From contig OZ242186.1 of NCBI GenBank assembly GCA_965205675.1, positions 928,001 through 992,000 on the forward strand: 64,000 nt of DNA, in the 5' to 3' direction. The translations under genes were made by a program, and so were the position numbers. This stretch comes from Nitrosopumilus sp. Its GTDB lineage: Archaea; Thermoproteota; Nitrososphaeria; Nitrososphaerales; Nitrosopumilaceae. Position 1 is the first letter of the stretch, and each line of letters begins with the position of its first letter. The notes under the pieces are model-generated. The model searched no databases. It was not told the origin of the DNA and saw nothing but the letters and a program-made list of their open reading frames with translations. This document shows, one piece after another, positions 1 to 64,000 of the stretch.

Positions 1-656
1 TTTGTTGCAAGAATCCGTCTATTCTGTAATCTCCTAGTGCCTTGAGTCTTCTGTTGTATGTTTCAGTGAATGTAACTCCTGGAATCCTGATTCCTTCCTG
101 TAACAATATTCCATGAACTGAATTCTTGACAGATGTTCTCCATTGGATTAGTTTTTTCCTATATCTTACAAGCTGTCTTTGTTGTACAATCTTTTTGTCT
201 GGAACATAACATGTGGCAATGTATCCTCCTCGTAAAAGATCTGCCAATATCTTGGCATCAATCTTGTCTGTTTTCTTTTTTGATGTAGCAATTGCCTTTG
301 TCAAATATGGGTTTGAGAGTGTGACGTTTTTGTATCCCAAAGTATCTGTGAGAAATCGATACGTGTCATACCAGACTGATGAGGATTCCATTACAATATT
401 TGCAGAAATTGGTATTTTTGCAAAATGCTTTTTTATGGATTCATGCGTGTTATCCACTTTGTCATTTTGTAATACTTTGCCTGCATCATCCATTTATTAC
501 TTGAAGAAACTTCTTGTGCAGGTCAATGCCCACAAACATGCCTTTCTTTGGATTTTTTCTAATCTGTTTGTTTGTAATCTTTTTTGGAGCCGAGTATTTA
601 CGAACCTTGGAACTAGATTCATTTTTTATGCTATCTGATTTCCTTGCTTTCTTATT
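1..656 (-). pseudogene. IS110-family transposase (sibling B), frameshifted near 497, running off the window
   Basis: MFVGIDLHKKFLQV motif (ORF 486..704); a shifted frame continues MDDAGKVL...ESSSVWY...KKKTDKIDAKILADLLRGGYIA, the DEDD domain. Confidence 0.85.
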
Positions 657-1991
657 CACATATCCATGTGAATCCCTTTTAACTATTGTCGGTATTTTTG
701 CCATATTAATTACAGCTTACGCTAATACACTCATACTTTCAATCACAGATGAAACCAGACACATATCCATTCGGGGTTCTCCCCCAGTACCATCTTCATC
801 CATTTATTAGGTGAAACCGCGGTTATAGTTTCGAGGTATTATGCATCCTCAATGTGAAAACGCGGCCAAACTCCTAACTGTAATGTTTTACAAATTATTG
901 ATGACATTGAATAAATTCTCTCCTCTCCTTTAACATCCAATATATGACACGCAATAACTTTGATGCAGCAGCAACTGCTGCCTTTGAGGTCCCCCTCTTT
1001 TTCTTAATGCGATTATAAAATTTTGTAATGTCGCTATCTGGTGCGTATCTAACATGTGCATGAATTGCCTCCACTAGCAACCATCTTAGCATGGTGCTTC
1101 CTCTCTTTGTAATTCTTCCGTGATGTATTGTATCTGCAGAATTTCTCACCGATGGAACAATCCCTGCATATGCACATAACTTGTGAGAATTTGAAAATCT
1201 GCTAATCTCTGCAATTTCTGAGAATATGCTCAATGCAGTGTATGGTCCAACTCCAGGTATTGATGTCAAAATACACACATCAGAATTATCATTTACCATG
1301 CGACGTATCATGGAATCTATCTTTGCAACCTCCTTTTTGTGAAATTTTATGCTTTGTAGGTACGAATCTATTCTATAACTCTCCAATTTTCCAAGTGCAC
1401 GTATGTGTTCTGAGGAAAATGGTGTTGCTTTGATATGGATTCCCTCCTGTAGTGTAATACCATGTATGGAATTCTTCATCTTTACAATGATGCGCACAAT
1501 CTTGTGTCGATGTCTTACAAGCTGTCTGTATTGCACAATTGTGTGATCTGGCACAAATGATTCTGCAATGTATCCCTCCTCGTAGCAAATTTGCAAGATG
1601 GTACGCATCAATTTTATCAGTCTTTTTGAGTGATGATGCTATTATCTTTGTGTTGTATGGATTAGATAGTATAACATCAAGATGTAATTTGTCTGTCATG
1701 TGTCTATAAAGGCCATACCAGACAGATGATGACTCTAAAACATATTTTGCGTTCTTTGGAATTTTGGATGTAATTTTGCTAATAGCAGAAAAATCACTGG
1801 AAATCTTTTTGTTAAATAATAATTTGCCAATCTCATCTACTGCTGCCACCTGTACAGAGTTCTTGTGAACATCCAATCCTACAAACATCAAATATTTTTT
1901 TTCAGGAAGGGTAGTGTGTTTGTTTGCATTTCTTACTTTCTTGATACGAATGCAAGTACCATCTAATTTCCTAGCTGATTTTGGCACATAT
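657..1991 (-). mobile_element. IS110/IS1111-type element A, copy 1 (1335 bp); transposase split by a 1-bp frameshift (ORFs 1373..1987 and 895..1611)
   Basis: VGLDVHK, KTDKIDA, SIPGVG, YAGIVPSVRNS motifs; near-identical to 25079..26413; ATATGTG at both ends. Confidence 0.93.
664..894 (-). ncRNA. Putative bridge/seek RNA region of IS110 element A, copy 1
   Basis: Reverse complement of 26176..26406; two stem-loops whose loops match target and donor junctions. Confidence 0.7.
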
Positions 1992-3725
1992 GGTTATAGT
2001 TATTCCCTTTGGCCTTCCAGGCTTGCCTAGAATCGGAATTGCACCAGTACGGCGATACCGTGAGTAGAGTTTCTGCACCCACCGAACAGATATCTTCATG
2101 GATGAGGCTACGTCTGCGTTCTTGGCACCATCCTCTTTTGACTTGATTATCCAGGGTAACTGTCTAGAGTTTTGAAGTAAAATCTCCAAGATATTCTAAA
2201 GAATAATCATGAAAGTTTAATCCTCGTAATCTGCATGTCTCCTTTATACTCATCAGTATCTTATGAGAATCAGCACCATGAATGGTTCTATGACCGTTTG
2301 TAATTTTACGAATTATCACATTTGGTCTGATTGCCCTCTCTGCTGTGTTATTGTGTGAATCAGTTCCAGTAATTAGGAATGTAAAAAGCATTTTTCTCTC
2401 ACGTTTCAATCTTTTTACAAACCTGATACAGTTTTTCTCTGTGTATTTTTTTGATATGATGTGATTAATTCTCCTTTCAAGATTCTTTTTTGCATGGATT
2501 CTTTCTGATTCTGATTTTATTTTTGCCACACCATGAGAGTCATAAATTATTTTCTTGAGATTCTTGGCAAATGGTGCAAATTCTGGTCCGGGATTCTTGT
2601 GATTAATGGTATCATTAACCTCTCTGAGATAATGGATGTGACATTTCTGGTGAGTGCTTCCAACATGGTTCCATGCAGGGTACGAATCACTTGTAATGTT
2701 GCCATCATATCCCTTGAGAATTCTCTTGGGAACATCCATTGAACGTGATTTGTCAATCTCGTAAATTACAGTCCATTTACTCACAAATGCCCACAACCAG
2801 TGGTTCTGGCCATCTACCCTCCAACTTGTCTCATCACCATGTATGTTTAGATCTTCTTTTAACTCCACAATCATTGTATCATATCTGCTCCCAAATGCTT
2901 TTGATACTATTGATACTGCATGATTAATTGCAGATTCTGTAATGTGCAGTGAGAAGAGCATCTGCAAAAGATGAGATATTTTACCATACGATAATCCGAT
3001 AGTTTTTAGTGATGTGATTAGCACCATGAGCCTAATTCCAAACCTTTCATTTGACAGTACAGTGTGAATGTTACCCGAGATTTGTTTTTTGCAGTTTGTG
3101 CAGTATCGTCTAACTATCGTATATTTTGTCACAACTGCTTTTGCAGGAATGATGTCTTCTACTATTCTGGTGTATGAATCAGTTGGTTCTGAGAGTGATT
3201 TGCCACATGTGTTGCACTCTTTTTGGTCAACTGTAATGGCATCATCAATGTGTGCCCGTCTGCTTCTGCTTTTTCTAGGATGTCTTGATGTTTTCTTCTT
3301 TTTTGCAGTTTCAGTCTTGTTTGGTTTTGCTTTGATATTTCTTGCAACAAGTGTAGACACTGTTTGTTTTAGTTCTGCAATTTCTCTGTGTAACTGACGG
3401 TTTTCTTGCTCCAACGAGTGACATCTGTTGCGATAATATTCCAGCTCATCATATACTGACAATTGTATATTGTAATTTGTCACTGATCAGAAAAGATATA
3501 GATAAAAAATATTAAAGAAAGTACTTCAAAACTCTAGACAGTTACTATCCAGGATATCTGGATTGGATCTAACTTTTGCATAATCTTGTGATTCTTTCCT
3601 CTTTTCCAAACGTATCTTGACTTTAGTCTGGAAATGATGGGGTGAACTAATTTGAGGATAATAGAGTCTTCGAACTTTGTTTCCCAATTCTGCTTAACAC
3701 TTTCATTCTCAAAACAAATCAAACA
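1992..3725 (-). pseudogene. IS481-like element 5' part (HTH), interrupted by IS66 and cut by IS110
   Basis: Reconstructed MQKLDPIQISWIIKSKEDGAKNADVASSMKISVRWVQKLYSRYRRTGAIPILGKPGRPK; begins TGT at 3725. Confidence 0.55.
2156..3545 (-). mobile_element. IS66-like single-ORF element, copy 1 (transposase 2164..3483)
   Basis: TIR GTAACTGTCTAGAGTTTTGAAGTA; 8-bp TSD TATCCAGG; DET/SDSY/HQKCHIH/NNTAERAIR motifs. Confidence 0.93.
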
Positions 3726-3726
3726 T

Positions 3727-4180
3727 CTAATTCTGATTCATCTCCTGTGCTAATGCATCATCAATCATCAAATTGTAAATCATGACCTTGAATTTTATCT
3801 CCCTTATCACGTTACACCAAACTCTGGCTGAAATATTCTCTCCAAGAACTCTCTTGAATGTGGAAATTGCAATCTCTGCAGACCAGCGTCTTCCATAACC
3901 AACTCTAATTTTCCATTTGTTTCTATTCTGTATCTTTTGCTCATTTGTTAAATGATTAAACATTTTCACATTTTTACGATTCATTTTACAATTGCCAAGC
4001 TGCATGAAACCTTGCTTCTTTCTTGCAGTGCTTTTATTTGCCTTACCTGAGAAATTCTTTCTTATTGGAATAATTGGAATTGCATTTCTCTTTTCACATT
4101 CATCAAAATTGTCTTTGGAATCATATGCACCATCGGCTAGAACCTTGATTACATTTCCTTTCTGTGATGCTTATGCTGGC
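3727..4180 (-). pseudogene. IS5-family transposase C-terminal fragment fused to the 3' end of cofC
   Basis: VLADGAYDS...GYGRRWSAEIAISTFKR motifs; homologous to 7599..8465. Confidence 0.8.
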
Positions 4181-4811
4181 CGTTTAGTATTTCTTTAATT
4201 TTCTCTGAAATCTCTGGCTTTTCATTTTGTTCTAGTAAAAATTTCAAGTCTTTTGCATTATCTACATCCCACATTATTCGTTTGACAAACACCATTGCAA
4301 CATTTAGGGTCTTTTCTTTTGCAGTGTTCATGTGAATCTTATAGCTATCCTCGTCATAGTGGGTCTCCATCAAATCAATTGGCATTCTAACTAGTGCATT
4401 AGTCCCATCAAATCTTCTAGATGGAACAATGATTGCAAAATTTGGGTGTGTCTTGTAGTTTAGCATAAAGTCAATATCTTGAGTTTTGATAAATGGTATG
4501 TCTTGTGGAAATACAATTGATGCATCAAAGCTCTTCCCTAAAAGATACTCATCAGCTAATGCCACTGCATTATTGACACTTTCTTCTTTTTCATCAATGA
4601 TGGTGACTGTATCGAATTTCTTTCCAATCTTTATTGCTTTTTCTTCTTTTGTAACCATTATTGTTTTTTCAATTTGAGGTGAAATAGATAATGTATGTAA
4701 AATCTCCTCTAACATAACAATGCATAAATCTTCAACTTGTTGTGGCGATAAACCTAGGCGTGTTTTTGCTTTAGAGAAAGTCTTTACAGGAATTATTGCT
4801 GCTATTTTCAA
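4149..4811 (-). CDS. cofC: 2-phospho-L-lactate guanylyltransferase (F420 biosynthesis)
   Basis: IIPVK..AKTRL, DGTNAL, WDVD motifs; adjacent to cofD; last ~10 aa probably come from the IS fragment. Confidence 0.9.
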   Translation of the reverse strand: MKIAAIIPVKTFSKAKTRLGLSPQQVEDLCIVMLEEILHTLSISPQIEKTIMVTKEEKAIKIGKKFDTVTIIDEKEESVNNAVALADEYLLGKSFDASIVFPQDIPFIKTQDIDFMLNYKTHPNFAIIVPSRRFDGTNALVRMPIDLMETHYDEDSYKIHMNTAKEKTLNVAMVFVKRIMWDVDNAKDLKFLLEQNEKPEISEKIKEILNGQHKHHRKEM

Positions 4812-4812
4812 A

Positions 4813-5733
4813 TTATACGTGTACTTGTTTTAAAATGAAATTTGCTAATGCATCTTCTGCTAGTTTATTTTTCATAGTAATTTTTGTCTCAAACACTTTC
4901 ATGTCCAAACTCTGAATTTTCTTTGATAGCATTTTGTCTTTGGTATCTATAATGATGTTTGAGCATACATCTGAATACATTTTTGCTAATCCATATGCGT
5001 TTGATTCTATTCCTGCTGCTTGCATGTATTTTGCAGCAGGACCGCTAATTGCATTGTCTCCAATTAATGGACTGATTGCAACTACTTTCTTTTTTATTTT
5101 TGATAGTTCTTTTCTAATTCCTTTTATCTGAAGCATTGGACCAATTGATGTTAGTGGATTTCCCGGTGCTAAAATTATCATGTCTGCATCATGAATTGCA
5201 TTTATTGCTTCTGGATTTGGACGAGCTTTGTCTGCTCCGATATATTGAATTCCTTCTACGGGGTCTTTTCCTCTATGTTTAACCCAATATTCTTGCAAAT
5301 GCAATTCTCCTTTCTCTGTAGTAATTCTAGTTTCTATACTGTTATCTGTAACTGGAATGATATTTGCACTAACTGCAAATTTTTCACACATCCATTTTGT
5401 AATGTCACTTAGATTTTTTCCATTCTTTAACATGTTAGTTCTAATCAAATGAGTGGCCGCATCTCTGTCTCCCACTCTGAACCATGTCTCCTCCCCAAAA
5501 ACTTCCATTTGACGTAAAAAGTTGAATGTGTCTTTTTTCATCCCCCATCCCCTTTCTTGATCAAGCAAATCTGCTAATCCGTATACTATGGTATCAATGT
5601 CTGGACATACGTACAATCCGTATAACCAATAGTTATCTCCAACATTACTAATCACGTTGACTTTGGATTCTTGAACAACTAGTCCTCGAACCAGTTTAAC
5701 TGACCCTGTTCCTCCTGCTAAGACTGTAATCAT
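4813..5733 (-). CDS. cofD: 2-phospho-L-lactate transferase
   Basis: LAGGTGSVK, NVGD, CPDIDT, GDRDAATH, NPLTSIGP motifs. Confidence 0.95.
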   Translation of the reverse strand: MITVLAGGTGSVKLVRGLVVQESKVNVISNVGDNYWLYGLYVCPDIDTIVYGLADLLDQERGWGMKKDTFNFLRQMEVFGEETWFRVGDRDAATHLIRTNMLKNGKNLSDITKWMCEKFAVSANIIPVTDNSIETRITTEKGELHLQEYWVKHRGKDPVEGIQYIGADKARPNPEAINAIHDADMIILAPGNPLTSIGPMLQIKGIRKELSKIKKKVVAISPLIGDNAISGPAAKYMQAAGIESNAYGLAKMYSDVCSNIIIDTKDKMLSKKIQSLDMKVFETKITMKNKLAEDALANFILKQVHV

Positions 5734-5849
5734 ACCATATTCCTCTAAAACTGAATATTGTTGTATCTTTACTTAATATTACTTTTTCAAACACTGCCGA
5801 TCTAGGTAATTGGGATAAGTTTATTAGCACAATTTCATGGATTTTACTC

Positions 5850-7217
5850 GTGTCTCGGGCTGTAATATTGTCTGTTTTGCTATCTGCTTTTATCATTGTT
5901 GGTATTGTTACTCCTGTTTGGGCCGCCCAATTAGATGCTAGGATTAATCCTAACGATGAACTATCTCCATTTAAAATAAATTATCAAAAAACTATCTTCA
6001 TTGAATATCCAAACGGTGGAAATCTCTTTGATGAATTACAAGGAAAAGAGTGGACTATATCTGGAATTGCTGATTCTTCCGATCCTGGTGTGCAGATTCT
6101 GATGGAAGAATTGAATCGTGGCATTGCAAATGATGGAAGTCAAGCTCAAATTGATGACTTGGTTGTAACTTATGATTTTCATCTCAAAGCAAGAAACATC
6201 CAAACTTCAATTGATTATCGTGTAGTTCTAGAAGGTACTCTAGGTGATTATGTAATTACAGATGATGGTCAAAGAATTTTAGTTGACTTAGGTTGGAGAG
6301 GAATGACTACTGATAAAGAAATTACAATTGATGGTGTTGAAATTAATATCCCAATCAACCTTTTACGAGATCAAGAACCTGAAGTTTATACTTATTTTGC
6401 TAACACTGAAGCCGAAGAAGTTTTAGGCAAACATCTTATCAATGCTGATTTTATTTTAGAACAACCATTAACTAACTGGCACTTTTTATTTGATCCAACT
6501 GGCATCAATGTAGATGCTGGAACATTTGGATTAGATGATACGATTGCAGGATTTGTTGTATCTTCATGGACTATGGGTGAAAGTAGTATTAGAGAAGGAA
6601 GACAAGTCGAAAGAGTTTTTGAAGCTGTCGTTATTTCTGATCAAACTTACACTGTAAGAAGTATTCAATCCTCAGACCAAGCAAATCTGTCTGCAATAGG
6701 ATTTGGCGCTTTGGATGTTTTAGATGGTGTCGAAATTATCGGTGTTACTCCAACTCCTTCTGAAGATTATATGACTACGTCAACTGGTGACTTTCCAGTT
6801 TTCATTGTTTATGGTATGGCTGGAATTGCAGCAGTTGCCGGTATTGCATTTTTCTTTATCAGTAGCAGATCTCTTAAAAATGAAAGACAAGGTCAGCAAG
6901 GAATTGATCCAAATAGGCTGGTAGGATACGAAACTAGTGATTCCTCTGGAGGTTACAAGACCAACAGAGGGGAAGCTCAACTAAAAGATGATGCAGATTA
7001 TCAACAAACTCGTAGTCATTATGATAATTCTTCACAACAGAACTCCCCTCCCCCTCAAATAGATTCTTCGTCTGAAGAAGAAGCTGCATGTGGGTGTGCC
7101 GCATCTGTTGAAATGGGTTCTGAATGTGATTGTGTCATGCAAGGTGCATGTCTTTGTGATGGAACTTGTAAATGTGGTGCAGATATCTGTAAAGAGTACG
7201 TCAGTTCAATGAACTAG
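5850..7217 (+). CDS. Signal-peptide, single-TM membrane protein with Cys-rich C-terminal tail
   Basis: Hydrophobic N-terminus, TM near aa 315-337, tail CGC...CDC...CLC..CKC...C. Confidence 0.8.
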   Translation: MSRAVILSVLLSAFIIVGIVTPVWAAQLDARINPNDELSPFKINYQKTIFIEYPNGGNLFDELQGKEWTISGIADSSDPGVQILMEELNRGIANDGSQAQIDDLVVTYDFHLKARNIQTSIDYRVVLEGTLGDYVITDDGQRILVDLGWRGMTTDKEITIDGVEINIPINLLRDQEPEVYTYFANTEAEEVLGKHLINADFILEQPLTNWHFLFDPTGINVDAGTFGLDDTIAGFVVSSWTMGESSIREGRQVERVFEAVVISDQTYTVRSIQSSDQANLSAIGFGALDVLDGVEIIGVTPTPSEDYMTTSTGDFPVFIVYGMAGIAAVAGIAFFFISSRSLKNERQGQQGIDPNRLVGYETSDSSGGYKTNRGEAQLKDDADYQQTRSHYDNSSQQNSPPPQIDSSSEEEAACGCAASVEMGSECDCVMQGACLCDGTCKCGADICKEYVSSMN

Positions 7218-7249
7218 TCTTTCATTCTTATTATTTTCTACACAAGACA

Positions 7250-8716
7250 TATGCGACTTGAAAGATACTTGTTTTGATGAGACAAAATATTCCATACATG
7301 GTAAAACGAGATGGATTTCCACCTTGGGGAGTACATGAGGATTTATGTCACATTACAGTTAAAAAAAAGTAGAGGTACAAATGCATTGCAAAAACGTTTC
7401 CCATCATTTGCAAGAGTTACAGTATGTGTGATGGATAAACACCATGTGGAATATTTGATGCAAGACCGAGATGATGCATAAGTCCATATATTGTGTGAGA
7501 CAAGACATACATTTAAAAAACTAGAAACAGACAATGCTTTGTTTCCCAACCCCAAATAACCATCAACACTCTTTGATGCTTTGAAATCATTTCTGATTCT
7601 ATTGCATTGCAATCATTTTATTGTACAGACAAACTTTCATTTTCAATTCATGAATCATGTTTTCTCTCTTGTGCGATGTCACATGCTCTCCAAACATTCT
7701 TTTGAATACAGAGAATACTCCCTCTACAATCCATCTATCCCCATAGCTTACGCTGAGCTTCCATAGATCCAAGTTATACAATTGTGCCAAAACAGACTTT
7801 CTCCGAGGATAACAATCAGTTACAACTGATGAGTTTTTTCTTGTTTTAATTGCAGGTAGAATATCATTATCATAATACAGATATGAAAAATTATCCTTTG
7901 TATCATATGCACCATCAGCCAAAGTTTTAGTGACATTGCCAAACTGTTTTGATTGCTCAACTAGCGATATGAAATGTTTTGAATCATGTGACTTGTCATC
8001 TGTAATATCAATCCCTGTGATCTGTTTAGATTTCACATCTACTGCCACATGAATTTTAAGAAATCCTCTTCTCTTCTGCCATTTCTGTCTCATCCACTCA
8101 CCTCTGTCTGCAACCTTGATTCCAGTTGAGTCTATTGCAATGACAATGTCTTTTCCTAGTTTTGGATTCATCTTGATGTCAAGTTTGTTGACACGTTTCC
8201 AAATGGCAGAATATGTGGGAGTCTTTGTTTTGGATTGGAGGTGTGATTTTATCAGACCTTCTGTTTGTCTGAATGGAAGATGCAAATAGAGATGACAGTA
8301 TCCTAGCGCCTCCATGAATGATTCGGGATAGACAAATCGATGACCTTCCTTTTTGTGATTCATCTCTTTTAGTTCCATACTCCATGATTCCATTGCGTCA
8401 AAGGACAACATGATTTCTCCACGTCTAACTAGTGTTTTGTTGTAATTTTTCCAGTTTCTGTTCATGGAATAATACAGAATATTCTGATCTAAAGCTTGGG
8501 TGATGAAATTAATTGGATCAACTAGTCATGTTGGGAAACACAGCAACAGACAATTCAGAATCATTGTATTGTTCCTTGCAGAAATTATTTTGCAACATAA
8601 AAGATGCGCATGTAAATCAGTTGAACGAAGATGACGGTGCTACAATAAATCCATCTGAGAGGACTGCCTCTGAGCATCCAAACAAAAAAATTAAAAAAAG
8701 TTTTGTGTTACACTAA
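7250..8716 (+). pseudogene. Degenerate IS66-like transposase remnant interrupted by IS5
   Basis: FDETKYSIHGK...KSRG...HILCE remnants with stops; continues after the IS5 TSD. Confidence 0.45.
7536..8544 (-). mobile_element. IS5-family element (transposase 7599..8465)
   Basis: IDSTG, LADGAYD, RWIVEGVFS motifs; TIR GCT(T/G)TGTTTCCCAAC; flanking direct repeat AACAGACAAT. Confidence 0.9.
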
Positions 8717-8990
8717 ACAACGCAAAAGACGATCTGTTTACGTTTTTGTTGTATGACAACATAGAACCTGCAAACAACAGGCAGAGCTGAACCCTGCATT
8801 ACGAGAATTTGTCATTTACACGAAGATTAGAGTATGTGTTAGAATTAGAAAGAAATGGACATGTCTGGAAATCTGATGAGTTACGTCATGACTGAAAATA
8901 TGCAAAGATGCAAATCTTTTGCATGAGATTGTAAAGTATGTGTTAGTTGGGACATAAGCACACACGTTTTTTGTATGTATTTTAAAAATA

Positions 8991-9273
8991 ATGTGTGCTG
9001 GGAGTAACCCTCCTTCTGTTTTCACGATATTTCGCTTTGCAGCCTACCTGAACCTAGTACAAGAACTTTGAGTTCTGTTTGGCTTTGCTCCATGTGGGTC
9101 GTCTTTTTCATTCCTTTTATGGAAACCTCAGGTTTTGCCATCACTGTGCGCCATATTGGATTTTTTTCTGTTACGTTGCCAACCATCTCTGGTTATCTAT
9201 CTCCAGATCACATTTCTTGTATGGAGGGAGGAGTTTCCTCTGCCGTAGCAGCGTGTCGTGCTCCAGCTCACAT
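8991..9273 (-). ncRNA. rnpB: RNase P RNA
   Basis: Minus strand has GAGGAAACTCC near the 5' end and AAACAGAAGGAGGGTTACT near the 3' end (P4 signature); termini pair TGTGAGCTGGAG / CTCCCAGCACACA (P1). Confidence 0.9.
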
Positions 9274-9304
9274 AAAGAATATACAAAGTTATAGAATTTA
9301 TGTA

Positions 9305-9934
9305 TTATTTCGTAGGTTTTGTGCCTGTGATAAATAGTGTTCCATATTCATGTTTCCACTTTTTCTTGCTTTTCAAATCTTTGAGATGTTCTGTTTTGAC
9401 CTCAAAGCCTGTCTCTTTGAAGAATTTCCTCCATTCTTTTTTTGAATGCAAATGCATCTGAATTTTCATAATTTTTGCCCATCTTGTTGTTGCCTTGTTG
9501 TCTGTGTAAAAATCAGTTCCACAAAAAAATTGTCCTCTAGGTTTTAACAATTTGTATATTTTTTCAAGTGCAATTTCAATAGAATCTGCATAGTATATAG
9601 ACTCCATGGAAAAAACAAAATCAAATTTTCCTTTGTACCTCATTGATTCAATATCTGTATGAATAAATTCTTCTTTCTTATTTTTTGCCTTTTTTTTAGA
9701 TTGAATGATCATCTTTTTACTTTTATCAATTCCTATGGCTTTTTTACAATTTTTCTCCGCGGCTATTCTTCTAATTACCCATCCATTCCCACATCCAACG
9801 TCTAAAAATGTAAATGGCTTGTTAAATGATATGGATTTTAAAAATCTCAAAACATTTGTTCCGTGTTCTATTTCCATTAATTCTGCTTTTCCGTTTTGAG
9901 CCCACTTGTCAAAAGTTTTTCTTACTTTGTCCAT
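9305..9934 (-). CDS. Class I SAM-dependent methyltransferase
   Basis: FLDVGCGNG, GIDKS, FDFVFS motifs. Confidence 0.9.
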   Translation of the reverse strand: MDKVRKTFDKWAQNGKAELMEIEHGTNVLRFLKSISFNKPFTFLDVGCGNGWVIRRIAAEKNCKKAIGIDKSKKMIIQSKKKAKNKKEEFIHTDIESMRYKGKFDFVFSMESIYYADSIEIALEKIYKLLKPRGQFFCGTDFYTDNKATTRWAKIMKIQMHLHSKKEWRKFFKETGFEVKTEHLKDLKSKKKWKHEYGTLFITGTKPTK

Positions 9935-10283
9935 TTTCTTGTTTTTTATCTCTACGGTAACTGTAAATAATTCTAACTAAGATAAAGGCAACATTGAGGA
10001 TATGTGAGTATCGTACGAATCCATGTCTGCCATTCTTTGTTTGGACCATGCCATGAAAACAAAAGAGTTACTCTGCCTGAGTATTGGCGTATGATTGTTA
10101 CAGAATATGTTTGATTTCTGCTCTAGTTTTGTTGATGATTTCTAGGGCGTGCCGATTTTGGAGAAAATTTACATGTACTGAGTTAACAGCAATATTAAGA
10201 GATCTCAAAGTTAGCCGTTTCAAAATATCCTCATATCATAACTGCTTAAGTTTTAAGTATAACGTATATCGTTTTGTATCGTT

Positions 10284-13238
10284 ATGGGCAAAATTCCAGT
10301 CGTACTAAGCATGTTTGTCTTGCTTTTGATGCCTGTATATGCATCTGCTCAAACTCCTGATAACATCACAATTCTTGAAAATTTTGGAGAATATGACAGG
10401 GGTGAACCTATGTTTGTCTATGGCCGAATTGCAAGTTTGGTGGATGACTCTTTTCTAATAATGCAGATTCATAATTCTCAAGGAGATTTATGCCAAATTC
10501 AACAATTACTTCCATTGCCCAATGGTGATTTCATCACTGATGTAATTCCACTAAAGGGCAGAATTTGTGGTATTTCTGGAGAATATGAAATAAAATTATT
10601 CTATGGTGATTATTCAAAATCTACTGGTTTTACTGTTTCATCCAATGCTTATTCTCAAGCAACTGAGCCTCAAATGATCTCTGTGGCTCAGGATTTGATA
10701 TCTTCTCAAAGTTCTGTCATTGGCAAACTATTTGATATTCCTCCTCCTATTCCTAATTCTGCTTCCAGTGATCTAGAAGAACTCAAATCTGATTATGTTG
10801 AATTGTGGAGTGAATTTTTTGTAGATGACCTTATGATTGAAATTGATCCCTTGATTAGACCTGCAGTATCTTCATCACTACATTCAGTTCAAAAATTACT
10901 AGGTGAAGATGAGATTTCTTTTGAAATTGCAAAGTCTATAGATAAGATGATTTTTGCTGCTGTATTTCATTATGAAATTGGAGATAAAACCACTGCAATT
11001 AATTTAATCTCTGATGCTTTTGTAGATATCAAAAATGTTAATCCTGAAAAAATCACAAAGAGAACTCCTACTTTTGATGAATTAGAGGCCACACTCTTAA
11101 GTTTAATGAAAAAATCTAACACTGTTATGAGTAAACTTGTTAAACATGAGATTGGGTTTATTTTTGCAAGGGGAACAGCTCCTATCTATTCTGATGAATT
11201 AAACCAACTCATTGATGTTCTTTCCAAATCAAGATATCTTGATGTAGTTTCTAGGAAGCAAAGTGATTTGTACAGCCTAGTTCAAAGCGATTGGGAATCT
11301 CTCAAATCTATTCTGGTGGAGATAGAATCTCTAGCCGAATTGCTTAATTCATCTGCTCGTGTTGCTGAATTACACCAAGCAGCTATTCTTTTAAGGGAAT
11401 TAGACAATGTTGATAGATTTATCTTCTCTGATTCTGAAGAAAATAGTGATCTTGCTAATTTGATTCAGCCTGACTGGAATGCTTTAGAACGGGATCTGAC
11501 CTCGGCTAATTCTGTTGCAGACATTTTGGAATTTGAGTCTGAGATTCATCAGATGACACAAATCATTGATATCTCATCTAGAATCCACAAAAGCGTTGAA
11601 ATTTCTCAAAGCACTGGAGTCAACTCTGTATTTGTCAATGATTGGGAGTCTCTTTTAGATAGAGTTGAAAGTGCTAATTCTGTTGATGATATCTTGGATA
11701 TTGTCTCTGAATTTGATCAATCCATGATTGAACTCAGAGAGAAGAGAAACCCTCTTGTTGTTTTAGAATTTGAATATAACACTATGAAAGAAAAAGCAAA
11801 GCTTCAGGCTGATTATCAAAATTTGGTTTTAATTGATGATGCACTCCAAATTTTAAAGACTGCCAAAGACATGGAATCTGGCAACCCTTCCATTACTAGA
11901 ATAGACAGAATTGAGGTCTTACTAAGTTGGATTAGTGATATAGCTCCTCAAATAAAAGAGGATTTGAATTCATACAATAAAGATGCATACAAAGTTCGTG
12001 CAAGTGACATTTTACAACGTGCAAAATCTCTTGAAAATTTAGTCGATCTCAGTTTAACTAAGAATAGATTCCTTCCAAACTATATCGAATTCACTGAAAC
12101 TTTCGGTGAGAAAATTGATGATGTGCGTGATCTTGTAATCCAAAATCATCTTGATCAAGCTGATGAATTAATTCGTGATTTATTTGACGAATGGAGTTTG
12201 GTATCTAAAGCATACGCTAATGACCCACTTGGTTCTGATGTCGGTTATACCACAGATGAACTCAAACGTATTGATTTTCGTGAAAAATTAGATGCTTATT
12301 CAAATATGGTATCTAAATTTTACAACTCTGGTTTTTCAGAATATGTTGATGAATATGATCAAAAGATGGCTCAAGCAAACAAATTCATTGATCTGGCAAA
12401 CTTTGTAGATGCTGAATCAAAGATTCTAGAAATTGGCGATTATCTTAGTGATCATTTGGTACTCAATGATGAGAATATTATTTATGATATTTTCTTTGAT
12501 GCTGAAAAAGACATTTGGGTGATTAACGGTGCAACTGAGAAATCTGTCTTTGATAGGCGTGAGAATCTGTATGTTACAGTGTATGATATGGATGGAACTA
12601 CTCATAGCAGTCTTGAATTTACTGATACTAAACAAGGTAATTTCTTTACTCAATGGATAGCTCCTACTGATCCTGGCTTGTATGTTGTCATGTTGCAGTA
12701 TAAGGACTCCAAGGCATCACAAATTGTACATGTTGAGGAAGAATTTGAGTATGAATATGATGCTGTTGATTTGAGTATGGTTGAATTGGCTCGAGAATTT
12801 TCAGAATTAGAATCATTTGTAGAAAGATTTGGCAGTGATGACTTTGTTCAAAACCCTAGATTTGCATCTGTTATAAATGAAATTGAATTTGCAATTAGGG
12901 ATAAAGATAAAGATGATGTTAATGACAATCTTAACGAACTAAAAACACTAATTGAGAGATATCTTCCTGTAAGATCCCGTGATGCAGTAGTTGAAGCAAT
13001 CTATGATGATGATAAATTAATTGTATCCGGAGCTGTCCAGAAAACTCTTGCCTTTAGAGAAGATCTTTTTGTAGATGTTTATGATCAAAGAGGTACTTTA
13101 ATTGAAGAGATTGCTCTGAAAGATAATTCTTCTGGATTATTTACTGAAGTTCTCTCTCGTTCTTTTGATCCTGGTGTATATGTAACACAATTACAATACC
13201 ATGATGTAATAGTTACTGGATTTTTTAATGTAAAATAA
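10284..13238 (+). CDS. Large acidic secreted protein (984 aa): helical core with beta-rich, Ig-like end domains
   Basis: Signal peptide ending ASA; recurring G.F....P...G.Y.V.L.Y motifs at both ends. Confidence 0.8.
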   Translation: MGKIPVVLSMFVLLLMPVYASAQTPDNITILENFGEYDRGEPMFVYGRIASLVDDSFLIMQIHNSQGDLCQIQQLLPLPNGDFITDVIPLKGRICGISGEYEIKLFYGDYSKSTGFTVSSNAYSQATEPQMISVAQDLISSQSSVIGKLFDIPPPIPNSASSDLEELKSDYVELWSEFFVDDLMIEIDPLIRPAVSSSLHSVQKLLGEDEISFEIAKSIDKMIFAAVFHYEIGDKTTAINLISDAFVDIKNVNPEKITKRTPTFDELEATLLSLMKKSNTVMSKLVKHEIGFIFARGTAPIYSDELNQLIDVLSKSRYLDVVSRKQSDLYSLVQSDWESLKSILVEIESLAELLNSSARVAELHQAAILLRELDNVDRFIFSDSEENSDLANLIQPDWNALERDLTSANSVADILEFESEIHQMTQIIDISSRIHKSVEISQSTGVNSVFVNDWESLLDRVESANSVDDILDIVSEFDQSMIELREKRNPLVVLEFEYNTMKEKAKLQADYQNLVLIDDALQILKTAKDMESGNPSITRIDRIEVLLSWISDIAPQIKEDLNSYNKDAYKVRASDILQRAKSLENLVDLSLTKNRFLPNYIEFTETFGEKIDDVRDLVIQNHLDQADELIRDLFDEWSLVSKAYANDPLGSDVGYTTDELKRIDFREKLDAYSNMVSKFYNSGFSEYVDEYDQKMAQANKFIDLANFVDAESKILEIGDYLSDHLVLNDENIIYDIFFDAEKDIWVINGATEKSVFDRRENLYVTVYDMDGTTHSSLEFTDTKQGNFFTQWIAPTDPGLYVVMLQYKDSKASQIVHVEEEFEYEYDAVDLSMVELAREFSELESFVERFGSDDFVQNPRFASVINEIEFAIRDKDKDDVNDNLNELKTLIERYLPVRSRDAVVEAIYDDDKLIVSGAVQKTLAFREDLFVDVYDQRGTLIEEIALKDNSSGLFTEVLSRSFDPGVYVTQLQYHDVIVTGFFNVK

Positions 13239-14453
13239 TTACTTTTTATTTTTAATCAAACTAAAGAGTTGTCTGACTGCCAATTTTGGATGATGTGCTG
13301 CTAGCTTGATCATGCTAGATAATCCAAAATCTGCTTTAATGAAATCAATAAACTCTTCTGGTTTTAATTCCTTGATGATATCTAGTTCTTTATCCCACTC
13401 TTCATCTGTAAGGCTAATCCATCTATTTTGAATTTTGCCTGCTGAATTAATTTTAGATTCAATTTCTTTTCTCCAACTATCTTCATAGGGATATAGTGAT
13501 GCTTTGTCTGTTTTACCTGATTTTATTGCATCTGAGGCTACTTTTCCTGCAACTCTTCCAAATTTTATAGCATATCTTATTCCCTCCAATACCAAAGGAT
13601 TTGCTTGACCTGCTGAATCTCCTACCAATATCAAATTATTAAAAACAGTTTTTCTAGACAATCCGTCATTTGGAATTAATCCGTAATGAAACTCAATTTC
13701 TGTCATTTTTCCTAATTTTTTTATGGGTCCTAATCTTTTCTTCATTATTTCTTTTAGTCTTTGTGTGGGGTCTACACTTGATTCTGGCTTTCCGATCCCC
13801 ACTCCCACTCTTACAATGTTACCTCCTAATGGAAAAATCCACGCATATCCTGCAGGCGAATACTCTTGTCCTACCATTAACCACCATGTGTCTGCATCTT
13901 CATTTTCTACTCTGACCTCATATTCTGCACCTGCCCCAAATCTTTCCCATTGTGGTGCAAAATTCATGGCTTTGCACACTGTTGATTGGAATCCACTTGC
14001 GTCAATTACTACTTTGGAATAAAATGTTGTTTCTCCTTTGGGGCCTATGCCTTTCACTCCTACAATGTCTTCATTTTCATTTTTGATAACATTCTTGATG
14101 TTCATTTTTACAAAAATATCTGCACCTTGCTTTTCTGCCTCATTTGATAGCCATCTGTATGTCTTTCTTACATCTAATACGGCTGCTCTTGGAACCGTAT
14201 CACTAATTGTTACTTTGTTGTTTGGAGAACAAAATGAAAAATTTTTGATTGGGTTAAAACAATCATCTGGTATGTCAAACTCTTTGATATTTTGAATCCA
14301 TGTCACTCCGCTGGTTCTGACTGTTTCAGCAATTGAATTTTCTTTTTCAAGTAGTGCCACTTTGATTCCATTTTTTGCAGCAGCATGTGCTGCTGATGAT
14401 CCTGCAGGACCTCCACCAACAATTACTAAATCATAATGATATTCTTGAGACAA
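13239..14453 (-). CDS. Geranylgeranyl reductase-family FAD oxidoreductase
   Basis: GGGPAG, IDASG, GYAWIFP, LVGDSAG..NPL..EGI motifs. Confidence 0.9.
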   Translation of the reverse strand: MSQEYHYDLVIVGGGPAGSSAAHAAAKNGIKVALLEKENSIAETVRTSGVTWIQNIKEFDIPDDCFNPIKNFSFCSPNNKVTISDTVPRAAVLDVRKTYRWLSNEAEKQGADIFVKMNIKNVIKNENEDIVGVKGIGPKGETTFYSKVVIDASGFQSTVCKAMNFAPQWERFGAGAEYEVRVENEDADTWWLMVGQEYSPAGYAWIFPLGGNIVRVGVGIGKPESSVDPTQRLKEIMKKRLGPIKKLGKMTEIEFHYGLIPNDGLSRKTVFNNLILVGDSAGQANPLVLEGIRYAIKFGRVAGKVASDAIKSGKTDKASLYPYEDSWRKEIESKINSAGKIQNRWISLTDEEWDKELDIIKELKPEEFIDFIKADFGLSSMIKLAAHHPKLAVRQLFSLIKNKK

Positions 14454-14503
14454 TTATTCTAAATGATAAATCTCTAGGATATAATTTTGAGGAATTATCC
14501 CTG

Positions 14504-14728
14504 TTATTTTTTTAACACTGGGGTTCCGGTGGAGTCGTTTTCTCTTTCTGAATCAAAAGTTTCCATATGTCTTGGGTCTCTGTGCATAAAACTGTGAGTT
14601 TCTCCTTTTGCCTTTCTGCAGAATTTAGAATGAATTGTCTCTTCAACCTTTAGAGTTGTTTCATTTTCATGAAATAGCCGTTTTCCGCAATTTGGGCAGG
14701 TTAATTCCGGCATAAATCCCGTCAACAT
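14504..14728 (-). CDS. Small zinc-finger protein
   Basis: CPNC...H...C. Confidence 0.6.
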   Translation of the reverse strand: MLTGFMPELTCPNCGKRLFHENETTLKVEETIHSKFCRKAKGETHSFMHRDPRHMETFDSERENDSTGTPVLKK

Positions 14729-14810
14729 TAAATCTATTTAGATGTTTCATACTTTGAAAATAACTCATTTTAAACCCAAACTTTAGATGTTTATTGATTT
14801 GTTATTAATT

Positions 14811-14927
14811 ATGGATGAATCTGATCTTGGATCGTTTTTCATATGGTCTGTCATTACAGGAATTATTATGCTAGTTACAGGGATTAGTTACAGGGCTTAT
14901 TCTAAAAAAAATAAAATATCTACTTAG
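14811..14927 (+). CDS. Putative 38-aa single-TM peptide
   Basis: MDESDLGSFFIWSVITGIIMLVTGISYRAYSKKNKIST: hydrophobic core with basic tail, fills the intergenic gap. Confidence 0.45.
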   Translation: MDESDLGSFFIWSVITGIIMLVTGISYRAYSKKNKIST

Positions 14928-14953
14928 TATTGTTTTTGTTAATTAAGAGATGA

Positions 14954-15715
14954 TTATCCTTCAGAAGCTGTTTTTCCACCATCTATATTTAGAATGGTTC
15001 CAGTAACCCAATTAGCTTCATCTGATGCTAAATATAATACTGCATTTGCAACATCTTTTGGTTCTCCCACTCTTGCTAATGGTAATCTTTCTTCCAATAT
15101 TTTCCTTGCTTGAGGATCATCCAAGTATGGCTTTATCATTCCAGAATTAATTATTCCGGGATTGACCCCGTTACATCTTATGTTTTTTCTTGCATATTCT
15201 ACTGCAATTGACTTTGTAAACATGGAGATTGCAGCTTTAGTTGATGAATATACTGCCAAATGCACTCGTGGTATTGCTCTTTCTCCTGAAATTGAACCGA
15301 TATTGACTATTGCACCATTTTTTACTTCTGACATTTTTGACAATACTGCTTTTGTCATGTGAAATACCCCTAGCAAATTCACATCAATTAATTTTTTAAT
15401 TTCGGAATATTGCATTTCATGGAAATGTACTGGATCATTAATTGCTCCTGCATTGTTAACTAGTATGTCTATTTTTCCATATGTGTCCATAATTTGATCT
15501 ACTGTTTGCAATACTTGTGATTCATCAGTTAGGTCACATGATATTGACACTGTTACCTCTTCTTTTTCTATCTCCTTTCTAGTTGCCTCTAATTGTTCTA
15601 AATTTCTTGCAATTAAAATAACTTTAGCTCCTTCTTCTACAAATCGTTTTACAATGCCTTTTCCTATGTCACTTGATGCTCCAGTAACAATAGCGACTTT
15701 ATCATTTAATCGCAT
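14954..15715 (-). CDS. SDR family oxidoreductase
   Basis: [22 protein letters not shown]. Confidence 0.92.
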
Positions 15716-15776
15716 AATATTGTATTATTTTCATAACTTATAGAATTTTTGCTGAATTTCATTCATGTTTTACTTT

Positions 15777-16649
15777 TTAGTCGTTAATTTTTTTGAGATA
15801 TTCTATGATTCCGGTATAGTCTATATCCCCCAATCCTTCTTTGATTGCATTCTCATACACTTCTTCTGCTTTGGTAAGCATGGGAAGCTCAATTTCTAGA
15901 GATTTTGCAACATTGGTCATAATTGTAATGTCTTTTTTTAAATTGGCAAGTGTAAATGTTGTATTGTATTTGCCTTCTATCATTTTGTATGCCTTTTTTT
16001 CACTCATTCCAGTTTTAAAATAAGTTGAGTTTAAGATTTCTAGGAATATTTTTGGATCAATTTCTGATTTTTTCATCAAAGTAATTCCTTCAGATAATGC
16101 TAATGCTAGCATAGTGATTTGAAGATTCATAGCTAATTTGACAGAATGTGCAATTCCGCTTTCTCCTAGGAAAAATATTTTATTTGCAATTGTTTCAAAT
16201 ATTTTTTTGCAACTATCAAAACTTGCTTTATCTCCTGATGCCATCATCATCAAATTTCCTGTGATTGCAACATTTGGACCTCCCATTACTGGAATGTCTA
16301 ATTTAGCAATGCGGGCATCTAAAAATTGTTTTGAAATATTTTTAGATTCTATTGGGTCAATTGTACTCATATCTGCAACAATCAATTCTTTATGATTTCC
16401 TTCAACAATTCCATTTTCTCCAAATGAAATTTGTCTTACTGCATCTGCATCTTTGACTATCATTATCACCAACTCTGAATCTTTTGCTACTTCTTTAGGC
16501 GAGGTTGCAATTGCAGCTCCTTTATTTTGCAAATCTATTGTTTTTTCTTTTGTTCTGTTGTATGCTGTGATTTTAAAACCCGATTTTATCAAATGCAGTG
16601 CTACTGCACTTCCTAGCATCCCTAATCCTATAATTCCCACTTTCTTCAT
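15777..16649 (-). CDS. NAD(P)-dependent beta-hydroxyacid dehydrogenase family
   Basis: GIIGLGMLG, YNRT, DMSTI, PVMGG, VKLAMN. Confidence 0.9.
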   Translation of the reverse strand: MKKVGIIGLGMLGSAVALHLIKSGFKITAYNRTKEKTIDLQNKGAAIATSPKEVAKDSELVIMIVKDADAVRQISFGENGIVEGNHKELIVADMSTIDPIESKNISKQFLDARIAKLDIPVMGGPNVAITGNLMMMASGDKASFDSCKKIFETIANKIFFLGESGIAHSVKLAMNLQITMLALALSEGITLMKKSEIDPKIFLEILNSTYFKTGMSEKKAYKMIEGKYNTTFTLANLKKDITIMTNVAKSLEIELPMLTKAEEVYENAIKEGLGDIDYTGIIEYLKKIND

Positions 16650-16673
16650 TTGGATTCCTCTGGTTTTTTCCTA

Positions 16674-17060
16674 TCAATGCCTTTCTTCATTTTGAATCTC
16701 CCAGTGTTTATTTCCAAATCTAGATGCCACAAACTCTATTTGGCCTATTGTTTTATCTCCTTTCTTTACTTTAGCAAAATCTGATTTCTTCATTTTGAAT
16801 ATCTTTTCTTTAGGTTTGTATCCGCCTTCGATAACTTTGACTTTGAATCTTTTACTTGCTTTTACGATCATCTTTCTTGCATTCTGAACGTTGCCAATCC
16901 ATGAAAACATTTCAAAATCTCCAAAATTCTCAGTAGTTACATCATATCCATACAGTCGCACTTCAAGTTTGATTGATTGTGATTTGGCTTGTTCATTTAA
17001 CCATGAGATTACTTCTTTCCCATGTCCTTTTTCAACTCCAAATGTTTCAGAATCTTTCAT
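16674..17060 (-). CDS. Hypothetical protein
   Basis: 128-aa ORF co-oriented with the downstream dehydrogenases. Confidence 0.7.
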   Translation of the reverse strand: MKDSETFGVEKGHGKEVISWLNEQAKSQSIKLEVRLYGYDVTTENFGDFEMFSWIGNVQNARKMIVKASKRFKVKVIEGGYKPKEKIFKMKKSDFAKVKKGDKTIGQIEFVASRFGNKHWEIQNEERH

Positions 17061-17122
17061 ATACCTACACCCACAATACTAAACCATAATAATCATTTTC
17101 AAATATCTGTTAAACTAAAATA

Positions 17123-17512
17123 TTGACTCTACAAAGATATCTTATGCTTACAGTTGATTGTACAGACATCATTTCCATTAAAAATGATTTGCTTGTTTAT
17201 GTTGCAGATGAAGTTGCCGCTATTCCTACTTTGAAACACAATCAATTCACTTTATCTACTTTTGATGATGAAATTGTTGATGTCTCTAAAGTAATTTCTG
17301 CCATAAAGGGATATTTAGATTCCATAAATGAAAGCGAAAACTTTGCAGTAATTTCAAATAATGATGTGATAAATATCACATCTATTTCTGGCAGAGTAAT
17401 TGAAAATACTTCTAGTGAGTCAAAACACGAAATGTTTTCATGTACTCATTGTGGATTTGTAACACAATATCAAGTTGAACTAAATGTTCATATGAGAATC
17501 CATTATATCTAA
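17123..17512 (+). CDS. C2H2 zinc-finger protein
   Basis: C-terminal CTHC...HMRIH. Confidence 0.75.
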   Translation: MTLQRYLMLTVDCTDIISIKNDLLVYVADEVAAIPTLKHNQFTLSTFDDEIVDVSKVISAIKGYLDSINESENFAVISNNDVINITSISGRVIENTSSESKHEMFSCTHCGFVTQYQVELNVHMRIHYI

Positions 17513-17599
17513 ATCTTTTTCAAATTACTAAACAATCAGTTTCTTTTAATTACTGACATTTTAGTTGCCATTGAAAATCCATAATGTAAAAATTTATTT

Positions 17600-18300
17600 T
17601 AGTATCCTAAGATGTAATTATTTGCAACCTTGATGGTGTTAAAATCTGTTCTAATCTCATCTATGTTGATTTAGTTTTCCAAAATACCATAAATTACAAT
17701 TCTGTATTGATTTTATTGACAAGTATTCCCATCTGAGATATTTTTGTACTAGTCTTGATTTGTGCTGCAATGCTGTATTTGCATAGACTAGAATATTTTC
17801 AAACTTTTTGTACAATTCCTTGAAATAATTTCAAAAACAGTGCCTGATCAAATTTTTTGTATTGCTTGAAGAATTGTGTGCCATCCTGACTCTCTGCTCA
17901 AAGATGATCTCTTCTTTTGTATGTTACATTTACTAGAATAACTATGTGTTCCTTTCTTTACTGCCCACCATATCTTATTTCTAAATGTTGTATATGCTGT
18001 AAAGATGAATTTCATCTTGTGCAAGAACTGTAAACTTTTTTGTTATTTGTGAGGCTATTTTCTTTTTAGAGTTTTTTTTAACCCAAAGTTTTTCCTCTAC
18101 AGTTAGATGAATTTGTAAATATTTTTGCAACAATCCTTCCCACACAAACCTACTTTTTCCTAAAAAGTTTGCAATGTTCTATTTTACCATGTGGTAAGAA
18201 TCTCTTGAGTTGTTTATCTGTAGTAGACAACAGTAATTTGATAAGCTCAAGTTGTTTCTTTTTTCTGTTATCTCTGATAATTTATTCCGATTGTGATCTA
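17600..18300 (-). pseudogene. Degenerate IS630-family remnant
   Basis: Diverged homolog of 48727..49824 (e.g. catcttgtgcaagaactgtaaa) with many stops. Confidence 0.7.
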
Positions 18301-18326
18301 TAAAACTTGTGGATGAATTGTTCTTT

Positions 18327-20000
18327 CTATGGGTTTGCCGTAGTTATTGCACCTTGTGCTGCTGAGCCTACAAGTGTTGCATATTTTGCTAATGCTCCTG
18401 ACAAATAGTTTGCTTTTGGCTTTTCCCAAGACGTTTTTCTTTTAGTCAATTCTTCTTCTGAAACATGAATATCAATAACTGTAGTTTCTGTATCTATTGT
18501 AATTTCATCCCCGTCTCTTACTAGCGCAATTGGACCTCCAACATATGCTTCTGGTGCAACATGTCCTACCATAAATCCTCTTGTGCCGCCTGAAAATCTT
18601 CCATCTGTAACCATTGCAACTTTTTTACCCAAACCCTGTCCTACAAGTGCGGCAGTTGTTGCAAGCATTTCTCTCATCCCTGGTCCTCCTTTAGGTCCTT
18701 CATATCTGATAACTACAACATCTCCTTCTTCTACATCGCCTTTGGCAACTGCATCAAATGCATATTCCTCTCTGTCATACACTTTGGCTTTTCCAGTAAA
18801 CTTTGTCATTTCTACTCCTGCTGTTTTAATCACTGCTCCTTCTGGTGCAAGACTTCCTTTGAGTACTACTGCTGTTCCCGCTGAATGAATTGGATTATCC
18901 ACTGGTCTGATGATTGATTGCTCGGGTTCTGGAATGTTCATTGAATCAAGATTTTCTTGTATTGTTCTTCCTGTAATTGTAATGCAGTTTCCATTTAGAA
19001 ATCCTTTGTCTGCTAATTTTTTGAGAACAAAAGGAATCCCTCCAATTTTATCAAGACTATTCATAACGTAATTGCCTCCTGGCTTCATATCTGCAATATG
19101 TGGTGTCTTTTTTCTAATCCTTTCAAAATCATCATATGTTAATTTTATTCTAGCTTCATTAGCCATTGATAACAAATGTAAAATTCCATTTGTAGAACCG
19201 CCAACTGCGTTAAGTATTGCAATTGAATTCTCAAATGCTTCATAAGTCATAATGTCTCTTGGCTTGATATCTAATTCTAATAATTTTGCACATGTAGCAC
19301 CTGTATCATAAACCATTTTGTTTCGTCTGTCATCTTCTGCAGGTGGACTTGCACTTCCTGGCAATGCTAATCCTATGGCCTCTGAAATTGATGCCATTGT
19401 ATTTGCAGTAAACATTCCTCCACATGATCCTGAATTTGGACATGCAGTATTTTCAATATTTTCTAGCATCTCTAAAGAAATTTGTCCTGCATCATACGCT
19501 CCAACTGCTTCATACACATCAACTACTGTCAATTCTTTACCGTTTAGAATTCCTGGCATGATTGTTCCTCCATAAACAAATACTGATGGTAAATTCAATC
19601 GAGCCATTGCCATCATTGTTCCAGGTAAACTTTTGTCACATCCTGCAATACCGACAATTCCATCATATTGATGGGCTCTTACCATTAATTCAATAGAATC
19701 TGCAATCACTTCCCGTGATATCAAAGAAGATTTCATTCCTTCATGTCCCATTGCAATTCCATCACTTACTGCAATTGTTGAAAATATTCTTGGGGTTGCA
19801 CCATTTTCTGCAACGCCAAGTTTTGCTTCCTCAGCTAAAGTTGGTAATAATATGTTACAAGGTGTTGCTTCATTTCCTGTGTGACATACACCTATGAATG
19901 GTTTACTAAGATCGTTATCATCTAATCCCATAGCTTTGTACATTGCTCTGTGTGGTGCACGAGATGTTCCCTTTACAACATTTTGACTAGATATTTCCAT
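18327..20000 (-). CDS. ilvD: Dihydroxy-acid dehydratase
   Basis: [38 protein letters not shown]. Confidence 0.97.
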
Positions 20001-20636
20001 AACATGTCAAATTTGGATTTCCATAATTTAGACTTTCGGGACTGTTCTGATCTCTTACTTTTGGTTTTCAATGCAAAATTTCCATACTGAACAAATTTGT
20101 TTTTTAAAAGATCTCTGCAAGATTGTATAGGCTTTTTAAAATGTATGATTCGTTCTCCACAGTCCCTATATTTGCCATGTATGTCTCCTTTTGGAATCTC
20201 ATCTTTGCCAATATTTTCATATGGTATAATTCCAACAAATCAAGCCAATCATTTAATGCTTTTTTTGATAGATTAGCATTGTTTGTTGTATCTCAAAATC
20301 AATTCATTCTCTAGCCTGCATAGTATTTTTCTTCCATCTGCAACTTTGTCTTCCAATTATTCAATCATGTTTCTTTAGATGTTTTGTCTTTATTTTATCA
20401 TATTTTCAGTATGTCAACTATGAATGTTTTTTCTAATGTGTTTTTAATTATTCTGCAGTGAGTTCTTTTCCTAATGCCTTGCTACATGATTTACATTGTA
20501 TCATTTTTTATCTCCTTGGTTTTTTTCTTTTTTGATTTTATTATTGGATGACATTGTGTTGGTAAATTTTCTTCTTCGTTTAGCATATTCTTAATGTTAA
20601 TCTGAAACTAAAAAAGTTTGTATTGTTTTTCAATAT

Positions 20637-20972
20637 TTATTTATTCTTAGTTTGTTTTTTGTATTTTTTATGATATTTTTCTTTTTTTCTCTTTCTTTCT
20701 AAATCTATGATAACGTATGTTTTTTCAGTTTCACAAAGCTTCATTTCTCCTGTATGTTCATCATGAATTGCTTCAACTAATCCGTCTGATAACAATTCCC
20801 CAACAATTCTCCATGCCACATCTTCAGATACGTCAAATTTGTATGATATTGTTGAGACCTTGGTAAAAAAACCATTTTGGGAGTTTCTAATTACAAATTT
20901 TTCCACTTTTTGTTCTGTAGTTAAATTTGATTCTCTTTTTTTATATTTTTTATATGGTTTTCTTTTTAACAT
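20637..20972 (-). CDS. Hypothetical basic winged-helix-like protein
   Basis: ISYKFDVSEDVAWRIVGELLSDGLVE pattern. Confidence 0.55.
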   Translation of the reverse strand: MLKRKPYKKYKKRESNLTTEQKVEKFVIRNSQNGFFTKVSTISYKFDVSEDVAWRIVGELLSDGLVEAIHDEHTGEMKLCETEKTYVIIDLERKRKKEKYHKKYKKQTKNK

Positions 20973-20990
20973 TATTTTTTATCTCCTTTC

Positions 20991-21578
20991 TCAAACCTCT
21001 GTGTGTAGTGTGTCGGGGTCGTTATTGCCTGACAAATATCTGTCTCCCAACATGTTTTGCATTCTTTGATCAAATTCTTCTTGTAATCTTGTAAGATATA
21101 TTTCTGCTTCTGTTTCATCATCTGGAATTCCAGTGTCTGTATCAAAATTAAATCCTGTTGCCAAATGGTAGAATTCTTCAAAAAATTCTTTGCAGTCAAT
21201 CACATCGGCTTTTTCATCAATTGTTGCTACGAGACAATTATTTTCCAATCTGAAATTAAGACAAATTTCTTCCTCTATCATAATATCGGCCATTACTGAC
21301 ATGATGTATGCAACATGCTCTGAATCTATTTTTCCTTGATCTTTGTTTGATATCCATAATTCATAACCTTCTAAGAATTCATCAAATGTTTTAACTATAA
21401 CATCACGTATGTTTGAATCTGGATGAGATAGTTTTGATTTCCATGACTCAAAATTATTTGATTTTGCATATGTTATGTCATATGTTAATTCTTTACGAGT
21501 TTGCTCAAATTCCCAAATCTCTTTATTGGTCCACATTGGTGAATGGTTTGTTATCAATTCTCTTGTTAGTTGATCCAA
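20991..21578 (-). CDS. Hypothetical acidic protein
   Basis: 195-aa ORF, co-oriented with neighbours. Confidence 0.65.
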   Translation of the reverse strand: MDQLTRELITNHSPMWTNKEIWEFEQTRKELTYDITYAKSNNFESWKSKLSHPDSNIRDVIVKTFDEFLEGYELWISNKDQGKIDSEHVAYIMSVMADIMIEEEICLNFRLENNCLVATIDEKADVIDCKEFFEEFYHLATGFNFDTDTGIPDDETEAEIYLTRLQEEFDQRMQNMLGDRYLSGNNDPDTLHTEV

Positions 21579-21619
21579 TGATTCTTGTCTTTTCTCCTTC
21601 TGTTTAATCTTATCTTGTA

Positions 21620-21826
21620 TTAGTTATTAATCCCCGATTTGAGAAATTCTATGGTACACTCTGTAAGTTCTTTACTTGAGTGTTTTTTAATATCATGTTT
21701 ACAATTAGGGCAAACCCCCGTACTCTCATCAGAAAATCCTTCTCCTACTTGTTTCATACAACACTCCGTCAATTCTTCTGTAGAATGGGATTCCATTGTA
21801 AGCTTACATGTAGGACACTCTGTCAA
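21620..21826 (-). CDS. Small duplicated zinc-finger protein
   Basis: Two CPxC...HS..EL.EC repeats. Confidence 0.65.
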   Translation of the reverse strand: MTECPTCKLTMESHSTEELTECCMKQVGEGFSDESTGVCPNCKHDIKKHSSKELTECTIEFLKSGINN

Positions 21827-21909
21827 ATTAGTACAATTTTCTTAAAACTCTGTTGCTAATAAATCATATTTGATCTTTCAAATATTTTCATGCAGTTGTT
21901 ACTAAAAAA

Positions 21910-22055
21910 TTTTAAAAAAACACAAAAAAAGTATCAGAAGGTATTCCAAATTGGGACACACCACACTATGTCTGGACGAGTCAACAAATAAAGTAGCACC
22001 CAACATAAAGCGCAGATGGTATCTTGCAGAAAATAACATCACCACATCAATTAAT
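21910..22055 (+). pseudogene. Internal fragment of IS630 element A
   Basis: Similar to 27207..27353. Confidence 0.75.
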
Positions 22056-22057
22056 TA

Positions 22058-32882: not shown

Positions 32883-34028
32883 TAGTTTAGGCATATAAAT
32901 TTTGAACGAATTATCAACTATTTTAACCCAAAAGATCTAGATCATAGTTTATACTTACAGAATCATGTCAAAACAAACTAAAGCATTAATGGTATCTTCA
33001 GGAAGCCATTTCATGAAAGGAACAAGCATTAATTTTTTAAGAAAAACATGCAAGAATGAAAAAAATGCAAAAGCAAAGATAAGATTAAAGGCTGCAATAC
33101 TAAGAAAACAAGATATTCCATATTCTGTGATATGTGCCAGTTTGGATGTCATACCATCAACTCTGTCCTACTGGCTAAATCGAATGGATAAAGAGGGAAT
33201 AACTGCATCACACCGTAAGGAATATTCTGGCTCTAGATGTTTCTTAAATAAAAAACAACTAGTGTCATTAAGAGATGATCTAATTTCAGGTCCAGAAAAG
33301 TTTGGATTCAATCAATTCATGTGGAGTACAAGAATGGTAATTACACATGTGAATAAAAAATACAACACGCTATACTCTGCAAGAGGAATGCGTGAATTGC
33401 TGCACAGAATCGGATTCTCATCTAAAAAACCAAGACAGACTCATCACAAATCAGCCTCAAAAGAGGAACAAACCCGTTTTAAAAAAACGCAAAAAGGAGT
33501 ATCAAAAAATATTCCAAATTGGGACATATCACGCTATGTCTGGATGAGTCAACAAATAAAGTAGCACCCAACATAAAGCGCAGATGGTATCTTGCAGGCA
33601 ATAACATTACCACACCAATTAATTACACTCGAGAAAAATTTCAATCATTTGGTGCATTGGGCAATAACGGTGTATTTTTTTGCAGGTTCTATGATAAATC
33701 AAACACAGACTCATTTCTTGATTTTTTAGAATCACTGCAAAAACAATTTGGTAAGAAATTGTTACTGTTTGCAGATAATGCATCATACCACAAAAGTGTC
33801 CGAGTAAAAGAATTTCTCAAAGCACCAAAAAATAAAGTAATAATTAGATATTTTCCTGCATACACTCCAGAACTCAATCCAATTGAGATACAGTGGAGAG
33901 AAGAGAAAAATGATAATGCCAATACATTCTTTGCAAATGGAACTGAAATGAGAAAACACATGCAGAAGAGACTAGATAATGGAGCGGTTCGAGTTGTTAA
34001 AGTGTTCAAATATTTAATGCCTTAACTA
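32883..34028 (+). mobile_element. IS630-family element A, copy 2
   Basis: Near-identical to 26613..27758; TA duplication. Confidence 0.92.
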
Positions 34029-34447
34029 TAAACCGTATTGTTTTGAATTTGAATATGATGGAAAAGAAATTATCTTTTGGTATGATAAGCAATACAATCC
34101 TCCAAGACCCCATGCATGGGCAGTTCAGCAGAGACCTGATTTCACTGTAATGGTAAATGGAAAAATTGTAGGGGTGTTTGATGCAAAGAATTTCTCTCAA
34201 GGACAAGAAACATCTCCTGCAAGAGTTAAGATGCTGTCTTACATGAGTAACTTTAATTCTGATTTTGGAGTGTTGTTTTTTCCATTTGTGCCTGAGTTTT
34301 GGGATGAGATGAATAAAAAACAGAAAAGAAAGGCATTGTTGTCGCATTATTCAAAACGATTTTCTAAAAAATCTGAAGATGAACTACTTGTATTAGATGT
34401 GGTGGGTTTGAAAAGAATTTGTTTTTAATTTATTCAAATAAATAATT

Positions 34448-35677
34448 TCAATTAAGTGAATATTCTGATTCTCCACTAGTGTTAATTTCCCAGTTGACTA
34501 GTCTTAATTCTGATATTCTGCCCATGGTTGCAACTCTCCATCCAACTATTCTCTTTTTGGTAGTCTCGTCTGCCAGCGTTTCAAGATTATTCAATTCGTA
34601 ATCTTTAACCATTTTTGGATTTTTAGCCTTGAATTTCTTGAATGTCTTGAGGAATTCTTCATCTAAACTATCTGTGATTTTTGAATTTTTTGGAGGATTT
34701 TTAATTACTTTGAGTGCAGTGTCTATGAATAATTTTTCTAATTCTAAATCTGGAATCAATTCATCTAAGATAAATTCTGATTCTTCTTTGGTTAATGCAT
34801 TTTCTTTATAATTTCCAGCAATTACTGGATTATGTTTCAAGCTGAAATCTTTTCCTTTTTCTGTTAATGAAACAAACATTTCTCCATTCTCTTCAAAAAT
34901 ATAAATTAATCCTAATGCAATCGGTGCACCTTCGGCATATTCTTCCTTTGTTTCTCTATCTTTACGAAGTTTACCGATGTATTGGTCTTTGTATCTTTTT
35001 TGAGACTGTGCAATTTTTGTAATATCTTCTCTGTCTTTTCCTTTTTTAGGAAGGCCCGTCGATATTTTTTTGTTTCTTGGCACATTATCTGATTTTTCAA
35101 TTTCTGTTAGGTGATTTGAAATTTCTTCAGAAATATCATATGCTTCTGTTCTAAAATCTGAATATTTTATTTTAGTGACTTTTTTTTCATATAACATATT
35201 TGATAAAACAGCAATTACAATTTTTACTGGAAAGAATCTACTGTAGAATCTAAATAATAATGGATAACCATCATATTCATACACACAATCTGGTTTTTTG
35301 ATTTCTAATTGTGAAATATATTTTAAAGTTTCATCAAGATTATGTTGTAATCTTATGTGATCATGGTCTGAAATTTCATGTTCTTTTTGTTTTTTATATT
35401 CTTCATCTGCTTTTTCTTGTTCTCCTTTTCCAAAGTGTCTTTCCCTTTCTGCTTCTTTTACAAATCCTAACATGAATTTTTCTTGTTCAGTAGTAAATGG
35501 CATCATGGATTGCATGATTTTGATTGAATCTTCGGGATGTTCACTTTCCCATGTAAGTAAAATATTGACTGCAGTATCTATGAAAATATCTGAATTTCTG
35601 TATCTTTCCTTATCTACAAGTTCCTTGATTTTGGATGCATGTTTGTCCATTATTTCGTATTGAACTCTATTTCCCAT
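34448..35677 (-). CDS. Hypothetical 409-aa protein with possible N-terminal ribbon-helix-helix
   Basis: RVQYEI...IKELVDKERYRNSDIFIDTAVNILL resembles CopG/RHH; divergent from the PIN-drmAB operon. Confidence 0.7.
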   Translation of the reverse strand: MGNRVQYEIMDKHASKIKELVDKERYRNSDIFIDTAVNILLTWESEHPEDSIKIMQSMMPFTTEQEKFMLGFVKEAERERHFGKGEQEKADEEYKKQKEHEISDHDHIRLQHNLDETLKYISQLEIKKPDCVYEYDGYPLLFRFYSRFFPVKIVIAVLSNMLYEKKVTKIKYSDFRTEAYDISEEISNHLTEIEKSDNVPRNKKISTGLPKKGKDREDITKIAQSQKRYKDQYIGKLRKDRETKEEYAEGAPIALGLIYIFEENGEMFVSLTEKGKDFSLKHNPVIAGNYKENALTKEESEFILDELIPDLELEKLFIDTALKVIKNPPKNSKITDSLDEEFLKTFKKFKAKNPKMVKDYELNNLETLADETTKKRIVGWRVATMGRISELRLVNWEINTSGESEYSLN

Positions 35678-35869
35678 ACCCTTTATGTGAGAAATATACT
35701 ATATAATGCTGTGTATATGTGGAATAATCTCACTTATGTTGTACGATCGCATTATTGTATGAATTTAGGCATGGAAATTAGTTATTCCGATCAACTTTAT
35801 TTTTGATATAATGATCCTTATGTTGTAGATAAAGTATATACTTATATATCGTACTACCTATTACTTAGT

Positions 35870-36427
35870 ATGGAAAACGGGTCAAACAAACATAACTACA
35901 CACTAGATACATGCGTAGGTATCAAGATTTGTGAAAATGCAAATGTTGGTGATCTACTATCTTGTAGAATTGACTTTGAATCCTCAACAATTCATATCTC
36001 TTCACAAACCGTTTTGGAGGCAACTAGATTAGGATATGATGTAGATTACATTTCAAAACAAATCAAAAAATCAATTGAAGTTAAGGTCATTTTTGGTTCT
36101 ATTACAAATTCAATGATTCAAGATGCAAAATATCTTGAAACAAAATGTCCAACATTACATGATGGGGATTCTAAGATTTTGGCCTATGCCAGGGCAACTG
36201 GTACTACCTTGGTAACTTGTGATAAAGGATTAGCAGAGGCTGCAATATTATCTGGAACTAAAATTGTTAATCCAGATCTATTACCTTGTGATAAAATTGG
36301 ACTAGGAAAATCCAAGATGCAAAAAATTGTTGATAAAGCAATTAGAAAACCATCTGAGGCAAAACAAAAAGTAAAATCGTTTGTACTTAAACCAGGACAA
36401 AAAATCGTTTGGAGGTCATTCCAATGA
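35870..36427 (+). CDS. PIN-domain protein
   Basis: YTLDTCV, E, DGDSKILAYA, LVTCDKGL acidic motifs. Confidence 0.8.
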   Translation: MENGSNKHNYTLDTCVGIKICENANVGDLLSCRIDFESSTIHISSQTVLEATRLGYDVDYISKQIKKSIEVKVIFGSITNSMIQDAKYLETKCPTLHDGDSKILAYARATGTTLVTCDKGLAEAAILSGTKIVNPDLLPCDKIGLGKSKMQKIVDKAIRKPSEAKQKVKSFVLKPGQKIVWRSFQ

Positions 36428-36636
36428 TAAATTTTGATGAAAATGGAAAACGTCTTAGAAGCGTATGCGTTACATATCGTACTCATTATACTCATGATGT
36501 AGTAGAAGAGGATCTAAGTTCTAAATTTGATGGATTATCTGATAAATCAATTGAAATTGTACGTGGAATGGTAAGTTCTGAGAAAGTTGAAAAATTAGAT
36601 GCTTTATTAGTTACATTGGGAACTATTTTAAAATAA
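36424..36636 (+). CDS. Small hypothetical protein coupled to the PIN gene
   Basis: ATGA overlap at 36424-36427. Confidence 0.55.
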   Translation: MINFDENGKRLRSVCVTYRTHYTHDVVEEDLSSKFDGLSDKSIEIVRGMVSSEKVEKLDALLVTLGTILK

Positions 36637-36689
36637 TTTTAAATAATGACAATCTTTAATTCATACTCTCATATGATAGTCTATTAATT

Positions 36690-39600
36690 ATGATAAGAAG
36701 TCACCTTGTTAAGGCGTTATATCAGAATCTTTTAGGACCATTATACGGTCCTAAAGAAATTATTGAGGAACCTTTCTTAAAATATGAATTAGGTATTCTA
36801 AATTCATCTTATTCAATTGATGATGATATTGCTCAAAACCAATCATCTACAAATGCTGAAATAAATCCAAATGTTGCTGAAATTAAGCAAGAAATTCATG
36901 AATTAAATAATTCTGAAAATACTCAGGGCTCTGAAAATCTACGACAGGAAGTAGATACAGAATTAAACCTAAAATCTGGTGCGTTATCTCTTGGACTATC
37001 TTTTGTATTGGAAGGTGCTCACCCTAAATTTCAAATTTGTTTAACTTGGGCTAGATATGTTAAGACTGTAGAATTTGGTTCTGTTCCTAATTTATTTATG
37101 AGGAAACCCAATTTTTTTGTCACTGATTGGATTGACGCTAGCAAAAAATTTGATTCTGTAAAATTGAGTAATGATGTCAATGGAAGTATAGTTACACATT
37201 CTGGTGTTTTTCTTCATGTTATAACAAAAAAGATAGAACATTTTGATAAATGGACTGTTCAAATATTTTTGGAAAACAAATCTGAATATGATGTAACAAA
37301 AAGTCAATCCGAAGTTACTAGAATTTTTCAACCTCAAATTAGAGTAAAATCTGAAAACGAACTTTTAGATTTAGATTCTAGTCATAATCAACATACCACA
37401 TACAATGATGATTTACTTTACCATAATTTGAGAACTAAAGCAAGAGGTTACTTGTGTGCTGCAGTATGGAATGATGTTGATCCTGAAAAAAATTCTGACG
37501 GTGATATTGGAAAAATCTCTTGGCCTGATTCAGAAATTGTACCTGAAAAAATTAAATCATTTTTTACATGTCCTGATGTACGAACTGAATATCTTCCACT
37601 TTATTCTATTTTACAACCAGATCAATCTGATAAACCTATTTTCAATGCAAATACACTTTCACAAACATGGAAATCAACTGATATTAAATCCCAACTAAGT
37701 TCAATAGAAAAAAATTATACAAATTGGATTGATGATCGAAAAAAAACTCTTGACAATGAAGTACAAAATAAAATCATTGAACCCCAACTTAAAGAAAAAG
37801 GTGAGTCAAATCTTAGAGATTGTTATAGTTCTAGGGACCGAATCAAACATGGTATTGATTTTTTAATTGAAAACAAAAAGGCTCGGGCTGCATTTTGCTT
37901 TATGAATGCTGTCATGAATGATAAACGAGTAAATGAAACAAAAAATAACGCAAATCCTGATGGTGCAGATTTGGAATGGAGGGAATTTCAAATGGCATTT
38001 ATTTTACAAAGTCTTAAGGGCGTTAGTGGAGAATCTAAAGATGAACGTGATTTATCTGATGTATTGTGGTTTCCTACTGGTGGTGGAAAAACAGAAGCTT
38101 ATCTTGGAATCGTAATTTTCACTCTAGCATTTAGAAGATTATCTATTGATGAAAACCAAAGTAATGAAGGAGGGGTAAATGTAATTTCCAGATACACTCT
38201 GAGATTGTTAACTATTCAACAATTCCAACGTGCACTTGGAGCAATTGTTGCAGCAGACCTTAGACGAGTAAGGAATTGGCTTCCTTCTGAGGCAATTGAA
38301 GGAGAAGAAAAAATTTCTGATCCTGTTTTAATAAAAAAAAGAGATGATTGTTCCTTTTGGGGAAATCATAGATTTTCAATTGGAATGTGGATTGGAAGTG
38401 GTATAACTCCTAAAGATTTTGCAATAACTACTGGCCCTGAAGGTAAAAAATTTCTTAATTGTGAGGGTGCATTACGTCCACAATGGCATAAAGATAGAAG
38501 AAATTCTGATGAAGATAGTGGCCCTGATCCTGCGCAAGTCCAAAACTGTCCTGTCTGTAAAAATATACTATGTATCCCACGAGAACAAAAAGAATACGGT
38601 TCTCCTAAAAAACTCACTTGGATTATTTGTTCTCCTCATTCTTTAGAGATTCTTCAAAAAATTACTAAAGAAGATATTGAATCTCAAAATCAAATTGCTC
38701 TTAGAGAAAACCCTGAATTTGAATTACTTTCAAAATCTACTGATGGCTTTTCGTATTATCGTTTAACCATGGAGCTTTTACCAGTTCGAAAAAATCAAGT
38801 TCTTGATAGAACATTGATTGATAGTTGGTGGAATTCCCATGTGAAAGGTAGATTGGATCCTGATGACGACCGTGACCCTCTTGAATCAACCAGTCCTTCT
38901 ATGCCTGGATATTTTTTCCTTCATCATGGTCATCCACGACCTCATGACTTTGCAATTTTTTGTACCAACAAATCTTGTGAACTCAATAAAAAAATACAAT
39001 GGTTTGAAAAATTAGAAAATCAAGTTGACACTTTAGTTCCAAAACCTTTTCAAATTCCTGATTCTCCTCACCTTTCAATCTCTGTCCCAATTTCTGCATA
39101 TGTTTCAGATGAACAAGTTTATGCAAAATGTCCTAGTTTTCTAATTGCTACAGCAGACAAATTTGCAAATCTTCCTTTTGAACCTCGATGTGCATCTTTA
39201 TTTGGAAATGTCGATGTTCTTCATCGAAGTTTTGGATATGGTCGAAGAATTGCATTTACTGCTCCTCTTCAAAATAGAAGTGGAAATCAAAGAATTCAAG
39301 TTCCTCCAGAAAAACTTATTGATGTACGTGGATTTAATCCCCCTTCTTTGATACTACAAGATGAATTACATCTTATCGAAGGACCATTGGGAAGCATGGT
39401 TGGAATTTATGAAATGGCTGTAGATGTATTATCTAACAATGGATCTAGACCAAAATATATTGCTTCAAGTGCAACAATTAAGGAAGCAGAAACTCAAGTT
39501 GGAACAATTTTCAGACGAAAAATTTCTATTTTCCCTCCTCCTGGAATCGATTCTTTTGATAATTATTTTTCAAAAATTGAAGAAGATATTCCATGTACTG

Positions 39601-42600
39601 CAGAAAAATTTGGAAGACTTTACCTTGGAATCTCATCGACTAAATCAACTGTGTATCTTCCAATAAAGGCTCAATCCATTATAATGAGTGAAATTTTTAA
39701 AATTAGAAATAATCCTGATAATTATGATTTAAATGAAATTGAAAGAAATGATCTTCAGTCATCAATAGATCCTTATTGGACATTTGTTTCTTATTTTACA
39801 GATTTACAATTATTATCAAAATTCACTGACTATTACCCTGAAAATATTATAGAAAATGTATCTAATTGGAGTAATACCCGAGTATCTAATTCTTTAACTC
39901 GTTTACCTAACAAGCCTATTGATTCTGGTTTGAAATTATTTCCTTTAATTTCTGATAGAGAACTTGAAGTTTCAAGTATTTCTATTTTTTGTGCTAATAA
40001 AATTGGGAAAATAAAAATTGCATTATATCGAAGTGACAACCCTGTTGGAAAATTAATTTATTCTTCTGAATTTCAGGATTGTAGATTAAATGAAAATATT
40101 TTTGATTTAGCTGTTGGTGATTTTCCTAAAATCAATAAAGGTGAAAAAATTTGGGTTTCGGTGATTAGTACTGATCCAAAAACCATTTTTCAATTAGTTG
40201 AAATAACTGAAGATTCATTAGAAGACAAAACTTTTGAACCCACTACAGAAAACTTCCCTACTGATTTTAAGGAACTTTCCTCTATTGAAGAAAATTTTTC
40301 TATAAAATTCACTCTCAATTCATCATTTCGATTATTAACTGATGAAAAAAATATTCAACTTTCTAGTGAAACTAAACCTGAAGATCTTACAAAAAATCTA
40401 GAACAATTACAGTCAAAATTCTTAATTGATTCACTTCAAACCTCACCTGTTTTTGGAACTGGTATTGATGTTGATCGACTTGGTGTGATGCAAATTATGA
40501 ATCAACCAAAAACAAATTCGGGATATATCCAATCTTCTGGTCGTGTAGGTAGATCAAATCCCGGTCTTGTTATAAGCTGGCTTCGTGCAGGACGTGCAAG
40601 AGATCTTAATCATTATGAAAATTTCATAGGTTATCATAGAATGCTTCACAAGTTTGTAGAGCCTGTAACTGCTTCTCCTTTTTCTGATGAGGCAATGAGA
40701 TTGTGTTTGGGTCCTATACTGGTTGCAATTTTGATTAACGCACGTAATGTTTCAGGCGTTTCTGTTAGTAATAGGTGGGTATTGGATTCTGGGCCTGATA
40801 GGATGAGGGAACATCACAATGACCCTGATGTGGAATCTGTAAAAAATGCATTATCTGAAATTTCTAAATCAAACACTATTGCTGATTATAGAAAAATGCC
40901 TCCTGAAAGATTTGAACATCTTTTCAACGAACTCAAAGGACTATGGCACAAAATTGCAAAAGATTTGGCTGATGATAAAACTAGACCGTTTACTTATCAT
41001 GAGAGAAGACCTAACATTGTTCCTGAGAATAACGTTGTGCTTGGTACGCCCAATCATAAAGATCTTGGATTGGATTATGTGTATGATGATACCCCTAATT
41101 CTCTAAGACAAACTGAATCCAGTTCTGTTTTTTATGGTCCGAAAAATGATATTACTCAAATCAGACCATCTCAATTCACTACCCGTTATGGGCCAGGTAC
41201 ATTGATTTCTGGAAAAAAATCTACTTGGGTGATTCCTCCAATTCAAGAAATTGTTTCAGATCTGAAAGACACTGGAAATTTTGAAGCACCAAGTACCTCG
41301 GGGTATAAAAGATTATACAAATATGAAATTAATGATTCTAGAATGAAACGTCTTTTACATCGATTCAATTCTGATATTGATTGGCAAAAATTAAAACTTT
41401 TTTCATTACCTACAAATTCTTCATTAACTGTTAAAGAATTCCAACCTCTTTACCGTTGTAATCAATTTCCTAGGTGGGCGGTTTGTCATAATAAAGTTCA
41501 TCCTTCCCGAAGAATATTAGCTGAGATGACTCCTGCTCAAAAAGGAATTGTTATCAAATGTCCTGCATGTCAAGAACATTCTGATATTGATGATGAAAAA
41601 AGTACTCAATTTTTTAATGCTCGATATGTTTTAGCTTGTTGCAATGGTCATTTAGATGATGTAAATTGGCAATATGAAATTCACCGCTCTGGTGTAAAAT
41701 GTGGAGGAAATGTTTTCGAATGGGTTTCATCTGGAAGTAATGATGATGCAGAAATTGTTTGTTTAGGACATTGGGATTGTAATGACCCAAATAGATTCAT
41801 TAAAAGTACTTGTAAGTCTAGTGCCACATATTTAGAATTAAAAGGAAGATCTAAACTTGGTCAAATGGATTGTTCTGCAAAGTTTGCTGAAACAGGACTG
41901 ACTGATCCTGATGGATGTCCACGTCCAATTGATAATATGTCTCAAGCAAAGATGATCAGTAAAACCCAGATGAGTTTACGAATGCCTATTGTTGCAACAA
42001 CGATGGAAATTCAAAAACATAAAGGAATTTTATATGAAATGTATGAGCCCTTGGCCTCATCAATTGTTATGGGAATTTCAATGTTGGAAAAAATTAATCC
42101 AAATTGGACTAAAAATGATTTTCTTGAAACCGTTCTACGTAATAATAGAGGCAGTATTAGAGGAATAACTAATCAAATTTTAAGGCAGACAGAAAATGCG
42201 TCAGAAAATATGTTTAGAGAGGTCATAGAAGCTGTTAAAAAATTTGCAAAAACTTTGGACAACCGTTCTGAGTCTTTATCTGAATACGATTCATTAAATG
42301 AAGAATTAATCAGTCTTGAGAATCTGACCCTTGATAATGGAACTGGTGCCCAAATCAGTCCTGATGATCCTGAACCTGATATGCGTTTTCCAATTCAATT
42401 CGAAACTAGTATCGATTTAAATTTTGAAGCAATGCCTTTTGGTGACATTAAAGTAACTCAAGTACAAACTGGATATACTAGGGAAATATCTCCTCCAACA
42501 TTACGTGGTTCTCTTTCTCAAGATGATACCAATGATGGTGTAAGGATTGGTAAAGTTATTTCTTCAAACGAAAAATTTGTTGATGAAAATGATGGTAGGT

Positions 42601-43235
42601 GGTATCTTGGAAATCAATCCAGAGGTGAAGGAATTTTTATACATTTAGATCCAAAAGTCCACGAAGATTCTATGGATGTCTTTAATGGTAATACTTTTGA
42701 TGATCTTAAAATTTGGGAATCTATTCATCAGAAAATTTTGGAGAAAAATACACCTCTTCTTGAAAAATTAAAACAAGAAGAAAGCAATGAACAACAGATT
42801 GATGCATTAGAAAAAGAAAATATGCAAAGCAATCCTCTTTTTGTTTGGTGGCATTCCTTTGCTCATGAACTAATTAATCAATTATCCATTGATTCAGGAT
42901 TTATGGGTGTTTCACTTGGAGAGCGAATTTATTGTATTGAAAAACAAAATGGTACATTTGGTTCTGGAATTTTCATATATGTTTCAAGTCCAGGTGCAGA
43001 TGGAACTCTTGGCGGTCTCACAAGTTTAGTTAATTTGAAAGTACTTCAAGAAATTATTGAAAAAACTTTACAGAAAATTTCTACTTGTTCTAATGATCCT
43101 GTATGTTCTGAAAGGAAAATTAATCTTAAACGTAGAACTGGTGCTGCTTGTCATATTTGTTTGATGAATTCAGAAACATCTTGTGCCTACCAAAACAAGT
43201 TTCTAGATAGAAATTTGATTAGAGGGACTTTATGA
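36690..43235 (+). CDS. drmAB: Fused DISARM DrmA SF2 helicase and DrmB (DUF1998) protein
   Basis: WREFQMAF, FPTGGGKTEAY, RYTLRLLTIQQFQR, QDELHL, YIQSSGRVGR, RDLNHYE (DrmA); RPSQ...YGPG, HSFAHELI, DGTLGGL, CSNDPVC, AACHIC..SETSC..NKFLDR (DrmB). Confidence 0.9.
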   Translation: MIRSHLVKALYQNLLGPLYGPKEIIEEPFLKYELGILNSSYSIDDDIAQNQSSTNAEINPNVAEIKQEIHELNNSENTQGSENLRQEVDTELNLKSGALSLGLSFVLEGAHPKFQICLTWARYVKTVEFGSVPNLFMRKPNFFVTDWIDASKKFDSVKLSNDVNGSIVTHSGVFLHVITKKIEHFDKWTVQIFLENKSEYDVTKSQSEVTRIFQPQIRVKSENELLDLDSSHNQHTTYNDDLLYHNLRTKARGYLCAAVWNDVDPEKNSDGDIGKISWPDSEIVPEKIKSFFTCPDVRTEYLPLYSILQPDQSDKPIFNANTLSQTWKSTDIKSQLSSIEKNYTNWIDDRKKTLDNEVQNKIIEPQLKEKGESNLRDCYSSRDRIKHGIDFLIENKKARAAFCFMNAVMNDKRVNETKNNANPDGADLEWREFQMAFILQSLKGVSGESKDERDLSDVLWFPTGGGKTEAYLGIVIFTLAFRRLSIDENQSNEGGVNVISRYTLRLLTIQQFQRALGAIVAADLRRVRNWLPSEAIEGEEKISDPVLIKKRDDCSFWGNHRFSIGMWIGSGITPKDFAITTGPEGKKFLNCEGALRPQWHKDRRNSDEDSGPDPAQVQNCPVCKNILCIPREQKEYGSPKKLTWIICSPHSLEILQKITKEDIESQNQIALRENPEFELLSKSTDGFSYYRLTMELLPVRKNQVLDRTLIDSWWNSHVKGRLDPDDDRDPLESTSPSMPGYFFLHHGHPRPHDFAIFCTNKSCELNKKIQWFEKLENQVDTLVPKPFQIPDSPHLSISVPISAYVSDEQVYAKCPSFLIATADKFANLPFEPRCASLFGNVDVLHRSFGYGRRIAFTAPLQNRSGNQRIQVPPEKLIDVRGFNPPSLILQDELHLIEGPLGSMVGIYEMAVDVLSNNGSRPKYIASSATIKEAETQVGTIFRRKISIFPPPGIDSFDNYFSKIEEDIPCTAEKFGRLYLGISSTKSTVYLPIKAQSIIMSEIFKIRNNPDNYDLNEIERNDLQSSIDPYWTFVSYFTDLQLLSKFTDYYPENIIENVSNWSNTRVSNSLTRLPNKPIDSGLKLFPLISDRELEVSSISIFCANKIGKIKIALYRSDNPVGKLIYSSEFQDCRLNENIFDLAVGDFPKINKGEKIWVSVISTDPKTIFQLVEITEDSLEDKTFEPTTENFPTDFKELSSIEENFSIKFTLNSSFRLLTDEKNIQLSSETKPEDLTKNLEQLQSKFLIDSLQTSPVFGTGIDVDRLGVMQIMNQPKTNSGYIQSSGRVGRSNPGLVISWLRAGRARDLNHYENFIGYHRMLHKFVEPVTASPFSDEAMRLCLGPILVAILINARNVSGVSVSNRWVLDSGPDRMREHHNDPDVESVKNALSEISKSNTIADYRKMPPERFEHLFNELKGLWHKIAKDLADDKTRPFTYHERRPNIVPENNVVLGTPNHKDLGLDYVYDDTPNSLRQTESSSVFYGPKNDITQIRPSQFTTRYGPGTLISGKKSTWVIPPIQEIVSDLKDTGNFEAPSTSGYKRLYKYEINDSRMKRLLHRFNSDIDWQKLKLFSLPTNSSLTVKEFQPLYRCNQFPRWAVCHNKVHPSRRILAEMTPAQKGIVIKCPACQEHSDIDDEKSTQFFNARYVLACCNGHLDDVNWQYEIHRSGVKCGGNVFEWVSSGSNDDAEIVCLGHWDCNDPNRFIKSTCKSSATYLELKGRSKLGQMDCSAKFAETGLTDPDGCPRPIDNMSQAKMISKTQMSLRMPIVATTMEIQKHKGILYEMYEPLASSIVMGISMLEKINPNWTKNDFLETVLRNNRGSIRGITNQILRQTENASENMFREVIEAVKKFAKTLDNRSESLSEYDSLNEELISLENLTLDNGTGAQISPDDPEPDMRFPIQFETSIDLNFEAMPFGDIKVTQVQTGYTREISPPTLRGSLSQDDTNDGVRIGKVISSNEKFVDENDGRWYLGNQSRGEGIFIHLDPKVHEDSMDVFNGNTFDDLKIWESIHQKILEKNTPLLEKLKQEESNEQQIDALEKENMQSNPLFVWWHSFAHELINQLSIDSGFMGVSLGERIYCIEKQNGTFGSGIFIYVSSPGADGTLGGLTSLVNLKVLQEIIEKTLQKISTCSNDPVCSERKINLKRRTGAACHICLMNSETSCAYQNKFLDRNLIRGTL

Positions 43236-43777
43236 GCGGGTATTCTATTGGAAATATAGAGTCTATTGGAGCTTCTGGTAAGGCATGGGTTGGATTTCAT
43301 GCCGTTGATATTGCTGACCTTTTCTTTTCTGAATTAAAAAATGCAAACAGGTCCATACAAATTTCTTCTTTTTCTACAGGTTACGAAAGCTCTGAAATGG
43401 TGAATTTTTTTAATATTCTTGAGGAACATCTTGAGAATCCACGAATGAAGATTAGTATTATTATCAATGATGATGGAAAAGAAAAAACAATTACTCCATA
43501 TGCGCGAAAAAAATTAGGAAAATTACAAAATGATTTTCCTACACAATTTTTTCCACAATATTTTAAACAGACAAAAGTAAAAAATCTAAATAAAATATTA
43601 CATGCAAAACTTACGGTAATTGATGGAACTACTGCTTTAATTGGCTCTGCTAACATTTCAAAAGGTGCATTAGAATCAAATTATGAAATAATGTTAAAAG
43701 TAACTGGACAAGTAGCAGTTGATTTTTCAAAAATGCTTTCAGAACTATCTAAACAAATAAGGTTGAATACAGCATGA
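43232..43777 (+). CDS. drmC: Phospholipase D-family nuclease (DrmC-like)
   Basis: HAKLTVID...GSANIS...NYE HKD motif; ATGA overlap with drmAB. Confidence 0.85.
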   Translation: MSGYSIGNIESIGASGKAWVGFHAVDIADLFFSELKNANRSIQISSFSTGYESSEMVNFFNILEEHLENPRMKISIIINDDGKEKTITPYARKKLGKLQNDFPTQFFPQYFKQTKVKNLNKILHAKLTVIDGTTALIGSANISKGALESNYEIMLKVTGQVAVDFSKMLSELSKQIRLNTA

Positions 43778-45273
43778 CTCAAAGAAGATTTGATCCTGAA
43801 AAAGCAGATGTTAAACGAGAAAATAATTTCAATATTAATTTATTTGAGAAATTAATTCCCAAGTTTGACACTATCTACAAGAAAGATCTCAAGACTAGTA
43901 TGATTCGTGATTGTGAATCTATAATTCAAAGTGTTGAAAGATTATCATTTAAAATACCTTCTAAAAAAAGAGATGATTCTAATTTGATAAATCCTTGGAC
44001 TATTCAAGGAGAATTTGGAGATTATGCTTACTTTACAATAAAATTACCAATGCCCATTATCCACTATATTCATCCTATATTCAATCGTCTTCATTTTCAA
44101 ATTGGATATTATGAAATGAGAAAGGATGTTGAATTCATTCCATGCTATTTGATGAATTTTAATCATGTTTCTCTTTCAAAAATAGAAAAACCCCGTCATT
44201 CTCCTTTAATTTTTAGTTCAATTAATGATGGATTATACACGAAATTTAGTCATCAAAATGGGAAATACATGAATTTTTCATCATCAAATATAGTACAATT
44301 TGGTGCAACAAATGAAAATATTCAGATTTCAGAAAGAGAAAGTATTGCCAAATGTTTTGAATATGCATATTGGTGTTTACCTGCTCCTAAACGAATAACC
44401 AATTTTTCATCTATTCATAATCTGATTTATCATTCGTATAGTGAAATTAAACGAGGTGGATTTATTCAGTTGAATAAAACTTTATTAAAAATTCTAAAAA
44501 TAAACAGAAAAGAAACTTTGCGAATTTTACCTACAGCAAAAACTATCAACTGTTATTTTGCTGATGTTGTATTGCTTGTAGATGATGGTGAAAAAATATC
44601 TTCTGAAAGACGTCCACTATTGTTAGCGGACAGTATTGTAAATTCATTTAAAGAAGGAGATATGTTTAATGCACTAATTATAACACAAAACGTTTCTACT
44701 CCAAAATATTCCCTTGTAGTTGGAAGTATTGGTAAGGTAATAGAATTGAATAATATTATTCCTCTATTAAGTATTATAATGTGGAAAGAGCTCCAGTATT
44801 TGGAAGAAAATTCTAGTATTACACGTGTAAATAAAATAAGTAAATTAACAAATAATATTCTAAAATTTATTGAACATAATTCTGGAGAAGTAGGAATAAT
44901 GAATCCTTCTTTAGAATGGAATTCAAATATTGGAAAAAAAATTGAAAAAGCGATTAATGATCTTTTCCCATTGTATTTTATTGATGATGATACTATCCAT
45001 CAATTATCTCCAACAATCATTTCTTTTCTTTTAAGTTATGATCCAAAAATTTTACGAAACAGAGATGCATTAACAACAATTATAAAAATTCTTAATTTGA
45101 TTAGCGTTAATTCAGAACAATGGGAAGAATCTACACGTTCACAATTAGAAATATCAAATAACCAAAATAATCATCTTACTTCTTCTACAATAAATCTACT
45201 CCTTGATAATTTACCTATTCTAGTAAACATGATGATGTATTCTAGAATCTTTTCGCAACACTATTTGGACTGA
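43774..45273 (+). CDS. Unknown 499-aa protein in the DISARM-like operon
   Basis: ATGA overlap with drmC; no motif recognised. Confidence 0.8.
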   Translation: MTQRRFDPEKADVKRENNFNINLFEKLIPKFDTIYKKDLKTSMIRDCESIIQSVERLSFKIPSKKRDDSNLINPWTIQGEFGDYAYFTIKLPMPIIHYIHPIFNRLHFQIGYYEMRKDVEFIPCYLMNFNHVSLSKIEKPRHSPLIFSSINDGLYTKFSHQNGKYMNFSSSNIVQFGATNENIQISERESIAKCFEYAYWCLPAPKRITNFSSIHNLIYHSYSEIKRGGFIQLNKTLLKILKINRKETLRILPTAKTINCYFADVVLLVDDGEKISSERRPLLLADSIVNSFKEGDMFNALIITQNVSTPKYSLVVGSIGKVIELNNIIPLLSIIMWKELQYLEENSSITRVNKISKLTNNILKFIEHNSGEVGIMNPSLEWNSNIGKKIEKAINDLFPLYFIDDDTIHQLSPTIISFLLSYDPKILRNRDALTTIIKILNLISVNSEQWEESTRSQLEISNNQNNHLTSSTINLLLDNLPILVNMMMYSRIFSQHYLD

Positions 45274-45288
45274 TGAGGATGTTTATTC

Positions 45289-46026
45289 TTGATTAAAATC
45301 AACAAAGAAAATGATATTACAATACTAACTGCATCAGTTACTGATTTTGCAGATTCTTTAGGATATTGTGAATACAAAATTCCATTATCTATTCAGGGAG
45401 TAAAGCCCAAACCCTCACAATCCTTGATTCTAGGCACAAAAGCTCATCATGCAGAGGAAAAATACGAGCAAGAGCATGTGGAATTAGAGCCTGTATCAGT
45501 TGAGCAAATCGAAGACAAACAGGAAGACATTGAGTTTGCCCGAGAAAACATTCATTCTACTTTGATGATGCCGTTTGAATTTCCATCCGAACATGTTCTA
45601 GTTACCCTCTCAGGAAGGATTGACAAAATTCTAAGAGTTGATGAAACCCTGATAGTTCAGGATGACAAGTTTGCAGGGCGGCCGCAAACCTATGACAACA
45701 AAACACAGCCATATCCAAGCCAGCTGTTGCAAGTATTAGCATATCTTAACTCCAGTTTTTCTGCAAAGAGAAGCAAAGACCCGGAGGATTTCTTTGAGAT
45801 GCCACACACACAAAAGAAATGGCAGATTAGAATCTGTGACAGGAAAACTAGGGAGCCCTATAAAATATTCTCAGAAATTCAAGATGCTTTTTCACTCCAT
45901 TATTTGCATACATCATTAAAAAAATTTGCAACAATATCTCTTGGAATTAAAAATCCTGAACATCATAACAGTGTAAACAAATGCAACGCATGCAATTTGA
46001 AAACTTTATGTGATTATAAAATATAG
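45289..46026 (+). CDS. Cas4-like PD-(D/E)XK nuclease with Fe-S cysteines
   Basis: N-terminal C, GTKAH, SGRID, QDDK, QVLAY, CNAC...LC. Confidence 0.8.
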   Translation: MIKINKENDITILTASVTDFADSLGYCEYKIPLSIQGVKPKPSQSLILGTKAHHAEEKYEQEHVELEPVSVEQIEDKQEDIEFARENIHSTLMMPFEFPSEHVLVTLSGRIDKILRVDETLIVQDDKFAGRPQTYDNKTQPYPSQLLQVLAYLNSSFSAKRSKDPEDFFEMPHTQKKWQIRICDRKTREPYKIFSEIQDAFSLHYLHTSLKKFATISLGIKNPEHHNSVNKCNACNLKTLCDYKI

Positions 46027-46038
46027 ATTTTGTGACAT

Positions 46039-46253
46039 CATGGCTAAACTAATTTGCAATTCAAAAGAATTCACATATTTCATCGAGCCTAGAATACGAA
46101 ACAATGTTGCCACAATGACAAAAAAATCAAAAAATAAAGTAGATTCTAGGTGTCAAAAATGTAACCAGAAAAAAGAACTAGATGCCGCCCATAAACATGG
46201 AAGTTCTAGAAAAGAGATCATCAAGATGGTTCTAAGTGATTATGAAACAGATG
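46039..46253 (+). pseudogene. HNH-like endonuclease truncated by IS66
   Basis: RCQKC...ELDAAH motif, cut at the IS66 TIR. Confidence 0.6.
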
Positions 46254-47643
46254 GTAACTGTCTAGAGTTTTGAAGTAAAATCTCCAAGATATTCTAAAGA
46301 ATAATCATGAAAGTTTAATCCTCGTAATCTGCATGTCTCCTTTATACTCATCAGTATCTTATGAGAATCAGCACCATGAATGGTTCTATGACCGTTTGTA
46401 ATTTTACGAATTATCACATTTGGTCTGATTGCCCTCTCTGCTGTGTTATTGTGTGAATCAGTTCCAGTAATTAGGAATGTAAAAAGCATTTCTCTCTCAC
46501 GTTTCAATCTTTTTACAAACCTGATACAGTTTTTCTCTGTGTATTTTTTTGATATGATGTGATTAATTCTCCTTTCAAGATTCTTTTTTGCATGGATTCT
46601 TTCTGATTCTGATTTTATTTTTGCCACACCATGAGAGTCATAAATTATTTTCTTGAGATTCTTGGCAAATGGTGCAAATTCTGGTCCGGGATTCTTGTGA
46701 TTAATGGTATCATTAACCTCTCTGAGATAATGGATGTGACATTTCTGGTGAGTGCTTCCAACATGGTTCCATGCAGGGTACGAATCACTTGTAATGTTGC
46801 CATCATATCCCTTGAGAATTCTCTTGGGAACATCCATTGAACGTGATTTGTCAATCTCGTAAATTACAGTCCATTTACTCACAAATGCCCACAACCAGTG
46901 GTTCTGGCCATCTACCCTCCAACTTGTCTCATCACCATGTATGTTTAGATCTTCTTTTAACTCCACAATCATTGTATCATATCTGCTCCCAAATGCTTTT
47001 GATACTATTGATACTGCATGATTAATTGCAGATTCTGTAATGTGCAGTGAGAAGAGCATCTGCAAAAGATGAGATATTTTACCATACGATAATCCGATAG
47101 TTTTCAGTGATATGATTAGCACCATGAGCCTAATCCCAAATCTCTCATTGGGTAGCGCAGTGTGAATGTTACCCGAGATTTGTTTTTTGCAGTTTGTGCA
47201 GTATCGTCTAACTATCGTATATTTTGTCACAACTGCTTTTGCAGGAATGATGTCTTCTACTATTCTGGTGTATGAATCAGTTGGTTCTGAGAGTGATTTG
47301 CCACATGTGTTGCACTCTTTTTGGTCAACTGTAATGGCATCATCAATGTGTGCCCGTCTGCTTCTGCTTTTTCTAGGATGTCTTGATGTTTTCTTCTTTT
47401 TTGCAGTTTCAGTCTTGTTTGGTTTTGCTTTGATATTTCTTGCAACAAGTGTAGACACTGTTTGTTTTAGTTCTGCAATTTCTCTGTGTAACTGACGGTT
47501 TTCTTGCTCCAACGAGTGACATCTGTTACGATAATATTCCAGCTCATCATATACTGACAATTGTATATTGTAATTTGTCACTGATCAGAAAAGATATAGA
47601 TAAAAAATATTAAAGAAAGTACTTCAAAACTCTAGACAGTTAC
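46254..47643 (-). mobile_element. IS66-like element, copy 3 (transposase 46262..47581)
   Basis: Same TIRs; no matching TSD. Confidence 0.93.
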
Positions 47644-50010
47644 TATTTTTGTTATTTCTAAAATAATGAATAATTATCTTTACAAAGAAATATTTGAGAA
47701 TTTCAATTGATATTATTGGTTTGTGATTTTGTACATTAGTTTCTTCTGAGATAATCAAATTAGCAATTATCCATGCATTGTACAAAATCAATGAATAGTA
47801 AAAATACAACAATCTTATGGATTGGTTTGAACTGGTGGTTTTTGGTCTGAACCTTCCCACACATGCATAGCCTGTTTCAATCCCCCAACGTTTCTTGTAA
47901 TCAGTTGGAATGTTTTGTATGTTATATGATATTTCTTTTGGTGAAACGTTTGTTGCAAACACAACATACTGATCAATAATATCTGATTTTTTTCTTGCAT
48001 TTTTGTTTGGTAGAATAACTAGATTAAATGATTCTACATGTCCTGATGATGATTTTATTGTGTATGGCGAGATTGACTTTCTATCTCCATTAACGTATTG
48101 TACAATTGCATCTTTGATTCGAGAATTCTTTTTTGCAGGCATTAGAAATTTCAGATTCTTTTGTTTTATTTCTGAAATTGTTCCAGCTGTGAAAAACTCC
48201 CTATCCACTAGCAATAGTTTAATCTTGATTCCATTATTGATGCCATCAGAGAGTAATTTACGCACAAAATCGGCATTTGATTTGTTGTCATACAAAGGAT
48301 AACAACCTAATTGAGCCCTGATTCTTTTTTCAACGCACTGCATGGTGCAGTAACTCTCAAAATGAGTAGTACTGTTTTTTGATTTTGATTTTATTAAAGA
48401 ATGGTTTGGCAATTTGTCATATCTTGGGATTAGATGTTTGTCAATTGCTACAGTAACTGGTTGTTCCAATACTCCCAGTTCTCGTAATTTTGATACTGTA
48501 CTATCTAGTGACTGATGTAATTGAATTTGCATTGTTTTTTGTGATATTTTTGATATGATTTTTCTCAACCATGAAGAGAAGCATTATCTGATTCCATTGC
48601 CAGTCTCTTTAATCCAGATTCAGAATATGAATTTCCCAAACACAATGACATGACAGAATTGTGTGCATCTGCATTGTGGAACCGTGAGTTATTTTTACTA
48701 GAGCATGGAAACAACAAGATATTGTATACTTCCTAACATAAGTTCGTCAACCATCCTCTCGTTGCATATACTTGAGAATGTCTAAATTGAATCGTCTGGT
48801 TCTGTAATATTTGGAGATGTTATTTTTCAGATTACTTAGAGATGGTTGATACTGTGACACCAACAAATTGTATTTTCCTTGCTTCCATACTTCCTCAACT
48901 GCATTGAACTGTGGTGAGCCTTTTGGAAACCAATTCAATAGAACATCATCTGCATTCTCATCAAGATATTTTTGCACTAGTTTTGATCTGTGTTGTGGTG
49001 CTCGGTCTACATAGACTAGAATCTTGCCAAACTTTCTGTGCAATTCCTTTAGATAATCCAAAAAACAGTACTGATCAAATTTTTCATATTGTCTGAATAA
49101 TTGCCTGCCGTCATGAGTCAGTGCACCAAAAATGATTGTTTTTTGATGTGACCCGTTTACTAGAATAATTGGACGGGTTCCTTTCTTTACCCACATCTTT
49201 TTTCTAAATATCGCATCAGCAGTAAAGATGGACTCATCTTGTGCAAGAACTGTAAAGCCTTTTGCTATTTTTGAGGCTATTTGTTCTTTGGAGTTTTTTT
49301 AAACCAGAGTTTTTCCTCAACACTAGCTGAATTTACAAATCTCTTTGCTGCAACCTTTGGAACAAATCCCCATTTGTGTAATAATCTGTACACATGAACC
49401 TCATGATATTTTACACCTGATTTTTGATAAATCAGATTCATCACTTGCTTTGCACTCCAGCCGGATTGTTTTTCTGCAATTTGTAGTTGAATGCTGACTA
49501 GTTTCTTTTTTGGTATACTAGTTGGTCTGCCAGTTCTAGGCAAGTCTTGCAGTCCTGCAATTCCATATTCTGCAAATCTATCTAACCATTTGTATGCCCA
49601 TGAACGTACACGTCCAAGATTCTTTGCAACATGTGATGCAATTTGGTTCTCAAGTAATACTCGCTTTATCAAAAATAGCCTTTCTTTTACCTTGACGTTC
49701 TTTTCATCTTTGTATGCTTGAATTAATTTTTGATTATTCATGGTTTGATGTGTAATGTTTTGATCAATATGGCATTTGGTAAAATAAATCAGATCAATAG
49801 ATCATAAAATTTTGTTAGAGAGTATACATTATTTTAGTGATAATCTCAAATGCTTTAGATAGTATCACGCCTTGGTGTGTCATGGTATCAAATGAAGTAC
49901 AATGCATATCTGATGGAGTGACATACTTCCATCAAGCTTTTTCTATCTGAATAGATTGATTGAATAATTGATAGTTTTTGATCTAAATTGAGTTACTTTC
50001 CCATCTACTG
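47644..50010 (-). mobile_element. ISH3-family element, copy 2, interrupted by IS630 B and truncated by IS66
   Basis: Identity to 23673..24984; left TIR ends at 50010. Confidence 0.88.
48727..49824 (-). mobile_element. IS630-family element B (ORFs 49277..49741 and 48747..49196)
   Basis: QDES, DRAPQH, PKGSPQFNAVE; TA duplication; TTTAAAAAAA slippery site. Confidence 0.9.
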
Positions 50011-50146
50011 AATTACGCAAGATGTCTATAGATTCGGGCATTAAAAGGAATAAAAAAATTACGAACAAGAAAAAACAGGCAAGAAAAATGAGATTTTAAT
50101 CTAGACTAAAAAAATAGAGTAAAGGTCAGATTTTTGTAAATTCGGT

Positions 50147-50443
50147 ATGGAAATAAGAATTATTTTTATATTCAATATGGATTGGGTTGAAACATTATTG
50201 CAAAAATCATGTGATAGAACACTTACAAAAAGCGAAGTTTTGCACAGTCTTTTTCACATGATAGAAGTAAATGAAGGTGTACTAAATCACATTAAAACAA
50301 ACAAAACAGATTTTGGTCCAGAACTAGAAGAATTAAAACAAACCGAAATCAGAGACTTGAATTTTCATTTGAAATACTATAGAAGTTTAGTAAATTATAT
50401 TAATTTAGTACCAAAAAATAAGATTGTTGAACATAGAACATGA
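50147..50443 (+). CDS. Hypothetical protein
   Basis: ORF only. Confidence 0.5.
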   Translation: MEIRIIFIFNMDWVETLLQKSCDRTLTKSEVLHSLFHMIEVNEGVLNHIKTNKTDFGPELEELKQTEIRDLNFHLKYYRSLVNYINLVPKNKIVEHRT

Positions 50444-50461
50444 TCATCAATTATAACATAA

Positions 50462-51010
50462 TTACGATTGTAGTGATTTAAAAAGAGAATCATATTTAGA
50501 TTGCTCTTTAATATTTTGACCATAATTAGTCTCAATTTGATAGTTTGAGGATTTTTCATCAAAAAGTTTTTGTAATTTTTCTACTTCTTTATGAATCATT
50601 TTTCCAGAATCTTCTTTGGCAAATTGTTTACGTTGATCTTCATTCTGACCTCGGGTTGGAAAAGATTTATTGTAAAATTTTTGTTGCAAATAAGATATAT
50701 TTTTACGTTTTATTAGCTCGGCTAGATCAAAATGTCCTTGCTCATGATTAAGCAAAGAATCATTGGCCTCAGATGTTCGTACCCAAGAAAGCAATGGATG
50801 AAATTCTACAAAAAGAGAAATATCTTCAATCAAGAAAACAATTTGTTCATTAACTCTATCTGAATTCACAGTCCAAGTAAAACTATATTTGATGATGCTG
50901 TGGCTGTCTTCAAATACAGCAGGGTTGAATTCTGCTTGAAAGTCACTCCATTTAAGAAAAATACCAGACCTCCATTCCAAGAGGGTTTTTTTACTCATAA
51001 CAGATAGCAT
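50462..51010 (-). CDS. DUF922-like putative zinc metalloprotease
   Basis: LKWSDF, SWV, LLNHEQGHFDLAE (HExxH). Confidence 0.75.
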   Translation of the reverse strand: MLSVMSKKTLLEWRSGIFLKWSDFQAEFNPAVFEDSHSIIKYSFTWTVNSDRVNEQIVFLIEDISLFVEFHPLLSWVRTSEANDSLLNHEQGHFDLAELIKRKNISYLQQKFYNKSFPTRGQNEDQRKQFAKEDSGKMIHKEVEKLQKLFDEKSSNYQIETNYGQNIKEQSKYDSLFKSLQS

Positions 51011-51378
51011 TTTTACGATAATAAAATTATTTTTTATTTTTACTAATTAACATGAGACATGGGCATAATTAATTCTAATTTTTGAGTTAATTCTCAAATT
51101 ATTCAAATCAAAAAAGCTAAAGGTCTTATCATGTTTTGTTCATTGGAATGTCAAAACAAATGAAAATCCCTAGGCAAGATTCTATCAGGATCATTTCTTA
51201 TTGGTGTGTTATATTTGGTGGGGATGTTGTCTTTGCATGAGAAAGTATTCAGAGCCTACAGGCATAATTCACAGCAAAACCACTTGTGAACGTGACAATT
51301 TGTTTTCTTTGGACTGGCAGTATTACTGTTACAGTTTGGACAAAAGTTAATTGCCTTTTCAGATCTTTTTCCTGAATA

Positions 51379-52474
51379 TACCCCAGATCATAAGTCTTTT
51401 CAATTTACTGTTCTTGCAAAATACTGATACATATTCAAATTAAATTTGTGGGTTCTAAAATATTCCATAACTGTATGCCTCATTTCATGAATAGATTCAT
51501 AAAATTCTGATTCAACATTAACATGTTTGCACTGTCTCCAAATCTCTTCAATCATACTCAAATGCGGAGAACCTCTTGGAAGATATGCCAGTTCAACATC
51601 TTCGTTTTTACGCAGATATTCTTTTACATCATTAGCTTTGTGTTGTGACGCTCTATCGACGATAACAAATATTTTCCCGAATTTTTTACGAGCTGCCTCC
51701 AAATAATCCATAAATGCAATGGAGTTAAATTTTTCATACGATCTAAAAAAACTTTGATTATCATCAGTCATCATTCCATAAACCAAAAATCTTTGGTGCG
51801 ATCCTCTCCAACGTACAATCATTCGTTGGTGTACATCTGTCCAGTATTTTTTACCAAGACGTACATCGTCTACAAATACAGACTCGTCTTGGATGAATAC
51901 TATAAAACCTTTCTTTTTTGCCTTTTTTATGCGTGAAATGATGCGGTTTTTCCACTTGCGGCATGTATCCTTGGATGCTGCTCGCACATGTAGTTTTTGT
52001 GGAACCTTTGGTTTTAGATTCCATTTGTGCATCAAACGACGCACGTGAGTGATATGATATGTAATGCGTGTTCTGTAAAATATGAATTGTATCAGTTTTT
52101 TTGGAGTCATTCCATCTGAAATTCTCTTAAATGTACGCTCTATTTTTTGTAATTTTTTGTGTGCGATTAATGGCGGACGGCCAGAACGAGGGAGGTCCTC
52201 CAGACCCTCCAATCCATATTTTTCAAATGAATCAAGGCAGTTCCTTACAGAATTGTATGTACAAAATATTTGGCTTGCAGTTTCAGCAATTGTAGATTTG
52301 TTGATCTTAATTATACACATTGCATGCAGTCTTTCCTTTTTCTTACCGTACTTTTCTTTTTTGTAGGCCTGGAGTAACTCGTCATTTGTGATGTCCATGA
52401 AATTATTTCTAACTACTGATCAAAAAGTATTGCTATTTGTTTTGAAAAATTGCAAAGAATTATGCTCCGAGGTA
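51379..52474 (-). mobile_element. IS630-family element C, copy 1 (transposase 51400..52398)
   Basis: QDES, DRASQH, PRGSPHLSMIE; TA flanks. Confidence 0.9.
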
Positions 52475-53628
52475 TATGTACTGATATCAGTTGCAAATAT
52501 AGAGTCCAAAGTATCAGTAGAGCAAACAATAGGTAGGATACTGCGATTATCAAAACAAAAAGAAAAGAAAAACCAAGAATTAAACTGCTCTTATGTGTAT
52601 ACATCATCACGAATCTTTGAGGAATCAGCTAAAGCATTAGAGAAAGGATTACTACAAAACGGATACTCTAAAAAAGATTTCAAGCAATTAACTGAAAAAA
52701 TACAAAGCAGGGAAATCTACAAGAGAGCAATTACTGATAAGGATATAAAAATTCCATGTATTGGAATAAATGATAAAAAACTACGAAGAATAAACTTTCA
52801 TGATGATTTTTTGGGTTCTGACTTTACATTAAGCAAACAAAAACCTCCTGAGAAATATCTTCTATACTTTGATGAAAATAAAACAAAGAAAGTTGACATA
52901 GAATATGGAGATAAGTTGAGTAGTTCTGTGCAAACATCACTTGATGTTACATATCAAAACAAGGATTTTGATGAAACTCGCCTGTTAAATTGGCTTGATA
53001 AAAAAATAAAACGCATAGAATATTCTCAAACAGACAAAAGAGAATATTTAGCAAAAATCATTAATCATGCGACAAAAAAAGAAAATATCTCACTATCTGA
53101 ATTATCAATTAATTGCTACACTTTACGTAACATCATAAACAGACAGATTGACAAACTAGAGCAGACAAAAGCAGAAAAAACATTCCTACATCTTGAAGAA
53201 TCAAATAAACTGATAATGGATAAAATACAATATTCCCCAGAACAAACACTTGAGATTAGCAATGTTTCTGAGGAACCATTTAAACTGCATCTCTTTGAGC
53301 GGGCAGGAATAATGAATAGAGAAGAATTAAATCTTGCCTTGAAAATTGATGGACTAAAAAACATAAAGTGGTGGTATAGGAATATGGATAAAAATGATTT
53401 CTACATACAAGGATGGCAAAAATTCAGATTCAATCCTGATTTTATAATAAAGACTAAATCTGGTAAATATGTCATTACAGAGTACAAAGGGGAAAATTTA
53501 CTTAGCAATGATGATACAAAGTACAAGGAAAAACTAGGTAAAAAGTGTACACTGTTCAATCTTAGTGTCATTTCTCGATTTTCACCCGAGTGTTCAATCA
53601 GGGTGACGGGTGTTAAGTTAGGGTGCTA

Positions 53629-53758
53629 TAGCGAGAAGCATATGTTCATGAACTATTTTCATGGTATTTCAGATCGTTTATTCGTATTTACCTAGGTAAA
53701 ATCATCTAATCTCTAGTTTTTTGATGATTTTTAGTTCACGAACTTTATCTTTTCGCTA
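53629..53758. mobile_element. 130-bp MITE, TA-flanked
   Basis: Ends TAGCGAGAAG / CTTTTCGCTA; second copy at 29750..30860. Confidence 0.85.
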
Positions 53759-54024
53759 TAGTCATTAACTGTAAATTCAAACAGTCCTTTTTTACCCGTG
53801 ATTATTTTAAGTTCATCATCTTCTGTAAATGAATGCTTTTCATATAACTGGGTCAACATAATGCAATTTTTGTTATTTACTCTCATATTGTAAATTTTCC
53901 CCATGAATTTTACCTTAAAAATTTCATCTTTTGGTGGAAATTCTTCTCTAATTATTTTTGGTAATCCTACATACTTGTATTTAGCTTCACTTGCAGACAA
54001 GCTCTTTACAAAATTAACAACCAT
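53731..54024 (-). CDS. Small B3/EcoRII-N-like DNA-binding domain protein; C-terminus supplied by the MITE
   Basis: FVKSLSASEAKYKYVGLP pattern; start overlaps the REase stop. Confidence 0.5.
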   Translation of the reverse strand: MVVNFVKSLSASEAKYKYVGLPKIIREEFPPKDEIFKVKFMGKIYNMRVNNKNCIMLTQLYEKHSFTEDDELKIITGKKGLFEFTVNDYSEKIKFVN

Positions 54025-54737
54025 TACCCCATCACCTTTTCTCTGTTTGAGAAACATAAATCAAGATTGTCTGGAAATACTCTAAACCCAGTTCCATGAT
54101 CATGAGGTCTACCATCTGGATATTGTCCAATTCTTATGTCAACTAGAATTTTACCTTCTTTGAGTAATTTTATAAAATTATCAAAATCAAATCCGTTCAT
54201 CAGCCATGCCTCATTGTAATGAAATTCTTCATTTTTGCCCCTACCTTTAGAATCAGCTTTGACATACAAAAGGTTCTGTGGATATTTGCGATTAAATTGA
54301 GTTTCAAGTTCTTGTTTTTCCCAATATGGGGTTTCCATGTCGCCATAATCACAATGATCAATTTCTATTCTGGAATCATTGATAGTTAGAATAAATCCAT
54401 CATTTCCGTAAAGAGTATTTCTTGAAACTGCATCAAAGGTTGTATGTAATTTCTTTCTACCATTATCTGCTTTACGACCAAACCGTTCAAGCAGTTTGAC
54501 ATTTATTTTTTCAGGCATTGGTGCTTTTGTGAATAGTGTAAGCATACTTGGCGAACCTTTTCTTGCTGATTTTAATTCTGTAAAATGTCCGTTAGGTCCT
54601 GGAATATTATTTTCCTCAATGCCCAACAAATCCTCTAATGTTTTGCCAATACCTGTGTTTCCAGATCTATGGGTTGTTACAAATCCTGATTCACTGACTT
54701 TTTTTAGATCTACAAGAAGCTCATCATATCTTTTCAC
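54024..54737 (-). CDS. MvaI/BcnI-family restriction endonuclease
   Basis: GNTGIGKTLEDLLGIEENN, ELKS, LTLFTKAP, HDHGTGFR. Confidence 0.9.
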   Translation of the reverse strand: MKRYDELLVDLKKVSESGFVTTHRSGNTGIGKTLEDLLGIEENNIPGPNGHFTELKSARKGSPSMLTLFTKAPMPEKINVKLLERFGRKADNGRKKLHTTFDAVSRNTLYGNDGFILTINDSRIEIDHCDYGDMETPYWEKQELETQFNRKYPQNLLYVKADSKGRGKNEEFHYNEAWLMNGFDFDNFIKLLKEGKILVDIRIGQYPDGRPHDHGTGFRVFPDNLDLCFSNREKVMG

Positions 54738-54745
54738 AAATCAAC

Positions 54746-56065
54746 TCAATATTTCATAATAATAACACTTTCTCGGGTCATGGTTTTGCCTGTCTCTTTT
54801 GTGATGTTCTCAGGTGCATTCTTTGAGGGCATTGATTTGTTTGGTATGTTTCTCTGAATTATCTTATCCACCTTGAACCCATATTTCATCCCTAATTCAA
54901 TGGTGATTAAGTCAGTTGGTATGACTACACGCCTTACTGTCCTGTTTGCCACAACAAAACAGCAATAACTTTTCTTAGGAACTAGATTCTGAGATATTTC
55001 ATCTAGACACTTGTCTAAATCATAAAAGAATGAATATACTGCCTCTGTTCTGCATGGTTTCTTATTTTTTGTCATTGCAATGTCATTTTTTCTAACTTTA
55101 TCTAGTGTCGTGTTTAGTATTCCAGAACCCAAATCTCCACCTATTCTGTATTGACCACCCAAGCCAACAGAATCAACAGTTAGTGCTTTTTCTTCTTGTA
55201 ATTCTAACCAAAGGCTAGAATGCTTTGAGAATTGACCATAAGCTACAGTGGTTCCATGATCACCATAAGGCGGTGAGGTTACTACAAGATGAACTTTTTT
55301 GTCTTGTAGTATGTTGTTGTTAATTTTTTTAAAATTACCTGTAATGTCTCTTGAATCTCCCAACAATATGTGAGCTTTACCTTTAGGCATTGCATCAACC
55401 ATCTCAGTCATTTTGATTATGTTGTTTTCTGCAATCTGTTTGAACATATCCATTGGTTGTGGGTTAAATTCTATCTTGTCTGAATCTGAAATTCTATGAA
55501 TTTTCCAAGCACCGTTACGCTGATAGCTTGATTTCCTAACCGTCAAAGAGAAACATATTTTGAAAAAATCCCTTACGTCTTCATCACGAATCTTAAAGAC
55601 ATTGTGTTTTAGAGTAGTGAGTATTTTTATTGTATCTGGTTTGTACCAATTTTCAACATCTAGTTTGTTTGGAAGACATTCTAAATGATATTCTCGGTTA
55701 AGATAATCTCTAGCTGAATTTGAAAGTATTCTTGTCAGTGTTGGATTCAAGTCTTTGTGTATTGGAGTTGTTTTTACCTTTGAAAGTAATGTGGCAAAGG
55801 GGTTTATGTCAATTCCAATAGTTTGGTTTCCGTGCATCATTGCTTCAAGCAATACGCCACCTGAACCCATAAACGGGTCAAGAACAACATCTGTTTTATC
55901 TTTGGAATATTTTTCAATTACTTGTTTGGCAATTTCTGGATGCATCCTTGCGGGGTACAAATGCAAGGCATGAGTATATTTTTTGGTGCTTACATCTGCA
56001 AACGTCCATTCCATTTTTTGCAATTGTGATTTGTACAGAAATTCAGTATTTGTAATTTGTGCCAT
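54746..56065 (-). CDS. DNA N4-cytosine (amino) methyltransferase
   Basis: HLYPARM, DPFMGSG, DINP, VTSPPY. Confidence 0.9.
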   Translation of the reverse strand: MAQITNTEFLYKSQLQKMEWTFADVSTKKYTHALHLYPARMHPEIAKQVIEKYSKDKTDVVLDPFMGSGGVLLEAMMHGNQTIGIDINPFATLLSKVKTTPIHKDLNPTLTRILSNSARDYLNREYHLECLPNKLDVENWYKPDTIKILTTLKHNVFKIRDEDVRDFFKICFSLTVRKSSYQRNGAWKIHRISDSDKIEFNPQPMDMFKQIAENNIIKMTEMVDAMPKGKAHILLGDSRDITGNFKKINNNILQDKKVHLVVTSPPYGDHGTTVAYGQFSKHSSLWLELQEEKALTVDSVGLGGQYRIGGDLGSGILNTTLDKVRKNDIAMTKNKKPCRTEAVYSFFYDLDKCLDEISQNLVPKKSYCCFVVANRTVRRVVIPTDLITIELGMKYGFKVDKIIQRNIPNKSMPSKNAPENITKETGKTMTRESVIIMKY

Positions 56066-56072
56066 CAGTCGA

Positions 56073-56246
56073 TCACTTTTTTATCGGCTTGACATTGATT
56101 ATAAGATTACTTTTCTCAGCTTTAATCTCCCATTCCAACTGATCCTTTTCTTTTAGATCAAAATGGGTTATGATGCTTTGAGGTATTGTTGTTCTCAAGC
56201 TCATAGAAGTAGTGGTAGCTTTGTTAATCGATGTCTTTTCTCCCAT
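56073..56246 (-). CDS. AbrB/MazE/SpoVT-family regulator
   Basis: SLRTTIPQSIITHFDLKEKDQLEW. Confidence 0.8.
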   Translation of the reverse strand: MGEKTSINKATTTSMSLRTTIPQSIITHFDLKEKDQLEWEIKAEKSNLIINVKPIKK

Positions 56247-56331
56247 AGGTAACAAGATAAGGCATTGTCTATTATAGTTACCTATTACCTATAACGTTAC
56301 CTTTATATCAATGGGTAACAGTATAGGTAAC
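56245..56331. promoter_or_regulatory. Divergent promoter with six (AT)AGGTAAC-like boxes
   Basis: Motifs at 56245, 56277, 56285, 56296, 56313 and 56323, in both orientations. Confidence 0.6.
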
Positions 56332-57666
56332 ATGAATAGAAAACAAAAAGCAAATCAAATATTCTCAAAAGCAAATAAGATTAGAAAAATTTCAAAGAAT
56401 CATTACGCTGTAGATTCTCAAAACTCAGACAAATCATACAATGTTAGAAAATTACCAAAATCGGATGTATGGACTTGTGAGTGCAAGGATTTTCATTTCA
56501 GATTACGAAAACTAGATGATAAACATTGTAAGCACATTAAATCATGTATCCTATTACAAGATAGTATAAACACAGAAAACAAAATAGAGCAAGTATCACA
56601 ACCCAAAGTTTGTCCTAAATGTCAATCATCATGTATTGTAAAAAATGGATTTAGAAAGCTAAAGAATGGAGGACAGAGACAAAAGCACAGGTGCAACCAA
56701 TGCAAGTACAGATTCATTTTAGGTGAAAATGGATTTTCCAAAGTTTCATCTGATCCTAAAATAATCTCTGAATCATTGAATCTGGTTATGAGTGGAATGT
56801 CATATCGTAACATTGCACGACACATTGAGACAGTACACCAAATCAAGATTAGTCATGTATCTGTGAATAACTGGATTAGTAAATACACACAACTAATCAA
56901 AGATTATGTTGATACTCTAAACCCTGAGTTGTCTGATGTGTGGAGCTTGGATGAAATGTATCTCAATGTCAAAAATACAAAAAAGACTGGAAAGGGATTT
57001 CATGATTGGTTATGGAGTATCATTGATCCTAAAACTAGATTTCTTATTGCTACAGAAGTATCAAAGAAAAGGGAAATTTCTGATGCAAGAAAGATTATTT
57101 CAAGTGGCAAGAAGATAATATCTAAAAATCCAAATTATGTATTAACTGACTGTCTAAATTCATATCAAGAAGCAATAAGAAAAGAGTTTGAAAATAAGAC
57201 TGCACATATCAAGACAAAGTCCCTCAAAGAAGGATTTGTGAACAGACCTATAGAACGGTATCATAATGAAATTAGAGAAAGACTCAAAGCTAGACGTGGA
57301 TTAGGCAATGATGAATCTGCACAGATGTTTTCAGAGTTGTTAAAGATAAATCATAACTTTGTCAAGCCACATCAAGGGTTAGATGGACAAACACCAGCTC
57401 AAGCTGCAAATATTGATCTAAATCTAGGTGATAACAAATATCTAGATTTGATAAAACTGTCTGGAACTAAAGTGAACTTTGTAAACAATTTAGGAAAGAG
57501 AATTAAAAAAGTTACAATAGTTAATGAGGGTGATTCCATTAAAGTTACTCCTACAGGATGGATTGATAAAAAAATATGGAGGGAGATAAACGATATTTTG
57601 AAACTTCATAAATTTAGTTGGTTATCAAATGGAAAAGATAGCTGTTGGCTGAAGATAATTTCCTGA
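56311..57666 (+). CDS. IS6-family DDE transposase with N-terminal SWIM finger and zinc ribbon
   Basis: WTCECKDF...CKHI (SWIM), CPKC...CNQC, WSLDEM, LTDCLNSY, IERYH, TPAQAA. Confidence 0.88.
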   Translation: MGNSIGNMNRKQKANQIFSKANKIRKISKNHYAVDSQNSDKSYNVRKLPKSDVWTCECKDFHFRLRKLDDKHCKHIKSCILLQDSINTENKIEQVSQPKVCPKCQSSCIVKNGFRKLKNGGQRQKHRCNQCKYRFILGENGFSKVSSDPKIISESLNLVMSGMSYRNIARHIETVHQIKISHVSVNNWISKYTQLIKDYVDTLNPELSDVWSLDEMYLNVKNTKKTGKGFHDWLWSIIDPKTRFLIATEVSKKREISDARKIISSGKKIISKNPNYVLTDCLNSYQEAIRKEFENKTAHIKTKSLKEGFVNRPIERYHNEIRERLKARRGLGNDESAQMFSELLKINHNFVKPHQGLDGQTPAQAANIDLNLGDNKYLDLIKLSGTKVNFVNNLGKRIKKVTIVNEGDSIKVTPTGWIDKKIWREINDILKLHKFSWLSNGKDSCWLKIIS

Positions 57667-57840
57667 TTTTCTCATTTCTTGCACTTTGTTAATTGCGTTT
57701 AGTGTATGATTTGTTATGACCTCAATGATTTCATTTTGAGAAACATCATAATCCATTTCATCATCTACAAACATGAATAATATTTCATCTAATTTTTCTT
57801 CATATTGGTTTTTAGTTTCTGTCTTCCTATTTTTTGACAT
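57625..57840 (-). CDS. Small hypothetical protein inside the transposon
   Basis: ORF only. Confidence 0.4.
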   Translation of the reverse strand: MSKNRKTETKNQYEEKLDEILFMFVDDEMDYDVSQNEIIEVITNHTLNAINKVQEMRKSGNYLQPTAIFSI

Positions 57841-58102
57841 ACTCTTGATGTATCTCAGTATCTAATATGTTGTAACTACGATCACCCTAACTTAACACCC
57901 GTCACCCTGATTGAACACTCGGGTGAAAATCGAGAAATGACACTAAGATTGAACAGTGTAAAAAAGTGGGCAGAATTGGCAGGAGGTAATTATTTCTTTT
58001 ATCTCGTTAACAAAAACAGTGTCGAACAATTTATGACAGATATTGGAAAATTATGATTTGTAAATAGTTTAGTGCATTAATATCGTAATTGTTCTAATCC
58101 AT

Positions 58103-58188
58103 CACACCAATTTAACACTCATCACCCTAATTGAACACTCAGTTGAAAATCGTGAAATTGATAAAATGATACTAAGATTGAACAGTGG
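58103..58188 (+). repeat. Diverged third copy of the transposon TIR
   Basis: ...CACCCTAATTGAACACTC...CTAAGATTGAACAGTGGA, similar to 57883-57960. Confidence 0.8.
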
Positions 58189-58204
58189 ACTATTTTACAT
58201 AAAT

Positions 58205-58702
58205 TCATTGTATCAATTCAGGATATAATGAAATTGCACCTTTTGCAGTGATTATTCCCATCTCTGAGAGATAGTATTTTCTCCCTTTTCTAATTACATG
58301 TTCTGCTGATACCAATTCATCTAAAATTGCATTGGAATTCATATGTATTGCAGATGATGATGTAATTGCATGATTTTGTAATAGATACACAAGAACTTCT
58401 TCATTTCTATCAGGTGTAGGATAGTATGTTGTACGCATTAACATTTTTTGTACATGTATTGGCATTGATGTTATTCCATTTTTTGATTTCATCTGAATAT
58501 GAGTTGCCTGCTCCAAATGTGTTATGTTAATCTTTTTTGATTCTAATTGTTTTTGGCATGCTTCAATCAAAGCAAGTGCTTTTTGTACTGTTCTAAAATT
58601 TAATTCTGTTTTTTCACTTAATTTGTTTAATGTGTATGGCTTTCCATTTGCAATAGTTTTCATTATTTGTAGAGTTGCACTGGTAAGATCTGTTCTAGAC
58701 AT
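58205..58702 (-). CDS. Winged-helix DNA-binding protein
   Basis: TLNKLSEKTELNFRTVQKAL HTH; second wHTH-like C-terminus. Confidence 0.7.
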   Translation of the reverse strand: MSRTDLTSATLQIMKTIANGKPYTLNKLSEKTELNFRTVQKALALIEACQKQLESKKINITHLEQATHIQMKSKNGITSMPIHVQKMLMRTTYYPTPDRNEEVLVYLLQNHAITSSSAIHMNSNAILDELVSAEHVIRKGRKYYLSEMGIITAKGAISLYPELIQ

Positions 58703-58704
58703 TA

Positions 58705-58753
58705 TGTATAATTATACAATATCATTATATAATACTTGTTGTATAATTATACA
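58705..58753. promoter_or_regulatory. Twin 14-bp palindromic operators TGTATAATTATACA
   Basis: Perfect palindromes at 58705-58718 and 58740-58753 between divergent starts. Confidence 0.7.
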
Positions 58754-58755
58754 GT

Positions 58756-59058
58756 ATGGATGACTATGAGATTGCGATATTATTGCAGGCATACAACAAG
58801 GGAATAATTGGAATGCGAAATTATGTTGCCATAGAAAAATTCTCAAAAATGATTAATTGGAAAAAGATATCCTCAGTATACAGAATAAAAAAAAGATTCA
58901 AGTCAGTTGTCCAAAAACTAGTCAAACATAAACTACTTTCAGATGATGGTAAAAGTATGGCAGTATTGTATCTTGACAAACTTGGGGTATCATACATTAT
59001 TGGTATGATTGAGAATGAACCTGAACACATATCAAAAATTTCATCAAAGATAGAGTGA
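58756..59058 (+). CDS. Hypothetical winged-helix-like protein
   Basis: VVQKLVKHKLL...LYLDKLG pattern. Confidence 0.6.
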   Translation: MDDYEIAILLQAYNKGIIGMRNYVAIEKFSKMINWKKISSVYRIKKRFKSVVQKLVKHKLLSDDGKSMAVLYLDKLGVSYIIGMIENEPEHISKISSKIE

Positions 59059-59332
59059 GATTACAATTCAATATTTTATAAATTTAGATTTTGATAATAC
59101 AAATTTGATTCTTTAGATATTTCCTCACTGGTGCTGAGATTTTTATTTTGAATTTTTTCCAACACATCAACTCTTTTTTGAAAGTTTTCTCTGATGTTGC
59201 TAATACCTGACACACTGCTTACATCATTTAATTTTGTGCTTTTCTCTAATAATTCGTATGTATCAAGCTTCACACATAAATCAATACCATTACACAAAAA
59301 GATCTAAGATCAGCTAAATCATTCTACAATAC

Positions 59333-59963
59333 ATGTCAGAGTGTGGTCATGAGAAAATCATTTTACAATTACAAGAGGAGATACGACAACTCAAAGCAAT
59401 CATAGAGAAATTAGTAGAATCAAACAAAGATTTGCAAAAAAGATTATCATACTATGAAAATCCACACTCACCACCATCAAAAAATTCACTTGAATGGAGA
59501 AAACAGAAACAAGATGCAAAGAAAAACAGAGATTCTGATTCTGGCAAATCAAAACGTGGTGGCATACCAGGTCACAAGGGCACAACACAGAAATTCACCC
59601 CAACCAGTACCATACATCACAAATGTTTAGAATGTCCCAAATGTGGAAGTGAAGATATCCTTCAAATCAAGACTGCCAAAAGAATAATGGTTGAAATCCC
59701 TCCACCAACTCAATACATTGCAACTGAGCATGTCTTGTATCAATACAATTGTAAGAACAGCTCTGATAGTTTCAAGACAGATGGAAATCTTCCACCATGT
59801 GGATGCTTTGATGCTTCTGCAATACGTGAGGCAGTCTCATTATTCTCAAAGAGAATGCCATACGATACCATTAGAGTAACTCTTCAAGAAAGATATGGAT
59901 TGAAAATTAGTTGCACTACAGTACAATCTATTCTTCGCACTGGCAGTATTATGTTAGAACCAT
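59333..59963 (+). pseudogene. Second IS66-type transposase N-terminal part, interrupted by IS3 and ISH3
   Basis: Coiled coil, NPHSPPS, RGGIPGHKG, CPKC. Confidence 0.8.
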
Positions 59964-61205
59964 TGGAGTGGACTCCTGTTTTTAGTACCACTTTTTGCAT
60001 AATCTTACATACAGTCTGATTCATTTATGTTTTCATCTCCCATAACTCCATGAATTCATCAGGAGTAAGGTATCCTAACGCTGAATGAATCCTGGAACCA
60101 TTGTAATCGATTCGTGCTTTCTCTAGAGCAACTTCGGCTTCCTGATAGTTTGCAAACTCGTACCTCCACAAGTATTCCTTCTTGAGTGTCTTGTGGAATG
60201 ATTCGACATGTCCGTTTTGTTCTGGCGTGTGGTGCCAGATGAATTCGTGTCTTATTCCAAGTAGAACAACTGCTTTTCTGAAATCTCGGCTGTTGTATTG
60301 CGAACCGTTGTCAGTTCTGAGAATCAGTTTTGTGCAATCAGGCTTTGCAGTAGCTACTGCATTAATGATGCTGTTAATTGCAGTGCTCTTTGGAGCTGCC
60401 ACATCAAATGAATGCCAAATCCATTTCCTGCTAAATGCATCAATCACGTTAAAGCAGTAGCACCATCTGTCAACCCCACACCAGACATATGTGATGTCTG
60501 TCTGCCACAACTGGTTTGGTGCATCAGGCTTGAATAATGTTCTGGCAGATTTGATGATGTCATTTTTGGTCTTTTTAGGCCCAATCCAGCCCAATTTGTG
60601 AAATATTCTTCTGATTTGTTTTCTGTTTACAGGCTTGTTCAGTTCCCTTGAGACTTGGGATGCCATGCGTCTGGTTCCATAAGTTGGCCTTTGTTTTCCA
60701 ATCTTTTGAACTACATCAGTTACTGCAGGATCTGTCTGAATCCTTCTTGGTGACTTTGAGTAATACCATTTGGATTTTGAGACTCCAATTAATAACAATG
60801 ACTTGTTCAAACTGATGTGTTTGTTCAGTTGATTCACTGCAGTCATCTTTTCTGGTTCTCCAACGTTTTTTTTAAAATGTCATTGGCAATTGTGATCTCG
60901 CCGATTAGTTTTTTGAGGGAATCATTTTCCTTTTGCAGATTCTTGCAGACATCTCCGTTTGGTGTGCCATTTAATGATGCCTTGCCACCTTCTACAAATC
61001 GTTCCCTCCATTGGTAGAATGTCTGTGGATGAATATTGTACTTTCTGCACAACTCTGCAGTTGCAATGTTTGTGTTTAGTGACTCTAAAACCCCTCTTGA
61101 CTTTTCTGCTGATGTGAATTTGCTCTTTACCATGAGGGTAAGCCTCCCAAGTTATCTGAAAAGTGTATGTATGCTACTGGTCCTACTCTAGAGGGGACCA
61201 GACCA
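59964..61205 (-). mobile_element. IS3-family element (orfA 60843..61133, orfB 60025..60846)
   Basis: WQTDITY, TDNGSQY, NGHVESFH; TG...CA ends; TSD CCAT; ATGA coupling. Confidence 0.9.
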
Positions 61206-61216
61206 CCATTGTACCA

Positions 61217-63583
61217 CAGTAGATGGGAAAGTAACTCAATTTAGATCAAAAACTATCAATCACTCAATCAATCTATTCAGATAGAAAAAGCTTGATGGAA
61301 GTATGTCACTCCATCAAATATGCATTGTACTTCATTTGATACCATGACACACCAAGGCGTGATACTATCTAAAGCATTTGAGATTATCACTAAAATAATG
61401 TACAATATCTTGTTGTTTCCATGCTCTAGTAAAAATAACTCACGGTTCCACAATGCAGATGCACATAATTCTGTCATGTCATTGTGTTTGGGAAATTCAT
61501 ATTCTGAATCTGGATTAAAGAGACTGGCGATGGAATCAGATAATGCTTCTCCAACTGGTTTCATGGTTGAGAAAAATCATATCAAAAATATCACAAAAAA
61601 CAATGCAAATTCAATTACATCGTTCACTGGATAGTACAGTATCAAAATTACAAGAACTGGGAGTATTGGAACAACCAGTTACTGTAGCAATTGACAAACA
61701 TCTAATCCCAAGATATGACAAATTGCCAAACCATTCTTTAATAAAATCAAAATCTAAAAACAGTACTACTCATTTTGAGAGTTACTGCACCATGCAGTGC
61801 GTTGAAAAAAGAATCAGGGCTCAATTAGGTTGTTATCCTTTGTATGACAACAAATCAAATGCCGATTTTGTGCGTAAATTACTCTCTGATGGCATCAATA
61901 ATGGAATCAAGATTAAACTATTGCTAGTGGATAGGGAGTTTTTCACAGCTGGAACAATTTCAGAAATAAAACAAAAGAATCTGAAATTTCTAATGCCTGC
62001 ATAAAAGAATTCTCGAATCAAAGATGCAATTGTACAATACGTTAATGGAGATAGAAAGTCAATCTCGCCATACACAATAAAATCATCATCAGGACATGTA
62101 TACCTCGGAGCATAATTCTTTGCAATTTTTCAAAACAAATAGTAATACTTTTTGATCAGTAGTTAGAAATAATTTCATGGACATCACAAATGACGAGTTA
62201 CTCCAGGCCTACAAAAAAGAAAAGTACGGTAAGAAAAAGGAAAGACTGCATGCAATGTGTATAATTAAGATCAACAAATCTACAATTGCTGAAACTGCAA
62301 GCCAAATGTTTTGTACATACAATTCTGTAAGGAACTGCCTTGATTCATTTGAAAAATATGGATTGGGGGGTCTGGAGGACCTCCCTCGTTCTGGCCGTCC
62401 GCCATTAATTTCACACAAAAAATTACAAAAAATAGAGCGTACATTTAAGAGAATTTCAGATGGAATGACTTCAAAAAAACTGATACAATTCATATTTTAC
62501 AGAACACGCATTACATATCATATCACTCATGTGCGTCGTTTGATGCACAAATGGAATCTAAAACCAAAGGTTCCACAAAAGGTACATGTGCGAGCAGCAT
62601 CCAAGGATGTGTGCCGCAAGTGGAAAAACCGCATCATTTCACGCATAGAAAAGGCAAAAAAGAAAGGTTTTACAGTATTTATCCAAGACGAGTCTGTATT
62701 TGTAGACGATGTACGTCTTGGCAAAAAATACTGGACAGATGCACACCAACGAATGATTGTACGTTGGAGAGGATCACATCAAAGATTTTTGGTTTATGGA
62801 AATGATGATAATCAAAGTTTTTTTAGATCGTATGAAAAATTTAATTCAATTGCATTTATAGATTATTTGGAGGCAGCTCGTAGAAAATTTGGAAAAATAT
62901 TTGTTATCGTCGATAGAGCACCACAACACAAAGCTAATGATGTAAAAAAATATCTGCACAAAAACAAAGATGTCAAACTGGCATATCTTCTGAGAGGCTC
63001 CCCGCATTTGAGTATGATTGAAGAGATTTGGAGACAGTGCAAACATGTTAATGTTGAATCAGATTTTTATGAATCTATTCATGAAATGAGGCATACAGTT
63101 ATGGAATATTTTAGAACCCATAAATTTGATTTGAATATGTATCAGTATTTTGCAAGAACAGTGAATTGAAAAGACTTATGATCTGGGGTATAGAATCATT
63201 TAATCTAGTTATTCTGCCAAACAAAAATGCAAGAAAAAAATCAGATATTATTGATCAGTATGTTGTGTTTGCAACAAATATTTCACCAAAAGAAATATCA
63301 TATAACATACAAAACATTCCAACTGACTACAAGAAACGTTGGGGGATTGAAACAGGCTATGCATGTGTGGGAAGGTTCAGACCAAAAACCACCAGTTCAA
63401 ACCAATCCATAAGATTGTTGTATTTCTACTATTCATTGATTTTGTACAATGCATGGATAATTGCTAATTTGATTATCTCAGAAGAAACTAATGTACAAAA
63501 TCACAAACCAATAATATCAATTGAAATTCTCAAATATTTCTTTGTAAAGATAATTATTCATTACTTTAGAAATAACAAAAATA
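61217..63583 (+). mobile_element. ISH3-family element, copy 3, inactivated and interrupted by IS630 C and IS66
   Basis: Left TIR at 61217; frameshift near 61560; stop at 62002. Confidence 0.88.
62101..63190 (+). mobile_element. IS630-family element C, copy 2 (transposase 62177..63169)
   Basis: Similar to 51379..52474; TA duplication. Confidence 0.9.
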
Positions 63584-64000
63584 GTAACTGTCTAGAGTTT
63601 TGAAGTACTTTCTTTAATATTTTTTATCTATATCTTTTCTGATCAGTGACAAATTACAATATACAATTGTCAGTATATGATGAGCTGGAATATTATCGTA
63701 ACAGATGTCACTCGCTGGAGCAAGAAAACCGTCAGTTACGCAAAGATATTGAATCACTACACAGAGAAATTGCAGAACTAAAACAAACAGTGTCTACACT
63801 TGTTGCAAGAAATATCAAAGCAAAACCAAACAAGACTGAAACTGCAAAAAAGAAGAAAACATCAAGACATCCTAGAAAAAGCAGAAGCAGACGGGCACAC
63901 ATTGATGATGCCATTACAGTTGACCAAAAAGAGTGCAACACATGTGGCAAATCACTCTCAGAACCAACTGATTCATACACCAGAATAGTAGAAGACATCA
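63584..64000 (+). mobile_element. IS66-like element, copy 4 (partial)
   Basis: TIR at 63584; ORF from 63646 runs off the window. Confidence 0.9.

Follow-up and report, generated by a model that had tools for sequence, protein, structure and literature searches.

Why does one insertion sequence (IS) of an archaeon stand directly in front of two different relatives at two sites of the same window, i.e. the whole 64,000-nt stretch of DNA that was analysed? The host genome is one contig of 2.01 Mb with archaeal rRNA. It is repeat-rich. Three sibling elements of the IS1111 type, named A, B and C, are found in it, and the window contains the following copies:

window 664-1997, minus strand: element A, copy 1, recognized by BLAST copies, its junctions and PF01548 and PF02371 on two ORF pieces
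window 25073-26406, plus strand: element A, copy 2, recognized by its junctions and preceded by GTAACC
window 1-663, minus strand: left 663 bp of element B, with the core AT at 663-662 followed by ATGTGAATAAG...
window 26407-26612, plus strand: left 206 bp of element C, 99% identical to full C copies

Copy 1 of A comprises 1334 bp (AT core counted once) and extends from AT-AACC-AT-ATGTGCC... on the left to ...GGGATTCACATGG on the right. Its boundary was fixed by the guide/flank match in hybrid copies. Upstream of copy 1, a fragment of another IS lies beside an IS66-family element. Copy 2 is preceded by an unrelated (CACTTGTA)n-like repeat and by GTAACC at 25067-25072, the left target of C. Both copies end with ...GGGATTCACATGG followed by ATATGTGAATAA and afterwards diverge into B or C. 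At copy 1, B reads GAAAGCAAGG... from window 663 downwards and extends past the window start; its full length is 1328 bp with an AATTACA flank. The C fragment begins with ACAACGAAAT... and is truncated by an IS630-like insertion.

All three elements carry the domains of the IS110/IS1111 superfamily, PF01548 and PF02371, which B and C encode in intact ORFs of 371 and 369 aa. The N-terminal piece of A matches PF01548 with 5.3e-14 (B: 1e-19) and its C-terminal piece the Transposase_20 domain PF02371 with 4.7e-23. The transposases have an N-terminal DEDD (RuvC-like) domain and show the motif GIDLHK or GLDVHK. In A, B and C, a non-coding stretch of about 230 nt separates the stop codon from the right end, and the upstream stretch of about 120 nt or less is wholly open frame. 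This downstream non-coding region and a predicted seekRNA with the top-strand match 5' of the bottom-strand match point to the IS1111 family. The inverted repeats of B (ATGTGAAT/ATTCACAT) match over 8 bp and those of relatives are matched as well, e.g. ATGTGCC/GGCACAT, and A combines ATGTGCC with ATTCACAT, with 5 bp matching.

The original prediction had stated, on the basis of the two copies in the window, that A in unrelated upstream contexts directly precedes the left end of a different IS110. This holds to a greater extent than reported: Genome-wide, ATATGTGAATAA follows the right end of A directly in 9/9 cases, eight with a B-type and one with a C-type partner. The opposite picture, mostly solitary A copies lacking a downstream left end, was not encountered, as solo complete copies amount to 0/9 in this genome, 0/1 in the genome G399 and 0/3 among the copies with A-type guide in the genome G416. 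The 14-mer CACATRGATATGTG occurs ten times in the genome, nine times at A-B or A-C junctions and once where a C right end adjoins a natural ATGTG flank; its reversed control has no occurrence. Among 400 other genomes of the order, it is found once each in four, and the controls likewise yield four matches there. Of 21 B/C-type left junctions, 9 hold A and 12 carry the plain flank of the sibling. At one of two paralogous sites B stands alone, and at the other the hexamer ATAACC (see below), A and B are present; the flanks of the two sites have 94.5% identity (326 nt) and 84% identity (108 nt). In contrast, the integron-like arrays that had been proposed have to be abandoned: Neither A-A nor B-B nor B-A junctions are present among 50 CACATGGAT sites or 10 junction-motif sites, and arrays of at least three units, as integron-like cassettes would form, were not found, two elements being the longest seen.

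Public sequencing runs were examined as contigs; a part of B is covered by a single one of these. The contigs contain the A-C junction (X2 loose end at 652). In one contig of run X6, an A-type right end is followed by sequence other than a sibling left end, which counts against the stacking model. The X1 and X4 loose ends at window 672 join a C-type right end to a B-type left end. This may be a tandem as in G416, where the upstream element of the pairs has a C-type right-end tip, or a circle junction.

Could the adjacency result from segmental duplication or repeat mis-assembly, with no sequence-specific cause? The pairs at genome positions 929992 and 444219 have the same sequence on either side for more than 2 kb, an upstream IS fragment is common to three pairs, and the genome is rich in repeats. 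However, the A-B and A-C pairs have at least seven different upstream flanks, the same junction is present in G399 and G416 with other flanks, and the public-run contigs contain the A-C junction. Such an origin is therefore hardly credible. In a synteny comparison, the upstream flank of the G399 pair has no match in this genome; that locus may or may not be of common descent.

A sequence-specific cause can be sought in the guide region of A, for which these elements are predicted:

window 739-885, minus strand: region of A resembling a seekRNA or bridge RNA, with an internal loop in both of its stem-loops
window 852-860, minus strand: 5' strand of loop 1, TTTTCACAT, the predicted right-target guide of A
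window 821-831, minus strand: 3' strand of loop 1, AAACTATAACC, the predicted left-target guide of A
window 786-795, minus strand: 5' strand of loop 2, AGATGGTACT, with a same-sense copy in the left end of A at window 1955-1964
window 760-771, minus strand: 3' strand of loop 2, AATGGATATGTG, in the same sense as right end-core-left end, ATGG-AT-ATGTG

The fold comprises 23 pairs, 11 of them with compensatory changes (RNAalifold, 13 clade members). An Rfam scan of window 1-2200 at E<=10 yielded chance-level matches alone, all well below the gathering scores. In the 13 clade members, loop 1 relates to the top strand on both sides of the element: its 5' strand is complementary to the right flank and its 3' strand repeats the left flank. 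With an element's own flanks, the longest pairing runs have a mean of 7.8 on the right and 7.5 on the left, compared to 4.7 and 4.8 for mismatched pairings. Loop-1 strands match the element's own flanks in B, C and 9 or 10 relatives: Those of B, TTGTAATTAT and TCTAATAACT, match AT-AATTACA and AATAACT, and those of C, TTAAACATAT and TTTTGTAACT, match AT-ATGT(G)TTTAA and GTAACC. In loop 2, the 3' strand co-varies with ATAG in C-type right ends. A copy of the 5' strand is found at left-end position 27-31 in 11/13 clade members, again with covariation; this putative second contact of the guide, some 28 nt into the left end, is an unexplained feature of the locus.

The loop-1 strands of A read ATGTGAA(AA) and ...ATAACC. 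As a reverse complement, TTTTCACAT corresponds to ATGTGAAAA and hence to the left end ATGTGAA of B and C, and its G399 version TATTCACAT complements ATGTGAATA at 9/9 bases. The last six bases of AAACTATAACC are ATAACC, similar in sequence to the clade-wide left flank TAACY. These matches bear out the earlier proposal that the guide of A recognizes flank and left end of a sibling, with the right guide complementary to ATGTGAA and the left guide ending with AUAACC opposite TAACY. The proposal that A's own left end fits this guide less well is borne out, too: ATGTGCC matches at 5/7 bases, and the true mobile end AACCATATG does not match. Two details of the guides speak against insertion of A at the sibling junction as the main model has it. 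The register of the right guide of A is two bases off that of B and C and does not cover the core. Furthermore, the left guide with its 5' part (AAACU) has a 10-base match to the product junction AACT-AT-AACC, which is superfluous to a simple insertion model and would favour a crossover after the hexamer.

A is probably an IS1111-type RNA-guided IS with a target-binding loop directed at the left junctions of its siblings. Every element of the clade sits at a left flank TAACY, followed by the core AT and its own left end ATGTG.... The left-target guide of A (...AUAACC) would tolerate TAACY, and its right-target guide UUUUCACAU (UAUUCACAU in a relative) would pair with the first 7-9 bases of the B/C-type left end ATGTGAAUA. 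One such sibling junction would read TAACT-AT-ATGTGAATAA. Through this pairing on both sides, A would integrate exactly between left flank and left end of the sibling, and an obligate head-to-tail order A-B or A-C would ensue. The guide/flank matches and a natural guide swap point to this integration step. Copies with an A-type loop 1 are stacked in 9/9 cases in this genome, 1/1 in G399 and 3/3 in G416 (13/13 in total). By contrast, copies that combine left end and transposase of A with a B-like non-coding region are stacked in 0/1 cases in this genome (hybrid copy at 755681-754382) and 0/5 in G416. The hybrid guides TTGAAATTTA and TCTAATAACT match their own flanks AT-AATTTCA and tctAATAACT. 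This guide swap supports a causal role of A loop 1 in stacking. Copies with the same ends and enzyme, but with different guides and landing sites, make up a natural series of guide swaps in three archaeal genomes, ready for study.

Where A begins is defined by two short features upstream of its previously assumed left end:

window 1992-1997, minus strand: hexamer ATAACC (core AT plus AACC), which travels with every A-type left end
window 1998-2004, minus strand: left target AATAACT, a flank specified by the guide of B and followed by the A hexamer

The sequence TAAC[CT]-ATAACC-ATATGTGCC is common to all 16 A-type left ends, or to 17 if one with a mutated end is included. The hexamer is present at 16/16 A-type left ends vs 0/12 A-free B/C left junctions. 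It is also found in partner-less hybrid copies, in which the distal ATAACT marks the end of the left guide match. ATAACT likewise stands before solo B copies, and the 3' strand of B loop 1 is TCTAATAACT. Judged by these junction comparisons, ATAACC belongs to A, and because it is part of the element, the mobile left end of A is AACCATATGTGCC and not ATATGTGCC. The boundary drawn originally was 6 bp too far in and missed the extra bases AACCAT. With AACCAT in the mobile DNA of A, the crossover lies at the core after the sibling's own left flank, a position shown by the flank/guide register.

A target-derived origin of ATAACC was first favoured by the line-up with the left flank of CC-type relatives and by the last six bases of the A left guide. 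It was ruled out by the hybrid guide, which matches 10/10 bases ending at the distal ATAACT, and by the partner-less G416 copies, which keep the hexamer. Other possible cores, namely AA, CY, one of 4 nt and the second AT, did not fit B, C and the relatives together when all junctions were compared by eye. For the IS fragment holding three A-B pairs, the search for an uninterrupted copy found a diverged paralogue alone (genome about 195780-195900), and the X2 and X4 contigs read GGGAATAATCACAGAGCAG at this site.

How often has A joined a sibling? The A copies are 98.6-99.6% alike, yet their partners include C as well as three lineages of B, one of them T-type B. On the B side, all five full A-B pairs have SNPs in common at alignment positions 106, 109, 112, 229, 234 and 235, which are found in 0/5 solo B copies. 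Consequently, part of the A-B copy number should be attributed to spread of a composite or duplicated segment: Many pairs may descend from one join, since they have a B allele in common that is absent from solo B. The estimate is at least four independent joins in the genome, not nine. Once formed, an A-B pair may spread as one unit into ordinary B targets, as has probably happened for several pairs, judged by the SNP linkage and their perfect B-type flanks.

The same observations could be read in another way: One ancient accident would have placed A before a B/C-type element, and hexamer, A and partner would then have moved only as a composite with the partner's guides and transposase, with A itself targeting nothing. 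Accordingly, every A-B pair sits in a perfect B target (AATAACT ... AT-AATTA(C/T)A), the B allele is tied to the presence of A (5/5 pairs vs 0/5 solo copies), and the frames of A are all broken in the assembly. Circles of single modules are known for ISPpu9/ssr9 (accessible text of PMC12288879) and half-match recombination for IS621 (accessible text of bioRxiv 2026.08.31.748434). However, near-identical A adjoins four or more lineages of partners, among them C, where the left flank is C's own GTAACC. In three genomes, loop 1 of A complements the left end of the partner (9/9 in G399), which there would be no reason for a passenger to maintain, and copies that lost the A-type loop are stacked in 0/6 cases. 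Transport of A as a mere passenger is therefore considered unlikely.

A reversed order of events, in which A is resident first and its right junction takes up a circle of B or C by donor-arm-only ('half-match') recognition through the shared arm CACATGG/CACATAG, appears quite improbable. It would account for the B/C-like right end of A, which mismatches A's left inverted repeat (ATGTGCC vs ATTCACAT) while the ends of relatives are matched, for an A-B junction identical to the B circle junction and for the exchange of right-end tips between A and C in G416. Donor-only recognition has been reported for IS621 (bioRxiv 2026.08.31.748434, as far as its accessible text goes). Yet it predicts the right target of A to the right of B, where B's own AATTACA, matched by the B guide, is found, and no pair was seen with a right flank matching the guide of A rather than that of the partner. 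Moreover, the left flank of the pairs is B's own AATAACT, and it would leave unexplained why loop 1 of A reads the left end of the partner.

If insertion of A into the sibling junction is the correct reading, what does it mean for the transposase genes on both sides? Three reading frames are relevant:

window 895-1987, minus strand: transposase gene of A, split into two frames at GGAGGGATAC, window 1574-1576, in the assembly
window 489-704, minus strand: ORF across the A-B junction with ATG in the A right end (704-702), reading the B N-terminus with GIDLHK
window 26366-26611, plus strand: ORF across the A-C junction with ATG in the A right end, running into the N-terminus of the C transposase

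The transposase frame is broken in 8/8 uninterrupted full A copies of the assembly, so A may not be mobile on its own. One base at window 1574 is absent from contigs of three public runs, and the frameshift may be an assembly or strain artefact. Across the simulated circle junction, the frame is open in 13/13 elements. A T/A box is located 20-22 nt upstream in 11/13 elements (regex), and the two A-types have TTAAAAG at the same place. Together with the sibling left end, the right end CACATGG of A recreates a sequence identical to a B-type circle junction, in which the sibling transposase ORF is preceded by a T/A-rich box and by an ATG in its frame. This arrangement is seen in the sequence itself, and it may affect expression of the sibling gene. 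The original prediction had the upstream element supply the start of the downstream transposase gene. An in-frame ATG is indeed contributed by the right end of A, and the A-C junction ORF is open up to the end of the C fragment, but in this assembly the fused A-B ORF is only 72 codons long, because B has a 2-nt deletion there.

It is tempting, although rather speculative, to regard A as a hyperparasite of its own family. Its guide would be directed against the sibling junction, and the mimicked circle junction would activate a sibling transposase gene that otherwise becomes complete only on excision as a circle. Since its own gene may be broken, A would use this enzyme in trans with its own guide RNA, and the six captured bases would serve self-avoidance at its own left junction.

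IS4321 and IS5075 are IS1111-family elements whose insertion sites are the terminal inverted repeats of transposons of the Tn21 family. They share with A a specific target within the end of another mobile element. In contrast to A, their target is the inverted repeat of an unrelated transposon, and shared end chemistry, circle-junction mimicry or a sibling relationship is not known for them. The IS621 bridge RNA was reportedly described by Durrant et al. and Hiraizumi et al. in 2024. According to the accessible text of PMC13626964, IS621 resembles the elements studied here in two internal loops reading target and donor, a core dinucleotide at both boundaries and a circular intermediate whose junction activates expression; here, such a circle junction is predicted from sequence. 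It differs in an upstream RNA, a reversed guide order and a CT core (AT here), and here the 5' strand of loop 2 has a same-sense copy some 28 nt into the left end. The IS1111 seekRNA elements ISEc11, ISKpn4 and ISPa11 (Siddiquee et al., 2024; PMC11187229, where the IS4321 target is also mentioned) have, in the accessible part of that paper, these features in common with A: a DEDD transposase with C-terminal PF02371 domain, a long downstream non-coding region, subterminal inverted repeats (with 5 bp matching in A), a different target per element, and a top-strand target match 5' of the bottom-strand match, although our RNA is predicted from sequence. The archaeal host, the mutually mismatched inverted repeats of A and a target that is a hybrid junction made by a sibling rather than a host repeat set A apart.

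ISPpu9/ssr9 also consists of adjacent modules bounded by end-like sequences. Circles hold one module, the other, or both, and one module is viewed as selfish, using the transposase of the other (accessible text of PMC12288879). Unlike A, ssr9 is there a small RNA gene downstream of its partner, lacking a transposase and a partner-aimed guide. For expanded or tandem IS110 loci, it is described that occupied sites receive further insertions, that whole IS110 modules stand in tandem and that donor matches at the internal boundaries are one-sided, as here (accessible text of bioRxiv 2026.08.14.744561). Those loci are one-element duplications or cargo acquisitions, whereas here the guide of a different sibling appears to read such an LT|RD junction. 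A description of an IS110/IS1111 guide aimed at a sibling junction was not found in the literature searched; the supplements of PMC11187229 (seekRNA folds, target logos) or of the 2026 preprints may already show such targets.

According to a recent survey, IS110/IS1111 elements need no target immunity because insertion destroys the target, which is split into hybrid junctions. A appears to have re-aimed its guide at the hybrid junction of its relatives. While RNA-guided IS110/IS1111 recombinases are under development for programmable genome editing, work on how they choose targets in nature is still in progress. If true, A would be a simple, testable case of one RNA-guided transposon parasitizing another. 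It would also show how guide evolution can lead to ordered pairs of elements, in which a head-to-tail neighbour substitutes for the circle junction.

In the window, copies of three sibling IS1111-type elements, A, B and C, adjoin each other head-to-tail:

2164-3483, ORF in the terminal part of an IS66-family element, matching PF03050 (the first 2 kb are described on the minus strand)
between this element and AATAACT, minus strand, 150-bp fragment of another IS
2004-1998, minus strand, motif AATAACT
1997-664, minus strand, element A copy 1
from A copy 1 to the window start, minus strand, left 663 bp of element B
25073-26406, plus strand, element A copy 2, preceded by GTAACC and followed by a C fragment
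directly after A copy 2, plus strand, 206-bp C fragment cut by an IS630-like insertion

All three belong to the IS110 superfamily, and the two ORF pieces of A match PF01548 and PF02371. Intact transposases of B (371 aa) and C (369 aa) are encoded outside the window in the same genome, a single contig of 2,011,361 bp with 33.7% G+C. The host is archaeal, as archaeal models are the best match for both SSU and LSU rRNA. The IS66-family element (2156-3500) has ~25 near-identical genome copies and encodes a 439-aa transposase with a zinc finger. An IS630/Tc1-like element (26613-27750) is inserted in the C fragment; its sequence suggests a frameshifted transposase, found in two ORF pieces. A short tandem repeat of CACTTGTA/CTTGCACTTGTA units (25030-25069) lies directly upstream of A copy 2 and terminates in GTAACC. 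Putative CofC- and CofD-like genes (F420 biosynthesis; 4149-5733), named from their translations, are located just downstream of the IS cluster.

BLAST finds A uninterrupted and full-length at eight places in the genome; in addition, there are a copy split by another IS, an A/B hybrid and several fragments. Each of the nine A right ends (...GGGATTCACATGG) runs directly into ATATGTGAATAA, continuing as B in eight cases and as C in one. This confirms the original observation that both A copies in the window are directly followed by the left end of a different IS110. Of 21 B/C-type left ends (16 B-type, 5 C-type), nine have A in front and 12 do not. No A-A, B-B or B-A junctions were found in the genome. 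The junction 14-mer CACATRGATATGTG occurs ten times there, versus zero for a reversed control. In other genomes of the order it was found once each in four of 400, with controls likewise yielding four matches; only the match in G399, a genome carrying one A-like element, is a genuine tandem.

From stop codon to right end, each element has ~230 nt. RNAalifold was run on 13 clade members, three of them from this genome (A, B and C), two from G399 and eight from other genomes. The predicted fold has two stem-loops with one internal loop apiece; 11 of the 23 pairs show compensatory changes. In the first internal loop (loop 1), the 5' strand would be the right-target guide and the 3' strand the left-target guide. 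For B, reverse-complementing the 5' strand TTGTAATTAT gives AT-AATTACA; AATTACA follows eight of ten full B copies and AATTATA the other two. The B 3' strand TCTAATAACT is identical to the left flank AATAACT. The C strands are TTAAACATAT, matching AT-ATGT(G)TTTAA, and TTTTGTAACT, matching GTAACC; one of the pairs is G.U. When each of the 13 elements is paired with its own flanks, the longest run is on average 7.8 (right) and 7.5 (left), the true left flank of the G399 C-like element being masked by the tandem; mismatched pairings average 4.7 and 4.8. Among 152 mismatched pairings, only 6% (right) and 9% (left) reach a run of 7. The layout is that described for IS1111 seekRNAs (PMC11187229), with the non-coding region, here a predicted RNA, downstream and the top-strand match 5' of the bottom-strand match. 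The loop-1 strands of A are TTTTCACAT, the complement of ATGTGAAAA, and AAACTATAACC. TTTTCACAT reads the B/C left end ATGTGAA. In G399, the A-like element (88% identical) is present in a single copy directly before a C-like element, and its strand TATTCACAT is a 9/9 complement of ATGTGAATA.

In 11 of 13 clade members, the loop-2 5' strand (AGATGGTACT for A and C, AGATAGCAT for B; AGATGGTTG and ATAGTAAT, among others, elsewhere) recurs in the same sense 27-31 nt into the element's own left end. In A, strand and copy are located at 786-795 and 1955-1964, both minus. They co-vary among clade members and may form a second RNA-DNA contact far from the crossover; the IS110/IS1111 literature examined contains no description of such a contact inside the left end. 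Another sibling family in G399 (~16 copies) always resides in the repeated host sequence CATGTT(A/C)TTTGCTAACT-AT-(T)GATTCATAC, which looks like a REP-type target.

A natural guide swap was found by scanning the contigs of another genome, G416, where two element classes have the A-type left end and transposase in common. Copies with the A-type loop 1 are followed by a B left end in 3/3 cases. Copies with a B-like non-coding region, other guides and a readable right end are followed by a sibling left end in 0/5, a count excluding three more copies without a right end within range. The hybrid in the window's genome (755681-754382) carries the guides TTGAAATTTA and TCTAATAACT, which match both its flanks, ...tctAATAACT and AT-AATTTCA. 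Pooled over genomes, stacking is found in 13/13 copies with an A-type guide versus 0/6 without; the copies are interrelated and the numbers no formal test, and the pattern is the one expected if loop 1 causes stacking. Two chimera types were observed: A left end and transposase with a B-like non-coding region and right end (the hybrid and G416 copies), and A in which a C-type right end has taken the place of just the final ~90 nt. Module exchange among siblings seems frequent.

A-type left ends read TAAC[CT]-ATAACC-ATATGTGCC in 16/16 cases. Solo B reads ATAACT-ATATGTGAA and solo C GTAACC-ATATGTGAA, with a second hexamer in 0/12. The left guide of the hybrid has a ten-base match ending at the distal ATAACT, the hexamer ATAACC is retained in G416 copies without a partner, and a paralogous site pair (flanks 94.5% identical over 326 nt and 84% over 108 nt) carries B alone versus ATAACC+A+B. 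By these sequence comparisons, the crossover lies at the AT that follows the left flank of the sibling itself, and AACCAT belongs to A. Judged by homology to relatives such as ...ATAACC-ATATGTGCC, AACCAT resembles a former left flank plus core that A has captured. At three loci the hexamer is doubled, possibly because A inserted at the ATAACC-AT-ATGTGCC site within itself and the product collapsed, or through replication slippage. The 5' part of the A left guide (AAACU) lengthens the match to the product junction AACT-AT-AACC to ten bases, a feature unexplained by the proposed crossover. At genome position 303528 (minus, outside the window), the sole TAACTATAACC away from A left ends is followed by AT-ATACTGTC; ~3 chance occurrences of this 11-mer are expected. 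In a contig of a public sequencing run, an A-type right end is followed by AT-ATACTGAATATT. Both sites may be due to chance or hint at an ancestral non-IS target of A.

The interpretation that insertion of B or C creates a target recognized by A is supported in part: the docking is probably guide-directed, and some of the pairs probably spread otherwise. At six positions within its first 240 nt, B has one shared allele in all five full A-B pairs, found in 0/5 solo B copies; two pairs share both flanks and three the upstream fragment, and every A-B pair sits in a perfect B target. Therefore, it is plausible that some pairs multiplied as duplicated segments or as an A-B composite using the guides of B. 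Composite spread would fit the module-wise circles of ISPpu9 (PMC12288879) and the donor-arm-only recombination of IS621 (bioRxiv 2026.08.31.748434). Repeated docking is favoured by the range of partners next to A copies that are 98.6-99.6% alike: T-type B, C at its own flank, and two further B lineages of which stubs of 115-247 nt are left, four lineages in all. The arrangement also exists in two other genomes with different flanks and partner variants. These sequences point to at least four independent joins in the window's genome and at least two elsewhere. One A-B pair interrupts the helix-turn-helix part of another IS (window 2004-2155, minus, and genome 927335 downwards). Taking out hexamer, A, B and one AT gives this IS back its reading frame (...PGRPKGITIITEQMVQ...). 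Contigs of other runs contain the IS uninterrupted, with AATAATCACAG in this position, which makes the reconstructed site 6 nt longer than theirs.

The A right end (ATTCACATGG) is B/C-like and unlike A's own left repeat; in relatives, the ends match. Hence, the A-B junction CACATGG-AT-ATGTGAATAAG is identical to the B circle junction. All 13 clade members have a transposase frame that begins at the GTG of ATATGTG and, across a simulated circle junction, remains open for 6-45 codons upstream; six of 13 have an ATG within the right end. A T/A-rich box 20-22 nt upstream of the junction was detected by pattern search in 11/13, and the two A-types have TTAAAAG there. In the window, the ORF from the A right-end ATG into B (MAKIPTIVKRDSHGYVNKKARK...GIDLHK) comprises 72 codons and stops at a 2-nt deletion of B; that into C is open through the fragment end. 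The A right end may thus drive expression of the sibling transposase. With an archaeal TATA box at the T/A position, transcription would begin a few bases into the left end, so the upstream ATG may or may not have a role.

One site (window 1574-1576) has an indel in each of the eight full A copies: GGAGGGATAC in six and 3-nt-deletion derivatives in two. The alleles, a +1 G and two 3-nt deletions that arose from it, have the same frame offset throughout. The split copy has the in-frame GGAGGATA, and this is exactly the point where the other IS is inserted (genome 443799/442701). In contigs of three public runs, the best-matching of which may itself be the source of the assembly, one base is missing at exactly this site at full depth. 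This leaves three readings of the frameshift: genuine, strain-specific, or introduced systematically by the assembly. The B frame is intact in only two of ten copies.

The IS1111-type elements IS4321 and IS5075 insert site-specifically into the ends of other mobile elements. RNA-guided target choice in this family is already known (PMC11187229), and tandem or expanded IS110 loci were recently surveyed; according to that survey, insertion regenerates no target (bioRxiv 2026.08.14.744561). Here, the hybrid junction of left target flank and element left end (LT-RD) made by insertion appears to be read by the guide of a different sibling, a case not found in the main texts of the literature searched. 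A probably docks on its siblings by guide direction.

Follow-up and report, generated by a model that had tools for sequence, protein, structure and literature searches.

A unit transposon with a single IS6-like transposase and restriction-modification cargo belongs to a large family in Nitrosopumilaceae-type archaea

Tn7-like transposons have ends with several transposase-binding repeats and move through a multi-protein TnsABC(D/E) machinery, with 5-bp target site duplications (TSDs) and attachment-site targeting. IS26 moves cargo as units of the IS plus adjacent DNA or as composites, and shows targeted insertion beside a resident copy. For IS6 elements, the available part of one paper (PMC7986276) gives terminal inverted repeats (TIRs) of 15-20 bp as the norm and 'cTGTt ... 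caaa' as the end motif. It also names ISDsp3 as the only 'tIS' of the IS6 family that has a passenger gene. ISDsp3 is an element of 1,456 bp with one hypothetical passenger and no intact Zn finger that is present as a single copy in one bacterium (PMC6807381). The ISCpe7 group, which is clade VII in the available part of Harmer & Hall (2019, PMC6807381) and clade h of Varani et al. (2021), consists of 1.2-1.35-kb Clostridia IS with a single gene, 12-32-bp TIRs and transposases of 340-353 aa (PMC6807381). Furuta, Abe & Kobayashi (2010, PMC2853133) reported restriction-modification (R-M) genes enclosed by inverted repeats of 26-65 bp; an 8-bp TSD is present, and a sister genome has the empty site. 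One of their units, from Neisseria, also includes a COG3677 (transposase-like) gene, its cargo being of type IIG + S. In the part of that paper available, these units are isolated bacterial cases in which the authors took the transposase to be inactivated, no archaeal case passed the filter, and neither a family nor its end architecture nor any exchange of cargo is described (PMC2853133).

We delimited a 4,413-bp element (53548-57960) in the window, the whole 64-kb stretch of DNA that was analysed, from an ammonia-oxidising archaeon. One pair of ends encloses a single transposase gene and four or five other ORFs, all of them open and intact, and since the passenger genes are unrelated to transposition the element is a unit transposon, or transporter IS (tIS). 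The two arms are 100% complementary over 78 nt, and each end contains 18-nt direct sub-repeats (CACTGTTCAATCTTAGTG, GAGTGTTCAATCAGGGTG and GGGTGTTAAGTTAGGGTG) at TIR positions 3-20, 41-58 and 61-78, with 13/18 and 14/18 matches counted by eye; the copy at position 41 was recovered by script in both ends. A scripted check found the two TSD copies in agreement at 8/8 positions. These results bear out the preliminary description, which had listed perfect 78-bp TIRs with internal repeats of ~20 bp, an 8-bp TSD, one transposase and an MvaI/BcnI restriction endonuclease (REase). Two TIR sub-motifs have three matches each in the 64-kb window versus 0.00 expected from shuffles, and the third match of both is a diverged solo end whose tip faces away from the interrupted gene, 133 bp downstream of the insertion. 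The arms contain no ORF, which rules out a composite of two IS copies; there is only one transposase gene and there are no two complete IS copies. The MITE-like repeat just inside the left end is a secondary insertion outside the transposon backbone; elsewhere in the genome it recurs as 14 near-full-length copies of 77-97% identity and a single split copy, and there are 13 further matches of partial length.

Table 1 Features of the element and its surroundings (window positions)
Feature	Position	Strand	Remarks
Target gene, C-terminal relic of type III-like Res	52472-58046	+	Split by the transposon at 53547/57969
Left TSD copy, 8 bp	53540-53547	.	AAAAAGTG
Left TIR, 78 bp	53548-53625	+	Three direct 18-nt sub-repeats; tip TACACTGTTCAA
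MITE-like repeat, ~135 bp, secondary insertion	53626-53761	.	30-nt imperfect inverted arms; just inside left TIR
Small cargo gene, ~86 aa in homologues	53734-54024	-	Listed ORF 53731-54057; likely start M12
MvaI/BcnI family type II restriction endonuclease, 237 aa	54024-54737	-	PF15515, E 9.3e-48
DNA methyltransferase, 439 aa, N6/N4 family	54746-56065	-	Pfam N6_N4_Mtase; SPPY catalytic motif
AbrB/MazE/SpoVT-like gene, 60 aa	56073-56255	-	E 5.6e-5; 23.5 bits against a cut-off of 24.7
Divergent intergenic region, putative operator	56246-56331	.	Three exact TAGGTAAC copies
Transposase, 444 aa from M8	56332-57666	+	ORF opens at 56311
Candidate 71-aa ORF in small right-hand variable slot	57625-57840	-	
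Right TIR, 78 bp	57883-57960	-	Perfect complement of left TIR
Right TSD copy, 8 bp	57961-57968	.	AAAAAGTG
Solo end of related element	58101-58196	-	Diverged, ~80-84%

The cargo comprises a predicted R-M system, in which an MvaI/BcnI-family REase adjoins a DNA methyltransferase (MTase) whose gene lies 8 bp upstream. The REase is closest to R.MvaI (PDB sequence match, E 7.6e-32) and has 2,259 homologues, the best of them at 88% identity. Residues E54 and K56 are invariant in the aligned homologues, and the MvaI 'PD' aspartate is replaced by Asn, which most of the 15 aligned homologues also have at this position, so that REase activity is assumed. The MTase matches the PADLOC model MTase_II (PDLC03322; E 1.1e-114). 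As for its earlier designation as an m4C MTase, the SPPY motif together with the kinship to MvaI suggests m4C as the product. The operon is headed by an AbrB-like gene, a putative controller, with a score just under the model cut-off. The small gene that had been called 'B3-like' is conserved (63 homologues of 64-99 aa, in 6/14 loci located beside genes of the same MTase or REase families). Its last codons and stop come from the MITE-like repeat. It has no match in Pfam, NCBIfam, PADLOC or PDB sequences, and a weak lead to an EcoRII-N cluster (Atlas score 0.85) leaves the 'B3-like' label unconfirmed and its product a putative DNA-binding protein. Nothing similar to the 71-aa ORF was found among the proteins of 12 other elements. 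Between the divergent R-M operon and transposase gene (tnp), the motif TAGGTAAC has three matches, two on the plus and one on the minus strand, which are all within 86 bp and are the only ones in the 64-kb window (0.86 expected); they form a putative operator common to both transcription units.

Related elements make up a large family in Nitrosopumilaceae-type archaea, to which this one belongs. Its transposase family is present in 105/301 sampled genomes of the same archaeal family, a tally that takes in unpublished genomes, and in 20/27 genera; in a sample of the phylum, 9/344 genomes outside that taxonomic family also carry it. We delimited 23 elements, which span 2.4-7.6 kb and have 48-103-nt TIRs; 14 of them have an exact 8-bp TSD and nine have none. 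In the close clade, 13/21 transposase copies lie inside TIR pairs of 55-103 nt (spans 2.4-7.6 kb), while for the other eight a TIR pair was undetected within the DNA fetched, and 11 of the 13 elements carry R-M genes of types II, IIG+S or III. The distant clade yielded 10 elements with 48-71-nt TIRs from 23 matches (22 in 18 loci and one separate); three of the 10 carry R-M genes, and the others an AbiV-like HEPN gene and protease-like or unknown genes. Long TIRs and cargo were thus found with homologous transposases of both clades, and the proposal of an archaeal family of single-transposase defence-cargo transposons is upheld. Internal copies of the tip motif are also found across the family (19 observed in 18 elements versus ~4.6 as the summed shuffle means). 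Family elements are often abutting or nested: at locus L054 two elements stand in tandem and a third end lies 8 bp from them, and the element at L047 is enclosed by a second repeat pair.

Comparison with seven relatives at the DNA level revealed similarity in the tnp ORF in all seven and in the TIRs in two (L043 and L060), and the sole further shared stretch comprises small-gene and MTase segments in L046. Because DNA homology between elements is limited to the transposase gene and the ends, we conclude that the cargo is swapped as a module: the backbone of ends plus transposase gene is conserved, and what is exchanged is the cargo, in most cases R-M systems. We asked whether the transposase gene might itself be a passenger on a unit moved by another agent, namely as a composite, as a trans-mobilised MITE-like unit or by the R-M system. 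Furuta et al. (2010) left this question open for bacterial inverted-repeat R-M units in the available part of their paper (PMC2853133), and the genome carries other relatives that could act in trans. Against this, TIR sequence varies across the family with the transposase and not with the cargo, each delimited unit has exactly one family transposase located beside one end, the ORF-free arms exclude a composite, and the 8-bp TSD agrees with the IS6 family; we therefore regard movement by another agent as highly improbable. We found no published description of this widespread cargo-transposon family, which apparently has so far gone undescribed.

The transposase has a SWIM domain (CxC..CxH), a Zn ribbon, an HTH, an IS6-type DDE domain and a ~70-aa C-terminal domain that is specific to the close clade. 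The Zn ligands C49, C51, C66, H68, C97, C121 and C124, as well as the catalytic residues D207, D273 and E308 and R315 (seven after the E), are invariant in 18/18 aligned members, and C94 is at least 90% conserved in the alignment. The protein is full length and 91% identical to its nearest homologue. Among annotated proteins it comes closest to the zinc-finger IS6 transposases of ISCpe7 type (tblastn, residues 89-364, 26% identity), which share the arrangement of an N-terminal Zn-binding extension before HTH and DDE; within this extension, residues 101-136 match the IS1/IS1595 Zn domain (NF050000, E 8e-4, below the model cut-off). Residues 210-352 match Pfam PF13610 (DDE_Tnp_IS240; E 1e-13, 52.1 bits versus a gathering score of 27). 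The best NCBIfam model is transpos_IS6 (NF033587; E 2.7e-31, profile positions 7-202 of 202), with 108.8 bits under a cut-off of 125, so that 'IS6' is used here for resemblance and not for certified membership. Of the previously proposed 'SWIM-IS6 transposase', the SWIM and IS6-like DDE parts are accordingly retained. The IS256 model, representing IS256/Mutator-like transposases, scored 29.5 bits against a cut-off of 150, and Transposase_mut gave weak matches in two distant-clade proteins only. Tn3 family elements have a TnpA of ~1000 aa, a resolvase, ~38-bp inverted repeats and a 5-bp TSD; here the transposase is IS6-like and of 444 aa, the TSD is 8 bp and no ORF has a resolvase or integrase domain.

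Whether the lineage belongs to IS6 at all, or is a separate IS family merely sharing the DDE fold, is less clear-cut, and we consider a separate family a serious possibility, somewhat short of an even chance. The IS6 score lies below the cut-off, and the IS1 model is also matched (72 bits). Identity even to ISCpe7-type transposases is only 26%, and the SWIM and C-terminal domains are additional. The element, at 4,413 bp and multigenic, is larger than IS6 elements, which measure 0.7-0.9 kb (1.76 kb at most) and contain no gene besides the transposase, and its 78-bp TIRs, like the 48-103-nt multi-repeat ends of its relatives, exceed the short IS6 TIRs of about 14-20 bp. The close-clade tip TACACTGTTCAA contains the end motif and starts with TA where IS6 has GG. 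In addition, Harmer & Hall argue, in the available part of their paper, that archaeal and zinc-finger groups should leave IS6 (PMC6807381). On the other hand, the IS6 model clearly outscores all others and is matched along its whole length, the duplication AAAAAGTG has the 8 bp typical of IS6, the element tip contains CTGTTCAA, which resembles the IS6 end motif (CTGTT..AA), and distant-clade tips (GGTTCTGT.AA) start with GG.

The transposon is inserted in a decayed Res gene within a defence/IS island. In silico deletion of 53548-57968 restores the Res frame (...KEKLGKKWAELAGGNYFFYLVNK...*), which is colinear across the junction with an uninterrupted orthologue at 44% identity. The earlier statement that removal restores the host Res frame is therefore correct for the frame, but the host gene was already truncated before the transposon split it: the relic corresponds to orthologue residues 381-743, its upstream side is cut by an IS630-like element, and neither the N-terminal half of Res nor a Mod gene was found in a search of the genome. 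An empty site also exists. A contig from public run X1 of the same study joins 53539 to 57961 with 8 nt shared, forming the exact empty site, and is identical to the window flanks over 1,279 nt; in run X3 of the same study the flank runs into the TIR, as expected for an occupied junction. The exact empty-site contig indicates that the insertion is polymorphic now, with occupied and empty alleles in the study material, on the evidence of one contig of one run in one study, whose contig depths give no allele shares. This polymorphism supports the view that the element is recently active, and it seems to have moved very recently, although the contig does not give the direction of change; insertion, precise loss or strain mixture are possible.

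A dead or domesticated relic, its polymorphism arising from strain mixture or from loss of the element when the 8-bp repeats recombine or slip, would account for the exact element being present once in the genome, where a purely replicative move within the genome would have produced a second copy. The narrow base of the empty-site evidence points the same way, as does a TIR tip in run X1 joined to a flank absent from this genome, which indicates that related DNA from another source is present. We nevertheless consider a relic improbable, as the TIRs are identical at 78/78 positions, the TSD is preserved, all ORFs are open with the catalytic residues kept, the flanks of the empty-site contig are identical to the window over 1,279 nt, and clean TSDs are common in the family.

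Our preferred reading, which we hold with high confidence, is a unit transposon ('transporter IS') that is autonomous, has a single transposase and comes from an IS6-like lineage. Like the ISCpe7-group IS it combines an N-terminal Zn-binding domain, HTH, IS6-type DDE and 8-bp TSD, and differs from them in its 4.4-kb length, three-repeat ends, SWIM and C-terminal domains, cargo and archaeal host. With ISDsp3, as presented in the available part of its description, it shares the IS6-type transposase, a non-transposition gene inside the ends, longer TIRs (28/36 in ISDsp3) and the 8-bp TSD, but here a whole family has multi-gene defence cargo. The inverted-repeat-flanked R-M genes, 8-bp TSD and empty site recall the units of Furuta et al. 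as far as the accessible text describes them. Similar to Tn7-like transposons, for which the accessible part of one paper (PMC8649781) supports the comparison, a conserved transposition backbone is coupled to variable, defence-rich cargo, and the multi-repeat ends are a further parallel; unlike them, one IS6-like transposase and an 8-bp TSD are found here. The abutting and nested elements (L054, L047) and the solo end 133 bp from this insertion would fit targeting of the IS26 kind, whereas the cargo lies inside one pair of ends.

In such a transposon, the transposase, through its SWIM domain, IS1/IS1595-type Zn ribbon, HTH, DDE and C-terminal domain, would bind the three 18-nt sub-repeats of each end, pair both 78-bp ends, cut at the tips and join these to the target at positions staggered by 8 bp. 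Movement could follow either the copy-in/cointegrate route of IS26 or cut-and-paste. The cargo slot, which lies between left end and transposase gene, holds a complete MvaI-type type II R-M operon, whose products, judging from homology, probably recognise a CCWGG-like site and make m4C. We infer that this system serves in host defence and probably stabilises the element as well, through post-segregational killing, and that the AbrB-like regulator may couple R-M and transposase expression at the three TAGGTAAC sites.

More tentatively, and with rather less confidence than doubt, these elements may represent a distinct IS family, defined by SWIM, Zn ribbon and DDE and by 50-100-bp ends with 2-3 binding repeats, that is active today and shuttles R-M and other defence genes among ammonia-oxidising archaea, with IS26-like landing in or beside resident copies building defence islands. 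If this were true, the family would provide the first native transposon that could serve as a genetic tool in a group without a genetic system.

The focal element, a unit transposon of 4,413 bp (window 53548-57960), is enclosed by terminal inverted repeats (TIRs) and an 8-bp target-site duplication (TSD), and the perfect arms and the duplication on both sides bear out the preliminary description of the region. Two different TIR words occur three times each in the 64-kb window versus 0.00 expected (100 shuffles), the third occurrence of both being a diverged solo end. This solo end is ~80-84% identical to the focal TIR and derives from a related element. Read by eye, an 18-nt sub-repeat occurs three times in direct orientation within each arm (TIR positions 3-20, 41-58 and 61-78), and the copies agree at 13/18 and 14/18 positions by hand count; a scripted probe with the tip repeat recovered the position-41 copy in both arms.

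Features of the focal element, its surroundings and the other family elements of its genome (window coordinates unless a contig is named; G000 is the window's own genome and C1 its contig; L-handles are family loci)
Feature	Coordinates	Strand	Length	Remarks
TIR arms	53548-53625 and 57883-57960		78 nt	100% complementary (repeat search)
TSD AAAAAGTG	53540-53547 and 57961-57968		8 bp	8/8 in scripted comparison
MITE-like repeat	53626-53761		~135 bp	directly inside left arm; 30-nt imperfect inverted arms
Small gene		minus		no family match
MvaI/BcnI-family endonuclease		minus	237 aa	Pfam E 9.3e-48
Methyltransferase, N6/N4 family		minus	439 aa	PADLOC MTase_II E 1.1e-114; SPPY motif in translation
AbrB/MazE-like gene		minus	60 aa	23.5 bits, slightly under Pfam 24.7
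Transposase gene		plus	444 aa
71-aa ORF			71 aa	between transposase stop and right arm
Solo end	58101-58196
Further MITE-like repeats	about 29748-29828 and 30800-30862			one window copy interrupted by about 1 kb
Co-directional genes	36690-46026			2,181-aa, 181-aa (HKD, PLD-like motif), 499-aa and 245-aa Cys-rich proteins
Cluster of other IS-type genes	46262-52398 and 59333-60846			dense; integrase-type gene at 60025-60846
Second family element	G000:C1:1827040-1832921 (L010:5041-10922)		5,882 bp	72-nt TIRs (92%)
Distant-clade element	G000:C1:923390-926562 (L082:7991-11163)			~1.4 kb before window start; TSD TGGTCTTC

We aligned 18 family members, whose homology begins at the eighth codon of the ORF, and examined residue conservation of the transposase. 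C49, C51, C66 and H68 are invariant and form a SWIM CxC...CxH signature, while the invariant C97, C121 and C124, together with C94 (at least 90%), form a zinc ribbon. D207, D273 and E308 make up an invariant DDE triad, and R315, also invariant, is the basic residue at E+7. The last ~70 residues are confined in this alignment to one of two groups of family transposases, the close clade, and an Atlas search with this C-terminal domain gave no usable match. The protein scores above the gathering threshold of the Pfam IS6 domain PF13610, and its best NCBIfam model, transpos_IS6, covers it end to end at 108.8 bits, under the 125-bit cut-off, followed by IS1 at 72 bits. On annotated plasmids, the nearest genes are named 'IS6-like element ISCpe7 family transposase' (26% identity over residues 89-364), and 0/48 records cover 80% of the query. 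A comparison with PDB sequences gave nothing usable, and a single-protein query of viral contigs gave no match. The first interpretation, a SWIM-IS6 transposon with a complete restriction-modification (R-M) system, is supported with corrections, one being that the transposase is IS6-like and scores under the NCBIfam cut-off. We regard the focal element as working like an IS6-type transposon. It departs from IS6 membership on three counts, namely its long ends, its large multi-gene size and its NCBIfam score under the cut-off, and we therefore class it as an IS6-like transporter IS, or unit transposon. These elements possibly deserve the rank of a family.

The element interrupts a Res gene, whose frame, by the preliminary description, is restored on its removal. 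Scripted removal of 53548-57968 did recover an open frame, ending at 58046, and its C-terminus aligns unbroken over the junction (44% identity) with a ResIII-type gene that is intact, at 772 aa, in another genome; however, the gene was already a C-terminal relic, equivalent to residues 381-743 of this orthologue and truncated upstream by an IS630-like element. The Res gene might once have been cargo of a sister element, now decayed, within which the focal transposon is nested, given that the solo end sits 55 bp past the Res stop in a geometry like that of the Res/Mod-carrying loci L010 and L047. Yet no family transposase or TIR lies less than 19 kb from the nearest intact Res orthologue (locus L064), and neither the Res N-terminal half nor the partner Mod gene was found anywhere in the own genome; we give this nesting somewhat less than even weight.

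The insertion site in the Res relic was examined in public sequencing runs, three of which, all from one study, contain the stretch. A 1,279-nt contig of run X1 joins 53539 to 57961 with no mismatches; it leaves out 4,421 nt, and 8 nt at the join fit both sides. This contig is the exact empty site that the preliminary description had looked to as a check. In run X3, the left flank continues into the TIR on one contig, and this is the occupied site. Both alleles exist, although the assembled contigs give neither their proportions nor the derived form, and at least one family copy is thus polymorphic in present-day material. Runs X4 and X5, labelled as the same species, have essentially no cover of the stretch and are hence uninformative on allele state. 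At a loose end in X1 (window 57961), the same TIR tip runs into a different flank. Because an 18-nt motif of this flank has 0 matches in the own genome, the loose end does not count as evidence that this strain has a new insertion site; other DNA in the X1 sample carries a copy bearing this end.

The nearest solved structure to the endonuclease is R.MvaI (E 7.6e-32), with R.BcnI at 5.5e-13. E54 and K56 are invariant in 15/15 aligned sequences, and the position matching the R.MvaI 'PD' aspartate is Asn or Asp across the subfamily. The endonuclease looks intact, judging from its full length and its 2,259 homologues, the nearest of which is 88% identical. The small gene has 63 homologues of 64-99 aa, which begin at its twelfth codon. 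In 6/14 loci checked, their neighbours are MvaI-like endonucleases or methyltransferases of the same family, and many lie on contigs equal in length to those of endonuclease homologues; by this association, the small gene is part of the R-M module. Its earlier label 'B3-like' (EcoRII-N/B3 fold) is kept as a lead only: an EcoRII-N cluster was ranked at 0.85 in the Atlas, but the gene has no match in Pfam, NCBIfam, PADLOC or PDB sequences, and a genome search with the EcoRII-N family gave no hits, its controls included. The 71-aa ORF has no match in Pfam, NCBIfam, PADLOC or the proteins of other family elements. Three exact copies of TAGGTAAC, the only ones in the window (0.86 expected across it), all fall within the 86-bp region that separates the AbrB-like gene from the transposase gene. 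Because of this clustering, they are plausible as a putative operator common to both genes.

The MITE-like repeat supplies the last nine residues and the stop codon of the small gene. Elsewhere in the 2-Mb genome we found 14 near-full-length copies, 1 split copy and 13 partial matches. Since the repeat within the focal element is 97% identical to another of these genomic copies, the sequences suggest that the element may have resided in this gene pool before arriving at its present site. The surroundings of this site include a dense cluster of other IS-type genes, with an IS66-like-looking gene, two IS630-like genes (one split) and a DDE IS of which another copy adjoins the second family element, family names here coming from reading translations only. 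Beside this cluster, the co-directional genes at the left look like a large defence-type operon.

The own genome, a single 2.01-Mb contig, contains two further family elements. The second element has a transposase 80% identical to the focal one and carries a type III-like Res (ResIII) and Mod, without a TSD. The distant-clade element has perfect 49-nt TIRs and a type II methyltransferase and endonuclease as cargo; its transposase frame appears shortened (268-aa ORF). Relics are also present, with 10 tip-motif matches versus 0 for the reversed control. In a protein collection we found 268 transposase relatives (E <= 0.001), with 55-92% identity among the 120 listed, and the named sources are Nitrosopumilus, Nitrosotalea or Nitrososphaera. 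Transposase matches (E <= 1e-20) occur in 105/301 genomes and 20/27 genera of the same taxonomic family, a tally that takes in seven unpublished genomes used for no locus-level claim. In a phylum-wide sample, 27/56 genomes of that taxonomic family have matches versus 9/344 outside it. Close-clade transposases are full length and 45-91% identical, whereas those of the more numerous distant clade are 29-39% identical, about 375-400 aa long and lack the C-terminal domain.

Homologous transposases also have long TIRs and cargo, as the preliminary description implied. The close-clade set comprises 21 transposase copies, the focal one and 20 in 19 fetched loci. Thirteen of them, from 7 genomes, are enclosed by paired TIRs 55-103 nt long that delimit spans of 2.4-7.6 kb (the right edge of L054b coincides with the end of the DNA examined), and 8/21 have no TIR pair at the thresholds used. 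For the distant clade, 22 matches in 18 further loci include enclosing TIR pairs in 10 loci; nine of these and one from the earlier locus set make up its delimited elements. An exact 8-bp TSD was found by script in 14/23 delimited elements (6/13 close clade, 8/10 distant clade). Across 18 elements, each probed with its own tip motif, we counted 19 internal copies, versus ~4.6 as the sum of shuffle means. Tips are TACACTGTTCAA or variants in the close clade and GGTTCTGT.AA in the distant clade; IS6 ends are described as having a 'G dinucleotide at the tips and cTGTt and caaa motifs' in the portion of the review available (PMC7986276).

R-M genes are present in 11/13 close-clade elements, with L045 counted as a copy of L044 (identical ORF lengths). 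Besides the MvaI-type system of the focal element, these are a HaeIII-type endonuclease with a D12 methyltransferase (two elements, one intact and one decayed), an N6_Mtase/Eco57I-type fusion with an S subunit (five elements, two being decayed copies in one genome and one additionally having a TIR-domain gene and a TBP gene), ResIII with Mod (two elements) and a methyltransferase with an unknown partner (one element). Two elements contain only an HTH gene and unknown genes. The distant clade carries R-M genes in 3/10 elements, unknown genes only in another 3/10, and an AbiV-type HEPN gene, a ClpP/SDH-type protease, a proteasome-like gene and a nested integrase-type IS in 1/10 each. At L052:1633-7510, an element with an exact TSD and no R-M genes contains a Csa3/ArsR-like HTH gene and family-less proteins of 444, 274 and 178 aa, possibly an undescribed defence system.

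Compared with seven relatives, DNA similarity of the focal element is bounded by the start and stop codons of the transposase gene, and the TIRs are also similar in the two closest. The element at L043 has a transposase 89% identical to the focal one and an unrelated R-M system. There are thus two variable slots, a large one from the left end to the transposase gene and a small one from there to the right end, and cargo is exchanged on a fixed backbone of ends and transposase gene. L046 alone has cargo in common with the focal element, consisting of the small gene and a methyltransferase with 43% aa identity. In the small slot, a 121-aa GIY-YIG nuclease gene is present in L043:11832-12197 and L046:1720-2082 (mutually 82% identical); it could encode an accessory nuclease for transposition or be just cargo.

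Tandem, abutting or nested family elements occur at L054:5971-20000, L047:5479-11917 and L081:6239-13973. In L054, one element is flanked by two other tips, from which it is separated by just the 8-bp duplication; this arrangement suggests that insertion may occur next to resident ends. IS26 prefers sites of resident copies, and the frequent abutting or nesting of family elements (L054, L047, the focal solo end) would resemble this preference. A by-eye comparison for flank exchange between two inverted copies in genome G038 (L044, L045) gave no match. By analogy with the multi-site ends of other transposons, the transposase probably binds the three sub-repeats of each end and would make an 8-bp staggered insertion. 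Kinship to IS6 would suggest copy-in with cointegrates; because the focal element is single-copy in its genome, arrival from another replicon or cell, or cut-and-paste, may fit better than copy-in. The R-M cargo is expected to protect the host and, at the same time, to make losing the element costly.

In the available portions of reviews, IS6 elements are 0.7-0.9 kb long with 15-20-bp ends, a zinc-finger clade is placed in Clostridia, ISDsp3 is the sole passenger-carrying member and no Thaumarchaeota appear (PMC7986276, PMC6807381). The main survey of ammonia-oxidising archaeal (thaumarchaeal) mobile elements describes IS-like transposons of one or two genes and, in the text available, makes no mention of R-M-carrying transposons; 'IS6' as a whole word is absent from its text (PMC6563490). 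Furuta et al. 2010, as far as the text available extends, described isolated cases from bacteria in which an R-M unit is bracketed by inverted repeats and has 8-bp duplications; one unit included a transposase-like gene, and no archaeal case passed their filter (PMC2853133). We found no published description of this transposon family in the full-text literature, a scope that leaves aside subscription journals and ISfinder.

Ammonia-oxidising archaea, which rank with the most abundant microbes of oceans and soils, have to our knowledge so far been without genetics. Entire defence systems appear to travel between their genomes on a shared vehicle, which would partly explain the patchy distribution of R-M systems. 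The family would provide a clean natural system for multi-repeat transposon ends and for SWIM fingers in an IS6-type enzyme, and a possible starting point for a transposon tool in ammonia-oxidising archaea. The IS6 story, in which composites with antibiotic resistance have so far had the largest part, would also be widened to include archaeal carriers of defence systems that are built as single units.
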